This document shows positions 1-64,000 of a stretch of 64,000 nucleotides of DNA, piece by piece. This DNA is from Myxococcota bacterium (GTDB lineage: Bacteria; Myxococcota_A; UBA796; CAJQPC01). The position numbers were made by a program, and so were the translations under genes. The number at the start of each line of letters is the position of its first letter. Positions within the stretch are counted from its first letter, which is position 1. The stretch lies in the NCBI GenBank assembly GCA_036229005.1, contig JAZAMN010000018.1, positions 2,377-66,376 of the forward strand. The letters are read 5' to 3'. The notes beneath the pieces were generated by a model. The model saw only the letters and a program-made list of their open reading frames with translations, did not search any database and was not told the origin of the DNA.

Positions 1-267
1 TCCGCTGACCGTCGCGTCGGTCAGGGTCAGCGCTCCGTTGTCCACGACGAAGCCGCCCAGAATCACCTCCGGGCTGCTCTGCACATGCAGCTCCTTCCCG
101 CTCACGAACGCCGTCGGAAACTCGCCGCGCTCCACCCGGATGGTGTCTCCGTCCAGAGCAGCGTCCACCGCCTCCTGCAGGGAGTCGGAATCCTGGCCTC
201 CTTCCTGGGAGACCGTGAGCGTGGCCGCCATCACCGGGCTGGCGCCGAGCAGCATGAGAAGAGTCAT
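1..267 (-). CDS. secreted protein, N-terminal fragment (gene runs off window start); probable parallel beta-helix family
   Basis: Reverse-strand ATG at 267-265 opens MTLLMLLGASPVMAATLTVSQEGGQDSDSLQEAVDAALDGDTIRVERGEF... It has a signal-peptide-like start and an 'AVDAA..GDTI.V..G.F' motif typical of right-handed beta-helix proteins. Absent from the ORF track because it has no stop in the window. Confidence 0.5.
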   Translation of the reverse strand, partial: MTLLMLLGASPVMAATLTVSQEGGQDSDSLQEAVDAALDGDTIRVERGEFPTAFVSGKELHVQSSPEVILGGFVVDNGALTLTDATVSG

Positions 268-373
268 CGTAGAGCCTCACTTTCAGTCGTCGCACCAAGG
301 ATCGGAACGAGGCCCGTGGGGGATGACCCCCCGCCCGGTTATTCGGATCGCTGATCCAAAGGAGACCGCTCTC

Positions 374-1000
374 ATGCGCATGATCTTCATCGGCCCCCCC
401 GGCGCGGGCAAGGGCACCCAGGCCGCCCGCCTGGTCGAGCGCTACGACATCCCCCACATCTCCACTGGCGACATGTTCCGGGCCGCCATCAAGCAGGGCA
501 CCCCCATGGGCCTGGCCGCCAAGAAGGTCATGGACGCCGGCGGTCTGGTCGGCGATGACATCGTCGTCGGCATGGTGCGCGAGCGCCTGGCCCAGGACGA
601 CGCCGCCAAGGGCTTCCTGCTGGACGGCTTCCCCCGGACCACCCCCCAGGCCGAGGCCCTGCAGGCTCTGCTCGCCGACACCGGCCTGGAGCTGGACGCC
701 GTCGCCCTGCTGGAGGTCCCCGATGACCTCATCGTCGAGCGCATCATCCACCGCCGCAGCGACCCCCAGACCGGCGCCATCTACCACCTCAAGTTCAACC
801 CGCCCCCCGCGGAGATCCAGGACCGCCTGGTCCACCGCAAGGACGACACCGAAGAGGCCTGCCGCAACCGCCTGGACGCCTACCACGCCCAGACCGCGCC
901 CCTGGTCCCCTTCTACGAGGACCTGGGCAAGCTCGTCCGCGTGGACGGCGTCGGCACCCCCGACGAGATCACCGCCCGCCTCACCGCCGCCCTGAGCTGA
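374..1000 (+). CDS. adk: adenylate kinase
   Basis: Internal ATG of ORF 38..1000. MRMIFIGPPGAGKGTQ P-loop, GDMFR and LLDGFPRT motifs, about 208 aa. The upstream part of the ORF is low-complexity read-through. Confidence 0.95.
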   Translation: MRMIFIGPPGAGKGTQAARLVERYDIPHISTGDMFRAAIKQGTPMGLAAKKVMDAGGLVGDDIVVGMVRERLAQDDAAKGFLLDGFPRTTPQAEALQALLADTGLELDAVALLEVPDDLIVERIIHRRSDPQTGAIYHLKFNPPPAEIQDRLVHRKDDTEEACRNRLDAYHAQTAPLVPFYEDLGKLVRVDGVGTPDEITARLTAALS

Positions 1001-1029
1001 GGGCGCCCCGGGGGGTGTAGGCTCTCCCC

Positions 1030-1986
1030 ATGCGCCTGCTCCCCACCCCCATCGACTCCACCGAGCTCGCCCAGAGCCTCGGCGGCGTCCACCACGGTCC
1101 CGCCCAGCAGCTCCTCGCCGTCGCCCCGGTGACAGAGGATGCTGCCGGGCGGCTGTGTTTTGCGGTGAAGCCCCCCGACCAGACAGCGGGCTGCATCCTC
1201 TCCTCTTCTCCCGTCCCGGGGACCTGCATCGTCGTCCCGGACCCCAAGGCCGCCTTCGCCGCCGCCCTGCGCCTGCTCTTCGCCGCCGAGCTCAGCGAGC
1301 TGGGAGAGGAGCGGCCCTCGGTACACCCCAGCGCCGTCTGCACCTCCCCAATCCCCGATGGCGTGCACATCGGACCCGGCACAGTCGTCGAAAGCGAGGT
1401 CACCCTGGCGCCCGGCTGCATCCTCCACGCCGGCGTCGTCGTCCGCCGCGGCTGCAGCATCGGGCCCAACACAGTCCTCCACCCCCGCGTCGTGGTCTAC
1501 CCCCACGTACAGATCGGCGCAGACTGTGTCATCCACGCCGGCGCAGTGCTGGGCGGCCCTGGCTTTGGCCTCCACCCCGGCCCCGGGGGCCTGCAGCCGC
1601 TCCCCCACGTCGGCCGCCTGGTCCTGGAGGACGGCGTGCGCGTCGGCCCCAACTGCACCGTCGACCGCGCCTTCATCGACACCACCCTGCTCGCCCGCGG
1701 CGTCATGCTGGACGCCCAGGTCCACGTCGGACACAACACAGTCGTGGGCGCCGGGTCTGTGATCGCCGCCCAGAGCGGCCTCTCCGGGTCTGTGCGACTG
1801 GAGCCCGGCGTCATCCTGGGGGGGCAAGTGGGGGTCGTGGACCACGTCACGATCGGCCCCAACGCCCAGGTCGGTGCTGGCAGCGGCGTCATGAGAGACG
1901 TGCCCGCCGGCGAGGTCATGCTGGGCAGCCCCGCAGACCGCCGCATCAAGACGCTGCGGCGCTGGGCGCGGTGGCGACGGGAGTAG
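1030..1986 (+). CDS. lpxD: UDP-3-O-acylglucosamine N-acyltransferase (left-handed beta-helix hexapeptide transferase)
   Basis: ORF 1030..1986. VHPSAV...IG.G.V.. hexapeptide repeats, GGPGFG segment, LpxD-like length and C-terminal helix. Confidence 0.8.
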   Translation: MRLLPTPIDSTELAQSLGGVHHGPAQQLLAVAPVTEDAAGRLCFAVKPPDQTAGCILSSSPVPGTCIVVPDPKAAFAAALRLLFAAELSELGEERPSVHPSAVCTSPIPDGVHIGPGTVVESEVTLAPGCILHAGVVVRRGCSIGPNTVLHPRVVVYPHVQIGADCVIHAGAVLGGPGFGLHPGPGGLQPLPHVGRLVLEDGVRVGPNCTVDRAFIDTTLLARGVMLDAQVHVGHNTVVGAGSVIAAQSGLSGSVRLEPGVILGGQVGVVDHVTIGPNAQVGAGSGVMRDVPAGEVMLGSPADRRIKTLRRWARWRRE

Positions 1987-2002
1987 CGGAGCGGGGCCGA
2001 CC

Positions 2003-3385
2003 TCAGAGCCCCAGCACAGCCCGCACCTGCGCCCACCAATCCTCCAGGTTCGAGTGCTTGACGCGTCGGCAGACCCCCACCGACTCCTCATAGCCCCCGG
2101 CATGAAGAGCCCGGCGCACAGACTCCTCGCTGCTCACCAACTCCCAGAGCGCTGCCTCGGCCTCGGCGGACTCCACCTCAAGAAACAAGAACGTCGCCCG
2201 GCCATAGTCTGCCTCCTCCCAGACCCACACCCGGCGACCCACGCCATCCCGAATCGCCAGCACCGCTGCCTGCCCCCGGAAGACCCGGACCTGCTGGGTC
2301 CGGTCCCGCACCCTCCAGAGCCGAGTCAGCTCCTCTGAATGTTCCCAGCCCAACTCAGCACAGTACGCGCCCAGGCGTGCCTCCCCCCGCGGCAGTCCGA
2401 GGTCCTCACCGATCCGATCCAGTGACTCCAAGCCACCGACCTTGTGTTTGTGAAGCGCGGCCCTCCGGCGCTCCAGCAACACGAAGCGCTCCAGCATGGC
2501 CCGAGGAACTGACACAGATCCCAGCCGACACCGTCCCTTCGAGGACCGCTGCCCCTTGATCACCACCTCCAGCCCAGGATCCTCGGCCTGCAACGCCCCC
2601 TTGAAGTCCTCGAAGGCTGCTCGCGCCTCACCGCAAGGCACCTCGTGCCTGTGGCCCTCGAGCACCACCACCACCAGGTCGTCGCGCCACTCCACCTGCG
2701 TCAGCGGGAAGGTCCACACCTCGGGCTCCCAGACGACGGGTGGCCGCACAGGCTCAGGGGCAACCGCAGCCCGCTGCGACTCCTTCAGAACCTCCGCCTC
2801 CAGAGGAGCAAAGAGCTGGGTCACTCGACACAGATCTTCCAGCGCCCTCACGGCAGCGTCACGGGCCTGCACCTCGCTCCGGCCCCTCCCAGCCGCCGCG
2901 CTGCCCGGGTCGGATACCGAGCGCAGCCGCCCACCCCCAGGCACCACCACCAGATTCTCCCCCACCACCAACACATCGCTGGCGGCCAGATCCAGATCGG
3001 AGAGCCGGTACCCGCTCAGGTTCACGATCTCCTTGAAGCAACCGGAGCGGTGGAGGGTCCCTCGCTCGGCCGCGCCCCAGCGTCCGTCCACGAACCACTG
3101 ACCCATCTGCGACAGGCTCCACTGACCCAGCTCGGTGGCCCACTCCGCCTCCTCCGGCAGGCCCACAAACCAGCTCGGACGCTCCGCGAGAGACCGCACC
3201 AACACCCCAAAGCCGAACCCGCTCGGCCCCTCGTCAAGCAGCACGACATCGCCAACCTGAGGCCGCTGCGCGCTCCGCCCCGGGCCCTGACACTGGGCCA
3301 CCACGCTCTCTCGCCGGATCCAGCTCCGGGCGCTGAGCCCTCCCTCCGCTGATACATTTTCCACCCTCGCCAGCACGTACGCCAT
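2003..3385 (-). CDS. hypothetical cytoplasmic protein
   Basis: ORF 2003..3445 trimmed to ATG at 3385 (MAYVLARV...), preceded by GGGAGGA Shine-Dalgarno. No signal peptide and no motif I recognise. Coding-like composition in this frame. Confidence 0.55.
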   Translation of the reverse strand: MAYVLARVENVSAEGGLSARSWIRRESVVAQCQGPGRSAQRPQVGDVVLLDEGPSGFGFGVLVRSLAERPSWFVGLPEEAEWATELGQWSLSQMGQWFVDGRWGAAERGTLHRSGCFKEIVNLSGYRLSDLDLAASDVLVVGENLVVVPGGGRLRSVSDPGSAAAGRGRSEVQARDAAVRALEDLCRVTQLFAPLEAEVLKESQRAAVAPEPVRPPVVWEPEVWTFPLTQVEWRDDLVVVVLEGHRHEVPCGEARAAFEDFKGALQAEDPGLEVVIKGQRSSKGRCRLGSVSVPRAMLERFVLLERRRAALHKHKVGGLESLDRIGEDLGLPRGEARLGAYCAELGWEHSEELTRLWRVRDRTQQVRVFRGQAAVLAIRDGVGRRVWVWEEADYGRATFLFLEVESAEAEAALWELVSSEESVRRALHAGGYEESVGVCRRVKHSNLEDWWAQVRAVLGL

Positions 3386-3525
3386 CACATCCTCCCTGGG
3401 GTGCGAGCAGACGCAGGCCCCCGTCCGGCATTCAGCATCCCACATTTCAGAGCCCTACAGGGCGCAACAACCCGGCCCCTCGCGGCGTCTGGTAGAACAG
3501 CCGCACCCCAGCCCCGGATGGCCCC

Positions 3526-6345
3526 ATGCTCCTGCTCCTCTCGCTGCTCGCCCTCCCCGCCCAAGCCCAGTCCGCACAGTCACAGTCCGCCCAGGCCCGC
3601 GCTGCGGTGTCCTCGCCGGCGGAGGATCCCTGGCAGGTGACCCTGGAGGACGTCGTTCCAGCGGTGGTGTCGATCAAGGTCGTAGGGACCCGATCCTTTG
3701 ATACAGAATCCGCCGGCTCCAGCGTGGGCACGGGCTTCGTGGTGGACGCCGAGCGCGGCATCATCCTGACCAACCGACACATGGTCCACGCGGGCCCCGT
3801 CGTCGCAGAGGCCGTGTTCCTCAACAACGAGGAGGTGCCCCTGCGCGCGTTGTATCGGGACCCGGTGCACGACTTCGGCTTCTACCAGTTCGACCCCGAG
3901 GCCCTGCGCTTCATGGACCTGCACGAGCTGCCCCTGAACCCCGAGGGCGCCAAGGTCGGCACCGACATCCGCGTGGTGGGCAACGACTCCGGCGAGAAGG
4001 TCGTCATCCTGGACGGGACCCTGGCGCGCCTGGACCGCAGCGCGCCCGTGTACGGGGGCAACACCTTCAACGACTTCAATACGTTTTACTTCCAGGCGGG
4101 CTCCAGCACCTCGGGGGGCAGCTCGGGCTCGCCGGTGGTGAACCAGCAGGGGCAGGCCATCGCGCTGAACGCGGGGGGCAAGCGCTCGGCGGCCTCGTCC
4201 TTCTACCTGCCCCTGGACCGGGTGGTGCGGGCCCTGGAGCTGATACAGGAAGGGGAAGATGTGACACGGGGCACCCTGCAATCCGTGCTCACCTACACCC
4301 CCTACGATGAGCTGCGCCGCCTGGGACTGGGTGACGCAGACGAGGCCACCCTGAGGCAGGCCTTCCCCAAAGGCGAGGGCGCGCTGGTGGTCAGCGAGAC
4401 GCTGCCCCTGGGACCGGCCTGGGACAAGCTCAAGCCGGGCGACATCCTGCTGGAGGTCAACGGCCAGCCCAACAACGCCTTCATCCCCCTGGAGGCCGCC
4501 CTGGACGACGCCGTGGGCGCCGAGGTCCAGCTCACCATCAGCCGCGGCGGCGTGCGACAGACCCTGAGCCTGCAGGTGCAGGACCTGCACAGCATCACCC
4601 CCGACCGCTTCCTGAGCTTCGGCGGCGGCATCCTGCACCCCCTGAGCTACCAGCAGGCGCGCAACCACGCCCTGCCCGTCCAGGGTCTGTATGTGGCCAC
4701 CCCCGGCTACTCCCTGGGCCGCGCAGGCGTCCCGGACAGCGCGGTGCTCACCGCCGTGGACGGGACCCCCGTGAACACCCTCTCCGAGCTGGAGGCCCTG
4801 CTGGCCGGCTACGCGGACGGAGCGCGCATCCCCGTGCGCTACTTCGCGATCGACGACCCCCGCAGCGAGCGCGTGGCGGTGATGCGGGTGGACCGCACCT
4901 GGTCGCGCATGCAGGTCTGTGTGCGGGATGACGCGAGCGGCCTGTGGCCCTGCACAGACTCCCCTGAGCCCCCCGCCCCCACAGACCCCGAGGCCATGAC
5001 GGTGGACATGGCCGTGCCCGGTCCCAAGCCCGTCCGGGCCCTGGCGACCAGCATGGTTCAGGTCCGTGCGACCCTCCCGGTCCGGGCGGAGGGCGCGCCC
5101 GGCAGCTCCTACTGGGGCGCCGGCCTGGTGGTGGACGCCGAGCGCGGCTGGGTGATCTGTGACCGCGACACAGTCCCCATCCTGCTGGGCGACGTGGACC
5201 TGACCTTCGCCAGCACCCACCGCGTCCCGGCCGAGGTCGTGTTCGTCCACCCCGAGCAGAACCTGGTGGTCCTGCAGTACGACCCGGCCCTGCTGGGTGA
5301 CACAGTCGTGGAGTCCGCCGAGCTGCGGGACAGCCCCCTGGAGACCGGCGAGGGCATCTGGCAGGTGGGCATGACCGGCGCGGGCAAGATCGTGGGGCTG
5401 CCCACCACGGTGGGCCGCATCGACCCCGTGAGCCCCGACAGCCCAGGGGTGCCACAGTTCCGCGCCTCCAACGTCGAGGTCGCCGACGTGACCGACACAG
5501 TCCCCACCGTCGGGGGTGTTCTGTGCGACAAGCGCGGCCGCGTGTACGCCCTCTGGAGCAGCTTCCAGTCCGGGTCCGGGCGCAACGCGAGCACCTGGAT
5601 GGCCGGCACGCCCGTGTACGTCATCCAGCAGACCCTGGCCGCGCTGGAGCAGGGCCACGCCCCCCGTGGCCTGGGCGCACAGATCTCGCCCGTCTCGCTG
5701 AGCAGCGCCAAGGAGCGCGGCCTGCCCCCCGAGCTCGCCACAGAGCTGGCGGCCCTGGACCCCGAGCGCCGGCAGGCCCTGATGATCACCCGCGTGTCCG
5801 AGGGCACCCCCGCCTGGGAGCTGCTGCAGCCCGGTGATCTGGTGGTGTCGGCCGAGGGGATCCCGGTGACCCGGGTCGGGGACCTCACCACCGCGGCCCA
5901 AGCGGAGTCTGTGTCACTTCGTGTGGTGCGGGATGGCGCCGTCGAGGACATCGTCCTGCCGACCGTGGACTTTGGTCAGTACGCCGTGGACGACCTGCTC
6001 ATCTGGAACGGGCTGGTGCTGCACGAGCCCCACTGGGAGCTGATGGCCCAGAAGAACCTGTCCCCCGAGGGCGTCTACGTGGGTCTGTACTACTACGGCT
6101 CACCCGCGCAGCGCTACAACATCCGGGCCACCAACCGCATCCTGGCCATCGACGAGACCCCCACTCCGGATCTGGACGCCTTCCTGGCCGCCGTGAAGGA
6201 CCTGGAGGACGGCGAAGCGGTGAAGATCACCATGAAGGACCTGGAGGACCAGACCGTGGTCCGCACCATGAAGGTCGACAAGGTGTACTGGGGCACCGCG
6301 CGCTTTGTGTGGACCGAGGAGCAGGGCTGGGAGCGGGCCGAGTAG
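3526..6345 (+). CDS. secreted trypsin-like serine protease with PDZ domains (Nma111/HtrA-like)
   Basis: 939 aa. Signal peptide MLLLLSLLALPAQAQ; GTGFVVDAERGIILTNRHM and GSSGSPVV catalytic-type motifs; a duplicated protease-like half; PDZ-like segments (PGDILLEVNG, PGDLVVSAEG). Confidence 0.85.
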   Translation: MLLLLSLLALPAQAQSAQSQSAQARAAVSSPAEDPWQVTLEDVVPAVVSIKVVGTRSFDTESAGSSVGTGFVVDAERGIILTNRHMVHAGPVVAEAVFLNNEEVPLRALYRDPVHDFGFYQFDPEALRFMDLHELPLNPEGAKVGTDIRVVGNDSGEKVVILDGTLARLDRSAPVYGGNTFNDFNTFYFQAGSSTSGGSSGSPVVNQQGQAIALNAGGKRSAASSFYLPLDRVVRALELIQEGEDVTRGTLQSVLTYTPYDELRRLGLGDADEATLRQAFPKGEGALVVSETLPLGPAWDKLKPGDILLEVNGQPNNAFIPLEAALDDAVGAEVQLTISRGGVRQTLSLQVQDLHSITPDRFLSFGGGILHPLSYQQARNHALPVQGLYVATPGYSLGRAGVPDSAVLTAVDGTPVNTLSELEALLAGYADGARIPVRYFAIDDPRSERVAVMRVDRTWSRMQVCVRDDASGLWPCTDSPEPPAPTDPEAMTVDMAVPGPKPVRALATSMVQVRATLPVRAEGAPGSSYWGAGLVVDAERGWVICDRDTVPILLGDVDLTFASTHRVPAEVVFVHPEQNLVVLQYDPALLGDTVVESAELRDSPLETGEGIWQVGMTGAGKIVGLPTTVGRIDPVSPDSPGVPQFRASNVEVADVTDTVPTVGGVLCDKRGRVYALWSSFQSGSGRNASTWMAGTPVYVIQQTLAALEQGHAPRGLGAQISPVSLSSAKERGLPPELATELAALDPERRQALMITRVSEGTPAWELLQPGDLVVSAEGIPVTRVGDLTTAAQAESVSLRVVRDGAVEDIVLPTVDFGQYAVDDLLIWNGLVLHEPHWELMAQKNLSPEGVYVGLYYYGSPAQRYNIRATNRILAIDETPTPDLDAFLAAVKDLEDGEAVKITMKDLEDQTVVRTMKVDKVYWGTARFVWTEEQGWERAE

Positions 6346-6350
6346 CAGGC

Positions 6351-7193
6351 TCAGGACCCATCCAGCGGCGTGGGGCCCTTGCTCCAGGCAGGCAGCCGCC
6401 TGGGCCGCAGCCCGGGGCCCCGAAGGGCCCCCAGCGCGCCCACCAGCAGGCACACACAGAACACGGTCAGGGACTGTACGAGCTGGTACCAGGTGCGGTC
6501 CTTCCGCCAGTCCACACCTTGGCTCGTGGCGCCGTGCTGGCTGGGGACCTCGATCTCGAAGCGCTCGGACCAGGCTGTGGGCTCCCCGGCGGCGTCCAGC
6601 GCCTGCACCCGCACGCTCAAGCGCTCCCCTGGCACGAGCTCGGTGTTCTTGAAGCCGCAGCCCATGTCCCCCATCCAGAAGCGGCCAGAGGTGTGGGTGA
6701 AGGTCTCCACGCCGCGCTGGCTGCGCAGCTCGACTCTGTACCAGGCGGCGTGGGGGTCTCTGTTCACGTGCCCGGAGACGAAGAGCTGGTCGGGCCCACC
6801 GTTCCAGTGCTCGGCGACCAGCCCCTGGATCTCCACTCGGCGTGCGCGGGGCTCCCCCGGTCCAACCACAAAGTGGGTGACCTCGGCGTCCTGCCACAGA
6901 ACACGGTAGGCCGCGCCCTGGGTCAGGGTGTCCTCGACGGTGAGCTGGATGAACAGGGAGTTGCCCTGCTTCCAGACTGTGGGAGAGGTGGGGACGAGGA
7001 CCCCCGTGGGGCTCTCAAGCCTCAGCTCCCCCGGATCGATCTGCTCCGGGTCCGCCTGGTCCCACCGCAGGAGGATGGCCGGGGTCTGTGTGTGGACGAC
7101 CTTGCCGGCCTGGGGCACCCAGCCCAACAGCGTGGGGCTCTCGGGGGGCCAGCAGGAGGCCTGGACGGTGTTGGAGAGGAGGAGCAGGAGCAT
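6351..7193 (-). CDS. lipoprotein-like surface protein with C-terminal TM anchor
   Basis: ORF 6351..7706 trimmed to ATG 7193 (MLLLLLSNTVQASC...). Beta-sandwich-like body and C-terminal hydrophobic helix LTVFCVCLLVGALGAL. The upstream ORF part overlaps the next gene and looks non-coding. Confidence 0.6.
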   Translation of the reverse strand: MLLLLLSNTVQASCWPPESPTLLGWVPQAGKVVHTQTPAILLRWDQADPEQIDPGELRLESPTGVLVPTSPTVWKQGNSLFIQLTVEDTLTQGAAYRVLWQDAEVTHFVVGPGEPRARRVEIQGLVAEHWNGGPDQLFVSGHVNRDPHAAWYRVELRSQRGVETFTHTSGRFWMGDMGCGFKNTELVPGERLSVRVQALDAAGEPTAWSERFEIEVPSQHGATSQGVDWRKDRTWYQLVQSLTVFCVCLLVGALGALRGPGLRPRRLPAWSKGPTPLDGS

Positions 7194-7233
7194 GGCCGAC
7201 TTGGACACCGCAGGCGCCGGCCGGTTCCCACCC

Positions 7234-7803
7234 TCAGAGGATGGACTCCAGCACCTGCTGGAGGGTCTGGGCGCTGGGCCGGCCGGGACGTCCCTGGGAA
7301 GGGGCGACTGCGAGCCGGAGGTCACCATCCACCACAGACACAGCCGGCGCCCGACCCCGCTCCAACTGTACTTTGATGGCCCTGCTGAGGGCCTGATCAC
7401 CGAACTCCTGGCGGATGGCGGCCAGGGCCTGCTCCACCGACTCGACCACCTTGAGCACGGACAGGCGCTCGGCGGGGCCCTGCCACTGCGACCAGTCGAG
7501 CTCCAGCGTGAAGGTCTCCAGGGCGGCCACCCGGCGCTTGAGGGCCAAGGCGGTGGGCGGGGACTCTCCTCGGAGCTCATCGGCGCCGGAGAGGAGCAGA
7601 TCGCGCAGGCTGCTCGTGTCCTGGAGATCGTAGGCGGTGATCTGTGCGCGGTCCACCAGGTGCCAGCTCTGGCCCTCCAACAGCAGGCGCTGCGCGTCCA
7701 GGCCACGGAGGCGCCCGCGGAGGGTCTGTCCTCCCCGCAGGTGCACCGAGACCTGGCCCTGGGCGCCCAGGAGGGACTCGAGCAGGGCCTGGGTGGGGAT
7801 CAC
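7234..7803 (-). CDS. hypothetical protein
   Basis: ORF 7234..7803 (189 aa). GTG start overlaps the stop of the upstream gene (GTGA). No recognised domain. Confidence 0.55.
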   Translation of the reverse strand: MIPTQALLESLLGAQGQVSVHLRGGQTLRGRLRGLDAQRLLLEGQSWHLVDRAQITAYDLQDTSSLRDLLLSGADELRGESPPTALALKRRVAALETFTLELDWSQWQGPAERLSVLKVVESVEQALAAIRQEFGDQALSRAIKVQLERGRAPAVSVVDGDLRLAVAPSQGRPGRPSAQTLQQVLESIL

Positions 7804-8207
7804 AGAGCGTCTTCCAGCATGGTGGTGGCGCCCTCGACCCGCTCCTTGATGTTGTCCATGTTCGTGGTGGGCTTGTGGTCGATGGTGAACACGCCATCCG
7901 CGAAGGTGAAGCCGCGGTAGTTGCTCTTGCCGGAGTGGTTGCAGACCACCACCTTCTTGAGGCCCTCGTGCAGGGCCTCGCGGCCCATGTCGTCGATGGC
8001 GATGGCTTCGAGCACGCCGATCAGGGTCTCGAAGTAGACCTTGGTGAAGCCGTCCTCGTACAGATGGGCCTGGCCGTCGGTGGCGAGGCTGCCCCAGTCC
8101 ACCTCGACCTCCAAGGGCTTGCCATAGGCGGCGTCGATGCGCGCCTTGAGGGCCGGGTAGGTGTTGTCCTGGTACTGCTTGGCGGCGCGGCGTTCACGAA
8201 GGCCCAT
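7800..8207 (-). CDS. hypothetical protein
   Basis: ORF 7800..8285 trimmed to ATG 8207 (MGLRERRAAKQYQ...), preceded by AGGAGAG SD. 135 aa. Confidence 0.6.
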   Translation of the reverse strand: MGLRERRAAKQYQDNTYPALKARIDAAYGKPLEVEVDWGSLATDGQAHLYEDGFTKVYFETLIGVLEAIAIDDMGREALHEGLKKVVVCNHSGKSNYRGFTFADGVFTIDHKPTTNMDNIKERVEGATTMLEDAL

Positions 8208-8327
8208 GGGCTCTCTCCTGGCGGTTGGGAGGGTGCAGGTCCCCGCGGAGTGCGGTGCGGGGTTGCCTGCCCAGCCGGAACGCACAGAGGACGCCGGGGC
8301 TTACGGGCCCACAGTGCGTAGGTCTCC

Positions 8328-8726
8328 CTACAGCTCCTCAAGCATCTCGCGCAGGGCGGAGGCGGACATGGCGCCCACCTGCACGCGCTGCACCTGGCCC
8401 TGCCGGATGGCGACCACGGTGGGCGTGCCCATCAGCCCGAAGGCCTGGGCGGCCTCCATGTTCCGGGTGACGTCGACGCTGTGGACGCGGGTGTCGCCGG
8501 CGCCGAGCTCGCGGACCACGGGGTGCATGGCGCGGCAGGGGGCGCAGGTGGGCGAGTGGAAGAAGAGCAGGGCGTCGCCCTTGACGGCGTCTCCCAAGGG
8601 GCCCGGGATGTCGGGGACGGGCTCCCCCTGCAGAGCGGTGGCGCGGCGACGCATCCAGATCTGCAGGCCGATGAAGCCGCCGACAGCGAGCATGCAGAAG
8701 GCAAAGACGATGTTGTTCCAGTCCAT
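8328..8726 (-). CDS. membrane-anchored thioredoxin-family protein
   Basis: N-terminal TM helix (IVFAFCMLAVGGFIGLQIW) followed by a thioredoxin fold with CAPC active-site motif (FFHSPTCAPCRAM). Confidence 0.85.
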   Translation of the reverse strand: MDWNNIVFAFCMLAVGGFIGLQIWMRRRATALQGEPVPDIPGPLGDAVKGDALLFFHSPTCAPCRAMHPVVRELGAGDTRVHSVDVTRNMEAAQAFGLMGTPTVVAIRQGQVQRVQVGAMSASALREMLEEL

Positions 8727-8863
8727 GGGGACCTCAAGTCAAGTCAAGCAAGGCAAGGATGCATGCGCACCGGCGGGGTCGCGGAAAGGAGGGTGTGCTG
8801 ATCTGCCGCAGTTCCTCGCTGGCACAGGGGGTGTAGAGATCTGGCACTCGACTGGAGTTTGTT

Positions 8864-9415
8864 GTGTTGAAGACCAAGACTGCGATGTGGGCCCTGGGCC
8901 TCTCCCTCCTCCTCCCAGGCGCCGCCCTGGCCAAGCGAGGGGCCGAGGAGCCGCCGCCGATGAACCCGGATGACCACGAGCACCTGCAGGTGACGCAGGA
9001 CGTGAAGGTGGTGTTCCACGCGACCGAGGACGTCTGGAAGAAGGGCACGCCGCAGAGTCTGTGGTACATCCACAAGCTGGTGACCAAGGGATACCCCAAC
9101 ATGGGCGTGCCGGCGGAGGAGCTGGACTTCAAGCTGGTGGTGCACGACACGCCGGTCTACTGGTTCTTCACCGACGAGGCCTGGCCCAAGGCCAAGGGGC
9201 TCAACGGCGCCGCCCCGCTGGACCACAACCCCCACAAGGAGCTCATCCAGGAGCTGCTGGACGCCGGGGTGGACATCGAGGTCTGTGCGGTGACCCTCAA
9301 GTCCAAGGGCTACACCCAGGACATGCTGCTCCCGGGCATCAAGGTGACGCCGGCTGGTGTGCCGCGGGTGGTGGATCTGCAGCTCCAAGGGTATGCGTAT
9401 CTGAAGCTGCAGTAG
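8864..9415 (+). CDS. periplasmic DsrE/DsrF-like family protein
   Basis: Signal peptide (MWALGLSLLLPGAALA) and DsrE-like pattern: KVVFHAT..., LVVHD.PVYWF, VDIEVCAVTLKSKGY, PAGVPRVVDLQLQGYAYLK. Start is GTG 8864 or ATG 8885. Confidence 0.65.
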   Translation: MLKTKTAMWALGLSLLLPGAALAKRGAEEPPPMNPDDHEHLQVTQDVKVVFHATEDVWKKGTPQSLWYIHKLVTKGYPNMGVPAEELDFKLVVHDTPVYWFFTDEAWPKAKGLNGAAPLDHNPHKELIQELLDAGVDIEVCAVTLKSKGYTQDMLLPGIKVTPAGVPRVVDLQLQGYAYLKLQ

Positions 9416-9427
9416 GTCTGTCGCGGG

Positions 9428-10543
9428 CTACTGTGCTGGGTGGCAGTCGAAGCTGTAGAGCGTGCCGACGCCGCCAGCATGGCTGCTCTTGAGGTTGCGG
9501 TGGCTATCGTAGACAAACACGGTGCTGGTCTCCGTCTCGGCGGTCACACTCCACTGGACCAGCTCGAGGAGGTCCCCGGCGGCGTCGAAGGAGAACTCCT
9601 GCATGGACTGATGGTAGCCACCGGTGCCGTCGCTGAAGAGGTGATGCAGGACCGCGGGGAGCCCATCTGGGTCGAACACCACGTTTGTGTCTCGGAACAG
9701 GGTGCCGTCGTCCCACTCCGTGGTGCCGACCAACTGATCACCGATGTAGCGGTTCTCCCACAGAACGTAGGGGGTCTCGTAGCGCAGCAGCCTCTCGTCT
9801 TCCCAGGTGTAGACAGACTCCTGATCGCTGCTGCTGAGCAGCTTCCAGGTCGGTGTGTAGTGTCGGACGTCGTCGATCCAGCGCTCTCCTGTGCAGTACT
9901 CGTCCACGATCTGCGTCGCGCTGTATCGGGTATCGTCCCAGACAGTCAGCCTCTCGTAGCAATCGCTGAGCGTGTTCCCTTTGTACCGCGTCTCGCGGCC
10001 GAATTCGTCGTAGCTGTATTGGGTCGTGATGTTCCACTCGCCGTCTCGGTAGGTGGTCGACTCGCGCTGAGCGCCGCCTACACTCCAGACTGTGACCTGC
10101 TCCCAGGTTCTGTCCACCGTGAACACGCCTCCCAGGGGTCGGCTCTCGGACCGCCATTCTTGGTAGGTCGTTCCGAACTCCCCGTATTGGTACAGGGTCA
10201 CAGTCTGGTGCTGCAGGCCATCTGACTGGAGCAGCTCGCCCGAGAAGGTGAGGCGTCCGGCCGTGTCGTAGTCCTCCTGCTCCACGAGCGCTCCGTCGTC
10301 GGTCCAGCGACTGACTGTACGGATTCCTTCGGCGAGCAAGAGATGGTCGTCGAAGGGGTTGGTGTACAGGATGCCTCCGGCGCCGCGGTCGCCGCCTCGA
10401 TTGGCTGCCTCCACCGTGAACACACCCTCATCCACCCACCCATCGCCGTCGTCGTCCAACCCGTCACAGACCGCCTCTCGGCTCCCTGGAGAGCGCTCGG
10501 TGGTGGAGACGGGGGTGCAGGCGGACAGGAGCAGGAGCAGCAT
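9428..10543 (-). CDS. YD-repeat lipoprotein, array paralog 1 (last in array)
   Basis: 371 aa. MLLLLLSAC lipobox, CDGLDDDGDGWVDEG motif, YD-type repeats (YDTAGRL, YSYDEFGRE), C-terminal YSFDCHPAQ-stop. Confidence 0.8.
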   Translation of the reverse strand: MLLLLLSACTPVSTTERSPGSREAVCDGLDDDGDGWVDEGVFTVEAANRGGDRGAGGILYTNPFDDHLLLAEGIRTVSRWTDDGALVEQEDYDTAGRLTFSGELLQSDGLQHQTVTLYQYGEFGTTYQEWRSESRPLGGVFTVDRTWEQVTVWSVGGAQRESTTYRDGEWNITTQYSYDEFGRETRYKGNTLSDCYERLTVWDDTRYSATQIVDEYCTGERWIDDVRHYTPTWKLLSSSDQESVYTWEDERLLRYETPYVLWENRYIGDQLVGTTEWDDGTLFRDTNVVFDPDGLPAVLHHLFSDGTGGYHQSMQEFSFDAAGDLLELVQWSVTAETETSTVFVYDSHRNLKSSHAGGVGTLYSFDCHPAQ

Positions 10544-10582
10544 GAGGGGGTCTACTGTGGGGGGTGGCAGTCAAAGCTGTAG
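10415..10582. repeat. conserved 5' module plus junction of lipoprotein array, copy A (about 165 nt)
   Basis: Nearly identical by eye (one substitution and one 1-nt indel noticed) to 11551-11717. Covers the tail of the upstream paralog, stop, spacer, ATG, signal peptide and CDGLDDDGDGWVDEG coding region. Confidence 0.85.
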
Positions 10583-11679
10583 TGCGTCGTGACGCCGCCC
10601 GGCACGTAGCTGCTGCTGAGGTTGCGATGGCTCCCGGACATATACACAGTGCGACCCTGGTAGAGATCCTCGGAGTTGGACTGATCCCGGATCTCCGTCA
10701 ACTCGCCCGCCTCGTTGGTGACCAGGTCGCGCATGAGTTCGAGACTGGCATCCCCCGTGTAGTCCTCCCGAAAGACCTGTACCGAAGGGAGACCGTTGGC
10801 GCCGTACTTCAGGGTGGATTCGCGCACAAGCTCGCCTTCGAACAGCCTCTCGGTCCTTGACATCCGGCCTTCAGAGTAGCTGTTCACCAACAGATCCTTG
10901 GCCGATTCGTAGCGGGTCAGGAGGCCGTCCTCCCAGGTGAACACGAAGCTGCCGTCGGAGTCCGTGACAGGCTGCCCGTCCGTATTGTAGAACACAGTGC
11001 CGTGGACGGACCAGTCCTCGCTGCAGTCATCGTCCACGAGCGTGGTGACGCTGAGCGCGTCGTCGTCCCGTTCGTAGCGGTACTGCCTACACTCGCTGGG
11101 GCGCTCCAAGCGGTAGAACACGGTCTTGCCCTGCTCGTCGGTCTCCGTCGTCGCGGTCTGCTGCCAGACGCCGTTGTCGGTGACGATCTCGACCTTCCGG
11201 AGGCCCGCCTGCTCCCACCCGGTCTCCGTGGCTACGAGGCCATCCAGCTCGAACGCACCCCCAGCCTGGGACTGCACCTCGTGCCGGGTCTCCTGGTAGG
11301 TCTCCCCGTAGGGTCCGTATTCGATGGTGGTGAGGCGCTGCCAGGTCTCGGTGGCGTGGCCCTGCTCACTGCCGGTGAACACGATCCGGCCCAGGGTGTC
11401 GTACTCGGTCTCCAGGATGCTGGAGCCGTCGTCGGTCCAAGTGGTCACTCGGCGGATCCCCTCGGAGCGATGCTCCTGGGGGAAGACCACGTAGGAGAGG
11501 AATGCAGAGGTCCCGGCGGCTTGCCTCCCGTCCGGGAACACCAGGTCCATCGTGAACACACCCTCATCCACCCACCCATCGCCGTCGTCGTCCAACCCGT
11601 CACAGACCGCCTCTCGGCTCCCTGGAGAGCGCTCGATGGTGGAGACGGGGGTGCAGGCGGACAGGAGCAGGAGCAGCAT
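10552..11679 (-). CDS. YD-repeat lipoprotein, array paralog 2
   Basis: ORF 10552..11775 trimmed to ATG 11679 (MLLLLLSACTPVSTIERSPGSREAVCDGLDDDGDGWVDEG). YDTLGRIVF repeat; ends YSFDCHPPQ-stop. Confidence 0.8.
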   Translation of the reverse strand: MLLLLLSACTPVSTIERSPGSREAVCDGLDDDGDGWVDEGVFTMDLVFPDGRQAAGTSAFLSYVVFPQEHRSEGIRRVTTWTDDGSSILETEYDTLGRIVFTGSEQGHATETWQRLTTIEYGPYGETYQETRHEVQSQAGGAFELDGLVATETGWEQAGLRKVEIVTDNGVWQQTATTETDEQGKTVFYRLERPSECRQYRYERDDDALSVTTLVDDDCSEDWSVHGTVFYNTDGQPVTDSDGSFVFTWEDGLLTRYESAKDLLVNSYSEGRMSRTERLFEGELVRESTLKYGANGLPSVQVFREDYTGDASLELMRDLVTNEAGELTEIRDQSNSEDLYQGRTVYMSGSHRNLSSSYVPGGVTTHYSFDCHPPQ

Positions 11680-11717
11680 GAGGGGTCTACTGTGGGGGGT
11701 GGCAGTCGAAGCTGTAC
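11551..11717. repeat. conserved 5' module plus junction of lipoprotein array, copy B
   Basis: Direct repeat of 10415-10582, offset 1136 nt. Confidence 0.85.
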
Positions 11718-12826
11718 TCGATCCAACTGTCCCCGAACTGGCGCTCGATCCGCTCGATGTTGTGTTGGGAGTCACTCAGATACTCCGAGCGCCAGGACTC
11801 CGAGTCGTCCAGGTGGGAAGAGACCACCTGAGACAGACCACCCGCGGCGTTGTAGCCGAAGCGGGTAGACTTCTGCGAGCTGCCCTCCGAGGCGGTCCAC
11901 AGCAGGGGGAGGCCCCCTGCGGTGTATTCCATGGACGCCCAAGCGGTCCTCTCGCCCTGTTCGTAGGTGACACTCTGTGTGAGCAGCCCGCCCTGGTGTT
12001 CGTACTCCACCCGGTCGGCGCCGTCCCCCTGAACCACCAGGTCTGTACCCGCCCAGGTCAGGCTGGGGCTGTCGGGGTCGGTCCCGGTGGGCTGCCAGTT
12101 CGTGTCGTAATAGACTGTGCCTTGGTCGGCCCAGGTCCCGCCACAGTCCCGGTCAAAGAGCCGGGTACGGGTGAAGGCGCTGTCGTCCCACTCTGTGCGG
12201 GTCTGGCTGCAACTCCCGTCCCCGGTCTCGGTCACCAGGGTCTGGCGCCCCTGGGCGTCGTACTCGAACACCGCGTCGAAGGGGAGGCCGTGCTGCTCGC
12301 CGTGCACGCCCGCAAGCTGGCCAAGGTCGTTGTACTCCAGGGTCACATCCCACCACAGATCGGTCTGTGTCTGGCCGGTCTCCAGGTCCTCGGACGTGGT
12401 CTCGGAGCGCCACCAGGTTCTGCCGTATGGCCCCCAGGCGGCCTGCTGCAGGGTCTCGGTGCGCTCCTCGTCCCAGTCGCCGTGCCAGTTCAGGTCCCAC
12501 CAATGGATCTCCCGTCCCTGGCTGTCGTAGCGGCGCTCCCACTCCCGGAGCTTGGGCTCCAGGCCCTCGATGGCGGGGTAGGGCCGCTTGGTGCCGTAGA
12601 CCGTGGCCACGCCGGGCTGGATCTGCAGTGCGTCCTGGGGCTCAAAGCGCAGGGTCGGGAAGCTGCGCTCCAGATGGGTGGAGGTGGAGAGCTCAGGCTG
12701 GACGATGAGCACGCCTTCGTCCACCAAGCCGTCGGCGTCATCGTCCAGACCATCACAGCGGGCCTCGCGGGTACCGGAGGACTCTTGGGGTTGTGAGGCG
12801 CAGGCGAACAGAAGGAGCAGGAGCAT
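11687..12826 (-). CDS. YD-repeat lipoprotein, array paralog 3
   Basis: 379 aa. MLLLLLFAC lipobox, CDGLDDDADGLVDEG, RYDSQGREI / FEYDAQGRQ repeats; ends YSFDCHPPQ-stop. Confidence 0.8.
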   Translation of the reverse strand: MLLLLLFACASQPQESSGTREARCDGLDDDADGLVDEGVLIVQPELSTSTHLERSFPTLRFEPQDALQIQPGVATVYGTKRPYPAIEGLEPKLREWERRYDSQGREIHWWDLNWHGDWDEERTETLQQAAWGPYGRTWWRSETTSEDLETGQTQTDLWWDVTLEYNDLGQLAGVHGEQHGLPFDAVFEYDAQGRQTLVTETGDGSCSQTRTEWDDSAFTRTRLFDRDCGGTWADQGTVYYDTNWQPTGTDPDSPSLTWAGTDLVVQGDGADRVEYEHQGGLLTQSVTYEQGERTAWASMEYTAGGLPLLWTASEGSSQKSTRFGYNAAGGLSQVVSSHLDDSESWRSEYLSDSQHNIERIERQFGDSWIEYSFDCHPPQ

Positions 12827-12834
12827 GGTGAGGC

Positions 12835-13872
12835 CTACTGTGGGGGGTGGCAGTCGAAGGTGGTCGTGCTGGTCAGCCCGTCCTCGTCGATGGTCTGGGT
12901 GATGTTCAGGTGAGCGTCGCTGACGTAGCTTCGGAGGTGGGCCTCATCCGTGTCGAGTCGCCATGAGAGCTCGTCCACCAGACCGCCGACGGCGTTGAGG
13001 GTGTAGGTGGTGCGGGTCTCCTCTGTGGTCGTCCAGTATCTGTGTTCAACGAGTCGCCCCTGGTCGTCGTAGTCCGCCCATGCTTCGGCATAGGGCTCGT
13101 GCAGAAAGGTCTGCTCGCTGTGTACCAGGAGCCCCTGCTCGTAGGTGTTCCACTCGCTGTAGTTGGTGTCCGCGTAGCCCAGATACAGGTCCCCATCCCA
13201 CTGGTATACCCCATCGGGCTTGCCAAGGTCATACAGAGGGCGCCCGATCTCGTCGAACTGTACGCCTCCGTTCTCAACCCACTCGCCTGTGCAGCCCTCG
13301 TCCAGCCAGTCGCTGCGGGTGTAGGCGAGGTCATCCCAGTCGTATCTCTTGCTGTGGCAGGTCTCGTTCACCTGCTCGGTCCACCGGGTGTTGCGGCCCA
13401 GCGCATCGTACTCGGCCTCTCCGGTGCCGAGTTCTTCGGACAAGAGCTCGTCTTCTGAGTTCCAGTGTCGCCGCTCCCACTGTATGGTCTGCAGTCCGTA
13501 GTCACCCCAGGATGTCTCGACCTCGAGAACCCAGAGGGTGTCACCTGCGGGGGTCTCGAAGCGCTGCTGGACCAACCGGCCCTGGAGGTCGTAGACAAGC
13601 TCAGAGCTCCCCTCGAACTCACCGTCGCCGCTGACCGTAACCGTGGTGACTGTGTGAACACCGGGGAGCACCGAGCGCGACTCCAGATAGACGGTGTCGA
13701 TCCTCGTGATGGGCCAGCCAGAGAGGCTTGAGTCGAAGGGCCTGGCCTGGACGATCACCGCGCCCTCATCCACCCAGCCGTCGCCGTCGTCGTCCAAGCC
13801 ATCACACACGGACTCGCGCGTGCCCGGGGCGGTGTCATTGAAGGCGCTGCAAGCCAGAAGGAGCAGGAGCAT
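12835..13872 (-). CDS. YD-repeat lipoprotein, array paralog 4
   Basis: ORF 12835..14328 trimmed to ATG 13872 (MLLLLLACSAFNDTAPGTRESVCDGLDDDGDGWVDEG). YDLQGRL, YDALGRN, YDDQGRL repeats; ends TFDCHPPQ-stop. Confidence 0.8.
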   Translation of the reverse strand: MLLLLLACSAFNDTAPGTRESVCDGLDDDGDGWVDEGAVIVQARPFDSSLSGWPITRIDTVYLESRSVLPGVHTVTTVTVSGDGEFEGSSELVYDLQGRLVQQRFETPAGDTLWVLEVETSWGDYGLQTIQWERRHWNSEDELLSEELGTGEAEYDALGRNTRWTEQVNETCHSKRYDWDDLAYTRSDWLDEGCTGEWVENGGVQFDEIGRPLYDLGKPDGVYQWDGDLYLGYADTNYSEWNTYEQGLLVHSEQTFLHEPYAEAWADYDDQGRLVEHRYWTTTEETRTTYTLNAVGGLVDELSWRLDTDEAHLRSYVSDAHLNITQTIDEDGLTSTTTFDCHPPQ

Positions 13873-13880
13873 GGTGAGGC

Positions 13881-15014
13881 CTACTGTGGGGGGTGGCAGT
13901 CGAAGCTGTATTCGTTGCGGGTCTGGTCCCCTTCGCGGACCTCTGAGATGTTGAAGGTGTTGTCGCTCAGGTAGCTGACCTGCGTGGTGCTGTTGTCCTG
14001 TTCGCTCCACTCGGAGGACAGCGTGAGTCCTCCGGAGCTGTTGAACTCGTATTCGGTGAGCGTGGTGTAGCCTTGCGAGTCCTTGGCCTCCAGGTAGTAA
14101 GGGACGCCCTCGTCGTTGTAGGCGGCCCAGTGCTCTCCGGCGTAGTCGGAGAGGAAGGTGGCGATGGTGTGTACGAGCCGGCCGTCTCTGTACTCGAACT
14201 CCAGGGTGTCGTTCGTTGTGAATGCGCCGGAGAGCTTGCTGTCGTCCCACTCCAGAGTCAGGTCGCCGTCCTGTTCGTGCAAGGGGAACCAGAGGGCGTC
14301 GTACTGCACCACCCGGTCCTCCACCCACTGACCTGTGCAGCCCTGGTCCACCCAGTCACTGCGGGTGTAGGCGAGGTCATCCCAGTCGCTCCGCCACTGG
14401 CTACAGAGGGACCCGTTCCGCTCTGTGGTGAGGACCAGGCGCCCCTGGGCGTCGTATTCGTAGTCGGTGTCGACCGTCGTGCCGGAGCTGCTCTCGCTGT
14501 GTTCGGCGACCACCAGGCCGTCGCCGTCGTACTCGGTGTCCAGGGTGGAGACGGTCTCGTCCTGCAGCACCCCTTCCGCAGACCACTGCTGGAAGCCCGA
14601 CTCTTGGTGCTCCGGCCCGTGGGGGCCCCACACAGTCTGTTCGTAGTAGACCATCCGGCCGCCGTCTAGGGCGCTCGGCGAGCGCTCCAACCAGGAGCCG
14701 ATCAAGCGCCCCTGGGGGTCGTAGCGGAACCCGAAGGTAGCCACGTTGGTGTCTGACGAGTCAGGGTCCTGGGATTGGATCGTCACAGTCTGTACCCCGG
14801 GCAGCAGATCGAGGACCACCTGGGGCCCGGGATCCAGCACAGCCTGTGTCGTCAGGCCCTCAAAGTCCTGAACAGACAGCTCGGGGACCGCCAGGACTGC
14901 GCCCTCGTCTACGAAGCCGTCGGCGTCATCGTCCAGGCCATCGCAGACCTGCTCCCGCGAGCCGGGGCTTTGGCCTTCGGTGGGCGTCGAGCAGGCCAAC
15001 AGTAGCCACCACAT
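13881..15014 (-). CDS. YD-repeat lipoprotein, array paralog 5 (first in array)
   Basis: ORF 13881..15062 trimmed to ATG 15014 (MWWLLLACSTPTEGQSPGSREQVCDGLDDDADGFVDEG). YDPQGRL, YEYDAQGRL repeats; ends YSFDCHPPQ-stop. Confidence 0.8.
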   Translation of the reverse strand: MWWLLLACSTPTEGQSPGSREQVCDGLDDDADGFVDEGAVLAVPELSVQDFEGLTTQAVLDPGPQVVLDLLPGVQTVTIQSQDPDSSDTNVATFGFRYDPQGRLIGSWLERSPSALDGGRMVYYEQTVWGPHGPEHQESGFQQWSAEGVLQDETVSTLDTEYDGDGLVVAEHSESSSGTTVDTDYEYDAQGRLVLTTERNGSLCSQWRSDWDDLAYTRSDWVDQGCTGQWVEDRVVQYDALWFPLHEQDGDLTLEWDDSKLSGAFTTNDTLEFEYRDGRLVHTIATFLSDYAGEHWAAYNDEGVPYYLEAKDSQGYTTLTEYEFNSSGGLTLSSEWSEQDNSTTQVSYLSDNTFNISEVREGDQTRNEYSFDCHPPQ

Positions 15015-15077
15015 GCGTCCTCCAAGCTCGCCCCCACCATCGCACGCAGACCACCGGGCCACAAGGGCCCGCCTGAC

Positions 15078-16247
15078 TCAGTCCTTGGCCCTTCGTCCCA
15101 GCCGCCGCTGTTTGCGCTCACTGCTGCGGGCCTCGCGGCGCTCGCTGCGGGTGTCGCGGCGGTCCTGGCGCACATCGCCCCAGGCCTCGAAACGGTCGGC
15201 CAGCTTGGGATCGGCGAGCTCGGCGTCGACCAGGGCGGTGGGGTCCACGATGTCCTGGCCCTCGGGGACCTGGGCGGTGCCCTCTTCGACCAGGTGGTAG
15301 TCCAGGCGCACGGGCTCGCCACGGCGCTCGATGTCGACCCAGAGGACCTTGCGGTTGCGCAGGGCCAGGAAGGCGGTGACGGCCTCGGAGTAGGACTGGA
15401 TCTCCCGGCCGTTGACGGCCTGGATGATGTCGCCGCTGCGGAAGCCGGCCTGATCCAGCAAGGTGCCGCAGCGGATGCGGCCGACCTTGAAGCCGCGGCG
15501 CTCGCCCTGGTCGTCCTTGGCCCACCAGGTGGGGGCCAGGTCCTCGGCCTCCTTGGGGTGGGCGGCGTAGTGGGCGATGACCTGGTCTTCGATGCGGTAG
15601 GCGGTCTCGGAGACGGCGAAGATGTCCGCGCGCTCCGGCTCGCAGTTCTGGTGGGTGACCTTGGGGGCCTTGCGGGGGGCGCGGGTGCGGCGCACATGCT
15701 CGGTGTTGTCGCCGCCCTCGACCCCAGCGGGGCTGCCGGCCACGGTGCTGGAGGGGCCGCGGGCCAAGGCCTCGAGCTGGAGGCCGTTGAGCTCCCCGAG
15801 CGCAGGCTTGTCGGCGCCAGGCGGAGGCTCCAGGTCGTCGTCGGCGGTCGGCGCCAGGGTGTCCTCGCCGATGGGATCGGGCTCCGGGGTGTCCTGGGGC
15901 TCGGGATCCGGGGGGGTGGGGTCGGATTCCGGTGGGCTGGGATCCTCCTCCACCTCCTGAACCGGGTTGTCCTGCTCCAAGGGGTCGGGCTCCAGGGTGA
16001 GCTCGAGGTGCATGGGCTGGTAGACGGCGACGCGCTCGACGGGGGCGCTGATCTCCAGGCCTTCGAGCTCGGGGACGGGGGTGAGCCAGCCAAGCTGCCA
16101 GGGGCCCACGAAGCCAGCGCCGACGATGGCGAGGCTGAGGGCAGCGGCGATGGGGCGGGGCAGGGACACCGGGTCTCCGGGGGGTTGGGCGCCTGTGGGA
16201 CGCGCCTGCACGCTCTGATATTCGGCCGGCCGAGGGCGGGTAAGCAA
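15078..16247 (-). CDS. membrane-anchored PDZ-domain protein, GspC-like
   Basis: N-terminal TM (IAAALSLAIVGAGFV), Pro/Asp/Glu-rich linker, and a C-terminal segment resembling the GspC HR plus PDZ region (FKVGRIRCGTLLDQAGFRSGDIIQAVNGREI). Basic C-terminal tail. No other T2SS genes in the window. Confidence 0.65.
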   Translation of the reverse strand: MLTRPRPAEYQSVQARPTGAQPPGDPVSLPRPIAAALSLAIVGAGFVGPWQLGWLTPVPELEGLEISAPVERVAVYQPMHLELTLEPDPLEQDNPVQEVEEDPSPPESDPTPPDPEPQDTPEPDPIGEDTLAPTADDDLEPPPGADKPALGELNGLQLEALARGPSSTVAGSPAGVEGGDNTEHVRRTRAPRKAPKVTHQNCEPERADIFAVSETAYRIEDQVIAHYAAHPKEAEDLAPTWWAKDDQGERRGFKVGRIRCGTLLDQAGFRSGDIIQAVNGREIQSYSEAVTAFLALRNRKVLWVDIERRGEPVRLDYHLVEEGTAQVPEGQDIVDPTALVDAELADPKLADRFEAWGDVRQDRRDTRSERREARSSERKQRRLGRRAKD

Positions 16248-16274
16248 GGAGATAGAGCACCGAAGGGGGCCGCT

Positions 16275-17234
16275 CTATTCCGGGGGGGTCTCCGGAGCGG
16301 GGCCGCCAGGGGCGCCGGGCGCGGCGGGGGGCGGATCGGCGGGCTGCACAGGCGCGGGCTCGCTGGGGACGCCGGGGGCCTGCTGGGCGGGATCTGCGGG
16401 GGCGGGGGCGGCGGAGACGCGGGACTGGGCGATCTCCAGGGCCTCGGGGAGCGCGGGCTCCAGGAGCATGAGGTAGAGGATGAGCTCGCGGCGCAGGTCG
16501 GCGAACCAGGGGCGGCCGGGCTCGCGGTCCTCGGCCTCGACCCAGAGGCCGGCGAGGTCCCACTGGTCGGCGACGGGGTCGAAGCTGCCGCGGGTGAGGG
16601 TGGCGTAGTCGCCGGGGGTGAAGAGGGTGCCCACCAGCGCGTTGAAGTCGCCGGGGTTCGCGTAGGGGTCCAGGCGGTGACGCAGGAAGATGAGGGCGTC
16701 GGAGAGGTGGGCCTCCTGCTCGATGGTGAGGGAGCGCAGCAGGGGCTGCTCGGCGGCGATGACCTCCTGGACGCCCTGGAGGCGGAGGGCCAGAAGCTCG
16801 CGCTCGAGCTCCTTGTGGGCGCGCTCCTGGGCCATGGGGCCGGCGGCGGCGAGCATGGCGGGGTCGGTGAGGGGGGTGCCGGCGCGGAGCTCGGACTCGA
16901 TGTCGGCGTAGGCCTGGGTCAGGGCGGGCTCGGAGCGGGCGACGGCGGCGGCCATCTCGCGGTCGATGCGGGCCTGCTGGTCGACGGCGACGGCGCGGGC
17001 CTCGGCGATCATCTGGAGCTGGGTGCTATCGAAGCTCATCCAGTCCAGCCAGATCGCGATGCGCACGCGCTGCTGGGCCTGCTGCTGCTCGGGCAGGAAG
17101 CTGTAGTCGTAGAGCATCTGCACCACGGGCGGGTGCGCGGCCTGGGCCATCTGGGCTTCGGCCTGGGCGACGGCGGCGGCGGTGGGCAGGGGCTCGGGCT
17201 CGGTGGCGCAGGCCAGCAGGAGGAAGAGATTCAC
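16275..17234 (-). CDS. lipoprotein, mostly helical, function unknown
   Basis: C-terminal part of ORF 16275..18593, with GTG start at 17234 (VNLFLLLACATEPEP, lipobox LLAC). The rest of the long ORF is antisense to the kinase gene and rejected. Confidence 0.6.
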   Translation of the reverse strand: MNLFLLLACATEPEPLPTAAAVAQAEAQMAQAAHPPVVQMLYDYSFLPEQQQAQQRVRIAIWLDWMSFDSTQLQMIAEARAVAVDQQARIDREMAAAVARSEPALTQAYADIESELRAGTPLTDPAMLAAAGPMAQERAHKELERELLALRLQGVQEVIAAEQPLLRSLTIEQEAHLSDALIFLRHRLDPYANPGDFNALVGTLFTPGDYATLTRGSFDPVADQWDLAGLWVEAEDREPGRPWFADLRRELILYLMLLEPALPEALEIAQSRVSAAPAPADPAQQAPGVPSEPAPVQPADPPPAAPGAPGGPAPETPPE

Positions 17235-17291
17235 GGGGGGCAGGATAGCGCTGCGCCCGCCTGGAGTGCGGGAGGCGGTAGACTGGGGGCG

Positions 17292-20200
17292 ATGACGAGC
17301 CTCGGTGCATTCACCCTGGACGCCCCCCTGGCCCAGGGCGGGATGTCGACGATCTGGCGGGCCAGCCACAGCGCCAGCGGGGCGGCGGTGGCGGTGAAGG
17401 TGATGAGCCCGGAGATGAAGGAGGTGGAGCGGCGGGCGCTGCGCCGGGAGATCCGGGCGGCGGCGGCGCTGGACCACCCCCACATCCTGCGGGTGCTGGA
17501 CGCGGGCGAGGTGCCGGAGGGGACGCCGCTGCCGGCGGGCTCGCCCTACCTGGTGATGGCGCTGGCGGAGCACGGGGCGCTCAAGCAGCGGCTGGGTCGG
17601 ATGCCCTGGGGGATGCTGCAGCGCATGCTCCGGCAGCTCCTGGGGGCGCTCGCGCACGCCCACGCGCGGGGGGTGGTGCATCGGGATCTGAAGCCGGGCA
17701 ACGTGCTGCTGGACGGGGACTTCGGGGTGCTGCTGGCGGACTTCGGGCTGGCGCACGCGGCGGGCGCGGCGCGGGGCGAGGGCGTGGTGATGGGCACGCC
17801 GACCTACATGGCGCCGGAGCAGCTCACGGGGACCTGGCGGGAGTTCGGGCCCTGGACGGACCTGTACGCGCTGGGGGTGATGACCTGGGAGTTGTTGAGC
17901 ACGAAGCCGCCTTTTCAGGGGGACACCCTGGTGCTCAAGCAGGCGCACCTGAACCGGGACCCGCCGGACTTCCGGGCGATCGTGAACGTGCCGCCGGACC
18001 TGGAGTCCTGGCTGCGGCGCCTGCTGGAGAAGAGCCCGGGGGAGCGCTATCGCTGCGCGGCCGACGCCCTGGCGGCCCTGGAGTCCCTGCGCGCGCCGGA
18101 GCAGCCGCGGCTGATGGGCTCGGGGGCCTCCCACACCTGGGCGGAGGGCTTCGGCGCGGGCGGCTTTGTGCGCTCGGCGCCCCCCTACCCTGCGCCCTTT
18201 CCGGCGGCCCAGACGCCCCCGACGCGGCCGCTGCACACCCCGCTGGAGGGGGTGGGCCTGGGGCTGTTCACCCAGCGGCGGGTACCCCTGGTAGGGCGGC
18301 GCGCGGAGAAGCAGGTGCTCTGGGACGGGCTGCGGCGGGTGCACCTGGACAAGCGCCTGCACGGGGTGGTCCTGCGGGGCCCGGCGGGGGTGGGCAAGAG
18401 CCACCTGGCGGCCTGGCTGTACGAGGAGGCGCAAGAGACCGGCGCAGCGGTGACCCTCAAGGCGACCCACAGCCCGCTGGGGGCCAGCGACGAGGGGGTG
18501 CCGGGCGCGCTGCAGAGACACTTTGACGCGGTGGGGATGGACGACCCCGAGCCCCAGGTGCTGCGGCGGCTGGCGGCGGCGGGGGGCGCGCACCTGGCGC
18601 CGAACCTGGCGCGGTGGATGGCGGGGAGCCCGGACGCAGAGCGCACGCTGCGGGTGCGGGCGGGGCTGCTGGCGGCGTGGGTGCGGCTGCAGGACCGGCC
18701 GGTGCTACTGCTGCTGGACGACGCGCAGTGGAGCACGGAGGCGCTGCCCCTGGCGCAGACGCTGGTGGAGCACCACGCGGAGCTGCCGCTGATGGTGGTG
18801 GTGACGGTGCGGGAGGAGGCGCTGGATCCGGGCCCTCGGCAGCGCTTGGCCCAACTCTCGGAGGGCCGGCTCTGGCGCGAGATGGCGCTGGATCGCCTCG
18901 CAGACGAGGACACCGGTGCGCTGCTCCAGAGCCTGCTGCGGCTGGAGGGCCCCGCGGCGGAGGCGCTGCAGGCGCGGGCGGCAGGCAACCCGCTGATGGC
19001 GGTGCAGCTCCTGGGGCAGCTCGTGGAGCGGGGCGCCCTGCACCCGGGAGAGGCCGGGTTTGCGTTGCGGGAAGCCATTCCTCGCCTGCCCGACACGTTG
19101 AGTGGGGTGTGGCGAGCGCGGCTCCCCCAGCTCAGGACGGTGGACCAAGAAGCCCTGGAGCGGGCCGCAGCCCTCGGGACCCAGGTCAACGACGCGGAGT
19201 GGGCCCGGGTGGCCGATCGGCGGGCGGATCTGGCGGCGATCCGGGACGCGCTCTTTGCGCGCAGGCTGGCGGAGGCGAGGCCGGGGGGCTGGAGCTTCGT
19301 GCACGGGCTGCTGCAGGAGGCGCTGCTGGACCGAGCGCGGCGGGCGGGGCGGCTGCAGGGGCACCATCAGGCGTGCGCGGCGATCCTGGAAGGGCCGGAC
19401 AACGCGCTGCGGCGGGGCAAGCACCTGCTGGAGGCGGGGGAGCTGGAGCGGGGGCTGCGCGAGCTGGAGCAGGCGGCGCACGTGGCCCGCGTGGGGGCGA
19501 ACCCGGCGCGGGTGGAGGACATCGTGCGGCGCATGGAGCAGACGCTGGAGGCGCTGGGCGACCCGCCGGAGCTGGCCTCGGTGAAGGGGAACATCTGGCT
19601 GCTGCGCGGGAGCCTGCAGTGGGCGTACGGGCGCTTCGAGGAGGCGTTCGCCCTGGACAACCTGGCGCTGGAGCTGGCCCGGGACACGGGGGACACGCTG
19701 ATGGCGGGCCGGGCGCTGTGTCGCAAGGGCGAGAGCAGCCGGCAGCAGGGCAAGCAGGACGCGGCGCGCCGGCAGTTCGAGCAGGCGCTCAAGCTGGCGG
19801 CGGCGGGCGACCACCCGGCGGTGGAGCTGGACGCGCGGGCTGGGCTGGCGGCGGTGGCGCGGCAGCAGCGGGACTACCCGCGGGCCAAAGCGGAGCTGGA
19901 GCGGGCGGCGGCGATCTGGCGGCAAGCGGGGGCGCGCACCTTTGGGGCGGTGAGCGAGCAGGCGGCCATCCTGCGGTCGCTGGCGGCGATCCACAAGGCG
20001 CAGGGGGACCTCCCGCGGGCGCAGCGGGCGCTGGACCTGGCGCTGGAGGCCAGCCGCGACGGCCGGAGCTCGATCATGCTGGCCAACGTGCTCAATGACC
20101 TGGGGGACCTGGCGCGGATCCACGGCCGGATGGGGGACGCGCGGCGGCTCTACCAGGAGGCGGTGGACCTGTGGGAGGCGCTGGGCAGCTACGGCGGGGT

Positions 20201-20594
20201 CTACCCCAAGCTGAACCTGGGCCTGCTGGGGGTGGCGATGGAGGACATCGCGCTGACGCTCCAGGCCTGCGAGGGCGCGCTGGACGACTGCGCGCTGTAC
20301 CGGCTGCACCACCTGGAGGCGGGGATCCAGGTGTGCCTGGCGTGGGCGGCGGCGGCGCAGGGGGACTGGGCGCGGATGCAGCAGGAGCTGGACCTGGCCG
20401 AGGCGGGCTTCGCGCAGTTCGAGGACCTGGACCCGGACAACGCGTGGCCGGCGGAGAAGGCGGGCGCGGTGGCAGCCGAGGCCGGGCAGCGGGACCTGGC
20501 GTGGCAGGCCTGGGCGCTCGCGGAGCAGCAGTACCTCGGCTTGGACGACAGCGTCGGGGTTGCGCGGTGCCAAGCGGCTCTGGAGGTGCTGTGA
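17292..20594 (+). CDS. Ser/Thr protein kinase fused to AAA/STAND-type ATPase and TPR repeats
   Basis: ATG 17292 inside ORF 15294..20594. Kinase motifs VAVKVM, HRDLKPGNVLL, DFGLA, TPTYMAPE. P-loop GPAGVGKSHLAAWL and Walker-B-like LLLLDDAQW. TPR-like helical repeats to the C-terminus. Confidence 0.9.
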   Translation: MTSLGAFTLDAPLAQGGMSTIWRASHSASGAAVAVKVMSPEMKEVERRALRREIRAAAALDHPHILRVLDAGEVPEGTPLPAGSPYLVMALAEHGALKQRLGRMPWGMLQRMLRQLLGALAHAHARGVVHRDLKPGNVLLDGDFGVLLADFGLAHAAGAARGEGVVMGTPTYMAPEQLTGTWREFGPWTDLYALGVMTWELLSTKPPFQGDTLVLKQAHLNRDPPDFRAIVNVPPDLESWLRRLLEKSPGERYRCAADALAALESLRAPEQPRLMGSGASHTWAEGFGAGGFVRSAPPYPAPFPAAQTPPTRPLHTPLEGVGLGLFTQRRVPLVGRRAEKQVLWDGLRRVHLDKRLHGVVLRGPAGVGKSHLAAWLYEEAQETGAAVTLKATHSPLGASDEGVPGALQRHFDAVGMDDPEPQVLRRLAAAGGAHLAPNLARWMAGSPDAERTLRVRAGLLAAWVRLQDRPVLLLLDDAQWSTEALPLAQTLVEHHAELPLMVVVTVREEALDPGPRQRLAQLSEGRLWREMALDRLADEDTGALLQSLLRLEGPAAEALQARAAGNPLMAVQLLGQLVERGALHPGEAGFALREAIPRLPDTLSGVWRARLPQLRTVDQEALERAAALGTQVNDAEWARVADRRADLAAIRDALFARRLAEARPGGWSFVHGLLQEALLDRARRAGRLQGHHQACAAILEGPDNALRRGKHLLEAGELERGLRELEQAAHVARVGANPARVEDIVRRMEQTLEALGDPPELASVKGNIWLLRGSLQWAYGRFEEAFALDNLALELARDTGDTLMAGRALCRKGESSRQQGKQDAARRQFEQALKLAAAGDHPAVELDARAGLAAVARQQRDYPRAKAELERAAAIWRQAGARTFGAVSEQAAILRSLAAIHKAQGDLPRAQRALDLALEASRDGRSSIMLANVLNDLGDLARIHGRMGDARRLYQEAVDLWEALGSYGGVYPKLNLGLLGVAMEDIALTLQACEGALDDCALYRLHHLEAGIQVCLAWAAAAQGDWARMQQELDLAEAGFAQFEDLDPDNAWPAEKAGAVAAEAGQRDLAWQAWALAEQQYLGLDDSVGVARCQAALEVL

Positions 20595-22309
20595 GGCCTG
20601 TCCTGCGCCAGCTCGCCCCTCACCTCCTGATCGCGGCGCTGCTCTCGGTGCTGCTGACCTGGCCGGCGGTGGTGGATCTGCGCGGCGCGATGCCGGGCCA
20701 CCCGGGCAACGACACCTGGAACCACGCCTGGGGATTCTGGTGGGTGGGGCAGGAGCTCTCCCAGGGCCAGCTTCCCCTGCACACGGACCTGATCGGGCAC
20801 CCGGACGGGGGCTCGCTGTACTTCATCGACAGCTTCAACGCGCTGTGGACGCTGCCGGTGCAGTGGCTGCTGGGGGTGCCGGCGGCGCTGAACGTGGCGG
20901 TGCTGGTGGCCTTCTTCACCAACGCCATCGGGGGCTGGCTGCTGGGGCGCCACGTGCTGCGCGATGACTGGGCGGCCTGGGTCCCGGCGGTGGCCTTCAC
21001 GGCGTCCGCGCACCTGCTGGGGCAGGCCTACAACGGCATCACGGAGACGCTGAACGCGGGCTTCATCCCCATCTATCTGTGGACGCTCCTGCGCATGCTG
21101 GACCGGCCGAGCTGGCAGCGGGCGGTGTTGATGGGCGCGGCGCTGGCGCTGTGCTCGATCGCGAACTTCTACTACGGGCTCTTTGGGGTGGTGCTGTCCG
21201 TGGTGGTGGTCCTGCACCGGCTGATCACCGCGCACCTGCGGACCTCGTGGCTGCCCTTCGCGGGGGCGCTGGTGGGCTCGGTGGCGCTCTACGCGATGCT
21301 GGTGCTGCCGGTGCTGGGCGTGCTCTCGGGCTCCATGTCGGCCGACGACGCCCTGGTCGACCGCGACCCCGAGTTCGTGTGGGCCAGCCTGGTCAACCAC
21401 AACATCACCGACCTGGTCTCCATGTTCCGGCCGGGCAAGCACTACAGCCCCGATCTCTTGGCCATCTACGGCGAGCACCTGCTCATCGTCACCTACCTGG
21501 GCTGGGTCACCATCGGCCTGGCCACGCTCGGCCTGCTGCTCAACCGCCCGCGCCGCGAGAACGGCCTGTGGCTGACCCTGGCGGTCGTGTTCCTGGTGTT
21601 CGCGCTGGGCCCCTACCTGCACATCGGCGGCGAGTACGTGGAGCTCGACAACCGCCGCATCCCCCTCCCCTTCCTGGCCTTCTTCAAGGCCTTCCCGCTC
21701 TTCTCGCGCATCTCCCACCCCTTCCGCTTCGTCGTCCCCGCGACCCTCGCTCTGGGGATGCTGGGGGGATGGGGGATCCGGGCATTGCAGCGCCGCTGGG
21801 CTCACCTCCCGGGCTGGCTCCTCCCCGCGCTGGCCTGCACTCTGGTCACCGCCGAGGTCACCCTGGGCTCGCCCGCGGTCTGGCCCCTGCCGCGCTGCTC
21901 GGCGGAGATCCCGAGCGTGTACGCGGAGCTTGACGGCGGGGCGGTCCTGGACCTGCCCATCACGGTGCCCAACCTGGAGCGGGCGGTCTACACCTGGTAC
22001 CAGACCGAGCACGGGCAGCCGGTGCCCTACGGGCTCAATGATCCGGTGCCCACGAGCCTGGCGACCAACCCCCTGACGGCCACCCTGGTCGCCATGGAGT
22101 CGGGGTACATCATCAGCCTGCCGCCCATGCTCCCCGAGCTGGAGCTGGTGGCCGGCGCCGAGCGCCTGAAGGCCGAGGGGTACACGCACATCGTGGTGCA
22201 CGAAGACCTCTACATCGGGCCCAAGCTGGAGATGGTGAGCGCGGTGCTGGAGGGGCTGTTCGGGGAGCCCGTGCGCCGGGATGGGGTGGCGGTGTACGAG
22301 GTGGGGTGA
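20591..22309 (+). CDS. polytopic membrane protein, GT-C/ArnT-like (putative glycosyltransferase)
   Basis: GTG 20591 overlaps the kinase stop (GTGA). VRPVLRQLAPHLLIAALLSVLLTWPAVV...; more than 10 predicted TM helices and a C-terminal soluble domain. Paralogous to 22760..24805. Confidence 0.7.
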   Translation: MRPVLRQLAPHLLIAALLSVLLTWPAVVDLRGAMPGHPGNDTWNHAWGFWWVGQELSQGQLPLHTDLIGHPDGGSLYFIDSFNALWTLPVQWLLGVPAALNVAVLVAFFTNAIGGWLLGRHVLRDDWAAWVPAVAFTASAHLLGQAYNGITETLNAGFIPIYLWTLLRMLDRPSWQRAVLMGAALALCSIANFYYGLFGVVLSVVVVLHRLITAHLRTSWLPFAGALVGSVALYAMLVLPVLGVLSGSMSADDALVDRDPEFVWASLVNHNITDLVSMFRPGKHYSPDLLAIYGEHLLIVTYLGWVTIGLATLGLLLNRPRRENGLWLTLAVVFLVFALGPYLHIGGEYVELDNRRIPLPFLAFFKAFPLFSRISHPFRFVVPATLALGMLGGWGIRALQRRWAHLPGWLLPALACTLVTAEVTLGSPAVWPLPRCSAEIPSVYAELDGGAVLDLPITVPNLERAVYTWYQTEHGQPVPYGLNDPVPTSLATNPLTATLVAMESGYIISLPPMLPELELVAGAERLKAEGYTHIVVHEDLYIGPKLEMVSAVLEGLFGEPVRRDGVAVYEVG

Positions 22310-22322
22310 GGCGCGTCCACCA

Positions 22323-22580
22323 GAGGCTACGCCTTGCGAATGAGCGCACCCCCCAGGCTACGGCCCCCGAATGAGCGGTCTGCTGAGGCTACGGGGACTC
22401 AGTGAGCGAAAAGGCCACCGAATCCGGCCTCTCAGGCCGCTCGCGGACCCAAATCCGGCGATTTCGGGCCTCCAGGGCGCAAATCGGTGGGCGAATCGCT
22501 CACCCGTGGGGCGTAGCCTCCAGCGAGCGCTCACTCAGAGCCCGTGGCCACCCATAGGCGCTCACCCAAGCCCCGTAGCC
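22323..22580. repeat. inverted array of about 24-nt units with about 31-nt periodicity (3 direct + 3 inverted)
   Basis: Units RGGCTACG-N8-(A/G)TGAGCG at 22323-22346, 22355-22377 and 22385-22408. Reverse-complement copies at 22497-22520, 22528-22551 and 22559-22580. The centre carries AAATC(C)GG motifs. Confidence 0.8.
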
Positions 22581-22759
22581 CCCTCTTCACCCGCCAACCC
22601 GGCCCCCCGCCTTGACCCAGGGGCTCCCCCCGCGCTTGGATCTCCCCCAACCGCGGAGCCCCCATCCCCTTCCTCAAGCGCTGGCTTCCTGTCGCCGGCG
22701 AGGTCCTGCTGGCCACGCTGCTCTATCTGGCGGCGGCCTCCGCGCTGACCTGGCCAGCC

Positions 22760-24805
22760 GTGCTGCACATGGACGAGGTGATCATCGGCGGCGGCGAACT
22801 GGGCGGCTGGCTGTGGCGCTACGGATGGCACTTCACCGAGGTCGACGCCCTGCGCCAGGACACCACCCTGGGGGTGGGCGAGAAGGCGCTGACCTTCCTG
22901 TCGCTGGGGCGCTACCCCGAGACGGGCAACATCCTGGACGTGCTGCTGATCAGCTACCCGCTGTCCAAGGTGGCCGCGCTCCCCGCGCACTACAACCTCA
23001 AGGTCTTCATCCTGCTGCTGGGCAACGGGCTGATGGGCTACGCGCTGGGGCGCTCGCTGACCTGGTCGCGGTCCGCCGCGCTGGTGGGCGGCCTGCTGGC
23101 CATCCTGAACCCCCTGACGCTCCAGGACCTGACGGGCTCGGGCCTGCGCCAGGTGCTGCTGTGGTGGGTGCTGCTGTTCCCCATCGCCTTGGACCGGGCC
23201 GAGCGCACGACAAAGCCCGGCGCGGGCCTGCTCGCGGGCGTGGTCCTGGGTCTCTGCGGCGCCTGGTACTGGTTCTACGGCCTGTTCGCGGGGATGGCCT
23301 TTGGCGTCTACCTGCTGGACCTGCTCTGGCGTCACCGGGGGCGCATGGTCCAGCTCCGGCGGCACCTGCCCTGGCTGGGCGCCCTGCTGGCCGGCGCGAT
23401 CCTGGTGGGCGGCGTGTTCTTCCTGCCCTATGCGCTGGGCGAGGGCGGCGGGGAGAGCGGCGGGGCCCAGAAGCTCCCGGAGCTGAGCTTCTTCCTCAAG
23501 TTCCCGAGCTACGACACCATCGCAGACGTGCCCCTGCGGCCGGCCACCTACGAAGAGAACGTGCTCTCTTCGCTGAACCGGACCATCAGCTCGTCGTGGT
23601 CCATCGATCACCTCGTCAACCCCACCCATCCCCGCGGTTGGCCGCTGGTCCTGTTCTTTGGCGGTGTGCTGCCCGCGTTGGTCCTCAAGCCCGGCCTCTT
23701 CCCCCGCTCCCGCTACTGGGTGGCCGTGTTCCTGGTGTTCTTCGTGGGCACCCTGGGCCCCTTCCTCAAGGTCGGCGGCGACACGGACCAGACGCAGGTC
23801 CTGGTGCTGGGCGGGGACTGGGTGGTGCGCCTGCCCTGGACCGGCATGTTCCGCTGGGTGCCCGGCATGTCGCGCATGTTCGCGCCCTACCGGATGGCCT
23901 CGCTGGCGGTGGTGGCGGCGGTCGCGCTGGTGAGCATGGGGCTCTCGCGCATCAACAACCGCCTGCTGCGCCTGGGGGTCGCCGGACTGGCCATCTCCCT
24001 GAGCTTCGCGCAGCTCCTCTACCGCTGGGAGATCGGGCCGGTGGAGAGCGGGGCCATCGCGCCGACCATGTGGCGGGCGCCGATCAAGGTCTCCAAGCTC
24101 TTTGTCCCGGAGTGGTACCAGGCCCTGCCAGCGGCCGAGCAGGAGGGCATCATCGAGATGCCCCTGGAGCAGCAGCAGGACCTGCTCTACTACTACCAGC
24201 TCAACCACGGGCGGAAGGTCTACGACTCCTGGGCGACCATGCCCGCGGTGCCCCCGCAGTTCAGGAGCGAGGGCGGCGGACAGGCCGGCGACTGGATGCG
24301 CTACACCGCCCGGCGCGACGTGGAGGGGCAGATCGCCAGTGACCTGATGGACCTCTCGCGCAAGCCCGAGGTGTTCGACGCGCGCGCCCTGGACCTGGCC
24401 GAGCTGCAGAAGCTGGCTGTGGTGGGCAACTACCGGCACCTGGTGGTGCACGAGCGCGGCTACTACCTGGTGGACCCCTACTCCGGCGCCCTGAACTTCC
24501 GGGAGACCGTGCAGGAGCTGGAGGACCTGCTGGGCCAGGACGCCCAGGAGATGGTGGAGATCCAGTGGATGGACTACCCCGGCAACCGCTACACCGTGCC
24601 CGACGGGCCGGTCTACGTGCCCTGGTCCAGCCAGGAGGTCAGCCTCTCGGACAAGCAGATGCCCAACCGCTACTTCATGGCGGTGTTCGACCTGGGGCCG
24701 CTGGTGGATAGCTGGGAGGGGCCGCCGCCGGAGACGCTCATTCAGGACAAGGGCCCCGGCGCGGGCGGTCCTGTGCACCGGGAGATGCCCCCGGGCGCAC
24801 CCTGA
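22760..24805 (+). CDS. polytopic membrane protein, paralog of 20591..22309 (GT-C-like)
   Basis: ORF 22760..24805 (GTG). Multi-TM N-terminal half and soluble C-terminal domain. The homologous N-terminal TM segment (LLATLLYLAAASALTWPAV) lies in-frame upstream of the first canonical start, so the true start is uncertain. Confidence 0.7.
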   Translation: MLHMDEVIIGGGELGGWLWRYGWHFTEVDALRQDTTLGVGEKALTFLSLGRYPETGNILDVLLISYPLSKVAALPAHYNLKVFILLLGNGLMGYALGRSLTWSRSAALVGGLLAILNPLTLQDLTGSGLRQVLLWWVLLFPIALDRAERTTKPGAGLLAGVVLGLCGAWYWFYGLFAGMAFGVYLLDLLWRHRGRMVQLRRHLPWLGALLAGAILVGGVFFLPYALGEGGGESGGAQKLPELSFFLKFPSYDTIADVPLRPATYEENVLSSLNRTISSSWSIDHLVNPTHPRGWPLVLFFGGVLPALVLKPGLFPRSRYWVAVFLVFFVGTLGPFLKVGGDTDQTQVLVLGGDWVVRLPWTGMFRWVPGMSRMFAPYRMASLAVVAAVALVSMGLSRINNRLLRLGVAGLAISLSFAQLLYRWEIGPVESGAIAPTMWRAPIKVSKLFVPEWYQALPAAEQEGIIEMPLEQQQDLLYYYQLNHGRKVYDSWATMPAVPPQFRSEGGGQAGDWMRYTARRDVEGQIASDLMDLSRKPEVFDARALDLAELQKLAVVGNYRHLVVHERGYYLVDPYSGALNFRETVQELEDLLGQDAQEMVEIQWMDYPGNRYTVPDGPVYVPWSSQEVSLSDKQMPNRYFMAVFDLGPLVDSWEGPPPETLIQDKGPGAGGPVHREMPPGAP

Positions 24806-24832
24806 GTCCCCGAGCCACCTCCCCAACTTGAC

Positions 24833-25219
24833 TTGCCCCCCTGCACGGGAAAGGATCAAGTCTCGGAGGATGCCCCCTTGCTCGCGCTGCTCCTTGGCTC
24901 CAGCCTCTTTGGCTGCATCGCCATCAAGCCCACCGTCACGCTGGTGAAGACCAACCAGGCGGTCAAAGAAGCCGAGGCCGCCGGCGCGGCCGATGCGGCC
25001 CCCTACGAGTACACCATGGCCACGCAGTACCAGCGCAAGGCCCGGGAGGAGTGGGGCGGCTCCGAGTTCGAGGAGTGCGAGGCCCTGGCCGGCACCGCCT
25101 ACAAGTACGCCCTCCAGGCCGAGGAGATCGCCCGCTACGGCGCGGTGGACGTGGACGTCCAGAAGATGGACATGATGGAGGAGCTGGAGAGCGACCTGGA
25201 AGGGGTGGAGGACCAATGA
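24833..25219 (+). CDS. DUF4398-like lipoprotein
   Basis: LLALLLGSSLFGC lipobox, then a helical domain (YEYTMATQYQRKAREEW...) typical of DUF4398 proteins that precede OmpA-family genes. Start is TTG 24833 or the in-frame TTG just before LALLLGSSLFGC. Its stop overlaps the next gene's ATG (ATGA). Confidence 0.65.
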   Translation: MPPCTGKDQVSEDAPLLALLLGSSLFGCIAIKPTVTLVKTNQAVKEAEAAGAADAAPYEYTMATQYQRKAREEWGGSEFEECEALAGTAYKYALQAEEIARYGAVDVDVQKMDMMEELESDLEGVEDQ

Positions 25220-26586
25220 GCATCCTCTTGGCCCTGGCCGCCTGCGTGAACGTGGACGTGCTCCAGAAGGACTTCCGGGAGACCGAGCAGGTCATCCAGG
25301 CCGCCACCAACCTCAACGCGCGCGAGTGCACCCCCGTCGAGATGGCCACCGCCGAGGCCAACCTCGCCTTCACCCAGGTGGAGTTCCAGGAGGGCGACAC
25401 CCGCCGCGCCCGCGAGCACCTGGACATCGCGATGGCCAACGGCAAGATCGCCCTGGACACCGCCCCGAGCTGCATCCCCGTGGACTCGGACGGCGACGGC
25501 ATCCTGGACACCCAGGACCTCTGCGTCGACGAGCCCGAGGACTTCGACGGCCGGGAAGACCACGACGGCTGCCCCGACATCACCGGCGACTCCGACGGCG
25601 ACGGCCTGGACGACGACACCGACCAGTGCCCCGCGGAGGCCGAGGACAAGGACGGCTTCCAGGACAGCGACGGCTGCCCCGATCCCGACAACGATCAGGA
25701 CGGCGTGCTCGACGCCTCCGACCAGTGCGCCTCCCAGCCGGAGGACCTGGACGGCTTCGAGGACCAGGACGGCTGCCCCGACCGCGACAACGACCAGGAC
25801 GGCGTGCCCGACACCGCCGACGCCTGCCCGAACACCGCCGGCCCCGAGAACGGCTGCCCCATCGCGGACAAGGACGGCGACGGCTTCGTCGACACCATGG
25901 ACGCCTGCCCCACCGAGCCCGGCGTGGCCCCTGACGGCTGCCCCCTGGCCGACTTCGACAAGGACGGGCTCCCCGACGAGCAGGACCAGTGCCCCGGCGC
26001 CGCCGGACCGCGCCCCACCGGCTGCCCCGACGCCGACATGGACGGCGTGTTCGACCCGCAGGACCAGTGCCCCACCACCCCCGGCCTCAAGCCCCACGGC
26101 TGCCCGGACACCGACGGGGACGGCATCGTGGACCAGGTCGACAAGTGCCCGGCCCAGCCCGAGAACTTCAACCAGTACCTGGACACCGACGGCTGCCCCG
26201 ACGCCCCCCCGCAGAAGGTCAAGATCACCGGCCGCCAGATCGTGATCGAGGAGAAGATCCAGTTCGAGACCGGCAAGGCCATCATCCGGCCGGCCTCCTA
26301 CGAGATCCTGGACTCCGTCGTGCAGGTCATGCAGGACTACCCCCAGATCACCGTGCGCATCGAGGGCCACACCGACTCCGACGGCTCCGAGGCCGCCAAC
26401 CAGCGCCTCTCCAAGGACCGCGCGGACGCCGTGTTCGAGTACATGGTCGCCCACGGCATCGAGGCCTCCCGGCTCCACACCGAAGGCTACGGCGAGACCC
26501 GCCCCATCGACACCAACCGCACCCCGGACGGCAAGGCCAACAACCGGCGCGTGGAGTTCCACATCGAGTCCGGGCTGGACGACTGA
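25216..26586 (+). CDS. OmpA-family protein with thrombospondin type-3 (Asp-rich Ca-binding) repeats
   Basis: ATG 25216 inside ORF 25051..26586. Many D.D.DG..D..D.CP repeats. C-terminal OmpA_C motif IEGHTDSDGSEAANQRLSKDRADAV...NRRVEF. Confidence 0.9.
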   Translation: MSILLALAACVNVDVLQKDFRETEQVIQAATNLNARECTPVEMATAEANLAFTQVEFQEGDTRRAREHLDIAMANGKIALDTAPSCIPVDSDGDGILDTQDLCVDEPEDFDGREDHDGCPDITGDSDGDGLDDDTDQCPAEAEDKDGFQDSDGCPDPDNDQDGVLDASDQCASQPEDLDGFEDQDGCPDRDNDQDGVPDTADACPNTAGPENGCPIADKDGDGFVDTMDACPTEPGVAPDGCPLADFDKDGLPDEQDQCPGAAGPRPTGCPDADMDGVFDPQDQCPTTPGLKPHGCPDTDGDGIVDQVDKCPAQPENFNQYLDTDGCPDAPPQKVKITGRQIVIEEKIQFETGKAIIRPASYEILDSVVQVMQDYPQITVRIEGHTDSDGSEAANQRLSKDRADAVFEYMVAHGIEASRLHTEGYGETRPIDTNRTPDGKANNRRVEFHIESGLDD

Positions 26587-26630
26587 GCCGCCACCCCCGG
26601 AAGCCCCGCCCCCTGGACGAGAAGACCTGC

Positions 26631-26981
26631 GTGATCTGCGGCCGCCGCATGGAGATGCGCGCGCGGTGGGCCGACTCCTGGGCCGACGTGAAGTACTGCT
26701 CACCCAGGTGCAGGAGGACGAAGCTGAACCGGACCGACCAGGCACTGGAGTCCACCATCCTGGACCTGTTGGCCCAGCGCGGCCGCAAGGGCAGGGTGTC
26801 CCCAGACGAGGTCACCCTGATCGTCTCCAGCGGCGTCCAGGAGGCCGCCGACCTGCTCCGTGAGCGCTGCCGCATGGCCGCCCGCCGCCTGGCCGCTCAG
26901 GGGCGCGTGGAGCTCATCCAGAAGGGCCGCCCCGCGGACCCCAGCACCGCGCGCGGCCCCTTCGAGCTGCGCCTGCGCTGA
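26631..26981 (+). CDS. DUF2256 zinc-ribbon / DUF3253-like small protein (start uncertain)
   Basis: KTCVICGRRMEMRARWADSWADVKYCSPRCR matches the DUF2256 pattern, followed by a DUF3253-like winged-helix tail. The first Cys lies upstream of the first canonical start (GTG 26631); CTG 26613 would include it. Confidence 0.55.
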   Translation: MICGRRMEMRARWADSWADVKYCSPRCRRTKLNRTDQALESTILDLLAQRGRKGRVSPDEVTLIVSSGVQEAADLLRERCRMAARRLAAQGRVELIQKGRPADPSTARGPFELRLR

Positions 26982-27011
26982 GATCCCCGCCAGGCGGCTC
27001 CCCGACCCGGC

Positions 27012-27929
27012 TCAGCCCAGCAGCCGCTTCGCCATGCGCGCCAGGTAGGACATCCCCACAACGCCGGCCTCGGCCTCGACCTTGCCGTTGTAGTTGGTCG
27101 TGCCGTTGATGTCGTAGGTGTAGCGGTGGCCCTGGGCGTCGGTCACGAACTCGATGCCCGCCAGCGCGATCCCGTGGCGCCGCATCAGCTCCAGGTACTT
27201 GCCCACCAGCGGGTCATCGGCGGAGAACTTCGGGTCCCAGCGGAAGGTGTCCGAGGGCTCCGTGGGGCAGAACGCGCCCTCGTCGATCGCGCAGGCATCC
27301 GCCGGGCACAGCTCGAAGCCACCGGCCGTGCTGGAACGCATCGCGTAGACCAGCTCCCCGTCCGCGAGCTCGATGCGCGTGATGGCCCCGTCCGCCGGCT
27401 CGATGTACTGCTGCAGCAGGGTCACGCCGCCGGGGTCTTCCACGAAGTCCGGGCCGTCCAGGTAGGCGTCGAAGGCCTTCAGGTCCCGGAAGAGCTGCAC
27501 ACCCAGGCCCTTGCCGCCCTGGTCGTGCTTGGTGATGAAGGGCAGGGACATCTGGCGCGCAGCTTCACGCAGCGCCTCCTTCCCCACCGCGCCGACCGTG
27601 CGCGGGGTGCGCACACCCACTGCCTGCAGCGCCAGGTCCTGCCGCACCTTGGACAGCTCGATCGCAAAGGCCGCGCTGCCGTTGATCACAGGTCGACCGT
27701 GGGCTTCCAGCCAGAGCAGCAGGTTCTGGGTGTGCCGGACGCCGCCCTGGTGCCCGCGGGTGTGCGAGCTGGGCGACATGCGGTTGATCCACACGCCAGC
27801 GGGCGGCTCGCCGCCCAGGTCTACGCTGCCACCTTCAACGAAATGGTAGGTGACAGGCAGATTCTCCGCCTCCAGCGCCTCCTTGAGGGGGGGCAGCCAG
27901 TCGGGGTTCTCGTACAGGACGTGGATCAT
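27012..27929 (-). CDS. ATP-grasp domain protein (RimK-like ligase family)
   Basis: 305 aa with ATP-grasp-like pattern: PVINGSAAFAIELSKVRQ..., LPFITKHDQGGKGLGVQLF, LLQQYIEP, GIEFV. Confidence 0.75.
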   Translation of the reverse strand: MIHVLYENPDWLPPLKEALEAENLPVTYHFVEGGSVDLGGEPPAGVWINRMSPSSHTRGHQGGVRHTQNLLLWLEAHGRPVINGSAAFAIELSKVRQDLALQAVGVRTPRTVGAVGKEALREAARQMSLPFITKHDQGGKGLGVQLFRDLKAFDAYLDGPDFVEDPGGVTLLQQYIEPADGAITRIELADGELVYAMRSSTAGGFELCPADACAIDEGAFCPTEPSDTFRWDPKFSADDPLVGKYLELMRRHGIALAGIEFVTDAQGHRYTYDINGTTNYNGKVEAEAGVVGMSYLARMAKRLLG

Positions 27930-27947
27930 GGGACCTCCAGCCGCCCC

Positions 27948-28799
27948 CTAATCCCAGGCAGCCACCATGTTGCGCCCATATTCCAGACCGGGGACCGGCA
28001 CCGGCTGCGGCAGCCTCCCCGGGGACAGCCTCCAGAGCGCCTGGGTCTCCAGCAGGTAGATGTCCTCGCCGAACGCCATCACGTCGACGGGCTCGCGGAG
28101 CTGCTCCGGTCCCATCGGTGTGCCCACCCGCTCTCCAGTGGCCGGGTCCAGCACGACCAGCTCCTGAGCGAACCAATCGGCGACCCACAGCAACCCTCGG
28201 TCCACCGCCAGGCCCGTCACGGACTGCAGCACCGGGTAGGGCGCCAGCTCACCAGCGAGGACACCCTGCTCCAGATCCCACGCCTGCAGCAGCCCCTGCC
28301 CCCGGATGCTGGGCGCGCTGCCCACCCAGGTCAGGCCCTCGTCCTGGGAGATGGCCATGCTGTGGGCGCTGCGCAGCACGGCGTCCAGCTCGGCCGGGTC
28401 CGGCGAGATGCGCAGCAGGTTGCGGGTGTCGTTGCCCAGAGCCAGCAGCTCGCCGTCCAGCAGCTCCAGCGCGCAGGGCTCCTCCAGGCGCAGGGTGCCC
28501 CAGCCGTTGTCGTGGAGCAGCTCCAGGAACTCCCCGGTGGCGCGGTCCACGCGGTAGATCTCGCCGCCGTCCGAGTTCGCGACCAGCAGGTCCTCGCCGG
28601 CGAGCGCGAGCGCAGAGGGCTTGAAGCCGTCCCTGCGATGCTCAGGCGGTATGGATGCCACCGTGACCAGCGGCTCCAGAGCCTCCCCCTCCTGGAAGGA
28701 CCACACGGTCTGAGCCTGCAGGTCGGCGACGTAGAGCTGGGGGCGCTCCCCCTGGAGGGGGGCTTGGCTGCATGCGATCGCGAGCCAGATGAGCGACAC
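27948..28799 (-). CDS. lipoprotein, beta-propeller-like
   Basis: MSLIWLAIAC lipobox, then repeated beta-strand blades (LYVADLQAQTVWSF, LLVANSDGGEIYRVD, LLWVADWFAQELVVLD), NHL/SMP-30-like. Confidence 0.6.
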   Translation of the reverse strand: MSLIWLAIACSQAPLQGERPQLYVADLQAQTVWSFQEGEALEPLVTVASIPPEHRRDGFKPSALALAGEDLLVANSDGGEIYRVDRATGEFLELLHDNGWGTLRLEEPCALELLDGELLALGNDTRNLLRISPDPAELDAVLRSAHSMAISQDEGLTWVGSAPSIRGQGLLQAWDLEQGVLAGELAPYPVLQSVTGLAVDRGLLWVADWFAQELVVLDPATGERVGTPMGPEQLREPVDVMAFGEDIYLLETQALWRLSPGRLPQPVPVPGLEYGRNMVAAWD

Positions 28800-28868
28800 C
28801 GTCCGTCACCTCCGTGACACATTCATGCCACAGATCGGACGCGGGACGCAAAGACTGAAACGCGCCGT

Positions 28869-30092
28869 TCAGGCGAGCTCCATGGTCGCCCGGCGGTAGA
28901 AGTTGTCCCAGTCCACCACCCGCACCCGCAGAGACATGCTGCTGCCCGGGGACAGGCTCTGGAGCTCGGCGTTGCGGGACTCCGGGAAGCGCACGGCCAC
29001 CGCGCAGGCGCCCACCTTGCCCAGCAGCGTCATGCCCTCGCGGAGATCGTCGGAGAGGCCCACGCCGCGGGTGCGCTCGCTGCCTTCGACCACCACCTGG
29101 ACCTGCAGGGTCTCGGTCTCGAGCTGCTCCAACAGCTCGGAGCGCTGGCGGTAGCCCAGGCTGCGCTCGGCCAGCTTCTCCAGGCGGGGGTCGGTGCCAG
29201 AGGGCTGAGGCGCCGCCTTGGGCGCGGGGGGCGGCTGGGAGGCGGCCGGCTGGGAGGCAGGCTGCGGGGCGGGTGCGCTGTCCTTCTGCAGGTCCGTGAT
29301 GTCCCAGCGCACCTTCTCGGGCTTCTTCTCGGGAGCGGGCGGGATCACCGGGGGCAGCTCGCTGGGGGGCGGCAGCTCCGCGGGCTTGGCGGGCGCGTCG
29401 GGGTCGAAGAAGATGTCCTTGGCCGGGGCCGGCTTCTTCTCGGGCGCCGGGGCCTCCCAGGGCTGCACGACCGGCCCGGAGTCGGCGGCCTGGCCGGAGA
29501 TCCAGGCCATGTGGTCGACCACGTTGTCCAGGTGGTTCTGGAGCTGCGCGGTGTTCTTCATGTAGCCGAGCACCAGCGTCACGGCGCCCTCGCGCTCGTT
29601 CAGGCGGGACTGCGCGCCCTGGCCGATGAAGCTCAGGATGCCGTCCCCCACGCGGCCCTTGGGCGTGCGCTTGTTGAAGAAGGCGACCACCTGGGCGGGG
29701 TCGTCTCCCTTGATCAGCAGCGCGTTGTCCAACGTGGGGTCGCCGACCTGGATGTCCTGGCCGCCAAAGAACTTGCCGATCTTGCCGCCCAGGCCCTCCT
29801 TGGTGACGTTCAGGCCCGAGGGGACCCGGTCCGGGAAGGCCACCCGGAAGCGCGTGTACGTGGTCTTGTGCTTGCCGGAGCCGTGCACTTCTATGTCCAC
29901 GTTCACCATGAAGCCCCGGTAGATCCCCGACAGCTTGGGGTGGCCGTAGCTGCTCTGGGAGAAGATCTCCAAGCCCAGCTGCGCGGCGGCCTGGGCGTAC
30001 ATGGCGTTCCGCTTCTTGGCCTGGCTCATGCCCCACCAGACGATCAGGCCGAACACCCCGATCATGAACACCATCGGGAAGATCGCTTCCAA
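28869..30092 (-). CDS. membrane-anchored hypothetical protein
   Basis: 407 aa. N-terminal TM (IFPMVFMIGVFGLIVWW), a globular domain, a Pro/Ala/Lys-rich linker and a C-terminal beta-rich domain. Immediately downstream of the Flp-like pilin gene. Confidence 0.6.
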   Translation of the reverse strand: MEAIFPMVFMIGVFGLIVWWGMSQAKKRNAMYAQAAAQLGLEIFSQSSYGHPKLSGIYRGFMVNVDIEVHGSGKHKTTYTRFRVAFPDRVPSGLNVTKEGLGGKIGKFFGGQDIQVGDPTLDNALLIKGDDPAQVVAFFNKRTPKGRVGDGILSFIGQGAQSRLNEREGAVTLVLGYMKNTAQLQNHLDNVVDHMAWISGQAADSGPVVQPWEAPAPEKKPAPAKDIFFDPDAPAKPAELPPPSELPPVIPPAPEKKPEKVRWDITDLQKDSAPAPQPASQPAASQPPPAPKAAPQPSGTDPRLEKLAERSLGYRQRSELLEQLETETLQVQVVVEGSERTRGVGLSDDLREGMTLLGKVGACAVAVRFPESRNAELQSLSPGSSMSLRVRVVDWDNFYRRATMELA

Positions 30093-30100
30093 GTCCCCTC

Positions 30101-30286
30101 CTACTTGACCTGGTCGCCGGGGACCTGGCCGGTGAGCTCAGAGCTCAGGTTGTCCGAGAGCGCGCGCGTGTTGACCTGCACGGTGTCCGAGAAGCTCAGC
30201 ATCGCGGCGATCACCGCCACGCTGACCAGAGAGATCAGGAGCATGTATTCGACCGTGGACTGGCCCTGGCGCGCTTTTGCTTTCAT
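30101..30286 (-). CDS. Flp-family type IVb pilin-like protein
   Basis: 61 aa. MKAKARQG/QSTVEYMLLISLVSVAVIAAM matches the Flp prepilin G/xxxxEY motif followed by a hydrophobic helix. Confidence 0.65.
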   Translation of the reverse strand: MKAKARQGQSTVEYMLLISLVSVAVIAAMLSFSDTVQVNTRALSDNLSSELTGQVPGDQVK

Positions 30287-30309
30287 CTGGGGGAGTGTAG
30301 CGCGTGGGC

Positions 30310-30669
30310 TCAGGTGCGGGCGTCGTACTCCGCCTCGGCCGCGTCATGTGCCGCACGTATCAGCGCTTGATCCACCAGCGAGGACAGGCTGCTGAGATCC
30401 CGCTCGAAACCGGGGCGGGTGAGGGTCGCGCTCCCGACCTCCGCCACGGTGAATTGGACCCCGGGCTCCACCTGCCGGACGAACACGCGCACCGCGAACC
30501 CCTCCAGCTCCCCCCGCAGCTCCGGGCTGCCGGAGACGCCCCCGCCGACCAGCTCCAGGCCCTTGCTCCGGGCGAGCTTGCGCCAGGCCTGCTTGCGGCG
30601 GAAGCGGTACCAGGTGCCCATCCCCAGCGCCGCGCCGGTGGCGACCACGACCGAGGTGAGCACCTCCAC
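30310..30669 (-). CDS. small membrane-anchored protein
   Basis: ORF 30310..30762 trimmed to GTG 30669 (VEVLTSVVVATGAALGMGTWY), just after the upstream stop at 30674. The post-TM segment resembles that of 28869..30092. Confidence 0.5.
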   Translation of the reverse strand: MEVLTSVVVATGAALGMGTWYRFRRKQAWRKLARSKGLELVGGGVSGSPELRGELEGFAVRVFVRQVEPGVQFTVAEVGSATLTRPGFERDLSSLSSLVDQALIRAAHDAAEAEYDART

Positions 30670-30673
30670 TGGA

Positions 30674-31480
30674 CTACTCCTCGCCCAGCTTCTTGCCCTC
30701 GGTCTGGACCTCGCTGGTGTCGCCGGTCTTGAGGCCGGCCGCCCGGGAGGCCCCGCCGTCACCGTCGGACATCGTGTAGGTCCCCAGCACCCAGGAGATC
30801 ACCTTGGGCTCGAGCTCGGGCTCCTTGTTGAGCATCTTGGTGCCGTGGCCGGCGGCGTCGTAGATCACCAGCTCGTGCACGCCCTTGGCCTTGGAGTCGA
30901 GCACCAGCCCGCTCTTGGCGGAGTAGCGGTCGTCCTTGGAGACGACGATCAGGATGGGGCGCTCGCCGTAGGCCGCCATGGCCTCCTCGGAGGTCACGCC
31001 CTTGTAGTCCAGGCCCGGCGACAGGAGGATGACCGAGCGGATCTCGGCGTCCTCCGCGGCCACCTGCAGGGCCAGGTTCGCCCCGATGGAGGCCCCGATG
31101 AGCTGAATGTCGGTGAAGCCCTCCTTGCGCAGGTGCGCGACGGCGGCCTGCACGTCCTGCTTCATTCCCGCGAAGTCCTCGGGGCTCAGCTCCGGGCGGC
31201 CGCTGCCCTCGGGCAGGTTGGCGCCGTGCTTGCGCAGATCCACCGCGAGGGTGGTGATGTCGTTCCCGTTGAGCTTGTCGGCCACAAAGCGCCAGTCCTT
31301 GGCGCTGCGCCCCAGCATGTGCACCAACACGACGGCGCTCTCGCCCTTGGCCTTCTTGTAGTCGGCGTGCAGCGCCGTACCGTCCTTGGCCTTGAGGGTG
31401 ATCTCCTCGGCCGCTGCGGGGGCGGCGAAGAGCAGGAGCATGGGCAGCAGCGCTGCGATGCGGGAGAGGATCTTGGTCAA
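30674..31480 (-). CDS. secreted alpha/beta hydrolase
   Basis: Signal peptide; VVLVHMLG; nucleophile elbow GASIGAN; AAGHGTKML His region. Confidence 0.8.
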   Translation of the reverse strand: MTKILSRIAALLPMLLLFAAPAAAEEITLKAKDGTALHADYKKAKGESAVVLVHMLGRSAKDWRFVADKLNGNDITTLAVDLRKHGANLPEGSGRPELSPEDFAGMKQDVQAAVAHLRKEGFTDIQLIGASIGANLALQVAAEDAEIRSVILLSPGLDYKGVTSEEAMAAYGERPILIVVSKDDRYSAKSGLVLDSKAKGVHELVIYDAAGHGTKMLNKEPELEPKVISWVLGTYTMSDGDGGASRAAGLKTGDTSEVQTEGKKLGEE

Positions 31481-31597
31481 GGGACACTCCGGGATGCGTT
31501 GAGCCTACGTCCGCCCGCCCCCCGTGGGCAAGGCCGGTGGACACCCGCCACACATCGGCCCGCGCCCACCCGCTCTGGAGTCAGAGCGCGCGCGGAA

Positions 31598-32002
31598 TCA
31601 ACCCTGGGGCGCGCGCGCCGATTCCAGCAGGGCGTTGAGCTCCGCCAGCAGAGGCTCCAAGGGGATCCCGTAGCCAAAGGCCACCTCCTCCAAGCGCTCG
31701 TCCTCACCCACCGGGCAGCTCGGGCAGTCGGGCAGGTGGTGGCGCGTGAAGATCGCCCGCACCCCCGGGTGGCGCCTCCAGGCCTGGTGCACGGTGGTCT
31801 GGGCAGAAAAAGCAGAGGTGCGCGCTTGGAGATCCTGCTCCAACCGCGCCAGCCTGTCCTCGACTGCGCCCAGACGATCCTTGTTGGCGTGCGCGAGGTC
31901 ATTGCAGCGTTGAAGCTCGGATCTGCGCGAGCCCAGGGTCCCCTCCAGGACCCGGGAGATCCGATGTCTCAGCCAGCCATCGACGCGAGATGGAAGGGCC
32001 AT
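31598..32002 (-). CDS. DUF1858-like (redox-disulfide domain) protein with coiled-coil N-terminus
   Basis: C-terminal TVHQAWRRHPGVRAIFTRHHLPDCPSCPV...LEEVAFGYGIPLEPLLAELN matches the DUF1858 / hybrid-cluster-associated disulfide domain pattern. Confidence 0.55.
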   Translation of the reverse strand: MALPSRVDGWLRHRISRVLEGTLGSRRSELQRCNDLAHANKDRLGAVEDRLARLEQDLQARTSAFSAQTTVHQAWRRHPGVRAIFTRHHLPDCPSCPVGEDERLEEVAFGYGIPLEPLLAELNALLESARAPQG

Positions 32003-32129
32003 GGGGGCTCCTGGGGGGCTCGGGTTGGGGTGCCAGGGCTATCCGGTGTTGACAGCTCGGGGAAGCGATCTTAGATGCGGTGGGCTCTCAGGGAACTCCC
32101 TGAGCCGGCTGATCTTTGATGAGACCAGG

Positions 32130-32639
32130 ATGAACGGTCCCGACACGCACCGCGGCTACATGGCCCAGGCCATCGAGCAAGCGGAGCGCGCGGCCAGGCT
32201 GGGAGAAGTCCCAGTGGGCGCGGTCGTCGTGGACGCAGCGGGCAATGTGCTCTCCCGAGCGCACAACACCCGCGAGACGGAGAACGACCCCTGTGGTCAC
32301 GCTGAGCTGATCGCCATCCGGCGCGCAGCCCAGGCACAAGGGCACTGGCGCCTGGAAGGGTGCACGGTCTACGTCACGCTGGAGCCCTGCGCGATGTGCG
32401 CTGGAGCCATGGTGCTCTCTCGCATCGAGCGCTGCGTCTTTGGCGCCACCGACCCCAAAGCTGGCTTCTGCGGCAGCATCGGCGACCTGCACGACAACCC
32501 CAAGCTCAACCACAGCTTCGCGCTGGAGCCCGGGGTCGAGGCGGAGCGCTGCTCTACGCTGCTCAGCGACTTCTTCAAGGAGCTCCGGCGGCGAAAGAAG
32601 CTCGCCCGGCAGGAGGCCAAAAGCCAGGACCAAAGCTGA
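32130..32639 (+). CDS. tadA: tRNA adenosine(34) deaminase
   Basis: ATG 32130 inside ORF 32001..32639. CDA motifs HAELIAI and PCAMCAGA. Confidence 0.9.
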   Translation: MNGPDTHRGYMAQAIEQAERAARLGEVPVGAVVVDAAGNVLSRAHNTRETENDPCGHAELIAIRRAAQAQGHWRLEGCTVYVTLEPCAMCAGAMVLSRIERCVFGATDPKAGFCGSIGDLHDNPKLNHSFALEPGVEAERCSTLLSDFFKELRRRKKLARQEAKSQDQS

Positions 32640-32644
32640 CTTAT

Positions 32645-32732
<88 letters not shown>

Positions 32733-32789
32733 CTTTCAAGCGGATCCGATTCATCCTGGATTCCCAATCTCGCATGCTGCGGGTGACCC

Positions 32790-32877
32790 GGAGGGGTGAC
32801 CGAGTGGACGAAGGTGCACGACTGGAAATCGTGTGTGCGGCAACGTACCGAGGGTTCGAATCCCTCTCCCTCCGCCA
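32790..32877 (+). tRNA. tRNA-Ser (anticodon GGA), class II, CCA encoded
   Basis: GGAGGGG acceptor pairs with TCCCTCC. Anticodon stem CACGA/TCGTG with loop CTGGAAA. T-arm GAGGG-TTCGAAT-CCCTC. Confidence 0.9.
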
Positions 32878-32945
32878 CCCGCAGCGCGTGTGAGCTCAGT
32901 GAGCTGCCCCCCATTGAGGGCAGCACAGAATCCTGGCTCGCCGAG

Positions 32946-33056
32946 CCAGGTGATGGCCGGGTCCCAGGGACCGGGATCCGTGAACCCCGCCAGGGCCGGA
33001 AGGCAGCAACGGTAGTCGGACACCTCGGGGCCCTGGATCGCCCGGTCATCACCTGG
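32946..33056 (+). ncRNA. ffs: signal recognition particle RNA (4.5S / small SRP RNA)
   Basis: Domain IV core CCAGGGCCGGAAGGCAGCAACGG (compare E. coli CAGGUCCGGAAGGAAGCAGCCAAGG). Closing helix AGGTGATGGCCGGGTC (32948-32963) pairs with GATCGCCCGGTCATCACCT (33037-33054). Classic position upstream of dnaX. Exact ends uncertain. Confidence 0.75.
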
Positions 33057-33072
33057 CCCGACGGGCCTTTTT
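33055..33072 (+). terminator. short hairpin plus T-run after SRP RNA
   Basis: GGCCC-gac-GGGCC followed by TTTTT. Confidence 0.5.
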
Positions 33073-33151
33073 CTGCTCTGGGGCCCAAGCCCCGAACAAG
33101 CCCGTCACGCAGCGCGGATGCCTTGTTAGGCTGCCTGGGCAGGAGCCCCCC

Positions 33152-35089
33152 ATGAGCTACCAGGCCATCGCCCGCAAGTGGCGGCCCACCACATTCGCGG
33201 AGATCTGTGGCCAGGGTCACGTGACCCGCACCCTGACCAACGCCCTGGAGCTGGGGCGGATCCACCACGCCTTCCTGTTCACAGGCGCCCGCGGCGTGGG
33301 CAAGACCACCGCCGCGCGGACCATGGCGCGCTGCCTGAACTGCCACAAGGGCCCCACCCCCACGCCCTGCGGGGAGTGCCCGTCCTGCCTGGACATCGGC
33401 CACGGCTCCAGCCCGGACGTGACCGAGATCGACGGCGCCTCCAACAACTCGGTCGAAGACGTGCGCGGCCTGCGCGACGCGGTGCGCTACCTGCCCAGCC
33501 GGGACAAGTACCGCGTCTACATCATCGACGAGGTCCACATGCTCTCGATCGGGGCCTTCAACGCCCTGCTCAAGACCCTGGAGGAGCCCCCGGACCACGT
33601 CGTGTTCATCTTCGCGACCACCGAGCCCCAGAAGATCCCGGACACCATCCTGTCCCGGGTGCAGCGCTTTGACTTCAAGCGCATCCCCACCACGGTGGTC
33701 GTCGGGCGCCTGCGCACCATCGTGGACGCCGAGAACATCGAGATCCCCGACGATGGCCTGCGCCTGATCGCGCGCGCCGGCGAGGGCTCGATGCGCGACG
33801 CCCAGTCCCTGCTGGACCAGGTCATCGCTTTCGGGGGCGACAAGGTGGACACCGCCCAGGTCGCGCAGATCCTGGGCCTGGTGGACCGCGGGCTGCTCTA
33901 CGGCTTCCTGGAGGGCCTGACCCAGGGCAAGCCGGAGCTGTGTCTGGACAGCATCGCCCAGGTCTACGACTACGGCTACGAGCTGTCCCAGTTCACCAGC
34001 GAGCTGCTGGAGCTGCTGCGAAACGCGGCGTTGGCCGTCCTCTCTCCGGCGGCGCGCAAGCACATCGACGCGCCGGCCGAAGAGCTGCAGCGCCTGGAGA
34101 CCCTGTGCAAGGGCCAGGACGCCGAGACCTTCTCCCGCTGGTTCCAGGTGATGCTGGCCGTGCACGACGAGGTCTCCCGCAGCTCCCGCCCCCGCCTGGT
34201 CCTGGAGATGGCCGTGGCGCGCCTGGCGCTGGTGCGTCCGGTGCAGCCGCTGGGCCACCTGGTGCAGCGCCTGGAGGGCCTGGAGCGCACCATGCGCCAG
34301 GGCGGCGTGCGGCCAAATGCTCGCTCTGGTGGGCGGGCACCTCGCGGCGGCCACTCCAATGGTGGACATCCCAACGGTGGACACGGCGGGCCCGACGACG
34401 CCCCCAGTGGCAGAGGCGGCCCCCGCGGTCCCCAGGCCCAGCTCAGCAGCGTGTCCTCGCCGGCGCCCGCGCGCCTTGGCCCCCAGGCGACGGCCCACAA
34501 GCTGGAGGAGGTGAGCCGAGGACCGCATCTGGTCGAGCTCCCTCCCCCACCCCCTGAGCCCGTGTCCCCCGAGCAGGCCCCGCCACCGGAGCCCACCAGC
34601 GAGGACATGGCGGGTGCCTTCGAGCCCCAGGAGTTCCTGTCGGTCCCGCCGCCGGAGCCCCTGCCCGACGCCCTGAACGACGAGGCCCGCTACCAGGCCC
34701 TGCTGGCGTGGCTGGCGCCCCAGCGCGTGCGCTACTGGTCGGCCGCCGAGAGCACCGCGCTGCTGGGCGTGGAGAACAACGTGCTGCACATCGTGGCGCC
34801 CGGTCCGGCGGCCGTGAAGCGCTTCGAGAGCCTGCGCCAGGACGCGGATCTGCTGGAGGCCATCGGGATCTTGTTCCCGGGGGTGACGGCGCTCAAGGCC
34901 AGCCTGCGAAAGGACGCCGACAGCGCGCGGCTGACGCGGCGCGAGCTGCGGGCCAAGATGCTGGCCGACCACAAGGCCATGCTGATCGCGGAGGCCAAAG
35001 AGGACACCGTGATCCTGCGGGTCCAGAAGGAGCTGGACGCGCACTTTGTGGACCTGATCCCCCTCTCTGAACCGGAAGGACTGCCATGA
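33152..35089 (+). CDS. dnaX: DNA polymerase III subunits gamma/tau
   Basis: AGGAG SD. GARGVGKTT P-loop, CGECPSC zinc module, IIDEVHML, SRVQRF. Long Pro-rich tau linker. Confidence 0.95.
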   Translation: MSYQAIARKWRPTTFAEICGQGHVTRTLTNALELGRIHHAFLFTGARGVGKTTAARTMARCLNCHKGPTPTPCGECPSCLDIGHGSSPDVTEIDGASNNSVEDVRGLRDAVRYLPSRDKYRVYIIDEVHMLSIGAFNALLKTLEEPPDHVVFIFATTEPQKIPDTILSRVQRFDFKRIPTTVVVGRLRTIVDAENIEIPDDGLRLIARAGEGSMRDAQSLLDQVIAFGGDKVDTAQVAQILGLVDRGLLYGFLEGLTQGKPELCLDSIAQVYDYGYELSQFTSELLELLRNAALAVLSPAARKHIDAPAEELQRLETLCKGQDAETFSRWFQVMLAVHDEVSRSSRPRLVLEMAVARLALVRPVQPLGHLVQRLEGLERTMRQGGVRPNARSGGRAPRGGHSNGGHPNGGHGGPDDAPSGRGGPRGPQAQLSSVSSPAPARLGPQATAHKLEEVSRGPHLVELPPPPPEPVSPEQAPPPEPTSEDMAGAFEPQEFLSVPPPEPLPDALNDEARYQALLAWLAPQRVRYWSAAESTALLGVENNVLHIVAPGPAAVKRFESLRQDADLLEAIGILFPGVTALKASLRKDADSARLTRRELRAKMLADHKAMLIAEAKEDTVILRVQKELDAHFVDLIPLSEPEGLP

Positions 35090-35397
35090 GCTTTGATCTG
35101 AACAACCTCCAGGGAATGATGGCCGGCCTGCAGCAGCGCATGATGCAGGCCAAGCAGGAGGCCGAGGCCACCGAGGTCACCGGCAAGTCCGGCGGCGGGC
35201 TGGTGCAGGTGACGGCCACGGGCGGCCAGGAGATCCGCAAGGTCTCCATCGACCCGGGCGCCATGGACGACCGCGAGATGCTGGAGGACCTGATCCACGC
35301 GGCCACCAACGACGCGCTGCGTCAGGCCAAGGAGGTCGTCGCGGCCAAGATGTCCGAGGCCACCGGCGGGCTGCCCCTGCCTCCCGGGCTGATGTAG
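35086..35397 (+). CDS. ybaB: nucleoid-associated protein YbaB/EbfC
   Basis: 103 aa with typical YbaB pattern (MQAKQEAEA...VTGKSGGGLVQVTATG...ID...D.EMLEDLI.AA.NDA). Overlaps the dnaX stop. Confidence 0.9.
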   Translation: MSFDLNNLQGMMAGLQQRMMQAKQEAEATEVTGKSGGGLVQVTATGGQEIRKVSIDPGAMDDREMLEDLIHAATNDALRQAKEVVAAKMSEATGGLPLPPGLM

Positions 35398-35984
35398 TGG
35401 CGGCAGACCCCATCCGGCGCTGCGTGCACGCCCTCTCGCGGCTGCCCGGCATCGGCGAGAAGACCGCGTGGCGCCTGACCTGGTGGCTGCTGCGGGCCGA
35501 CGACGGCCTGGTGAAGGAGATCTCGGCGGCCATCGGCGGGCTGCAGGGCTCGGTGGTGGAGTGCGAGGTGTGCTGCACCATCGCGACCCAGAGCCCCTGC
35601 CGGAGCTGCAGCGACCCGCGCCGCGACGCGAGCACCGTGTGCGTGGTCGAGCGGCCCCAGGACATCCAGGCCATCGAGGGCAGCGGCGAGTACCGCGGGC
35701 GCTACCACGTGCTGCACGGTGCGATCTCGCCCCTGGATGGGGTCGGACCGGACCAGCTCCGCATCCGACCGCTGCTGGCCCACCTGGACGGGGTGCAGGA
35801 GGTCATCGTGGCCACCGACCCCGACGTGGAGGGCGACGCCACGGCGCTCTACCTGCAGCGGGTGCTCAAGCCCCTGGGGGTCAAGGTCTCCCGGCTGGCC
35901 TACGGCGTGTCCGTGGGCACCGAGATCGAGTACGCCGACAAGGTGAGCCTGATGCGCGCACTGGAGAACCGCCGGGTGCTCTGA
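35397..35984 (+). CDS. recR: recombination protein RecR
   Basis: LPGIGEKTA helix-hairpin-helix, Cys4 zinc finger (CEVCCTIATQSPCRSC), Toprim domain. GTG overlaps the ybaB stop. Confidence 0.95.
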   Translation: MAADPIRRCVHALSRLPGIGEKTAWRLTWWLLRADDGLVKEISAAIGGLQGSVVECEVCCTIATQSPCRSCSDPRRDASTVCVVERPQDIQAIEGSGEYRGRYHVLHGAISPLDGVGPDQLRIRPLLAHLDGVQEVIVATDPDVEGDATALYLQRVLKPLGVKVSRLAYGVSVGTEIEYADKVSLMRALENRRVL

Positions 35985-36015
35985 GGCGCCTGGGCAGACT
36001 CAGCGCGGGCCAACC

Positions 36016-37440
36016 TCAGCGCGGACCCGGCGGGGGCTGGAGCTGCTCACCCGGCGGGGGCTGGAGCTGCTCACCCGGCGGGGGCTTGGGCGCCCCACCC
36101 GGCGGCGGAGGCCCCTTGGGTCCGGCGAACTTCACCCCAGGGTGGTGAATCGGGGTGCCCGGCGTGTGCCCCGGCGGCGGCGGCGTGGGGGCGCCAGCCG
36201 GACGCTCCGGGGGGGCCTCTCCGGGCGCCTGCGCGGGCAAGAAGGGCAGGTCCAGGAGCTGCGCGAGCACGGGGGTGACCTGATCGGCGATGGCGCGGTG
36301 CCCACCCGGGCTCAGATGGATGGGGTCGGTGAACCAGCGCACCGGCTCCAGGCCCTGCCCCCGCTCCTGGGCGACGGCGGCCATGTCGACCAGCACCGCG
36401 CCCTCCTCGCGGGCGACGCTGCGGATGATCTCGTTGGAGGGGCGCCCGGCCCGGGTGGCCCAGGGGTCGGTGTCGCGGAGCTCCAGCAGGGTCTCCACCG
36501 CCTCGGGGTGCTCCCGGGGCAGGCCATTCTTGAGGGTGTTGTGGGCCACGTACCAGCGGGCGTCGCGGCAGTCGCTGTCAGCCAGGAGCTGCTCGTCGAC
36601 CCGGGGACCGCTCGCGCGGCCAGGCTTGGCCCCCAGGCCGGCCTGCTCCATCAGCTCGGGGCAGCTCCACTGGGCGCTGGGGGAGCGGGCGTCGGAGATC
36701 ACGGTGACCAGGATCACCTGGACCCCCTGCTGCCTGGCGGCCCGGACCAGCCAGCGCAGGCGCCGCTCGAAGTCCCCGAGCATGGCCTCGCGCTGCACCG
36801 GCTCCATGTCGCCCAAGCGCTCGCGGGCGTTGGCCCCGTTCTCTTCGCCGACGCGCAGGCCGGAGACGGTCTCCTCGCCGCGCTCCATCAGCTCAAAGAG
36901 GCGCGCGCGCCTCAGGATGGCGCGGACGCGCATGGCGCGGGCCGCGGAGGCGGTGGGGACGCTGCCCTCGAACAGCACGTTCCCCAGGTCGTTGTGGCCG
37001 GTGTAGATCACCAGCACGTCGGGCTGGAGGGCGAGCAGCTCCGGGGCCATGGCCCACAGGTGCCGGGTGTCCAGCCCGGGCGCGCCCAGGTTGAGCATCT
37101 CGACGCCCTCCACGCGCGCCGCGGTCAGCCCCGGCATCTCCCGCTCCGGCTTGGAGTCGCCCCGGCCGCCGCGCACGGAGCTGCCGCCCACCCAGATCAC
37201 CCGCGGGCCATCGCCGGGCTCTGCGGGGAAGGGCGGGATGACGAAGCGGTTCTGGTAGGTGGCCTCGATCCGGCCATCCTGTCCTCGCTTGAGCCACTGA
37301 CCGGACTCCCCCGGCGCGGGGATCGTGGCGACGAAAGGTGGGGTCGGCGGTCCCGTGAGCACACGCGCCGCTCCCTCCATCGCCAGCAGGCAGAGAGAGG
37401 AGACGAGCAGGCCCATGAGCAGCTTGCGGAGGCGGCTCAC
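36016..37440 (-). CDS. SGNH/GDSL-like hydrolase with N-terminal anchor and Pro-rich repeat tail
   Basis: C-terminal part of ORF 36016..38769. GTG 37440 overlaps the upstream stop (GTGA). VIWVGGSSVRGG (block I-like) and VIYTGHNDLG (block III-like). Tail is PPPGEQLQPPPGEQLQPPPG. Confidence 0.65.
   Translation of the reverse strand: MSRLRKLLMGLLVSSLCLLAMEGAARVLTGPPTPPFVATIPAPGESGQWLKRGQDGRIEATYQNRFVIPPFPAEPGDGPRVIWVGGSSVRGGRGDSKPEREMPGLTAARVEGVEMLNLGAPGLDTRHLWAMAPELLALQPDVLVIYTGHNDLGNVLFEGSVPTASAARAMRVRAILRRARLFELMERGEETVSGLRVGEENGANARERLGDMEPVQREAMLGDFERRLRWLVRAARQQGVQVILVTVISDARSPSAQWSCPELMEQAGLGAKPGRASGPRVDEQLLADSDCRDARWYVAHNTLKNGLPREHPEAVETLLELRDTDPWATRAGRPSNEIIRSVAREEGAVLVDMAAVAQERGQGLEPVRWFTDPIHLSPGGHRAIADQVTPVLAQLLDLPFLPAQAPGEAPPERPAGAPTPPPPGHTPGTPIHHPGVKFAGPKGPPPPGGAPKPPPGEQLQPPPGEQLQPPPGPR
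36026..36086. repeat. 24-nt tandem coding repeat, about 2.5 copies
   Basis: CCCGGCGGGGGCTGGAGCTGCTCA at 36026-36049 and 36050-36073, plus a partial third copy. Encodes GEQLQPPP repeats at the hydrolase C-terminus. Confidence 0.85.
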
Positions 37441-38876
37441 CAGATCCCCCACATGGGCTTGGGCAGCCAGATCTCGGCGACCGGGTCCTGGTGCACGCGG
37501 CGCCAGCGGCTGGGGTCCAGGGGCGGCGAGGTCTCGGTGGGCCAGACCAGCGCCTGGGTGTGGAACTGGCCGACGGCGCGGTCGAAGGTGGAGAGATCCC
37601 CGGCCTCGCGGTCCAGGAGCAGCGTGGTGACCTGGGGTCCAAAGACCATGCGGCCGTCGGCGAGCACGCGCCCTCCTGGGTAGAGACAGTAGAGCAGATA
37701 GCCGCTCCAGCCGGGGGTTGTGTCCAGCGGGACCCGGAGCTGGTGGGCGCTGAGCTGCTGGCAGGCCTGGACGGGGAAGCGGCCGGGCTCGAGCACCTGG
37801 GCGCGGTCCTCCAGGCTCCAGCGCGGCAGGGTGTGGGCGGCGAGCCCGAAGAAGGCCAGAGCGCCGGCGACGGGCAGCCAGCTCGGGCGCCGCCACAGGG
37901 CCCAGAGCGTGAGGGGGACCAGCGCCAGCCAGGCCCAGCGGGCCATCAACAGCGCCGCGATGCCCGTGCCGAGGGCGGCCAACAGAGGTCCTCGCCGGTA
38001 GGCACGCGCGTGGATCAGGTGCCCGGCGGCCAAGAGGCCAAGCGTTGTACCCGCGAGCATGGCCCACCCAAAGGCCCCCGCCTCCCCATAGGCCCAGGTG
38101 GGCTGGAGCTCCGGGACGAGCTCGGCGGGCCAGCTCCGGTGGGAGGAGAAGGCCCCAATCAGTCCGCGCCGGGCGGGTCCACCTCCCAGACCCACGAGCA
38201 GCCCACCAGCGAGGGTGGATCCGCGCACAAGCGAGGGCCTGTCGACCACCCACGCACCGACGAGCGCGACCCACCAGAGGGCGGAGACGGCGTGCAGGTT
38301 GAACCAGAGGCCCGCCAGCAGCACGAGCATCAGGGGGGTCTGGAGCTCGGCGGCCTTGGACGGCGGGGGCCGCTGGGGGTCCCGCAGGAGCACTGGCATC
38401 AGGGCCAGGACGAAGAGCAGCTCGAAGAGGTGGGGGCGCGCGCGCAGGCGGTCTTCGACCAGGAGCAGGGCCACGCCGAGCATGCCGGCGCTGGGGGCGC
38501 GGGGGAGGCCTTTGGCGCGCAGGGCGGCCATGAAGGCGGCGGCGGTGCTGGTGAACAGCGCCCAGTGGAAGAGCTTGAGGCCCCAGAGGCCGCCCAGGCT
38601 GTCGATGACGGCGACCAGCACCTCGTAGCCCCACTGGAAGGTGTGCCAGGGGGCGGTGGGGTCGGCGGCGGAGAGCACGTCCTGGGTGGGCACCCCGCCG
38701 TCCAGGATCAGGCGGCCCACGACCACGTGCCAGAACAGGTCGATGTCCCAGAGCGGGCGCCAGGCCCACAGCCCCACGAGCAGGGTCGTCAGGCCGACGG
38801 CGAGCCAGTCTCGGCGCTCCGGGTCCAGGGGCTCAGCCCCCCCCGACCGCGCGGACGACCTCGACCCGGTCGCCAT
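37437..38876 (-). CDS. polytopic integral membrane protein (possible GT-C-like)
   Basis: 479 aa with more than 10 hydrophobic helices. The motif DIDLFWHVVVGRLILDGG...W.TFQWGYEVL resembles lipid-linked sugar transferases; not assignable by eye. Confidence 0.6.
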   Translation of the reverse strand: MATGSRSSARSGGAEPLDPERRDWLAVGLTTLLVGLWAWRPLWDIDLFWHVVVGRLILDGGVPTQDVLSAADPTAPWHTFQWGYEVLVAVIDSLGGLWGLKLFHWALFTSTAAAFMAALRAKGLPRAPSAGMLGVALLLVEDRLRARPHLFELLFVLALMPVLLRDPQRPPPSKAAELQTPLMLVLLAGLWFNLHAVSALWWVALVGAWVVDRPSLVRGSTLAGGLLVGLGGGPARRGLIGAFSSHRSWPAELVPELQPTWAYGEAGAFGWAMLAGTTLGLLAAGHLIHARAYRRGPLLAALGTGIAALLMARWAWLALVPLTLWALWRRPSWLPVAGALAFFGLAAHTLPRWSLEDRAQVLEPGRFPVQACQQLSAHQLRVPLDTTPGWSGYLLYCLYPGGRVLADGRMVFGPQVTTLLLDREAGDLSTFDRAVGQFHTQALVWPTETSPPLDPSRWRRVHQDPVAEIWLPKPMWGIW

Positions 38877-39033
38877 CGCTCAGGGGGTGCTCGGCGAGCT
38901 GGGAGCGCGGCACGACCTGCAGGTTCAGGGCGACCGCGACGGCCTCCAGAGGGACCTCCAGCGCGGTGAGGAGCTGGCCCAGCCGGGTGCCGTCCGCGAG
39001 CTCGCGGGGCTCTCCGTTGACGTGGATCTGCAT
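38833..39033 (-). CDS. thiS: ThiS/MoaD-like ubiquitin-fold sulfur-carrier protein
   Basis: ATG 39033 overlaps the pilT stop (ATGA). 66 aa, MQIHVNGEPREL...DGDRVEVVRAVGGG, ending in Gly-Gly. Confidence 0.7.
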   Translation of the reverse strand: MQIHVNGEPRELADGTRLGQLLTALEVPLEAVAVALNLQVVPRSQLAEHPLSDGDRVEVVRAVGGG

Positions 39034-40127
39034 CAGTAGCGCCTCCCACCGGGGGCTGGACGACGGCGGGTGGGGTCGTCCGAGTCGTCGAAGAGCTTGT
39101 GGTTGCCGGTGTACTCGACCGCGTCCTTGCGGTTGATGATGCGGCGCATGGCGAGGTCCTTGAGGCAATCCTCCATGGTCTGCATGCCGTCCTGCTTGGC
39201 GGTCTGCAGGATGGACTGGATCTGGTAGAGCTTGTTCTCGCGGATCAGGTTCCGGATGGCCGGGTTGGCGATCAGGATCTCGTGGGCGGCGATGCGCCCA
39301 TCCCCGGTCTTCTTGCGCATCAGGGCCTGGTTGACGATGGCCATGAGCGAGGCCGAGAGCATGGTCCGCACCTGGGACTGCTGCTCGTGGGGGAAGACGT
39401 CGATGAGGCGGTCGATGGTCTCGGCGGCGGAGTTGGTGTGCAGGGTGCCGAACACCAGGTGGCCGGTCTCCGCGGCGGTCAGGGCCAGGGAGATGGTCTC
39501 CAGGTCGCGGAGCTCGCCGACCAGGATGACGTCGGGGTCTTCACGCAGGGCGGAGCGCAGGGCGTTGGAGAAGGAGTGGGTGTGGGCCCCGACCTCGCGC
39601 TGGTTGACGATGCACTGGATGGGCTGGTGCACGAACTCGACCGGGTCTTCGACCGTGAGGATGTGCTCCTGACGGTTCTTGTTGATGTGGTCGATGATCG
39701 CGGCCAGGGTGGTGGACTTGCCGGAGCCCGTGGGCCCGCAGACCAGCACCAGGCCCTTCCGGTAGCCGGCGATGCGGCGGAAGATGGGGGGCGCCTTGAT
39801 GTCTTCGAGGGTGAGCACCTGGGAGGGGATCTGCCGCATGACCACGCCGACGCCGCGGGCGTGGGTGAACACGTTCACGCGGAAGCGCGCGAGGTTCTTG
39901 AGGCCGATGGAGAAGTCGACCTCCATGTTGTTCTCGAAGGTGGTGCGCTGCTTCTCGTTCATGATCGAGTAGGCCAGCCGCTTGCACGTCTCCCCGTCCA
40001 GCTTGGGGAGCTCGGACATGCGCTCGATGTGGCCGTGGATGCGCAGACACGGGTGCTCCCCCCCCGTGAGGTGGATGTCGGAGGCCCCAACCTTGACGGC
40101 GTGGACCAGCAGTTCGTGCATCTTCAT
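39033..40127 (-). CDS. pilT: type IV pilus retraction (twitching motility) ATPase PilT
   Basis: GPTGSGKSTT Walker A, ILVGELRD Walker B, GHLVFGTLHT, AIRNLIRE PilT signature. Confidence 0.95.
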   Translation of the reverse strand: MKMHELLVHAVKVGASDIHLTGGEHPCLRIHGHIERMSELPKLDGETCKRLAYSIMNEKQRTTFENNMEVDFSIGLKNLARFRVNVFTHARGVGVVMRQIPSQVLTLEDIKAPPIFRRIAGYRKGLVLVCGPTGSGKSTTLAAIIDHINKNRQEHILTVEDPVEFVHQPIQCIVNQREVGAHTHSFSNALRSALREDPDVILVGELRDLETISLALTAAETGHLVFGTLHTNSAAETIDRLIDVFPHEQQSQVRTMLSASLMAIVNQALMRKKTGDGRIAAHEILIANPAIRNLIRENKLYQIQSILQTAKQDGMQTMEDCLKDLAMRRIINRKDAVEYTGNHKLFDDSDDPTRRRPAPGGRRY

Positions 40128-40176
40128 GGGGGGAGGGGCTCCTGGGGTGAGGGGGGAGTTTAGCGGGTGGTGGGGG

Positions 40177-40204
40177 AATCAGGCATCGGGTATCAGGTAT
40201 CGGG
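40177..40204. repeat. heptamer tandem repeat, left inverted arm flanking the four-helix-bundle gene
   Basis: AATCAGGCATCGGGTATCAGGTATCGGG. Its reverse complement CCCGATACCTGATACCCGATGCCTGATT matches the right arm. Confidence 0.8.
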
Positions 40205-40235
40205 AAGGCGCCCGCGCGCCTTGTTTGGGGGGAGC

Positions 40236-40571
40236 ATGCAGGACTTTCGGCGCCTGGAGGTCTGGCGGAAGGCGCACGCGCTGACGCTGCAGGTCTACGG
40301 GGAGACGGTGAGCTTTCCGGTGGACGAACGCTATGGATTGACGCGCCAGATGCGCCGCTCAGCCGCATCCATCGGGACCAACCTGGCGGAGGGCTGCGGC
40401 AGGCGAACCCGGCGGGAGTACGCCCACTTCGTCAGCATTGCGCGGGGCTCCTCGTCCGAGCTCGAGTACCAGATCCTGCTCGCGGCAGACCTGGGGTACC
40501 TGTCCGAGGCTGCCAGCCAGGACCCCTGCTCCCTGACCCCTGCCCCCAGACACCCGACACCTGACCCCTGA
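40236..40571 (+). CDS. four-helix-bundle protein (23S rRNA intervening-sequence protein family), C-terminally truncated or altered
   Basis: MQDFRRLEVWRKAHALTL...YGLTRQMRRSAASIGTNLAEGCGR...ARGSSSELEYQILLAADLGYL matches the family pattern. The expected last helix is replaced by a Pro-rich tail read from flanking repeats. Confidence 0.7.
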   Translation: MQDFRRLEVWRKAHALTLQVYGETVSFPVDERYGLTRQMRRSAASIGTNLAEGCGRRTRREYAHFVSIARGSSSELEYQILLAADLGYLSEAASQDPCSLTPAPRHPTPDP

Positions 40572-40606
40572 TACCTGATACCCGATACCTGATACCCGAT
40601 ACCTGC
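40567..40606. repeat. heptamer (YYGATAC) tandem repeat, right inverted arm
   Basis: CCTGATACCTGATACCCGATACCTGATACCCGATACCTG. Bracketed by direct CCTGACCCCTGCCC copies at about 40533-40546 and 40609-40622. Confidence 0.8.
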
Positions 40607-40642
40607 CTCCTGACCCCTGCCCGCCCTCCCCCGGAGCCGGCC

Positions 40643-41236
40643 GTGATCCTCTACCAAGACCCCCACCTGCTGATCGCCCTCAAGCCCGCCGGGCTGCCGA
40701 CCCAGGCGCCCCGGGGTGGCGGCGACAACCTCTTTGACCGGCTGCGGGCGGCGCACGACTACGTGGGGCTGCACCACCGCCTGGACACGCCGGTGGAGGG
40801 GCTGGTGCTCTTCACCCTGGACAAGGGGGTCAACGCGGCGATCTCGGCGGCGTTCAAGGAGCACCGCATCCACCGCAGCTACCAGGCGCTGGTGGTGGGG
40901 GATCCGGGCCCTCAGGGATCGTGGACCACCCCTCTGGACGGCCAGCCCGCCCACACGGACTATCTACACCTCCCCGCCGGCGAGGACATGCTGCCTGCGT
41001 GGGCCGCGCGCCACCGACCGGGCCGCACCACCGCCCTGGCCATCACGCTGCAGACGGGCCGCACGCACCAGATCCGCCGCCACTGCGCAGACGCCGGCCA
41101 CCCCATCCTGGGCGACCGGCGTCACGGTGGGGCCGCCTCCCGGCTGGCCCCGAACATCTGCCTGCGGGCGGTGGGCCTGCGCCTGACCCATCCGGTGACG
41201 GGCCAGACGCTGGAGCTGCGCGCCCCCCAGGCCTGA
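40643..41236 (+). CDS. RluA-family pseudouridine synthase (short form)
   Basis: GTG start. HRLD catalytic motif (GLHHRLDTPVEG) and GRTHQIRRH. Confidence 0.8.
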   Translation: MILYQDPHLLIALKPAGLPTQAPRGGGDNLFDRLRAAHDYVGLHHRLDTPVEGLVLFTLDKGVNAAISAAFKEHRIHRSYQALVVGDPGPQGSWTTPLDGQPAHTDYLHLPAGEDMLPAWAARHRPGRTTALAITLQTGRTHQIRRHCADAGHPILGDRRHGGAASRLAPNICLRAVGLRLTHPVTGQTLELRAPQA

Positions 41237-41238
41237 GC

Positions 41239-41616
41239 TCAGCGCCTGGCGACCTTGCCCTTGTCGGCCTTGCCCTTGTCGGCCTTGCCCTTGTCGTCCT
41301 CGGGCTTGGGCGGGGGCTCCTCACCCTTGGGGGGCGGCCCATCGGCCTTGGGCGGTGGCTCTTGGGCCTTTGGAGGGGCCTTCTCGCCCTTCTCTCCCCG
41401 CTTTTGGGCCTTCTTGGCCTTCTTCTCGGCCTTGCGCTTCTCCTTCTCGGCCTTGCGCTCTGCCTTCTCGCGGTCCTTGTCGTCCATCTGGTCGGGCCGC
41501 TCTGCGCGGTCCTCGGGGCGCTCGGCCTCCTGCTGGTGCACCTGCGGGGCCGGCTTGGGGGCGGCCTCGGGTGCGGGGGGACGGGCCAGGGCGAGCAGGG
41601 TGATGATGACCTTCAT
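41239..41616 (-). CDS. secreted Lys/Glu/Pro-rich low-complexity protein
   Basis: Signal-like MKVIITLLALA, then KAERKAEKEKRKAEKKAKKAQKRGEKGEK... and DKGKADKGKADKGK repeats. Confidence 0.5.
   Translation of the reverse strand: MKVIITLLALARPPAPEAAPKPAPQVHQQEAERPEDRAERPDQMDDKDREKAERKAEKEKRKAEKKAKKAQKRGEKGEKAPPKAQEPPPKADGPPPKGEEPPPKPEDDKGKADKGKADKGKVARR
41253..41297. repeat. 15-nt tandem coding repeat x3
   Basis: CCTTGCCCTTGTCGG three times in a row, encoding (A)DKGK repeats on the minus strand. Confidence 0.85.
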
Positions 41617-41726
41617 GGTGGGCTCCCTTTGGGTGGGTGTTCGCTGGGTTGGACGCCCCGCCTGTCCTCGCCTTCGGCCCCTTTACACTCCTTGGGAAAG
41701 GACAGGACAGCGCAGGGCGGTGGGCC

Positions 41727-42818
41727 TCAGAGCTCCGCGCCGTAGTCCAGCTCCTTGTCCCGGTACATGGAGTGGTAGTGGGTGACATCGCGCACGATCA
41801 CGCCGCTCTGGCAGCTCAGCTCGATCCACACCCGGGGCCCGTCGATGCGGAAGTAGGTGTTGGAGCTGTCCACGTCGGGGCTGCCGCTGCCGGCCCAGGC
41901 GATGTAGGTGTCGGCCAGGGCCTCCTCGGAGGTGTAGGCCTCCATCAGGGCGTCGGAGATGGCCTCGCCGTTGAAGTCGGTGACCCACTGCTCCAGCACG
42001 GCGTTGAAGAGGGCGAGCTGATCGCTGTCCAGCTCGGAGGCCAGCAGGCCGCTGCGGCTGGAGCCGCTGGGGTAGCTCACGGCGCTCAGGCTGCCGGTGC
42101 CGTACTCGACGGGGCCCAGCAGCACGTCGCCGAAGGTCGAGGAGAGCTTGGCGGTGGAGAGCTGGGTGCTGCTCAGGGAGTCGGTGAGCGCGACGAAGGC
42201 CTCGCCCTCCTCCACGACGGGGGCGTAGGTGACGCCGTCCAGGTCGAAGGCGCTCTTGGGCTCGGCGGCGATGTGGTTGGGGGTGGGGTAGCCCACGCCG
42301 TCCACGAAGGTGACGTTGTAGGCCATGTGGTGGTTGCCGAGCTGCACCATCCAGGAGCCCGTGGTGGCCGGCACGCCGTAGATGGCGATGATGCCCTCGG
42401 CCGAGGCGTAGTTGCTGCCGCCGCCGATCTCCTGGAGGTAGTCGTCGGAGGCCAGGATACCGATGTAGTCCTCGTAGCCCTCGTCGCTGAGCAGGACGGC
42501 GGCGAACGCGTCCATGGCGGCCAGGCTCTCGTCGGACATCTCCCCGCGGGCCAGGCCGGTGCGGCCGGCGGCGCCCAGGGGCAGGTTGGACCACAGGGTC
42601 TTGCTCTCGCTGTCGTCGAAGCTGTAGCCGACGACCTCCAGCTCGCTGTCGTCCAGGGTGGCCAGGAAGTTGTCGGCGGCGCAGACGATGGCTTCGCTCC
42701 CGGTGGCGCTGCTGCAGTCGCTGGTCTCGAAGGTCTCGTCGGTGAGCTCGCTGTCGGAGCCCTTGCAGGCCGTCAGCGCGGCGAGCGCGAACAGGGGGAT
42801 CAGGGGGGACTTGGGCAT
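41727..42818 (-). CDS. DUF3500-family lipoprotein
   Basis: ORF 41727..43376 trimmed to ATG 42818 (MPKSPLIPLFALAALTAC). Body and C-terminus (YFRIDGPRVWIELSCQ...HYHSMYRDKELDYGAEL) fit DUF3500. Paralog of 44167..45393. Confidence 0.7.
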   Translation of the reverse strand: MPKSPLIPLFALAALTACKGSDSELTDETFETSDCSSATGSEAIVCAADNFLATLDDSELEVVGYSFDDSESKTLWSNLPLGAAGRTGLARGEMSDESLAAMDAFAAVLLSDEGYEDYIGILASDDYLQEIGGGSNYASAEGIIAIYGVPATTGSWMVQLGNHHMAYNVTFVDGVGYPTPNHIAAEPKSAFDLDGVTYAPVVEEGEAFVALTDSLSSTQLSTAKLSSTFGDVLLGPVEYGTGSLSAVSYPSGSSRSGLLASELDSDQLALFNAVLEQWVTDFNGEAISDALMEAYTSEEALADTYIAWAGSGSPDVDSSNTYFRIDGPRVWIELSCQSGVIVRDVTHYHSMYRDKELDYGAEL

Positions 42819-42838
42819 CTCGGCTCCAGGGCTGGGGG

Positions 42839-43915
42839 TCAGAGAGGGAGGCGCTGCAGGGTCCAGAGACCGGCAGCGAGGATGGCCATGGCGCTCAGGC
42901 CCAGGCGAACAGGGGCGTAGCGGCGCGTGCGCAGCCACAGCAGGCCGGGCACGACCACGGCGGCGAGCCCGAGCTGGACGGCCTCGACGCCCAGATCGAA
43001 GCCCACCAGGGTCCAGGCCATGACGGAGAAGTCCACGCCCAGGCCCACCAGGTTCTCGGCGAACGCCATGCCGTGAATCAGGCCAAAACCGAGCGCCAAC
43101 CAACGCTCTGCGCGCGACCAGAGCGGGCGGATCGCGTGGACGGCGGCCAGGGCGATGGACAGCGCCACGCACAGCTCCACCCAGGAGGACGGCAGCGCGA
43201 GCACGCCGAAGGCGGTCAGGGCCAGGGTCAGGGAGTGGCCCAGGGTGAACGCGGTGATCAGGCCCAGCACGGAGCGGATCGCGGATCCGGTGTCCTCGCT
43301 GGGGACCCAGGTGCCTTGGTGTGCGCGCACGGGCGCGACGAGCAGGAGCGTCAACAGGAAGAGGAGGTGGTCCCACCCCACTGCGATGTGGGCGGCCCCC
43401 TCCTTGAGCCCGCTGAGCACCAGTCGCCCGGCGCTGGGCGCCTCCCTGGGGAGCTCCAGGTGGTCCGTGGGCCAGCCGATGACACCCGCGAGCTGCGGCT
43501 CCGCGTGGATTACGCCCTGGTTCCAGGGGTCCTGGGTGACGGTGACGTAGATCTTGTGGGTGACGACCTGGTGGAGCACCACCGTGTCATCGACCCGCAG
43601 GCTGCCCAGGGGCGCGCCGTCGGGGCGCTGCAGATCCAGGGAGACCAGCAGGTGGGGGGCCTCGTCGATCTCTCCCCAGCGGATCTCCGGGGGCCCGGCC
43701 TGCAGCGGCACGCCGCCGTCGTCCACCAGAGCAAAGTGCTCCAGGACGTAGGTCTCCAGGTCCAGGGACTCCAGGTCCACGGCCATCTCGAGCTGGTCGC
43801 GGGGGACCTGCATCTCGACATGGGCGCGGTCGGCGTGGAGGGTGAGCTCGACCGCGGAGGCAGCCGCTGGGTGGGCTGCGGCGGGCTGGGCGAGCAGGGT
43901 CAGGGACAGGAGCAT
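42839..43915 (-). CDS. HupE/UreJ-family membrane protein with N-terminal periplasmic extension
   Basis: ORF 42839..44269 trimmed to ATG 43915 (MLLSLTLLAQPAAA). GAAHIAVGWDHLLFLLTLLL signature and 5-6 TM helices in the C-terminal half. Confidence 0.75.
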   Translation of the reverse strand: MLLSLTLLAQPAAAHPAAASAVELTLHADRAHVEMQVPRDQLEMAVDLESLDLETYVLEHFALVDDGGVPLQAGPPEIRWGEIDEAPHLLVSLDLQRPDGAPLGSLRVDDTVVLHQVVTHKIYVTVTQDPWNQGVIHAEPQLAGVIGWPTDHLELPREAPSAGRLVLSGLKEGAAHIAVGWDHLLFLLTLLLVAPVRAHQGTWVPSEDTGSAIRSVLGLITAFTLGHSLTLALTAFGVLALPSSWVELCVALSIALAAVHAIRPLWSRAERWLALGFGLIHGMAFAENLVGLGVDFSVMAWTLVGFDLGVEAVQLGLAAVVVPGLLWLRTRRYAPVRLGLSAMAILAAGLWTLQRLPL

Positions 43916-44119
43916 GATCACGTACCTGGGCTGGGAGGGCAGGTGGTGGGCAAGGGGGGGCTCCGGGGGGGCCCCATGACAGGTCTGGTTCTGCCGGTCC
44001 GAACGGACAGGCAGAAAAGGAGTCCGGCAGAACCCCGGGCCCGAGTGGGCCCGCGGGGGTTGCGCCTTCAGGCGCATTTCCGGGGGTGTCCCCCGGAGAG
44101 AAGATGTAGTTCTCTGGAG

Positions 44120-44156
44120 CACCGGTTCCGACACTCGGAGGGTGTCGAAACCGGTG
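44120..44156 (-). terminator. strong 15-bp hairpin just after the DUF3500 stop (no clear U-run)
   Basis: Minus strand CACCGGTTTCGACAC-CCTCCGA-GTGTCGGAACCGGTG, 11 nt after the stop at 44167. May be a terminator or an mRNA processing/stability element. Confidence 0.35.
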
Positions 44157-44166
44157 ATTCGGAGAA

Positions 44167-45393
44167 CTACAGTTCGGCGCCGTAGTCCATGGACTTGTCG
44201 CGGTAGATCATGTGGAAGTGGGTCTGGCCCTGGATCACCACGCCGTTCTGGCAGGCGACCTCGATCCACACCCGCGGCCCGTCGATGCGGAAGTAGGTGC
44301 CGTTGGTCTCGATGTCGGGGCTGCTGCCGCCGGCCCAGGCCACGTAGGTGTCGGCCAGCGCGGCGCTGGTGGTGTAGGCAGCCAGCAGCTCAGCGGAGAC
44401 CGCCTCATCGTTGAAGTCCGAGACCCACTGCTCCATCGCGGCGATGGCCAGGGCCTGCTGGTCGGCGCTGAGATCGGAGATCAGCACGCCACCCCGGGCG
44501 CTGCCGGTGGGGTAGACCACCTGGGACATGGAGCCGGTGCCGTACTCGACGGGGCCCAGCAGGACATCGCTGAAGCTCTGGGAGAGCTTGGCCGCGCTGA
44601 GCTGGCTGCTGGAGAGGCTGTCCATCAGGTCCACGAAGGCCTGCCCCTCCTCCACGACGGGGGCGTAGCTGCTGCCGTCGTAGGTGAAGGTCTCCTTGGG
44701 CTCGGAGGCCTGGTGGCTGGGGGTGGGGTAGCCCACGCCGTCCACGAAGGTCACGTTGTAGGCCAGGTGGTGGTTGCCGAGCTGCACCATCCAGGAGCCG
44801 CTGGTGGCCGGGGTGCCGTAGAAGGCGACGATCGCCTCGTCCGAGGTGTACTGGCTGCTGCCACCCCCGCCGCCACCGGGACCTCCGCCGCCGCCGCCCA
44901 GGGTGCCGAGGTAGTCATCGGCGGCCAGGATGCCCACGTAGTCCTCGTAGCCCTCGTCCGAGAGCAGGGCCTGGGCGAAGGCGGCCAGGGCCTCCTTGTT
45001 CTCGCTGTCCAGGTCACCGTGGGCCAGGCCGGCGCGGCCCGAGGCGCCCAGGGGCAGGTTGGACCACAGGGTCTTCTCGGTGGAGTCCGAGAAGTCGTAG
45101 GTGGCGGTCGCGAGCTGGCTGCTGTCCAGGGTGGCCAGGAAGTTGTTGGCCAGGCAGACGATCTCGGGGGCGCCGCTGAGGCCAACGCAGTCCTCGACGA
45201 CGATGTCGCCGGTGTCCTCCCCGCCAGTGTCTCCGGTGTCGTCAGCGGGATCGGAGTCCTGCGTGCCGCTGTCCTCACCGCCAGAGTCCTGAGCGCCAGA
45301 GTCCTCGGCGCTGGTGTCCGTCGGCGAGGTGTCCGTTGAGTCGACGCTCCCTTCGCAGGCGAGCAGCAGGGTGAGCAGGGAAATCGAGGCCAT
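44167..45393 (-). CDS. DUF3500-family lipoprotein with acidic low-complexity linker
   Basis: ORF 44167..45459 trimmed to ATG 45393 (MASISLLTLLLAC). Asp/Ser/Thr/Gly-rich linker and poly-Gly insert (GGGGGGPGGGGGG). The rest is collinear with 41727..42818 and ends MIYRDKSMDYGAEL. Confidence 0.7.
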   Translation of the reverse strand: MASISLLTLLLACEGSVDSTDTSPTDTSAEDSGAQDSGGEDSGTQDSDPADDTGDTGGEDTGDIVVEDCVGLSGAPEIVCLANNFLATLDSSQLATATYDFSDSTEKTLWSNLPLGASGRAGLAHGDLDSENKEALAAFAQALLSDEGYEDYVGILAADDYLGTLGGGGGGPGGGGGGSSQYTSDEAIVAFYGTPATSGSWMVQLGNHHLAYNVTFVDGVGYPTPSHQASEPKETFTYDGSSYAPVVEEGQAFVDLMDSLSSSQLSAAKLSQSFSDVLLGPVEYGTGSMSQVVYPTGSARGGVLISDLSADQQALAIAAMEQWVSDFNDEAVSAELLAAYTTSAALADTYVAWAGGSSPDIETNGTYFRIDGPRVWIEVACQNGVVIQGQTHFHMIYRDKSMDYGAEL

Positions 45394-45547
45394 CGTCACT
45401 CTCCAGGCAGTGCTGGCAGAATATGCCCAGCCCCACCTCGCTGAAACCTGGGATTCCAAGGGCTTATGAGGGCCTTCAGGTCCGTTGTTGAGACCTTAAG
45501 CTGGGCCTATGGAGGTCCCCTCACCTCCCCTGGAGGATCCCTCCTCC

Positions 45548-46852
45548 CTAGAGGACGCCCGCCCGCTTGATCTCCAGGTACTTGTTCACCAGGGCGACGG
45601 GGAGCTCGCCGGGCTCGCAGTCCAGGGTGAGGATGCCGCCGTGGCGCAGGGTGTCGTAGACCTTCTTGCGGGCCTCCAGGTAGCCGGCGACGGCGCCGAC
45701 CCGGGTGGCGTCCTGCAGGCCCTTGATGGGGGCGACGGCGGCCTCGCGCAGGGCGGTCTCGCGCAGGGAGGCGACCAGGACGAGGTGCTTGGAGCGCAGG
45801 GGGGCCAGGGCGCGGGGGAGGGACTCGGCGTCGTCGTCGCGCAGGTTGGTGAGGATCACGACCAGGGAGCGGCGTCGCTGGCGCACCAGCAGGCGCTGGA
45901 TGGCCTGGGGGTAGTCGCTGGGCTGGGCGCTGGTCTGGAGGTCGTAGACGCGGTTGAGCAGGGTGGTCATCTGGCCGGCGCCCTTGACGGGGGGCAGCCA
46001 GCGCTCGGCGCCGGAGAAGGTCATCAGGCCGACGGCGTCGCCCTGCCGCAGGCCCACGTAGGAGAGCAGCAGCATGGCGTTGAGGGCGTGGTCGAAGTGG
46101 GAGAGGTCCCCGTCCAGGCTGTGCATGCGGCGGCCGCAGTCCAGCAGGAAGACCACGCGCTGGTCCTGCTCGTCGCGGTACTCGCGGGAGACGAGCTGGT
46201 GGCGGCGGGAGACGGCCTTCCAGTCGACCTGGCGCAGGCTGTCGCCCTGGCGGTACTCGCGGAGCTGGTAGAACTCGGTGCCCTCGCCGCGCCGGCGACG
46301 CAGGTGGATGCCGAGCTGGGAGAGGCGGTTGTCCAGGGCGAGCAGGGCGTACTTGGAGACGGCCTTGAAGTCGGGGTAGACCTTGAGCTCCTGGGCCTGA
46401 CCGACGCGCAGGCGGCGGCGCAGCAGGCCCAGAGGACCGTCCATGAGCAGGTCGGCTTGGCCGAAGCTGCCGGGGCCGCGGCGCAGGGGGCGCACGCGGA
46501 AGTCGACCTCCAGCCAGCCCCGCGCGGGGAGCTGCAGGTCGCGGGGGAGGCCCTCGATCTCCAGCAGCTCGGGGGCGTGGTCGTGGACGGAGACCCGCAG
46601 GGGGCGGCGGGCGCGGGAGCTCAGGCGCAGGGTGAGGGTGTGCCACTCGCCCAGGGAGAGGGCCTGGGGGCAGCGGCGCTCGCAGGTGGGCGCGGGGGTG
46701 CGCAGCAGGAGCACGCCGTCGACCAGCAGCAGCAGGGCCACCAGCGCGCCGAAGCCGGCCCACAAGCTCAGCAGCAGGGGGACGAACGCAGCGACCGCGG
46801 CGACCAGCAGCCAGAGGGCCAGCAGCAGCAGGGCTCGGGAGGTGGGCCTCAC
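45548..46852 (-). CDS. DUF58 domain protein (MoxR partner, vWA-like)
   Basis: Two N-terminal TM helices. [23 protein letters not shown]58 signature. GTG overlaps the MoxR stop. Confidence 0.85.
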
Positions 46853-47829
46853 CGGCGGGGGGCCTCCACCTGCTCCAAGATGCCGCGGAGCACGTCGTCG
46901 GCGTGGGTGCCCTCGATCTCCAGCTCCGGGGAGATGGCCACGCGGTGGCGCAGGGCGGGCAGGGCGACCTCCTTGATGTCGTCGGGGGTCACGAAGTCGC
47001 GGCCCTGGAGGATGGCGACGGCGCGAGAGGCGCGCACCAGGGCGATGGCGCCGCGGGGACCGGCGCCCACGGAGATGCCCGGGCGCTCGCGGGTGGCCCG
47101 GACGATGCGCACGGCGTAGTCGACGTTGCGGTCGTCCACGGTGACCTGGGCGACGGCCTTGCGCAGGGCGATGGCCTGGGCGGCGGTGCAGACGGGCTGG
47201 ACGGTGGAGACGTCGAGCTGGTCCCCCACGCGGCCCTGGGTGACGGCCTTGACGATGGCGACCTCGTCGGCCTGGGCGGGGAACTCCAGGCGCACCTTGA
47301 GCAGGAAGCGGTCGAGCTGGGCCTCCGGCAGCGGGTAGGTGCCCTCCTGCTCCAGGGGGTTCTGGGTGGCCACGGTCATGAAGGGCGGCTCCAGGGGGTG
47401 GGCCTTGCCCTCGATGGTGACCTGGTGCTCCTGCATGACCTCCAGCAGCGCGGCCTGGGTCTTGGCGGGGGCGCGGTTGATCTCGTCCGCGAGCAGCAGG
47501 TTGCAGAACACGGGGCCCTTGCGGACGTGGAAGTTGCCGGTGCCCATCTCGAACACGGCGTGGCCGGTGACGTCCGAGGGCATCAGGTCGGGGGTGAACT
47601 GCACGCGCCCGAAGCTGCCGCCGATGGCCCGCGACAGGGCCAGGACCAAGAGGGTCTTGCCCAGGCCGGGCACGCCCTCCAGCAGCACGTGGCCGCCGGC
47701 CAGAAAGGCGGTGAGCACCTGGTCCAGCACCTCGTCCTGGCCGAGCACGGCGCCGGAGAGCTGATCGCGCAGCGCCTCCGCCAGGGTGGCCGCGGCCTGG
47801 GTGTCCAGGGTCTTGTTCTCCAGCTCCAT
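46849..47829 (-). CDS. MoxR-family AAA+ ATPase
   Basis: [14 protein letters not shown] Walker [10 protein letters not shown] Walker B, VATQNP; typical length of 326 aa. Confidence 0.95.
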
Positions 47830-47830
47830 C

Positions 47831-48928
47831 TCAGCTCCCGAGGGTCTGCAGCTTCTGCATGATCTGCGTGAATCGAGCCGCGCCCTTGGGCTGTCCGTAC
47901 AGCACCTCGCGGGTCAGCTCTTCGTCCATCTGCTCGCGCTCCGCGATCGCCCGCACCAGCGCCACTCCGGTGAGCCCCCCCAGGTCGGGGTGCTGCCTGC
48001 GGAGGCGCGCGAGGGCGGCCCGCCGCGCGGGGGCCAGCAAGGTCTCGCTGTGGCCGTGGCGCCAGTGGAAGGCCCCGGCCGCGGTGATGTGCTCCAGCAG
48101 CGAGCGGCGCACGACCGACTCCGGCGGCGCCATGGGCCCGAAGCGGGGCGCGGCGGCGGCCATCCAGCCCAGCAGCAGGGTGGCCCCGGAGATCACGACC
48201 ATCCAGCCGTGCTCCAGGGCAAGGCTCAGCAGGGAGTCCCGCCCGGCCCGGGTGACGAACACCACCTGCCCGGGCAGGTCGTCGGCCAGCAACCCGAACA
48301 TCAGGGCGGCGTGGTCCCGGCGCCCGATGTGCTCGTTGTCCATGAAGGTCGCGTCGGCCAGCAGGCTCAGGCGGCCGCTGCCCTGGACCACGGAGAAGGC
48401 GACGATCTCGCCGTCGTCGTCGTCCAGCCAGGTGTCCAGCTCCCGCCAGGTGCTCAGGCTGCCGCTCAGGTCGGCGGTCACCCAGCGGTACTCCTCCTTG
48501 GCGGGGTCCCAGACCTCGTACTCGGTGGTGTCCGAGCGGAACACGCCGGGGTCCAGCTCCGCGGAGACGGCCTCCATGAAGGGGTCCTCGCTGTCCTGGA
48601 CCGCCACCGCGACCACGTGCCCGCCATCCCAGGCCCAGCCGTCCAGCCGGCTGTGGATGCGCTCCCGCTCTTCGGGGTCGGTGCTGAGCACCACGACGGT
48701 GTCCCCGTAGTCCGGCGGCTCGCTGAGCACGTACCAGGTGTCCGCCGGGATCCCCAGGGCCTCCAGGGTGCGCTCGGCGGCCAGGTAGTCGTTGATGGCG
48801 GCCAGGCCGTGCAGCCCGACCTCCTCCTCCTCGGTGACCTGCTCGTGGGTGGTGAAGAACCAGGTGGCTCCACCGACCAGCAGCATCAAGGCCACAAAGC
48901 CCACGACAGCGACCAGTCCGTCCCTCAC
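47831..48928 (-). CDS. DUF4350-like membrane-anchored protein
   Basis: C-terminal part of ORF 47831..49468. GTG 48928 overlaps the upstream stop (GTGA). N-terminal TM ([16 protein letters not shown]). Its position between DUF4129 and MoxR is as in the conserved cluster. Confidence 0.65.
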
Positions 48929-50454
48929 GCGGCCCCCTCGTTGAAGTGCCGGGCCCAGGTGGACACCAGCGGCTCGAACTCCGCGTCCCCCACGCCCCGG
49001 TGAGCGTAGGCCAGGGTCTGCCAGGTGCGGGTGAGCTGCTTGAAGTAGGCCAGCGTCTCCCCCTCGAGGCGGCGGCGGACCACGCGCAGACACTCCCCCT
49101 CGGTGGCCCCCTCGTCGATGGGAAGGCCCCGCCGCACCAGATCCGCGACCGCCCCCTGGTACAGCAGGCCGACGGCCAGGGCGTGCTCCCCGTTGGCCCA
49201 GTGGCGGCGGGCGACGGCGGGCAGGTCCGAGGGCAGCAGCTCCGGTGACGGCCCCCCGGTGCCAGAGCGCGACTCGGGCAGCGGCCGCTCCAGCGCACCG
49301 GCCAGCACGTCGCCCCGGCCGCGGAGCAGGATCACCACGATGAAGATCAGCAGGGCCCCCATGCCCACCCACAGCAGGGCCTGGATGCCCGCCGACAGCG
49401 GCTCCAGGCTGGGCGAGGCCATCTGTTGGGGCTCCTGCTCCTGGGGCTCGGTGCAGCCCTCCAGCCACTCCAGCAGCTTGGAGTCCGCGCCCTCCTTCTT
49501 GCGCCAGGTGGTGGTCGTCTCGGTGGTGTCGAAGTCCGGGTGCTCCAGGACCTGGTGGACGGCCTCGTTGGGGGTCAGATCGCCCAGCTCAGGGTCGCCC
49601 TGCAGTAGCCTGACCTCGCCGATGCCACCGAATGCCGACTCGTCCGCGTGGGCCGACAGAGGCAGGAAGGTGCAGACCAGGATGAGGGCAGCCCCCAGCA
49701 CCTTCCTCGACCCCAGACGCCGCGCGAGCTGCCGGAACTGCAGCTCCACGTCCCAGCCCTCCAGGCGGGTGCGCCGGTTGATGTAGAGGCCGAAGCCGGC
49801 GGCGACGTGCAGGGGCTCGATCAGGGCGTGCGCGATCAGCCAGGCGCCCAGGAAGACGCCGCGCAGCCAGCCGGGGAAGCTCAGGTCGGCCAGGTCGGCG
49901 TAGAGCAGCTCGCGGAAGGCCGGGGTCTCGGGCAGCACCATGAACACGAACGCGACCACGCCCACCGACACGAGCATCTCCATGGCCCAGCAGGTGGCGG
50001 AGAGAAGCATGGCCAGGGCGGCACCCTTGGCGCGGAGCTGGGACTTGCGGCGGTTGGCCTCGGAGCCGCGCAGGCCCTCGAGCTGGCGCACGGGGGAGAC
50101 CAGCGCGCGGGTGGGATCCAGGCGGTCCACGAAGGCCCCGCCCCAGTCGGAGAAGAGCAGCTTGGGGGTGGCCTGGAGGGTCTCCTTGAGGGTGGGGAGC
50201 GCGCCGAAGAGGGCCCGGGAGAGGACGAAGAGGACCACGCGGCCCGTGAGCACCTGGGTGCACCACAGCACAAAGAGGCCCAGCGGCAGCGCCCAGAACG
50301 TGAGCCCGAAGGCGAGGACACTGGAGGCCAGCAGGGTCACCAGCCACGCGCCCATGGCGGGCTTCCACCAGCGCTGGAGCATGCGCAGGCCCAGGTCCAT
50401 GGCCTCGAAGCCGTGGCGGGGGCGGAGCTCGGCCTGCAGATCCTCAAGCCGCAC
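48925..50454 (-). CDS. multi-TM protein with C-terminal DUF4129-like domain
   Basis: 509 aa. C-terminal HWANGEHALAVGLLYQGAVADLVRRGLPIDEGATEGECLR...AYAHRG fits the DUF4129 pattern. Confidence 0.65.
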   Translation of the reverse strand: MRLEDLQAELRPRHGFEAMDLGLRMLQRWWKPAMGAWLVTLLASSVLAFGLTFWALPLGLFVLWCTQVLTGRVVLFVLSRALFGALPTLKETLQATPKLLFSDWGGAFVDRLDPTRALVSPVRQLEGLRGSEANRRKSQLRAKGAALAMLLSATCWAMEMLVSVGVVAFVFMVLPETPAFRELLYADLADLSFPGWLRGVFLGAWLIAHALIEPLHVAAGFGLYINRRTRLEGWDVELQFRQLARRLGSRKVLGAALILVCTFLPLSAHADESAFGGIGEVRLLQGDPELGDLTPNEAVHQVLEHPDFDTTETTTTWRKKEGADSKLLEWLEGCTEPQEQEPQQMASPSLEPLSAGIQALLWVGMGALLIFIVVILLRGRGDVLAGALERPLPESRSGTGGPSPELLPSDLPAVARRHWANGEHALAVGLLYQGAVADLVRRGLPIDEGATEGECLRVVRRRLEGETLAYFKQLTRTWQTLAYAHRGVGDAEFEPLVSTWARHFNEGAA

Positions 50455-51448
50455 GGCGCCCTCCCAGCAGCAGCCAGCCGTAGACCAGCACCCACAGCAC
50501 CGCGCCCACGGCGTACTTGACGTTCACGGGGACCACGGCCTTGGAGGACCAGAAGGCCTCGATGAACGCGGCGATGAACAGCATGGCGAAGAAGCCGTAG
50601 AGGATCGGCGTGGTCCGCCGGGCGGCCTCCAGGAAGGCCTGGGCGCGGGTGCGGTTGCCGGGGGCGATCCAGCTACTGCCCAGGCGCAGTCCGGCGGCGG
50701 CCGAGAGCACGATGGCGGTGAGCTCGAAGGAGCCGTGGCCGACCACGAAGGGGTAGAGCGTCTCGCCGTAGCCGATGTGGTGCAGGTGCCCGAACACGGC
50801 CCCCATGAACAGGCCGTTGAAGAGCAGGAAGAAGAGCGAGCCCAGGCCCAGGAGCGCGCCCCCGGCGAAGGTCCGGAAGGCGATGCCGATGTTGTTGCGG
50901 ATGTAGAAGCCGAACATCATCAGATCGGAGTCGGAGCTGCGCTGGACGGAGCTGACCTCGCCGCCGGGCTCGTACATGTCCTCGATCTGTGCGACCTGGG
51001 CGGGGTCGATGAGGGTGTAGACCAGGTCGGGGTCCACCTGGATGGCCAGGAACACGGCGAGGCCGCTGCCGTAGAACAGCAGGTGGGCCAGGCTGACCAG
51101 GCGCCACTCGCGGCGCACCGCCAGGGGGATCTCGTGGAGCAGGTAGTCGGCCAGCCGCCGCGCGCTCCCGGGGGGCCGCCGGTACAGGTGCGTGTGTCCC
51201 CGTAGGGCCATGCGGTTGAGGCGGTCGACGATCTCGCTGGAGTAGCGGCGCTTTCGGGCCAGCGCGAGCTGCTGGCAGATCTGGCGGTAGCGCTGGGGGA
51301 AGTCGGTGTCCTGGGCGCTGGGGAGCACGCTGCGGCCGCGGGTGCGCCCCTGGGTGGGGTCCCCCAGGCGCTCCAGGGTGGTCTCGAAGCGGGCCCACTC
51401 CTGGGCGTGCCGCCGCACAAAGTGCTCCTGTCCGGGGCTGCCGCTCAT
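50444..51448 (-). CDS. SpoIIM-like (DUF95) integral membrane protein
   Basis: ORF 50444..51919 trimmed to ATG 51448, overlapping the upstream stop (ATGA). Multi-TM with the [17 protein letters not shown] motif typical of stage II sporulation protein M-like proteins. Confidence 0.7.
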
Positions 51449-52140
51449 CGCTCCCCCACCAGGTAGCGGGCCATGCCCAGCAGGCGGTCGATGCGGCGCT
51501 GCTTGCCCACCAGGGGCTCCAGGATGGTGGCGAGCTCTTCGCTGCGCTCGGGCCCCCAGGCCTCGCTGCGCTCCGCGAAGTCCACGATGGCGCGCTGCTC
51601 CCGGGGGTCCAGGCCCACATCCACGCGGCGAGGCTCGGCGGCGGGGAGCTGCGCGGGGGGCATCACCCGGTCCGCGTAGACCACCACGGTCCCGGCGGCC
51701 AGATCGCCCAGGCGCTTGAAGTCCTTGTTCAGCACCATCGCGAGCAGCCCCGCCTGGTAGCCGAAGGGCATCAGGTCGGCGGCCCGCAGCAGGTTGCGCA
51801 GGATCGACGCGGTCCAGTCCACGGGGGTGCCGTCGTCGCGGACCACGCGCAGGCCCAGCGCCTTCTTGCCGGGAGTGGCGCCCTCGAAGAAGATCTCGAA
51901 GAAGACCGGGTAGAACCACTCCAGCACAAAGAAGAGGATCAGCAGCAGGCCGGCGCCAGCCTCCCCCAGGAAGGCCATGGGGATGGACACACCGATCATC
52001 AGCGCCATGCGGATCATCACGTCCAGCAGCAGCGCCAACCCCCGGGCGAAGGGCCCCGCCACGTGCAGCTCAAGCTGAACGCCCTCGGGAGTCTCCACGG
52101 AGCGGAGGGTGTCCATGCGGGCGGTGGGGGCTGCGTCCAT
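51445..52140 (-). CDS. RDD-family membrane protein
   Basis: [22 protein letters not shown] motif, three TM helices and a C-terminal soluble extension. Confidence 0.8.
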
Positions 52141-52260
52141 TGCGGGAGTCTAACGTGGGTTGCGCCCGGACTCTTTCATCCCGCCGCCTCCAGGGATCGG
52201 CCCACGCACCCCGCCGCCCCCCGGGGACCCGGTACACTCCCCCAGAACCCAGGAGTCCCC

Positions 52261-52632
52261 ATGAAGCTCGGCGCATTCTCCGTATCCCTCGCGGTCAAGG
52301 ACCTGGAGGCCTCGCGGCGCTTCTACGAGCGGCTGGGCTTCTCGGCCCTGGGCGGCGACGCGCGCCACAACTACCTCATCCTCAAGAACGGCGACGCGGT
52401 CATCGGGCTCTTCCAGGGCATGTTCGAGGGCAACCTGTTGACCTTCAACCCCGGGTGGGACCAGAGCGCAGAGGAGGTGGACCCCTTCGATGACGTCCGC
52501 ACCATCCAGCGCCAGCTCAAGGCCCTCGGACAGCCCATCACCCAGCCCTGCGACGAGGACACCACGGGCCCCGCCAGCCTGGTGCTCACCGACCCTGACG
52601 GCAACGTCATCCTGATCGACCAGCACCGCTGA
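52261..52632 (+). CDS. VOC (glyoxalase/bleomycin-resistance fold) family protein
   Basis: ATG 52261 inside ORF 52063..52632. [27 protein letters not shown]...DPDGNVILI. Confidence 0.8.
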
Positions 52633-52764
52633 GGTCATCATCGCCCAGTCCCCGTCGCCCGCTACTGGGCCGATCGCCCCTACCGTGAGGTGGAAGCGGG
52701 TCCTCGATGAGATGGAGGAGGCGGTCCTGGCGCTGCGCTTCGCGGGGTGAGCAGCCAGAGAGAA

Positions 52765-52796
52765 GACGCCCCAGCTTCCGGAGAGGCTGGGGCGTC
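52765..52796. other. 11-bp GC-rich hairpin (possible terminator/insulator)
   Basis: GACGCCCCAGC-ttccggagag-GCTGGGGCGTC, lying between the VOC gene and the NYN gene. No T-run on the plus strand. Confidence 0.35.
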
Positions 52797-52883
52797 GGCC
52801 TGGCGATACTCTCACCAGGGGGGTTTCCACCAAGTTACTCCTCTCCTCGGACCTCGTCAATGGGGTTTTCAGGGAGGGGAGAA

Positions 52884-53504
52884 ATGAAGAGGGTGAGCCT
52901 CTACGTCGACGGCTTCAACCTGTACTTTGGACTCAGGAACGCGCACATGCGGCGCTACCTCTGGCTCGACCTGGTCGCTCTGGGAGAAGCCCTCCTGCAC
53001 CCAGACCAGTCGCTGACTCAGGCGCACTATTTCACCGCTCGAATCAGAGGAAACGGGCGAAACCAGGAGGATCGCCGGAGGCAATCCACGTACATCGACG
53101 CCTTGTGCGCGAACCCAAGGGTGAGCCTCTACGAGGGTCAGTTCCTCGCCAAGGAGAAGCGATGTCGGTCCTGCGGGGCCACCTGGACGGAGTACGAGGA
53201 GAAGATGTCCGACGTGAATCTGGCAGTGGAGCTGCTGATGGGGGCCGTGGACGACCAGTACGACACCGCTATTGTCGTCTCTGGGGACAGCGATCTGGCG
53301 CCTCCGATCCGGCGGGTGCTCGCCCGATACCCCAGCAAGCGTGTGCTGGTGGCGTTTCCACCCCGCAGACACTCGGCGGCGCTCAAGATGGTCTCCTCAG
53401 GCTCCTTCACCATCGGCACCGACAAGCTCCGGCGCTCCCTGCTACCTGAGCGGATCGAGGTCGCGCCAGGGGTCCACGTATCAAGGCCTCCCAGCTGGAG
53501 CTGA
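52884..53504 (+). CDS. NYN (LabA/DUF88-like, PIN-related) domain protein
   Basis: ATG 52884 inside ORF 52707..53504, preceded by AGGGAGGGGAG SD. MKRVSLYVDGFNLYFG, EKMSDVNLA, VVSGDSDLAP acidic motifs of NYN nucleases. CRSCG zinc-ribbon-like insert. Confidence 0.8.
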   Translation: MKRVSLYVDGFNLYFGLRNAHMRRYLWLDLVALGEALLHPDQSLTQAHYFTARIRGNGRNQEDRRRQSTYIDALCANPRVSLYEGQFLAKEKRCRSCGATWTEYEEKMSDVNLAVELLMGAVDDQYDTAIVVSGDSDLAPPIRRVLARYPSKRVLVAFPPRRHSAALKMVSSGSFTIGTDKLRRSLLPERIEVAPGVHVSRPPSWS

Positions 53505-53524
53505 GCCCTCAGGTCGAGACGCCC

Positions 53525-55093
53525 TCAAGTCGTGATGATCGTCTCCATCGACGACCACCGCCGCCACAGCGTCTTGGTCATCTCGCCCTCGGCCGCCATG
53601 CGGACCGCCGTGGTCCCCAGCTTCACGAAGTTCGAGGCGTGGGCCATCTGGATCAGCGGCCAGGGGTGCTTGCGCAGGGTCTCGCTCTCCGAGAACTTCC
53701 GCAGCAGCGTCTTGGGGATGAAGGGCTTGGACTGCATCTGGATCAGGCTGATCCAGAAGGTGTCCTCGACCGGGCGCGGGTACTTGAGGTTGACCCGGTG
53801 CTGGTAGAAGACCCGGGTGTTGGTCCCCTCCACGTCGTACTTGGTGATGATCCCGTTATCCAGCAGCTTGTTGACCAGCTCGGAGCCCGGGAACACCGTC
53901 ATCGAGAACAGGTACAGGTCGTAGGGCGGCGGGAAGCTCTCCACCATCTCGAACAGCGCCTTCTTGTCGCCTTCCGTCGAGACCGGGTCGTCAAAGATGA
54001 GCTGGAAATGCGGCTTGATCCCCAGGCGGTGGTAGAGCTGCGCGATCTCCGCGATGCTCTTGTTCTTCACGCGCCGGTCGTACAGGTGCCCGGTCACGCG
54101 CTCGCTGGACTGGATGCCCATGTAGACGTGGATCAGCCCCGCGTCCCGCAGCATCGTCATGCGCTCTTCCGAGACCAGCTTGGGCTCGATGAAGATCTCG
54201 AAGGGCAGCCCCACCTCGCGCGGGTAGAGCTCGCAGAACTCCTCCAGCCAGCCCTTCTGGAAGTTGAACACCTCGTCGTCAAAGCGGATGCGCTTGAAGT
54301 CCCAGTGCTCCCGCGCCGCCTTGATCTCGTCCACCATCGACTGCGGGGAGCGCACGCGGAACCACTTCTGGCCCGGGTACACGTCCTTCTTGTACGTCGA
54401 GTTGTAGCAGTAGCTGCACTTGTAGACGCAGCCCCGGCTCCCCATCATCTGGAACACCGGGTCGCCGTGCATCGGGTCGCCCCACTCATAGAGCTTCCCG
54501 TAGATCAGCACCTTGTCGTCGTGGCTGGTGTAGTCGCGGAACTCCAGGGTGTCCAAGTCGGTCACCAGGGGCCGCAGCGGGTTGGTCTTGACCGCCCCAT
54601 CCGCGAGCTGCAGGTCCACGTTCTTGGTGTCCGAGATGTCGGTCCCATCGCGCAGGCGCTCGGCCAGATCCAGCACCGCCAGCTCGCCCTCGCCCTTGAG
54701 CACAAGGTCCGCGGTCTGGATGCACTCCGCAGGCTCCAGCGTGGGGTGCATGCCGCCCCAGAGCACCGGGACATCCAGCACCTCGTGCAGGTGCTCGGTC
54801 ATCAGCTTGGCGCTCATGTAGTACGCGCTGGCGCGGATGCTGATGCACACCAGATCCAGCTCACGCTCGCGGATCGTGCGCACCAGGTTCTCGTACTCCA
54901 GCGCGCTGGCGGGCTGGAGGTGGTTGGAGATCCAGTCCTTGAAGTAGATCTCCGTGACGTGGTGCCCGCTCTTGCGCAGCGTGGCCGCGAGCACGCGCAC
55001 CGCGTTGTTCTCCACGTCGTACATCGACACGATGCCCACGCGCACCGGGCGGCCCTGGGTCTGCTCGGTCAGTCGCTGGATTCGATGGTTCAT
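53525..55093 (-). CDS. B12-binding-domain radical SAM protein
   Basis: 522 aa. N-terminal Rossmann-like B12-type domain (VRVGIVSMYDVENNAVRVLAATLRKSGHHV). CX3CX2C cluster motif GSRGCVYKCSYCYN. Confidence 0.85.
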   Translation of the reverse strand: MNHRIQRLTEQTQGRPVRVGIVSMYDVENNAVRVLAATLRKSGHHVTEIYFKDWISNHLQPASALEYENLVRTIRERELDLVCISIRASAYYMSAKLMTEHLHEVLDVPVLWGGMHPTLEPAECIQTADLVLKGEGELAVLDLAERLRDGTDISDTKNVDLQLADGAVKTNPLRPLVTDLDTLEFRDYTSHDDKVLIYGKLYEWGDPMHGDPVFQMMGSRGCVYKCSYCYNSTYKKDVYPGQKWFRVRSPQSMVDEIKAAREHWDFKRIRFDDEVFNFQKGWLEEFCELYPREVGLPFEIFIEPKLVSEERMTMLRDAGLIHVYMGIQSSERVTGHLYDRRVKNKSIAEIAQLYHRLGIKPHFQLIFDDPVSTEGDKKALFEMVESFPPPYDLYLFSMTVFPGSELVNKLLDNGIITKYDVEGTNTRVFYQHRVNLKYPRPVEDTFWISLIQMQSKPFIPKTLLRKFSESETLRKHPWPLIQMAHASNFVKLGTTAVRMAAEGEMTKTLWRRWSSMETIITT

Positions 55094-55235
55094 CGCACAC
55101 CCTGCTGGCTTGGGGCTGGTCGGCGGGAGGCCGGGGGTCCTGGGGCTTTAGGGCCAGAGACGCCCAGTCTTGCACCCCCCACCATTGCAGATCCCGCATA
55201 GAGGGTCCACCCTGCACCCCGACAAGGAGCCCCGC

Positions 55236-56087
55236 ATGCACTGGACGCTGCTGCTGACCGCCCTGGCCCTGGGGGCCGTGGCCCAATCGGAGTGGGACGA
55301 CCTGCAGGGCCACACCGTGCGCCTGGAGTCCACCGAGGGCCGCCAGCTCACCGGCACCCTGCTCTCCCAGACCGACACCACCCTCCGCCTGCGCCGCAGC
55401 AGCGATGGCGCTCTGGTCGAGGTGCCCAAGGACCAGGTGTCCTCGGTGGTGGATCTCAGCCCCGCACCCGCGCAGGAGCCCCAGCAGGAGGAGGAGGTGG
55501 GGACCGCAGCCTCCACACACCCCGATCCACCTCCCCCGGATCCAGCCCCCTCCACCCCCTCGACCCCCGCGACCACCGGCGAGGACACGCTGGCGCAGAC
55601 CGCCCCACAGACCCCGCCCGAGCCCGCAAACCCGGTCGAGCAGCAGATCCAGGAGACCCTCAAGCCCGTCAAGGTCCCTGCCCAGAAGGAGGTCAGCTCC
55701 GAGCTGCTCTACCGCGACGGCTACACCGCCGGGCAGCTCCAGGCCGCCACGGAACGCACCTTCGCCCCGGCCGCGATCAGCGCCTGCGCCGTGGGAGGCG
55801 CCACCGCGCTGGGCTGCGTGTCCCCCATTCCGGCCCTGGGCTGCGTGCTCGGGCTGGGCACATTGGGGCTCCCGCCGGCCTGGTACGGCGTCGCCCAACC
55901 CCTGCTGGAGGAGCCCCGCGCGGTGGCCGCCCCCAGCGAAGAGCCCGCCCCCTACGCCGTCGGATATGCCCAGGGATACCTGGATGAAACCGGAAAGCGC
56001 AAGGCCCAGGCGGCCATGCTCGGGGGCACCGCCGGGCTGCTGGCCGGAGCCCTGGTGGGGATCAGCGTCGCCGCCACCTTGGAGTAG
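55236..56087 (+). CDS. secreted/membrane hypothetical protein
   Basis: ATG 55236 with AAGGAG SD. Signal peptide MHWTLLLTALALGAVAQS, small beta domain, Pro-rich linker, Gly/Ala-rich C-terminal hydrophobic segments. Confidence 0.6.
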   Translation: MHWTLLLTALALGAVAQSEWDDLQGHTVRLESTEGRQLTGTLLSQTDTTLRLRRSSDGALVEVPKDQVSSVVDLSPAPAQEPQQEEEVGTAASTHPDPPPPDPAPSTPSTPATTGEDTLAQTAPQTPPEPANPVEQQIQETLKPVKVPAQKEVSSELLYRDGYTAGQLQAATERTFAPAAISACAVGGATALGCVSPIPALGCVLGLGTLGLPPAWYGVAQPLLEEPRAVAAPSEEPAPYAVGYAQGYLDETGKRKAQAAMLGGTAGLLAGALVGISVAATLE

Positions 56088-56216
56088 CCAGATCCCAGCG
56101 CGGACCCCCATTGTGGACATCGGGGCTGGCCGTTCCGGTGCAACCACGCGATACTCGTGGACTCTTTGACCGAGGCGCCCAGGCGGCCCTCGCGCGCACG
56201 ACCAGCAGGAGAGCCA

Positions 56217-57617
56217 GTGAACAACGTCCATGATGGACCCGTCGTCATCGTCGGAGGTGGCGTCACCGGACTGGTGTCCGCCCAGCTCCTGCTGGAGGCC
56301 GGCTGCGAGGTCGTCGTCATCGAGCGCGAGCCCCTGGCCGGCGGCCTGGCCCGCTCCCACCGCTACGAGGGCGGGGACTGGACCTTCGACATCGGGCCCC
56401 ACCGCTTCCACACCGAGAACCCGAACATCAAGGCCTACCTGGACCGGGTGATCAAGGGCGAGTGCACGCTCTTCCCGCGCTGCTCCGAGGTCTACTTCCA
56501 GGGCAAGTACTACCGCTGGCCCCTGCACCCCAAGAACCTGCTGCAGCTCCCCAAGGACATGGCCGCCAAGGCTTTTGTCGATCTGGCGGTCAACAACTTC
56601 CGCACCTACGAGGTCGACACCTTCGAGCAGTACGTCCTGCGCCAGTACGGGCCCACGCTCTACAAGCACTTCTTTGGCGGCTACACCCAGAAGTTCCTGG
56701 GCCTGGACCCCGCGGAGACCCACCCCGACTGGGCCAAGGTGGGCCTGAACCGGGCGATCATCGACGACAAGATGCAGATGCAGAACCTCACGCAGCTGCT
56801 CAAGACCACCCTGACCCAGTTCAACAAGGCCGAGATCGACTTCCTGTACCCCGAGCGCGGGATGCAGCAGGCCTGGGAGAAGGTCTCCGCGATCATCGAG
56901 GGTCTGGGTGGCCGCATCATCACGGGCACACCGGCCCGCATGGAGGGTGGGAACGGACGCGTCGAGCGCATCTACGCCGGCGACGAGGTCTTCGAGCCCG
57001 CGGCCGTGATCTGGACCGCCCCCATCACCGTGGCGACCCGCCAGCTCCAGGTGCACACCCCCAACCTGCCCTACCTGGGCATGCTCACCTTCAACGTGCT
57101 CGCCCAGGCCGACCCGCCCCGCAAGTACCAGTGGTGCTACTACGGGGCCAGCGACCTGATCTTCTCGCGCACCAGCATCCCCAAGTACCTGAGCCCGGGG
57201 ACCGTCCCGGACAGCTCGGCGGTGGGCATCTGCTGCGAGGTCACCTGCATGCAGGGCGACGAGCGCTGGCAGCACGCCGAGCGCCTGACCGACTGGGTGG
57301 TGGACGACCTGATCAAGGTGGGCATGCTCAAGTCCCGCCGTCAGGTGCACGACGTGCACGTCGAGCGCACCCCCGAGAGCTACCCCATCTACCACAAGCA
57401 CTACCCGGCGGAGCTGGAGAAGGCCCGCAAGGGCTTGGCATCCTTCCAGAACCTCCACCTGGCCGGCCGCACCGGGCTGTTCTGGTACAACAACATGGAC
57501 CACTCCATCGAGAACGCCATGCAGCTCTGCAAGCGGCTGCTGCGGCAGGCGGGCCACGAGCACGTCGATGAGTCCAGCCTGGCGCAGGGCAAGCTGCTGG
57601 AAGACCGGGTGGCCTGA
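56217..57617 (+). CDS. FAD/NAD(P)-dependent oxidoreductase (amine oxidase/desaturase-like fold)
   Basis: GTG 56217 with AGGAGAG SD. VVIVGGGVTGLVSAQLLLEAGCEVVVIE dinucleotide-binding motif; about 466 aa. Confidence 0.8.
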   Translation: MNNVHDGPVVIVGGGVTGLVSAQLLLEAGCEVVVIEREPLAGGLARSHRYEGGDWTFDIGPHRFHTENPNIKAYLDRVIKGECTLFPRCSEVYFQGKYYRWPLHPKNLLQLPKDMAAKAFVDLAVNNFRTYEVDTFEQYVLRQYGPTLYKHFFGGYTQKFLGLDPAETHPDWAKVGLNRAIIDDKMQMQNLTQLLKTTLTQFNKAEIDFLYPERGMQQAWEKVSAIIEGLGGRIITGTPARMEGGNGRVERIYAGDEVFEPAAVIWTAPITVATRQLQVHTPNLPYLGMLTFNVLAQADPPRKYQWCYYGASDLIFSRTSIPKYLSPGTVPDSSAVGICCEVTCMQGDERWQHAERLTDWVVDDLIKVGMLKSRRQVHDVHVERTPESYPIYHKHYPAELEKARKGLASFQNLHLAGRTGLFWYNNMDHSIENAMQLCKRLLRQAGHEHVDESSLAQGKLLEDRVA

Positions 57618-58963
57618 TGACCGCTCCGCTCGAGGCATCGGACCTTCTGGCCGATCCGGCCGAGGTCCTGCACCGCCTCGCGGAGCAGCCTGGCTTTGCG
57701 CACTTCTCCGACCGCGCCCTCTGGGAGCTGGCCCGCCGCTTCACGCTGCGGAGCTGCTCCCCCGGGGAGCTCCTCTGCCGGGCCGGTCAGGTCGACGCGC
57801 ACTTCTACGTGCTGCTGGAGGGCACCCTGGTCCTCAGCCGCCCCAGCGGCCGCGAGCTCGGCGAGCTGGGCCCCGGCAGCATGGTGGGGGACCGCGGCCT
57901 GCTCGAGGGCCTCCCCCGCTCCACCGACGTGCGCTCCCGCTGCCACAGCCTGCTGCTGAGCCTGCAGACGGAGCAGTACCGCGACCTGATGCTGCACGCG
58001 CCCCAGCTCGCCGCGCAGCTCACCCAGACCATCACCAAGGTGGTCTTCAAGCGCTCCACGCGTCAGGACGAGGGCTCGCCGGGGGTGCTCGGCGGGCGCT
58101 ACCGCTGCCTGCGCAAGCTGGGTCAGGGCGGCATGGCCCAGGTCTGGCTGGCCCGCGACGAGAAGCTGGGCGTGGACCGGGCCATCAAGCTGCTGGCCCC
58201 CCGCCTGCACGCCCAGGAGGCCGCCCGCGAGCGCTTCGAGATCGAGGCCCGCACCATGGCCGCCCTGCGCCACCCCCACGTGGTCACCGTCCACGACGTG
58301 CACGTGGGCCCCGAGCACGCCTACATGGTGCAGGAGGTCGCCCCCGGTGGCAGCCTCGCCCAGCAGGTGCAGCGCCGCGGCCCCTTGGCACCCCGGCGCG
58401 CGGCCGAGGTGATCATCGCCGTCCTCCGGGCCCTGGAGGCGGCCCACCGTCAGCGCCTGGTGCACCGGGACGTCAAGCCCCACAACATCCTGTTCCGGCG
58501 GGACGGCACCCCCCTGCTCACCGACTTCGGCATCGCCCGCCTGCTGGACTGGGACTCGCCCCGGGCCCGCTCCCTGCCCCTGGCCGGCTCCGGGGGCTAC
58601 ATGGCGCCCGAGCAGCGCATGGACCCCAAGGGCGCAGGCACCCAGGCCGATCTCTACGGCGCCGGCGCCACCCTCTACGCCGCCCTCACCGGCCAGAGCC
58701 CCCCCGAGCTCTTCGCCCGCGAGGTCCAGCGCCGCCTGAGCGAGGAGCTCCCAGCCCCCCTGGCCCGCGTGCTGCACCTGTCCACCTGCTACCTGCCCCA
58801 GGAGCGCTACCGGGACGCCGCGACCATGCGCCGGGCCCTGGAGCGCGCCCTGCCCGAGCTGGGTGCGCAGGTCCTCGCCGGCGCCAAGAGCTCCCTGCCC
58901 GTGTCGCTCACCCAGGAGACCATGGAGGTGGGCGAGTGGGTGCACGCAGAGGACGACACCTGA
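57617..58963 (+). CDS. cyclic-nucleotide-binding domain fused to Ser/Thr protein kinase
   Basis: ATG overlaps the upstream TGA (TGATG). cNMP-binding pattern FYVLLEGTLVL...GELGPGSMVGDRGLL...RSTDVRS. Kinase HRDVKPHNILF, DFGIA, YMAPE. Confidence 0.9.
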   Translation: MTAPLEASDLLADPAEVLHRLAEQPGFAHFSDRALWELARRFTLRSCSPGELLCRAGQVDAHFYVLLEGTLVLSRPSGRELGELGPGSMVGDRGLLEGLPRSTDVRSRCHSLLLSLQTEQYRDLMLHAPQLAAQLTQTITKVVFKRSTRQDEGSPGVLGGRYRCLRKLGQGGMAQVWLARDEKLGVDRAIKLLAPRLHAQEAARERFEIEARTMAALRHPHVVTVHDVHVGPEHAYMVQEVAPGGSLAQQVQRRGPLAPRRAAEVIIAVLRALEAAHRQRLVHRDVKPHNILFRRDGTPLLTDFGIARLLDWDSPRARSLPLAGSGGYMAPEQRMDPKGAGTQADLYGAGATLYAALTGQSPPELFAREVQRRLSEELPAPLARVLHLSTCYLPQERYRDAATMRRALERALPELGAQVLAGAKSSLPVSLTQETMEVGEWVHAEDDT

Positions 58964-58995
58964 CCTCCCCCGGCCTTGAGGGTTAAGCGCGACGG

Positions 58996-60492
58996 ATGTC
59001 CTGGCAGCACATCGAGCGCATCCGCGACCGCCTGGCCGATGAGCAGGGTCCCCCCTTTGTGGAGGGCCCGCGCCGCGTCTGCCTGCTCTACCCCAGCCCC
59101 TACCGCGTGGGGATGTCGTCGCTGGGCTTCCAGTGGATCCACAACGTGCTGGCCGAAGCCGGCTTCTCGGTGGAGCGCGCCTTCCTGCCCGACGACCCAG
59201 AGGCCTGGCGCAAGAGCCGCACGCCGCTGCTGAGCTACGAGACCCAGACGCCCGTGTCGGACTTCCACGTCATCGGCGTCTCGGTGGCCTACGAGCTGGA
59301 GCTGGCCGGGCTGATCACCGCCCTGGAGCTGGCCGGGATCCACCCCCTGCGGGAGCAGCGGAGGGAAGACGATCCCTGGATCTTCATGGGGGGACCGCTC
59401 ACCTTCTCCAACCCCCTGCCCGCGGTCCCATTCGTCGACGCCATGCTGCTCGGCGAGGCAGAAGAGGCCGTGGTCCCCGCCGTGGACTCCGCGCTGTCCG
59501 ACACCCGCGAGACCTGGCTGGACACCATCGAGTCCCTGCCCGGGGGCTTCGTGCCGGAGCGCTGCGCGGACCCCTTCGGGCGCCCCGCGCTGCCCCCAGT
59601 CGCCAAGGCCTCCGACGCCCTGCTGCCCGCCCGCTCGCGCATCGTGACCCCCCACGCCGAGCTCTCCAACATGTTCCTGCTGGAGGGCGAGCGCGGCTGT
59701 CACCGCCAGTGCACCTTCTGCGTGATGCGGCGCTCCACCAACGGCGGCATGCGCCTGGTGACCCCCGACCGGGTGCTGTCCTTCGTGCCTGAGCACGCCC
59801 CCCGCGTGGGCCTGGTGGGCGCCGCCATCTCCGACCACCCCAAGCTGGTCGACGTGCTCCAGGCCCTGGTGGACGCCGGCAAGGGCATCGGCATCTCCTC
59901 GCTGCGGGCGGACCGGGTGGCGCGCCGTCCGGACATCGCGCGGCTGCTGCGCGAGGGCGGCTACAAGACCCTGACCGTCGCCAGTGACGCGGCCAGCCAG
60001 CGCCTGCGGCGCACCATCGCCAAGGGCACCGTCGAGCGGCACCTGCTGCACTGCGCCCAGCTCGCCTCCGAGCACCGCTACAAGGTCTTCAAGGTCTACA
60101 TGATGCTGGGCCTGCCCGACGAGCGGGACGAGGACCTGGACGAGCTGATCCGCTTCTCCACCGAGCTCGCGGCCATCCACCCCACGGCCCTGGGCATCGC
60201 GCCCTTTGTGCCCAAGTTCAACACCCCCATGATCGACGCCGGCTTCGCGGGCATCAAGGTCGTGGAGCGGCGGCTCAAGATCTTGAACAAGGCCCTGCGC
60301 GGCAAGGTCGACGTGCGCGCCACCAGCGCCCGCTGGGCCTGGGTCGAGGCCGTACTGGCCCAGGGCGGCGCCCAGGAGGGCCTGGCGGTCTACCGGGCCG
60401 TTCAAGGGGGCGGGCGCTTCGCCGACTACAAGCGGGCCTTCAAGGAGTCGGACGGGCGGGCGATGGCGGCGCTGGAGCGAGCGTCGGCCTGA
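58996..60492 (+). CDS. radical SAM protein (TIGR03960-like uncharacterised family)
   Basis: CLLYPSPYRVGMSSLGFQ N-terminal pattern. CX3CX2C motif GERGCHRQCTFCVM. 498 aa. Confidence 0.85.
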   Translation: MSWQHIERIRDRLADEQGPPFVEGPRRVCLLYPSPYRVGMSSLGFQWIHNVLAEAGFSVERAFLPDDPEAWRKSRTPLLSYETQTPVSDFHVIGVSVAYELELAGLITALELAGIHPLREQRREDDPWIFMGGPLTFSNPLPAVPFVDAMLLGEAEEAVVPAVDSALSDTRETWLDTIESLPGGFVPERCADPFGRPALPPVAKASDALLPARSRIVTPHAELSNMFLLEGERGCHRQCTFCVMRRSTNGGMRLVTPDRVLSFVPEHAPRVGLVGAAISDHPKLVDVLQALVDAGKGIGISSLRADRVARRPDIARLLREGGYKTLTVASDAASQRLRRTIAKGTVERHLLHCAQLASEHRYKVFKVYMMLGLPDERDEDLDELIRFSTELAAIHPTALGIAPFVPKFNTPMIDAGFAGIKVVERRLKILNKALRGKVDVRATSARWAWVEAVLAQGGAQEGLAVYRAVQGGGRFADYKRAFKESDGRAMAALERASA

Positions 60493-60497
60493 CACTG

Positions 60498-60705
60498 GCG
60501 CAACCCCGACTGAATGCACCCGCTGGCCGCGCAACCCCGACTGAGTGCCCCCCCTTGGCGCCTGTCCGGGCGCGATCCAGCCTCGCGATGGTGCATTCAC
60601 ATGGGGTTGCGCGCCGGCTCGGTGCACTCACAGGGGGTTGCGCGCCGGCTCGGTGCATTCACATGGGGTTGCGTCCTGCGTAGGTGCATTCGACTGGGGT
60701 TGGGG
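60498..60705. repeat. inverted array of about 23-nt units with 31-nt periodicity (2 + 4 copies)
   Basis: GCGCAACCCCGACTGA(A/G)TGC(A/C)CC at 60498-60520 and 60529-60551. Inverted copies GGTGCAYTCACAKGGGGTTGCG at 60590-60612, 60621-60643 and 60652-60673, plus a variant at 60683-60705. Confidence 0.85.
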
Positions 60706-60785
60706 GGCACCAGCCTGTCCTCGCCGGCACGCACAAGTCCAGAGATGCGCCATTGAGGTCCCCAGCCCGGGGGTTAGGAGTGGGC

Positions 60786-62219
60786 ATGTCTGGAGAGACC
60801 ATGTCCACCCCCTTCCCCTCCCTGGTGATCTCGGCCGACGGCTTCGAGGCGCAGGGCTCATTCGCCGAGAGCCAGGCCACCTTCCTGAACCCGGACCCCA
60901 AGGTGGTCTCCGACCTGCGGGGGCTGCTGGAGGCCAAGAACGCCGGCGTGGTCGCGCACTTCTACATGGACGCGGAGCTGCAGGGGGTGCTGACGGCCTG
61001 TGACTGGCCGCACATCTTCATCTCGGACTCGCTGGCGATGGCGGACGCGGCGGTGCGCATGGCGGAGGCCGGCGTGAAGGCGGTGTTCGTGCTGGGCGTG
61101 GACTTCATGTCCGAGAACGTGCGCGCCGTGATGGACCACGCGGGCTTCCCCGACGTGCCCGTGTACCGGCTGGCGACCGACGCGATCGGCTGCTCCCTGG
61201 CGGAGTCCGCGCAGGGCCCCGCGTACAAGGCCTGGCTGGAGAAGGCGGCTCAGGGCGACAACGCGCTGCACGTCATCTACATCAACACCGGGCTGGACGT
61301 GAAGGCGCGGGCGCACGCGGTGGTGCCGACCATCACCTGCACGTCGAGCAACGTGGTGCAGACCATCCTGCAGGCGGACAGCCAGATCCCCGGCCTGCGC
61401 GTGCACTACGGGCCGGACACCTACATGGGCGAGAACCTGCGGGTGCTCTTTGGGGCCCTGGCGCAGCAGTCCGACGCCGACATCGCCGCGCTGCACCCCG
61501 CCCACGACCAGGCCAGCGTGAAGGCGCTGCTGGAGCGGCTGGACGTCTTCCCCAACGGCAACTGCGTGGTGCACCACATGTTCGGGGACGCCGTCGCCAA
61601 GCAGGTCGAAGAGGACTACGGCGACTGCTACATCACCGCGCACCTGGAGGTCCCCGGGGAGATGTTCGCCATCGGGGCCAGGGCTCAAGCGGCTGGGACG
61701 GGGGTCGTCGGATCGACCTCCAACATCCTGGGATTCATCCGCACCAAGCTCAACGAGGCTCTGGGTGCAGACGAGCCCACCCGTCTGCGCTTCGTCCTGG
61801 GCACCGAGGCCGGCATGCTCACCGCCATCGTGAAGGCCGTGCGCTCGTTGCTCCAGGCCAGCGGACGCACGGATGTGGACGTCGAGATCATCTTCCCCGT
61901 CGCCCAGGAGGTCGCCGCACAGACCGACGTCGAGGGCCTGGGGATCCTGCCCGCGGTGGCCGGCGGCGAAGGCTGCAGCACGGCGGGCGGGTGCGCGAGC
62001 TGCCCCTTCATGAAGATGAACGAGCTGGAGGGGCTCTTCGAGCTGCTGGAGTCCCTGGGCGGCGACCGGGACCTGAGCGGCTACCACCCCAAGGTCTACA
62101 GCGAGCGCCTGGGCGACCGATCCCTGGCCGAGGTGGGCACCGAGCCCATCCTGCACATGCGGCACTTCCAGCGCAGCGGCGAGATGGCTGCCGCGCTGGT
62201 GGACGCCGTCACCGCGTAG
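60786..62219 (+). CDS. nadA: quinolinate synthase (long form)
   Basis: ATG 60786 inside ORF 60684..62219, preceded by AGGAG. VVAHFYMD, TCTSSNV, AHLEVPGEMF, VGSTSNIL and a C-terminal Cys-rich CSTAGGCASCPFMK. Confidence 0.9.
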   Translation: MSGETMSTPFPSLVISADGFEAQGSFAESQATFLNPDPKVVSDLRGLLEAKNAGVVAHFYMDAELQGVLTACDWPHIFISDSLAMADAAVRMAEAGVKAVFVLGVDFMSENVRAVMDHAGFPDVPVYRLATDAIGCSLAESAQGPAYKAWLEKAAQGDNALHVIYINTGLDVKARAHAVVPTITCTSSNVVQTILQADSQIPGLRVHYGPDTYMGENLRVLFGALAQQSDADIAALHPAHDQASVKALLERLDVFPNGNCVVHHMFGDAVAKQVEEDYGDCYITAHLEVPGEMFAIGARAQAAGTGVVGSTSNILGFIRTKLNEALGADEPTRLRFVLGTEAGMLTAIVKAVRSLLQASGRTDVDVEIIFPVAQEVAAQTDVEGLGILPAVAGGEGCSTAGGCASCPFMKMNELEGLFELLESLGGDRDLSGYHPKVYSERLGDRSLAEVGTEPILHMRHFQRSGEMAAALVDAVTA

Positions 62220-62275
62220 ACAGAGCCCGGCCCAGCGCCGGCTACACTGGAACCCTCAGAGCCAGGTTGGTGAGC

Positions 62276-63370
62276 ATGCCCGTCGACGTCGAACCGCAGC
62301 AGCAGCAGACCCAGGCTCCCAGGGCGCAGCAGCAGGCGCCGGCCGACCACCTCCAGGACCCGCTGGGGGAGCAGGCCGGCCTCAAGGACAGCCTGGAGAC
62401 CCAGGACCTGTCCGGCGCCCCCACCCAAGCCGAGCAGCTCCAGGTGGCCAAGCAGGGCTACGAGCAGGCGCTGGGGAGCCTGCTGGGCGGAGAGCTCTTC
62501 AAGGTGGTCTCCAAGGAGCTGTCCCGCTCCAAGCTCGAGGGCCTGGCCCAGGACGCGGTAGACGACGCCTTCTCCTCCGTGAGCGACTGGCTGGTGTCTC
62601 AGGTCGGGGCCTCGGAGCAGGCGATCGCCAAGCAGTTCACCGCCGCCCTCGAGAAGGCGCTGGCCCCCCGAGTCAAGGAGCTGCTCGCGGACTCCGGCGT
62701 CACCGACGCGATCTCGGACTACGCGGTGGACTCCCCCTACTCCATGCTGGCCGCGGCGCTGGCGGGGGCCGCCACCTACATCCTCAGCAACCAGGACCTC
62801 CCCACCCTCAAGCGGAAGCTGGGGCTGGGCGCCGGCCACACCCTGCTGGCCAAGTTGGACCTGGGCAGCACCCTGGACATCGCCATCCGCCAGGCCACGG
62901 CCAGCTACCAGTACAAGCGGGGCGGCACCTCGGCCGAGCTCAGCGGCAGCTACGCCCCCGAGGACCCGGCCACCAGCCTCCAGGGCGCGCTCAAGCACAG
63001 CGACGCGAGCGGGAGCTACGGCCTGCAGGGCAGCTACACCCACTCCGAGGGCAGCGAGGCCGCCGCGCTGGCCGCGACCTACAGCAACCAGGACCTCAGC
63101 GCGAAGCTCTTTGGCAAGCACACCCGAGAGGACGGCAAGAGCCTGGGCTCGGTGGGCGCCGAGCTCCGCGGAAAGTACGGCGCGGATGGCAACGCCAGCT
63201 ACTTCGCCACCGGGCAGTACAACTCCGACGACACCTGGAAGGCCAGCGCGGGCACCAGCTTCGGCGACGCGAGCGACGGCGGCGCCTGGAACCTGGAGGC
63301 CTTCGCCGAAGAGCGCGCCAACGCCAAGGACAACTGGGGCGCCAAGCTCATGTACCAGCTCCGCTTCTGA
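62276..63370 (+). CDS. hypothetical protein; Gln-rich N-terminus, beta-barrel-like C-terminal half ending in Phe
   Basis: ATG 62276 inside ORF 61991..63370. No signal peptide seen. The C-terminal half has alternating-pattern strands (SAELSGSYA, YGLQGSYTH, LAATYSN, YFATGQYN, AKLMYQLRF-stop). Confidence 0.6.
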   Translation: MPVDVEPQQQQTQAPRAQQQAPADHLQDPLGEQAGLKDSLETQDLSGAPTQAEQLQVAKQGYEQALGSLLGGELFKVVSKELSRSKLEGLAQDAVDDAFSSVSDWLVSQVGASEQAIAKQFTAALEKALAPRVKELLADSGVTDAISDYAVDSPYSMLAAALAGAATYILSNQDLPTLKRKLGLGAGHTLLAKLDLGSTLDIAIRQATASYQYKRGGTSAELSGSYAPEDPATSLQGALKHSDASGSYGLQGSYTHSEGSEAAALAATYSNQDLSAKLFGKHTREDGKSLGSVGAELRGKYGADGNASYFATGQYNSDDTWKASAGTSFGDASDGGAWNLEAFAEERANAKDNWGAKLMYQLRF

Positions 63371-63450
63371 GCGCCGACGACGGGGCTGCCTGAAGCTGTC
63401 ACAGCATGCCGGTCGCCCCCGGGCTACCCTGGAATCCCCAAGGAGTGCCC

Positions 63451-63705
63451 ATGCCCACCGAGACCGAGACCAAGCAGGCTGAAGCCGCCCCCTCCGCCCC
63501 CGCGCCCGTTGCAGCGGCCGACCACCTCCAGGACCCCCTGAACGCCGTGCGGGTCCACCAGGGCTCCGGCCAACCCGCGCAGCTCCAGGCCCAGGCCTAC
63601 GCGCAGGGGAGCGAGATCCAGGCGGCCCCCGGACAGGAGAGCGCGCTCCCGCACGAGGCCGCCCACGTGGTGCAGCAGGCCTCCGGGCGTCAGCCCCAGC
63701 AGTGA
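63451..63705 (+). CDS. small DUF4157-like protein
   Basis: ATG 63451 preceded by AAGGAG at 5-nt spacing. VRVHQG...AQAYAQGSEI..APGQE..LPHEAAHVVQQ resembles the DUF4157 core (VRVH...A.A.T.G..I.F..G......LLAHEL.HV.QQ). Confidence 0.6.
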   Translation: MPTETETKQAEAAPSAPAPVAAADHLQDPLNAVRVHQGSGQPAQLQAQAYAQGSEIQAAPGQESALPHEAAHVVQQASGRQPQQ

Positions 63706-63750
63706 AATAGGGAGCGCCTGTCCACCGAAAGCGCGGTCCGGAGGCGCCCC

Positions 63751-64000
63751 ATGTCCGACAACCCCTTCCTGCCCACCACCCAGCGCTACGAGCCCAACGC
63801 AAAGGAGCGCAAGGTGGCGGCAGTGGCCCACATCGGGCTGCTGCTCACCGGTGGGCTGGCTGCGCCCATGATCTGGCTGATGTTCCGCCAGAACAGCGCC
63901 TACGTGACCCGGCACGCCGCCCGCGCGACCCTGGCCCAGTGGGGTGGGATCGCGGCCATCGCCCTGCTGGGCCCGGTCACCTGCGGGCTGGGCTACCTGC
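63751..64000 (+). CDS. DUF4870-like membrane protein (partial, runs off window end)
   Basis: MSDNPFLP...ERKVAAVAHIGLLLTGGLAAPMIWLMFRQNSAYVTRHAARATLAQ fits the DUF4870 pattern. No stop before the window end. Confidence 0.6.
   Translation, partial: MSDNPFLPTTQRYEPNAKERKVAAVAHIGLLLTGGLAAPMIWLMFRQNSAYVTRHAARATLAQWGGIAAIALLGPVTCGLGYL

Follow-up and report, generated by a model that had tools for sequence, protein, structure and literature searches.

Five consecutive genes for short, lipobox-bearing YD-repeat proteins, set head to tail on one strand, raise the question of what kind of locus they form and by what route their sequences came to differ so strongly. The genes lie in a stretch of 64,000 nucleotides from a Myxococcota bacterium, which was analysed as a whole and is called the window below. 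An earlier note, made from the sequence alone, had read them as a "diversifying surface-protein cassette array" of a kind that matched no described family. All five of the minus-strand open reading frames that it listed were present: gene A (13881-15014, 377 aa), the promoter-proximal member, whose allele is replaced between strains; gene B (12835-13872, 345 aa), a mosaic with a divergent allele between strains; gene C (11687-12826, 379 aa); gene D (10552-11679, 375 aa); and gene E (9428-10543, 371 aa), the last member. The genes are separated by spacers of 8 nt, and a GGAGGA Shine-Dalgarno sequence stands 4 nt 5' of the ATG of gene A, within the spacer between gene A and the PDZ gene upstream (15015-15077, minus strand). 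The products (345-379 aa) share 25-40% pairwise identity with BLASTP E-values of 1e-11 to 1e-61, and their kinship, judged by these scores, is far above chance expectation. No additional copies or motif matches were found in the window outside the five genes. The description as short YD proteins that bear a lipobox, lack a toxin and have been multiplied head to tail is supported by the reading frames, the alignment and the profile searches.

The alignment recovered the anchors that had been proposed as common to A-E: the lipobox Cys, an N-terminal CDGLDDDxDGxVDEG motif (in full R-E-x-x-C-D-G-L-D-D-D-x-D-G-x-V-D-E-G), two central Cys (C204 and C226 in the gene A protein) and an F-D-C-H-P-x-Q tail, with four conserved Cys shared by the five proteins. 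The tail had been called invariant; the HPPQ ending is so within this species but not across the wider family, which keeps at the C-terminus only a Cys 4-9 residues from the end and an aromatic-x-aromatic-x-C strand. Every family member has exactly five Cys at conserved positions and is very acidic (pI about 4.05-4.3). According to PROSITE rule PS51257, a lipoprotein signal has a basic n-region and its Cys at about residue 15-35. The signal peptides of the array depart from this type of rule: their Cys comes as early as residue 8-11, preceded by neither K nor R. The sequence LSAC of D and E fits the pattern [LVI][ASTVI][GAS]C; LLAC (A and B) and LFAC (C) are atypical at position -2. The lipobox pattern is conserved in all family members, and its start codon is fixed by the Shine-Dalgarno sequence and by upstream stop codons. 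An OmpA-family protein and two other proteins in the window carry a lipobox of this ultrashort form too, so that it looks like a habit of the lineage and not like a mis-called start. We infer that the array proteins are exported, lipid-anchored and disulfide-bonded, and their lipobox, Cys pattern and acidic motif suggest that they are probably exposed at the envelope surface.

All the YD units quoted earlier were located in the sequences. With the RHS_repeat model (PF05593, cutoff 22 bits), A scored 27.9 and C 26.2 bits; B and E were sub-threshold and D gave no match. TIGR01643 (YD_repeat) matched A with 23.5 bits, and the family profile matched the solved Rhs proteins RhsP (E=1e-17) and RhsA (E=2e-12). 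The AlphaFold2 model of gene A (pLDDT 78) is all-beta with 26 strands and that of gene E (pLDDT 68) consists of all-beta hairpins; in the two models, about 25-26 strands span residues 40-373. The best Foldseek matches of the gene A model in the PDB were the Rhs and teneurin shells (probability 1.0), followed by OspA single-layer sheets, with target-normalised TM-scores of 0.08-0.16. By sequence profile and predicted fold, A-E belong to the Rhs/YD-repeat superfamily at the repeat level. The profile searches and structure predictions suggested in the earlier note thus found YD repeats and, for A and E, a predicted open hairpin sheet. Each protein would run from an ultrashort lipobox signal through a short linker and one acidic DxDxDG-like (calcium-loop-like), Cys-containing motif to an open sheet, which consists of ~13 beta-hairpins of the YD type and includes an internal Cys pair, and would close with a last strand ending in Cys.

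The claim that no described family accounts for these proteins held, in that no curated family covers A-E over their full length and no full-length match to a characterised family was found. When 1.84 billion protein cluster representatives were searched exhaustively, ~15 full-length relatives were returned, and 6 matches were obtained among 5.8 billion clusters. All relatives with readable genomic context sat at this one locus, in marine Myxococcota related to that of the window. A-E would hence represent a rare, lineage-restricted, so far undescribed family of small YD beta-sheet proteins.

The sharpest view of variation at the locus came from a sister strain (L001), the flanks of which are ~98.5-99% DNA-identical to the window. 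Flanking genes have a dS of about 0.04 and a dN/dS of 0.06-0.13 in this comparison. Gene A shares 42% amino acid identity with its positional counterpart (dS 1.0, dN 0.65) and gene B 76% (dS 0.30, dN 0.157), a synonymous divergence 7-25 times background. Gene C is 98.4% identical to its counterpart (dN/dS 0.13), gene D 97.6% (10 nonsynonymous and 6 synonymous changes, dN/dS 0.50) and gene E 97.8% (8 nonsynonymous and 3 synonymous changes), the raised dN/dS in D and E being based on just 8-10 substitutions. The variable tract (12884-15014) begins at the start codon of A and ends ~50 nt short of the stop codon of B. In 100-nt windows, identity is 97-100% outside the tract, drops to 42-68% in A and to 64-94% in B, and is back to 100% at 12883; at the left edge, the spacer between A and the PDZ gene is 100% conserved between strains. 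The PDZ gene at this boundary has twice the background dS. This intraspecific allele comparison comprises one pair only, with both haplotypes backed by independent assemblies (L002 and L003); the gene A allele of the window recurs (99.9%) on the independent contig L003. Saturated or strongly raised synonymous divergence between strains argues for alleles that are imported or old and were exchanged through homologous recombination, and not for diversification in situ.

The same contrast was seen between two other genomes, L004 and L006, which have flanks of 89-92% DNA identity (93-97% for the proteins) and arrays of two and four copies, respectively, with no detectable DNA similarity and 30-41% amino acid identity. 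In a further genome (L020), there is no array and the PDZ gene is kept. On comparing copy number at this site across genomes, as had been proposed earlier, 0, 2, 4 or 5 copies were counted, together with extreme sequence variation; the single invariant ortholog that would have pointed to an ordinary paralog cluster was not what the relatives carried. In the L004 species, array and flanks are conserved to the same degree between strains that are 98.6% identical, which indicates that replacement is episodic. By these comparisons, the locus is hypervariable between otherwise near-identical strains, as at variable cell-surface loci. The compared assemblies show an array that gains copies by tandem duplication and loses them by deletion, with 0-5 present and the tails of lost ones left as relics; they also show that whole alleles or the entire array are replaced between genomes with near-identical flanks.

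Within the array, the junctions are themselves repeated. The A|B junction module (13842-13908, minus strand), which takes in the codons of the C-terminal tail with the stop, the 8-nt spacer and the codons of the signal peptide, recurs with 81-100% DNA identity at 12796-12862 (B|C) and 10513-10579 (D|E), as shown by the direct-repeat family D9 and by an alignment of the junctions. A second direct-repeat family (D3) joins the 5' end of gene E (10410-10549, minus strand) to that of gene D (11546-11685) at 99% DNA identity. Despite these 99%-identical first 140 nt, the D and E proteins are 40% identical overall, and codons 1-40 contain 0/32 synonymous and 1/94 nonsynonymous differences. The shared 5' end is, on this pattern of identity, a footprint of gene conversion or duplication.

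The reading to which we would give about an even chance is that of a small, replacement-type hypervariable island of envelope-anchored, probably exposed YD-sheet proteins under diversity-maintaining selection. The island would occupy a fixed chromosomal site in a lineage of uncultured marine Myxococcota, where the GspC-like PDZ gene lies upstream of it and, in relatives, a convergent gene for an HtrA-like protease follows. Conserved flanks and junctions would be where homologous recombination brings about the replacement. Most likely, the proteins would serve at the exposed face of the envelope in ligand binding or recognition, with a variability kept up by frequency-dependent selection, e.g. 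through phage or predator attachment or cell-cell recognition, and with no dedicated mutagenic or switching mechanism behind it. Of the cassette-array reading in the earlier note, the conserved ends and the variability of the locus stand; the term "cassette array" would imply programmed switching, however, whereas each copy is a complete gene, and the divergence shows no adenine bias and appears not to have arisen in situ.

A similar organisation has been described for the replacement flexible genomic islands of aquatic prokaryotes (Lopez-Perez, Martin-Cuadrado and Rodriguez-Valera 2014; PMC4033161), for which raised synonymous substitution at the boundaries was reported. The array resembles these in occupying the same site in all relatives, in encoding a similar type of product by genes or alleles that differ between very close strains, in its sharp similarity boundaries and raised dS of the boundary gene, and in the exchange by homologous recombination that it suggests. 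The same site, differing alleles and sharp boundaries were found both for the window against L001 and for L004 against L006. Unlike those islands, the array is tiny (2-6 kb) and holds one paralogous family in place of glycosyltransferase or O-antigen-type clusters, and phage exposure would here be an extrapolation.

The strongest alternative is an ordinary, dispensable paralog cluster under relaxed constraint, with one or two chance recombination imports and with neither selection for diversity nor an exposed recognition role; this is judged unlikely, though it retains an appreciable share of our belief. Synonymous differences in the N-terminal motif reach 0.4-0.8 per site between most paralogs (D/E excepted), and the conservation of this motif is mostly due to purifying selection on the protein. 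That selection, the intact reading frames and the five Cys retained by all copies speak against a decaying cluster, as do the recovery of both gene A alleles from one study's samples and the contrast of near-identical flanks with a divergent array, which was sharp in each of three independent comparisons. On the other hand, both site classes are saturated in the paralog cores, with pN about equal to pS, so that positive selection is indistinguishable there from relaxed constraint. A copy number that falls to zero, a 160-nt insertion that breaks copy 2 in some strains, the reduced GC3 and the lack of variation between the close L004-species strains would likewise suit relaxed constraint.

[quoted passage not shown] PulA and InvL). 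This is held to be improbable, but it is compatible with the replacement-island explanation. The PDZ gene (15078-16169, minus strand), which encodes a GspC-like membrane protein of 363 aa assigned by NCBIfam/Pfam matches and synteny, stands directly upstream of the array in every array-bearing genome, and surface lipoproteins dependent on T2SS are established (PMC12802150). Against this, the match to NF041515 (GspC_delta; E=1e-22, 81 bits) is below the curated cutoff of 150 and is confined to the PDZ-containing C-terminal part (model positions 178-309 of 311), and no gsp or other T2SS genes were found among the scanned ORFs. L020 keeps the PDZ gene without an array; moreover, L004, L006 and L007 share 87-93% identity in the PDZ protein while the C-terminal tails of the array proteins differ, which means that the two do not co-vary. 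The PDZ_6 and PDZ_2 matches are both slightly under Pfam's 27-bit cutoffs. The product is best called a GspC-like PDZ protein, its score, model coverage and neighbourhood falling short of those of a GspC. Further upstream, a predicted lipoprotein of unknown family (16275-17234, minus strand, 319 aa, start MNLFLLLAC) is the first gene of a conserved run. On the other side lies an HtrA/DegP-like serine protease with PDZ domains (3526-6345, plus strand, 939 aa), identified by synteny and by NCBIfam degP_htrA_DO (E=3e-33, 115 bits, under the 416-bit cutoff). Its gene is convergent with the array and immediately after it in L004 and L006; in the window, five extra genes (6351-9415) lie between the two.

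A polymorphic toxin system with variable toxin parts, be it of the Rhs type with an encapsulated toxin or of the SitA-like lipoprotein type, is very improbable and largely refuted, even though YD repeats, lipobox, inter-strain polymorphism and a Myxococcota host would suit it. Rhs/YD proteins (PF05593, TIGR01643; RhsA 7Q97, RhsP 8H8A and the teneurin YD shells) share homologous beta-hairpin repeats with the array by profile and predicted fold, but they have >600 aa of repeats in a closed shell. The ~330 aa of repeats in the array are far too short for this, and no closed shell sized to enclose a toxin is present in the models of A and E. The array proteins also have no N-terminal plug, and the Rhs core autoprotease motif PxxxxDPxG was found by regular expression in 0/15 family members, with one isolated DPDGL in E. 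They end 4-9 residues after the last strand, and with nothing beyond it there is no toxin domain. Family junctions have a spacing of 8 nt or a 4-nt gene overlap, and spacers of 8 nt leave no room for immunity genes; no toxin or immunity family in Pfam, NCBIfam or PADLOC matched the array. The variable parts lie within the repeat sheet and not at the C-terminus. Further differences from Rhs proteins are the lipobox, the single acidic Cys-containing motif, the two extra Cys pairs and the tandem paralogs.

Programmed variation, whether as the target of a diversity-generating retroelement (DGR) or as antigenic variation by silent-cassette conversion or phase switching, would explain conserved ends, variable cores and homogenised junction modules, but is most improbable: every copy is a complete gene and all are transcribed the same way, no silent cassettes were found in the window, and the alleles differ at saturated synonymous sites. 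B and its L001 counterpart B' differ by 172 substitutions without indels, clustered in codons about 92-165 and 225-300; all codon positions are hit and the differences by base (47 A, 46 C, 48 G, 31 T) show no adenine bias. Since the scanned ORFs included no reverse transcriptase and the window showed no template repeat, a DGR target is largely refuted.

Among other known systems, the motif CDGxDxDxDGxxDE matches the second half of the model for the MopE-type "putative metal-binding motif" of Myxococcota proteins (PF11617; positions 9-30 of 30 only, 13.4-19.9 bits, under the 27-bit gathering threshold), and many long proteins with multiple motif copies match positions 9-60 of the array family profile. 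Unlike MopE-type proteins, the array has a single sub-cutoff copy with one Cys in place of the usual set, followed by the YD sheet. Mycoplasma Vsp/Vlp arrays and Borrelia OspA are, respectively, tandem variable lipoprotein families and single-layer-sheet lipoproteins. Tandem lipobox genes, a conserved leader and ends, variable bodies and a predicted OspA-like anti-parallel hairpin sheet recall these; there is no sequence homology and no sign of phase variation or switching, and the host is a free-living marine bacterium, in contrast to host-associated pathogens. SitA comprises polymorphic lipoprotein toxins of Myxococcus xanthus. In the same species, the TraA receptor is a polymorphic envelope protein (PMC13184517). 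As polymorphic envelope proteins of the same phylum, both offer a precedent for allele diversity tied to kin recognition; unlike them, the array shows no detected homology, PA14-like or toxin domain, immunity genes or link to outer-membrane exchange.

With regard to composition, the lower GC3 bias noticed earlier was correct but modest (0.82-0.87 in the array vs 0.91-0.99 in flanking genes), and local GC is 63-67% in the array vs ~70%. Low expression could alone account for these GC3 values.

The locus is a fixed chromosomal site at which tandem YD-repeat genes change in copy number and alleles are replaced with sharp edges. In the window, the five minus-strand genes first read from the sequence were borne out to the exact coordinate by an ORF check, namely A (13881-15014), B (12835-13872), C (11687-12826), D (10552-11679) and E (9428-10543). 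Their products are clear paralogs (25-40% identity, BLASTP E-values 1e-11 to 1e-61) and no further copy or fragment was found outside A-E in the 64-kb window. The shared plan claimed for them is common to all five: each has a lipobox with its Cys at residue 8-9, an RE..CDGLDDDxDGxVDEG motif, a pair of central Cys and an FDCHP(P/A)Q tail. The genes are separated by gaps of 8 nt, and a GGAGGA ribosome-binding site lies 4 nt 5' of the ATG of gene A. A promoter and terminator scan found nothing; since the run of array genes is without a terminator-like site, the five probably share a transcript with the two genes upstream. Their GC3 is 0.82-0.87 against 0.91-0.99 in the neighbouring genes, in agreement with the weaker bias noticed earlier.

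The array proteins form a rare family with a YD-type fold. Almost the only known forms of YD repeats are toxin-encasing shells, as in Rhs and Tc toxins, and the scaffold of teneurins. The curated libraries Pfam and NCBIfam gave only single weak YD-repeat matches plus a sub-threshold MopE-type motif (the PF11617-type acidic motif), and no full-length, defence or phage family was found in Pfam, NCBIfam, PADLOC or PHROGs, in line with the earlier note, which had recognised no described family. A profile of the family matched the solved Rhs proteins RhsP (E=1e-17) and RhsA (E=2e-12). AlphaFold2 models of A (pLDDT 78, pTM 0.67) and E (pLDDT 68) are all-beta, with about 25 strands arranged as consecutive hairpins. 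The top fold matches in the PDB were Rhs and teneurin YD shells, with a TM-score of at most 0.42 on the query, and the single-layer sheets of OspA ranked next. Among viral folds, protein A was matched best by BFVD A0A8S5LL98 (Siphoviridae sp. ctvod4; TM-score 0.43/0.41, E=8e-12), a phage protein of 398 aa whose annotation includes a lipoprotein attachment site, so phages may also have small lipobox proteins with YD-like sheets.

Unlike Rhs toxins, which form a closed shell, the array proteins have a repeat region of about 330 aa that is too short to close; they also lack the core autoprotease motif and the C-terminal extension, and the gene spacing leaves no room for the immunity genes that accompany such toxins. 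This agrees with the label "toxin-less", and toxin-immunity pairs were rejected. All proteins of the wider family carry exactly five Cys, placed equivalently, and their pI values lie at 4.05-4.3, which fits exported, disulfide-bonded proteins. Disulfides would join C204 to C226 across the central hairpin and, between the N-terminal motif and the last strand, C24 to C373; the acidic loop may bind calcium, and the proteins are probably exported and lipidated. The repeat type itself is already known, as is the concept of the replacement island. The architecture is new: an ultrashort lipobox, a single acidic Cys motif, an open sheet of about 13 hairpins and four structural Cys. No description of YD-repeat lipoproteins of this kind was found in the literature searched. 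As modelled, the YD repeat would here be a small, open, probably lipid-anchored sheet without cargo.

The leaders deserve separate mention. In the wider family the Cys lies at residue 8-11 and a basic n-region is absent; Shine-Dalgarno sequences and stop codons further upstream pin down where the array genes start. Ultrashort lipoboxes are also carried by unrelated envelope proteins of the window, at 17234 (-), 25216 (+) and 28799 (-), with the Cys at residue 8-10 and an n-region without Lys or Arg; among them is an OmpA/TSP3-repeat protein with the N-terminus MSILLALAAC. Because the starts are fixed and the leader is found on an OmpA-family protein and two others, it appears to be this lineage's way of writing lipoprotein leaders. 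Such leaders run against the usual signal rules for lipoproteins, seemingly as a habit of the whole lineage, and they raise the testable question of the minimal needs of lipoprotein export.

For proteins B and C, the NCBI entries VX899_07350 and VX899_07345 of a Myxococcota MAG match exactly. Among 5.8 billion protein clusters the family gave six matches, all from this strain or a sister strain; when 1.84 billion representatives were searched exhaustively with a profile, about 15 relatives proved full-length (314-401 aa), the other matches being long Rhs proteins (through the repeats) or multi-MopE proteins (through the motif). Word-indexed searches with an 18-sequence and a motif-trimmed alignment (the third protein search used an alignment without the N-terminal motif) added, from at most 8000 candidates in each search, P0152 and P0153 as the new proteins among the matches listed. 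A GTDB genome scan with the family alignment gave, among the matches listed, the true relative L004 and a long MopE-repeat protein (L005) that matched by the motif only. A metagenome scan with the PDZ neighbour found four loci, three of which duplicate known haplotypes; the fourth is L020.

In all genomes with readable context the array genes occupy one site, in the order divergent Ser/Thr kinase (1100 aa), lipoprotein (about 310 aa), GspC-like PDZ membrane protein (15078..16169 (-) in the window), array and convergent HtrA-like protease (about 935 aa). The comparison of copy number that the earlier note had proposed gave 0, 2, 4 or 5 copies at this site: five in the window and in the sister-strain contig L001, four in L006, two in the L004 group and at least two in L007. 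L020 has none; there (5381-7480 of Ga0055584_100015530, a relative with about 80% DNA identity) the PDZ gene is followed after 66 nt by the convergent protease gene. In a neighbour-joining tree the five window proteins and their alternative alleles form one clade, hence the five copies arose within this lineage. Immediately 5' of the intact array genes L6_4 and L7_1 lie short remnants that encode C-termini of the family type, at L006 7925-7993 (...YSYTCGVAD*) and L007 8728-8850 (...TYSDVCTEAD*), which look like relics of deleted cassettes. In some strains array gene 2 is split by a 160-nt insertion (L009 9823-9982, also L017 and L014) with perfect 8-nt terminal inverted repeats (CTGACGTG...CACGTCAG), which looks like a miniature transposable element. 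A second presence/absence polymorphism beside the array is a PAS/HisKA/HATPase sensor kinase gene (485-609 aa), present between a 285-aa lipoprotein gene and the PDZ gene in L011, L012, L016, L019 and L007 and absent in other strains.

Between the window and L001, DNA identity is about 98.5-99% on both sides and over genes C, D and E; it collapses exactly at the start codon of gene A and recovers about 50 nt before the stop of gene B. Flanking proteins are 95-100% identical, with a dS of about 0.04 (0.02-0.09) and a dN/dS of 0.06-0.13 for most. A and its L001 counterpart A' are 42% identical in protein (dS 1.0, dN/dS 0.65), and B and B' 76% (dS 0.30, dN/dS 0.52); for D and E the dN/dS of 0.5-0.8 rests on few changes. 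The two alleles of A came from two samples of one study. Both haplotypes were found in independent assemblies, L002 being identical to L001 over 9.4 kb and L003 carrying allele A with its flanks, so an assembly chimera is unlikely. The flanks of L004 and L006 are 89-92% identical in DNA and 93-97% in protein, whereas their arrays (2 vs 4 genes) show 30-41% protein identity and no detectable DNA similarity. Between L006 and L007, flanking proteins are 87-92% and array proteins 60-68% identical. Within the L004 species, strains with 98.6% identity have arrays conserved to the same degree, which indicates that variation is not continuous. Nearby in the window, a 280-aa Ig/fn3-like protein (6351-7193 (-)) differs from L001 by 15 nonsynonymous and 4 synonymous changes (dN/dS 1.28) and a DUF4908 protein (7234-7803 (-)) by 6 and 3 (dN/dS 0.76); both genes are missing at this position in L004 and L006.

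Synonymous divergence between the alleles is 7-25 times background, which would make them much older than the strains, and imported or retained by recombination rather than made in place. B and B' differ by 172 substitutions and no indels, over all four bases and codon positions, in two patches. No reverse transcriptase was found among the ORFs scanned, and no template repeat or silent cassette in the window; on these grounds a diversity-generating retroelement (DGR) and silent cassettes were rejected. The initial idea of a diversifying cassette array is partly supported: the locus does vary between strains, but the variation does not look generated in place. Both breakpoints fall in conserved sequence, one in the spacer upstream or in the PDZ gene and the other at the 3' end of gene B. 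The dS of the PDZ boundary gene is twice background, as in aquatic replacement flexible genomic islands, where the boundaries of replaced regions show raised, mostly synonymous substitution (Lopez-Perez et al., PMC4033161); these islands were ascribed to exposed structures under phage pressure (Lopez-Perez et al., PMC4033161). At the DNA level, the tail-spacer-leader junctions inside the array are partly homogenised. The first 140 nt of D and E are 99% identical, yet the proteins are 40% identical; in other pairs the N-terminal motif is conserved at the protein level only. Gene conversion behind the invariant N-terminus was accepted for D/E and rejected for most pairs, whose synonymous sites are saturated.

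The reading that we favour, and to which we give about an even chance, is a small replacement-type island of tandem exported, probably lipid-anchored YD sheets that would serve as exposed variable binding or recognition modules. Their diversity would be kept by frequency-dependent selection and the alleles moved between strains by homologous recombination; we infer both the surface exposure and a selective agent. The array genes are amplified in tandem and make up the part of their genomic neighbourhood that changes fastest, and this architecture as the sole content of a hypervariable islet is new. If the proteins are exposed, marine Myxococcota would have in them a new class of variable surface protein, and the locus would be a compact replacement island of one protein family, handy for studying the upkeep of strain-level surface diversity in the wild. 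If they are not, what remains is an orphan cluster of paralogs that evolves fast and is of limited interest. The main rival, that the cluster is dispensable and drifting, is rather unlikely, at about half the weight of the favoured reading.

Doubtful, and a step below drift, is a further proposal in which portable homology is provided by the conserved flanks and by the conserved junction modules, each made of tail codons, a stop, the 8-nt spacer and leader codons. Whole YD-lipoprotein cassettes would then be exchanged between co-occurring strains and reshuffled within the array, and each cell line would expose its own combination of sheets as a recognition or adhesion code or a moving target for phage. 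As a strain-specific code, the array might be likened to TraA kin discrimination; if true, this would be an undescribed variable-surface system built from miniature Rhs-type sheets. That the array proteins are cargo of the GspC-like neighbour is improbable, although compatible with the favoured reading; it loses weight because L020 keeps the PDZ gene without an array and the sequence of that gene does not co-vary with the array-protein tails. Binding of an invariant C-terminal tail by the PDZ domain was likewise not supported, as the tails vary from one relative to another and also inside single relatives, whereas L004, L006 and L007 share a PDZ protein at 87-93% identity, and as the PDZ gene is found where the array is missing. 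DGR, toxin and immunity features are absent, and a toxin system, programmed variation or an assembly artefact is in each case very improbable.

Other repeats were seen elsewhere in the window. A 31-nt unit (GGTGCAYTCACAKGGGGTTGCGCGCCGGCTC) occurs three times in tandem at 60590-60702, just 5' of an ORF at 60684. Two neighbouring genes at 41727-43376 and 44167-45459 (-) have DNA segments in common (53-300 nt, 75-82% identical); the second of this paralog pair encodes a DUF3500 protein, and a HupE/UreJ-domain gene adjoins. Two 89-nt direct repeats at 32645-32733 and 32790-32878 (+), 78% identical, are tRNA-like candidates by eye.

Follow-up and report, generated by a model that had tools for sequence, protein, structure and literature searches.

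The lipoprotein gene array

The locus lies within a window of 64,000 nt on contig JAZAMN010000018.1 of a Myxococcota bacterium, and all coordinates given here are window positions. The source genome is a 6.4-Mb metagenome-assembled genome (MAG) of an uncultured marine bacterium. Five tandem paralogous lipoprotein genes, P1 to P5, lie on the minus strand, with tandem-unit periods of 1046-1153 nt. All five are complete ORFs with an ATG start codon, a lipobox and a TAG stop codon, and they appear to be cotranscribed. The genes and their upstream neighbor are as follows.

9428..10543, minus strand: P1, a YD-repeat lipoprotein of 371 aa and the last gene of the array, with the lipobox LLSAC and the CDGLDDDGDGWVDEG motif
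10552..11679, minus strand: P2, a 375-aa paralog and the sister of P1 (41% aa identity)
11687..12826, minus strand: P3, a 379-aa paralog with an RHS_repeat match of 26.2 bits (cut-off 22)
12835..13872, minus strand: P4, a 345-aa paralog whose alleles are mosaic between two strains
13881..15014, minus strand: P5, a 377-aa paralog and the array's first gene; in another strain, a sixth paralog type takes its place
15078..16247, minus strand: gene for a PDZ (GspC-like) protein, 63 nt upstream of P5, outside the repeat and given for context

The product of the PDZ gene matched the NCBIfam model GspC_delta with an E value of 1.3e-22, yet under its cut-off, and the gene is syntenic in one relative. 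Pairwise identity among P1 to P5 is 27-41% for protein and 45-57% for nucleotides. P1 ends in the tail FDCHPAQ followed by TAG. The bodies of P1 and P2 are each other's closest relatives, in a clade restricted to this lineage. We looked for an orthologous array in 40 GTDB relatives and found none, hence there is no outgroup with which to date or polarize events at the locus. Wider searches, namely a word search of 5.8 billion proteins, a profile search against 1.84 billion representatives and scans of contigs from metagenomes and genomes, yielded nothing but this species' own six paralog types and distant relatives with about 28% identity, which have two-copy arrays. Relatives have two copies and this genome five, an expansion that clearly came about by tandem duplication. 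The array is a lineage-specific set of five old paralogs between which synonymous divergence (dS) is saturated.

Loci of the Rhs type are well-known hot spots of recombination, in which the cores are conserved and the tips vary. Both P3 and P5 matched PF05593 above threshold (26.2 and 27.9 bits; cut-off 22), P1 and P4 fell under the cut-off, and P2 gave no match; for TIGR01643, the score was 23.5 bits against a threshold of 15.8. In its AlphaFold model, P1 forms an all-beta sheet of hairpins with matches to the YD shells of Rhs/teneurin proteins, and Foldseek matched Rhs cores at E = 1e-8. The array proteins thus share YD motifs and a beta-hairpin sheet fold with Rhs and YD-repeat proteins (PF05593, TIGR01643; 8qja, 8qjc, 7pq5). 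At 345-379 aa (around 370) and about 24 strands, however, they are too short for a closed shell, with TM-scores of 0.1-0.4 to shells of about 1000 aa, and they have no C-terminal toxin, cleavage motifs or VgrG/PAAR context. They also differ from Rhs proteins in being lipoproteins with a MopE-like motif at the N terminus. That motif, the MopE-type metal-binding motif PF11617, scored 13-20 bits, under the Pfam gathering threshold of 27, and we treat the likeness as a resemblance only. Searches with Pfam and NCBIfam detected no extra domains in the array proteins.

The near-identical tract shared by P1 and P2

The two copies of the candidate conversion tract lie across successive gene boundaries.

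10410..10582, minus strand: tract copy 1, covering the P2 tail, the spacer and the P1 start; the strictly identical core is 10415-10543, plus spacer and tail
11546..11717, minus strand: tract copy 2, covering the P3 tail, the spacer and the P2 start

An earlier note had described this tract, about 165 nt long, as almost identical between P1 and P2, and blastn confirmed it with 98.2% identity over 167 nt (repeat family, 99%). Between 10415-10582 (168 nt) and 11551-11717 (167 nt), the 1-nt indel that the note had listed was found in the C-run of the spacer, but there were two substitutions where it had counted one. The range that it gave, from the gene tail through the stop codon, spacer, ATG and signal peptide to the motif, was also borne out. 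Sliding nucleotide identity was 98-100% over codons 1-44 and 40-60% thereafter. The breakpoint was sharp, falling after CDS nt 129-134, and the maximum chi-square method placed it after nt 134 (Fisher P = 1.4e-33, permutation p <= 0.0005). At the other end, the limit of the tract is masked by a tail that is identical in every array copy.

Synonymous sites gave the same division, in line with the note's view that the remainder of the two genes is only loosely similar and with its proposal to compare synonymous divergence inside and outside the tract. By the Nei-Gojobori method, dS between P1 and P2 was 0 (0/33.2 sites) in the tract and 0.99 outside. The same codon was used at all 40 of the 40 identical degenerate codons in the tract, compared with 61/103 (59%) in the rest of the genes. 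Under genome or array codon usage, the probability of 40/40 was 3e-11 to 4e-14, and the longest same-codon run had a permutation p of < 5e-5. In the same columns (132 coding nt), other paralog pairs showed a codon concordance of 32-64% and a dS of 0.86-2.3. When we searched the whole 6.4-Mb genome by blastn and tblastn for another copy of the tract or an outside donor, nothing beyond the array exceeded 78% identity. A matching N-terminal homogenization was absent from the two paralogs of the relative L015, which have 61-75% nucleotide identity with synonymous differences. The note had named equal synonymous divergence in tract and gene bodies as a refutation of its reading, and the values above do not bear that refutation out. 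We take the P1/P2 tract to be a genuine recombination tract.

The note had itself named misassembly as a possible source of the identity. The genome is a MAG of 74 contigs and the tract is about as long as one short read, so that a repeat might have been collapsed or falsely duplicated. We judged the reality of the tract from assembled contigs and unitigs together. The 165-nt and 51-nt repeats account for the breaks and loops of short-read graphs at the array, and the Logan unitigs of three studies (X1, X2 and X4) break at the tract. The low-coverage runs X5, X6, X8 and X9 contributed nothing further on it. In the X4 run, a 156-nt unitig over 11552-11707 had a depth of 321, twice that of its flanks (152-186). 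The same two-copy tract is present in a second strain, L011, assembled independently (ENA), and both tract copies bear private differences that distinguish them. Since the second strain carries the tract and a third study holds it as a double-depth unitig, we regard an artefact as having next to no probability.

Alternatively, nucleotide-level purifying selection, acting for instance on an RNA structure or a translational-coupling element, might keep the two copies alike without recombination. The array junctions measure only 7-8 nt and have no Shine-Dalgarno sequences, and the C-terminal tail is nucleotide invariant in all six paralog types, including a rare Pro codon (CCA) and the TAG stop, so some constraint of this kind at the gene boundaries is likely. 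Against it as the source of the tract, synonymous sites of P3, P4 and P5 vary freely over the same 132 nt and the paralogs of L015 have no such identity. There are, moreover, two discrete spacer types, ACCCC(C)TC and GCCTCACC, and the second of these has the variant GCTCCACC, 2 nt different, in the other strain (at type-B copy 2; see below), which disfavors a strict spacer constraint. We therefore consider selection without recombination very improbable.

Other shared patches and strain variation

Two further shared patches lie among P3, P4 and P5.

12809..12859, minus strand: type-B junction copy 1, comprising the P4 tail, TAG, the spacer GCCTCACC and the P3 start (ATG CTC CTG CTC CTT CTG)
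13855..13905, minus strand: type-B junction copy 2, comprising the P5 tail, TAG, spacer and P4 start
13286..13342, minus strand: 57-nt patch, P4 copy, the Cys-Cys loop WDDLAYTRSDWLDEGCTGEW
14332..14388, minus strand: 57-nt patch, P5 copy, with 3/57 mismatches to the P4 copy

The type-B junction is identical at 49/49 positions between 12811-12859 and 13857-13905, so the identity that the note reported holds and its length of 45 nt does not; by Logan contig overlap, the shared stretch is 51 nt. The identity takes in the 8-nt spacer and five Leu codons, one of them the rare CTT. However, 24 of the 49 nt are tail common to all copies, and the remainder is short. The type-B junction is probably a second, shorter tract of the same process, although conversion and constraint would look alike over so short a stretch. 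As the tail, with its CCA and TAG, is invariant in all copies, some process besides one pairwise conversion acts at the junction as well.

The 57-nt patch of P4 and P5, for which about three mismatches had been claimed, has exactly three. It corresponds to the loop from the invariant Cys195 to Cys217 and is equally conserved in the P4 of the other strain and partly so in the sixth paralog. Its dS is 0.29, and its synonymous concordance of 13/16 has a pointwise P of 0.02-0.07. It failed a codon-bias-aware test with scanning, in which it was not the top window. Given these values and its conservation in two further sequences, conversion is not demonstrable here. The most fitting reading of the patch is a disulfide-loop motif under constraint, written in strongly biased codons; any conversion would be very old at most.

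All three shared patches far exceed chance at a background identity of about 50%. Of the three, the P1/P2 tract alone exceeds what protein constraint and codon bias account for. The claim that purifying selection on protein would not give such patchy identity was thus upheld for this tract, plausible but inseparable from constraint for the junction, and not upheld for the 57-nt patch.

Between strains that are otherwise 98-99% identical, P5 is replaced by the sixth paralog type, in a swap that begins at codon 3 and finishes 35 nt short of the end of the stop codon. Two deeply diverged P5 alleles probably co-occur within one sample, which would point to diversifying or balancing selection at the cell surface (for instance by phage, predation or kin recognition). 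P4 is mosaic between strains, with segmental dS values of 0.12, 0.59, 0.30, 0.42 and 0.18. No array member of either strain proved to be a donor of its diverged blocks, so the donors are other alleles in the population and not cassettes within the genome. A stretch of 91% identity between the L011 P4 and the sixth paralog (alignment columns 182-207) was set aside as a tract, because EYDAQGR, the YD core common to all, is encoded there in preferred codons.

Origin and age of the P1/P2 tract

On present sequence evidence, we consider it very likely that one short non-reciprocal gene-conversion event made the P1/P2 tract, with the type-B junction as a probable second product and the 57-nt patch as a constrained motif. 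About 165 nt would have been copied between adjacent gene boundaries, in either direction, by non-reciprocal homologous recombination. The copied stretch would run from the end of the invariant tail through the stop codon, the 7-8-nt spacer, the start codon and the lipoprotein signal peptide to the CDGLDDDGDGWVDEG motif, which would leave P1 and P2 with the same 5' end and wholly different bodies. The upstream anchor was probably the 21-24 nt of tail that are the same in every copy. Downstream, the tract ends just beyond the Asp-rich motif, where coding conservation in the family is highest; this motif may have served as the other anchor. A RecA-type mechanism would fit.

The tract was present in every sampled population. 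Paralogs within a strain differed by 1-2 substitutions in the tract, as did orthologs between strains; by this count, P1 and P2 of the window differed by 1 substitution and 1 indel, and those of L011 by 2 substitutions. No strain-specific changes shared by the two paralogs were seen in the tract in the two strains, and the 47 strain differences of P1 to P3 showed no consistent paralog match indicative of micro-conversion. Since the paralogs are no closer than the orthologs, one old event suffices, and the suggestion that conversion is ongoing was not supported. The event is older than the split of the sampled populations, with 0-2 private changes per copy since. No outgroup population free of the tract was found that would bracket it directly.

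Unequal crossing-over in two steps would give the same pattern. Misalignment at the N-terminal region would create a hybrid gene, carrying the N terminus of one unit ahead of another unit's body, in a six-gene array, from which one parent unit would later be deleted. The tandem units, with their identical 24-51-nt junctions, offer a substrate, and expansion of the family by tandem duplication is clear. However, the pattern is beyond what one crossover can yield, so two events are needed, against one for conversion. The number of genes is exactly five in both assembled strains: L011, the sole other strain assembled across the array, revealed neither a length difference nor a true chimeric joint, variants for which the note had suggested looking. 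The apparent joints in Logan contigs, including one that goes back 1046, were rejected as array-length variants; they reflect either graph looping at the 51-nt repeat or the divergent P5 allele matching weakly. We consider this route improbable.

A somewhat less probable explanation still is that P1 and P2 arose by a recent tandem duplication, after which one body was overwritten, through recombination, by another strain's deeply diverged allele and the 165 nt were left as a remnant. The whole-body swap at P5 and the mosaic P4 alleles are precedents. The P5 swap, however, breaks at the start codon and not past the Asp-rich motif, the P1 and P2 bodies are nearest kin in a lineage-confined clade, and the search of the 1.84 billion representatives turned up neither a third copy nor an outside donor. 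It would also be a longer and less parsimonious event than gene conversion.

Bacterial paralogs are well known to undergo ectopic conversion, as in tuf genes, rRNA operons and the PE/PPE and antigen loci of Mycobacterium tuberculosis (PMC6053082, PMC8022953, PMC13061034, PMC12046097). Such cases resemble the array in their short, sharp-edged near-identity within diverged paralogs, with synonymous divergence collapsed inside, and the array genes are likewise tandem and in the same orientation. The array differs in its saturated flanks (dS about 1, 41% aa identity), which leave hardly any flanking homology beyond the 21-24-nt tail and the Asp-rich motif. It differs too in giving no sign of recurrent homogenization, as its paralogs are not closer than orthologs. 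The P1/P2 tract is therefore a new, clean textbook-style example of a known process, not a discovery.

Cassette-based antigenic variation is exemplified by Neisseria pilE/pilS, Borrelia vlsE and Anaplasma msp2. Like such systems, the array is a surface-lipoprotein family with conserved ends and variable cores, with mosaic P4 alleles and a whole-core swap at P5 between co-occurring strains. Unlike them, its genes are all complete, and it lacks an expression site accompanied by silent, truncated cassettes; no further copies of array genes were found in the 6.4-Mb genome, which speaks against a programmed cassette system. A tentative and, in our view, rather unlikely reading is that the array is a population-level diversity locus, in which nucleotide-invariant boundaries act as portable anchors for non-programmed exchange of surface-lipoprotein cassettes in a free-living marine bacterium. 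These boundaries would comprise about 33 nt of tail (with CCA and TAG), the spacer and the Leu-rich start of the signal peptide, and the reading would cover the P5 core swaps, the P4 mosaics and the short conversions at P1/P2 and the type-B junction.

The tract and junction repeats are relevant to annotation and to metagenome binning. The P1/P2 tract suggests that conversion can work between paralogs whose bodies are saturated, with no more homology than a motif and a short conserved tail provide. The array, an otherwise orphan set of surface lipoproteins, is prone to recombination and varies between strains of a natural marine population.

Array organization and family distribution

The array lies in a marine MAG (74 contigs, 6.4 Mb, ~70% G+C) and consists of five tandem lipoprotein genes, with P5 first and P1 last, separated from one another by only 7 to 8 nt:

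9428-10543, minus strand, P1, gene of the tandem array
10552-11679, minus strand, P2, gene of the tandem array
11687-12826, minus strand, P3, gene of the tandem array
12835-13872, minus strand, P4, gene of the tandem array
13881-15014, minus strand, P5, gene of the tandem array

All five genes follow a common plan: an ATG, a lipobox-containing lipoprotein signal peptide, a CDGLDDDxDGxVDEG motif, a body of ~300 residues with YD/RHS repeats, and an invariant C-terminal end, FDCHP(P/A)Q, before a TAG stop. The motif resembles Pfam PF11617 but is subthreshold (13-20 bits versus a cut-off of 27). PF05593 exceeds its cut-off in P3 and P5, as does TIGR01643 in P5. An AlphaFold model of an array protein (mean pLDDT 71.5, core >90) contains ~24 β-hairpin strands in a run. 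Its top structural matches are the YD shells of Rhs proteins and teneurins (E ~1e-8), with low TM-scores because the array protein is much shorter than these shells. The paralogs are old: pairwise identity is 27-41% for protein and 45-57% for nucleotides, and dS is ~1 or more. The G+C content of the array and its immediate neighbours (window 8001-14000) is 64-66%, versus 69-76% in most of the window, and GC3 is 0.86 in the array versus 0.93 genome-wide, so codon bias is weaker in the array genes.

The family was absent from all 40 GTDB relatives examined. At E < 1e-30, a search of 1.84 billion representative proteins matched six clusters only, namely P1 to P5 and a sixth paralog type from another strain. 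Distant members (~28% identity) are present in other marine MAGs as two-gene arrays that share with the window array an upstream gene for a GspC-like PDZ protein. One such relative, an uncultured proteobacterium MAG (L015, CAJXRZ010000070.1, 4832-7125), has only two tandem members, of 388 and 376 aa, which overlap by ATGA and lie directly downstream of the homologous PDZ/GspC-like gene. A maximum-likelihood tree placed the six paralog types in one clade (support 100/100), with P1 and P2 as sisters (90/93) on long branches. A single clade of six types, set beside relatives with two genes only, indicates that the five-gene array is an expansion specific to this lineage.

The tract shared by P1 and P2

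The earlier note had described three near-identities within the array, and we confirmed all of them on remeasurement: a P1/P2 tract (10415-10582 versus 11551-11717), a 57-nt patch in P4 and P5 (13286-13342 versus 14332-14388), and a junction spanning the tail of one gene, the spacer and the start of the next (12811-12859 versus 13857-13905). The two copies of the P1/P2 tract (168 and 167 nt) are separated by two substitutions plus a 1-nt indel within the spacer's C-run. Sliding-window identity was 98-100% over codons 1-44 and then dropped within a few bases to 40-60%. The best breakpoint lay past nt 134 of the CDS, with differences at 2 of 134 sites to its left and 487 of 973 to its right (Fisher P = 1.4e-33; permutation p <= 0.0005).

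The key test was a comparison of synonymous sites. Nei-Gojobori dS between P1 and P2 was 0 inside the tract (0/33.2 sites), far lower than the 0.99 found outside it, and other paralog pairs gave 0.86-2.3 in the tract columns. Where P1 and P2 had the same degenerate amino acid, they used the same codon at 40 of 40 positions in the tract and at 61 of 103 elsewhere; concordance of other paralog pairs in the tract columns was 32-64%. Because the genome has a strong codon bias (GC3 0.93), we built two codon-bias nulls, one on 2,412 long ORFs and the other on the codon usage of the array itself. Under these nulls, the probability of 40/40 same codons was 3e-11 to 4e-14. The synonymous sites rule out protein-level selection as the cause. 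Selection on RNA or DNA was also rejected: the same sites are free to vary in P3, P4 and P5, and a search for N-terminal homogenization in the two L015 paralogs found no tract-like identity.

An assembly artefact could likewise be excluded. An independent ENA contig from a second strain (L011) shows the five-gene array again, in an unchanged context and with P1 to P3 98-99% identical to the window, and its P1 and P2 also carry the tract, two substitutions apart. Logan unitigs from three different studies end at the tract, since a true repeat forces a break in the de Bruijn graph. In sequencing run X4, the tract is a single 156-nt unitig with a depth of 321, flanked by unitigs at 152-186, and thus represents two identical copies. 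By these sequence comparisons, it is a true recombination tract.

Across the four sequences (P1 and P2 of both strains), each difference in the coding tract was private to one copy: ACC replacing ATC in the window P1, which also has an additional C in the spacer, one C-to-G change in the L011 P2, and one synonymous change in the L011 P1. The paralogs are therefore no closer to each other than the orthologs are, and the suggestion that conversion is ongoing, with recurrent events, was not supported. Two further differences, TTT/TTC in the tail and G/A at the 3' edge, distinguish the two positions in both strains as fixed changes and mark the limits of the tract. The data fit one event shortly before the population split.

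A short nonreciprocal exchange (gene conversion) would give P1 and P2 the same 5' end. The upstream end of the tract falls inside a 21-24-nt tail identical in all copies, and the downstream end just beyond the Asp-rich motif, which has 68-83% nucleotide identity among paralogs; we infer that tail and motif are the only plausible homology anchors. Of unequal crossing-over, also proposed earlier, a single event would duplicate or delete a body, not put one 5' end on two bodies. Duplication followed by deletion could produce the pattern in two steps, but conversion is more parsimonious. Conversion, as one past event, is the right reading of the P1/P2 tract. Ectopic gene conversion among paralogs is an established process in bacteria (PMC6053082, PMC8022953, PMC13061034 and PMC12046097).

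The P4/P5 patch and the gene boundaries

The 57-nt patch, with three mismatches, encodes a loop between Cys195 and Cys217 (P1 numbering; both invariant across all ten sequences) that includes an invariant WDD. It is a conservation island in every P4/P5-group comparison. Its identity was 93-97% between the P4 genes of the two strains (flanks, 56-75%), 92% between window P4 and window P5, 90% between L011 P4 and window P5, and 77-80% for either of them against the sixth type. Since P5 is about as similar to one P4 allele as to the other, the similarity is older than their deep split. The P4/P5 dS was 0.29 in the patch versus 1.19 outside, lowered but far from zero, and the same codons were used at 13 of 16 positions (P = 0.02-0.07 under the codon-bias null, before any correction). 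The patch was not the top window in a whole-gene P4/P5 scan under this null, and a run test placed the longest P4/P5 stretch of same codons in the C-terminal tail, outside the patch. Conversion of the patch, as claimed earlier, is therefore unproven. The patch is best explained by constraint on the protein at a disulfide loop, together with a strong preference for certain codons. A very old conversion could conceivably lie behind it.

Two types of gene boundary can be distinguished:

Type A, before P1 and P2: spacer ACCCC(C)TC, then ATG CTG CTC CTG
Type B, before P3 and P4: spacer GCCTCACC, then ATG CTC CTG CTC CTT CTG

The shared junction described above is of type B, and its two copies are identical at 49/49 positions (51 nt by contig overlap). 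The existence of two discrete types, together with an L011 spacer variant differing by 2 nt, argues against tight constraint on the spacer, which suggests that identity within a type reflects shared recent descent through another short tract. A second short conversion tract at the type B junction is plausible, with only ~25 nt of informative sequence past the universal tail.

The genes share their 3' ends:

9428-9451, minus strand, gene tail
10552-10575, minus strand, gene tail
11687-11710, minus strand, gene tail
12835-12858, minus strand, gene tail
13881-13904, minus strand, gene tail

The tail reads TTY GAC TGC CAC CCC CCA CAG TAG in five of the six paralog types, and that of P1 differs (CCA GCA CAG TAG). 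All six use the CCA proline codon and the TAG stop, which genome-wide make up 3.8% of proline codons and 21% of stops. This invariance exceeds codon bias. The boundary may serve a function at the nucleotide level (Shine-Dalgarno-less translational coupling, for example), or it may have been homogenized repeatedly; the tails are also candidate recombination anchors.

In run X1, the P4 unit (window 12809-13854) appears as a 1,069-nt circularly permuted unitig that steps back 1046, because the flanking 51-nt identical junctions exceed the k-mer length. We rejected a DNA circle or duplication at P4 in favour of this graph artefact.

Strain variation along the array

Between the window and L011, dS climbs along the array, from 0.012 in P1 through 0.023 in P2, 0.055 in P3 and 0.30 in P4 to ~1.0 in P5. 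The P5 slot of L011 holds the sixth paralog type (384 aa) in place of the whole P5 body (window 13916-15008). The two share ~56% nucleotide identity (dS ~1) in strains that are 98-99% identical elsewhere. One breakpoint lies exactly after ATGTGG and the other 35 nt short of the end of the stop; one flank is a perfect match through ATGTGG, and so is the opposite flank from ACGAATACAGCTTCGACTGCCACCCCCCACAGTAG onward. In run X2, the window-type P5 unitig has a depth of 43 among neighbouring array unitigs at ~1,200-1,360, and a 1,174-nt unitig at a depth of 1,290 is compatible with the other P5 allele, so this sample probably contains both.

P4 (12835-13872) is a block mosaic between the strains, with dS by segment of 0.12, 0.59, 0.30, 0.42 and 0.18 and nucleotide identity along the gene of 92-98%, 58-74%, 92-96%, 70-88% and 98-100%. 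Because synonymous divergence is also high, the blocks are read as imports from deep alleles and not simply as positive selection. No donor of the diverged blocks was found among the array members of both strains. Nor did we see an array-length variant; the array of L011, the only second strain with an assembly spanning it, likewise comprises five genes. Within P2, the window strain differs from three other populations (X2, X3, X4 and L011) by four substitutions in 10 nt (11100-11109), on a divergence background of ~1.4%. The cluster matched no other paralog and so may be a multinucleotide mutation or a microimport.

The P1/P2 tract is a new example of a known process, in an orphan lipoprotein family. 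The most interesting leads are the strain-variable first gene, P5, and the invariant gene boundaries.
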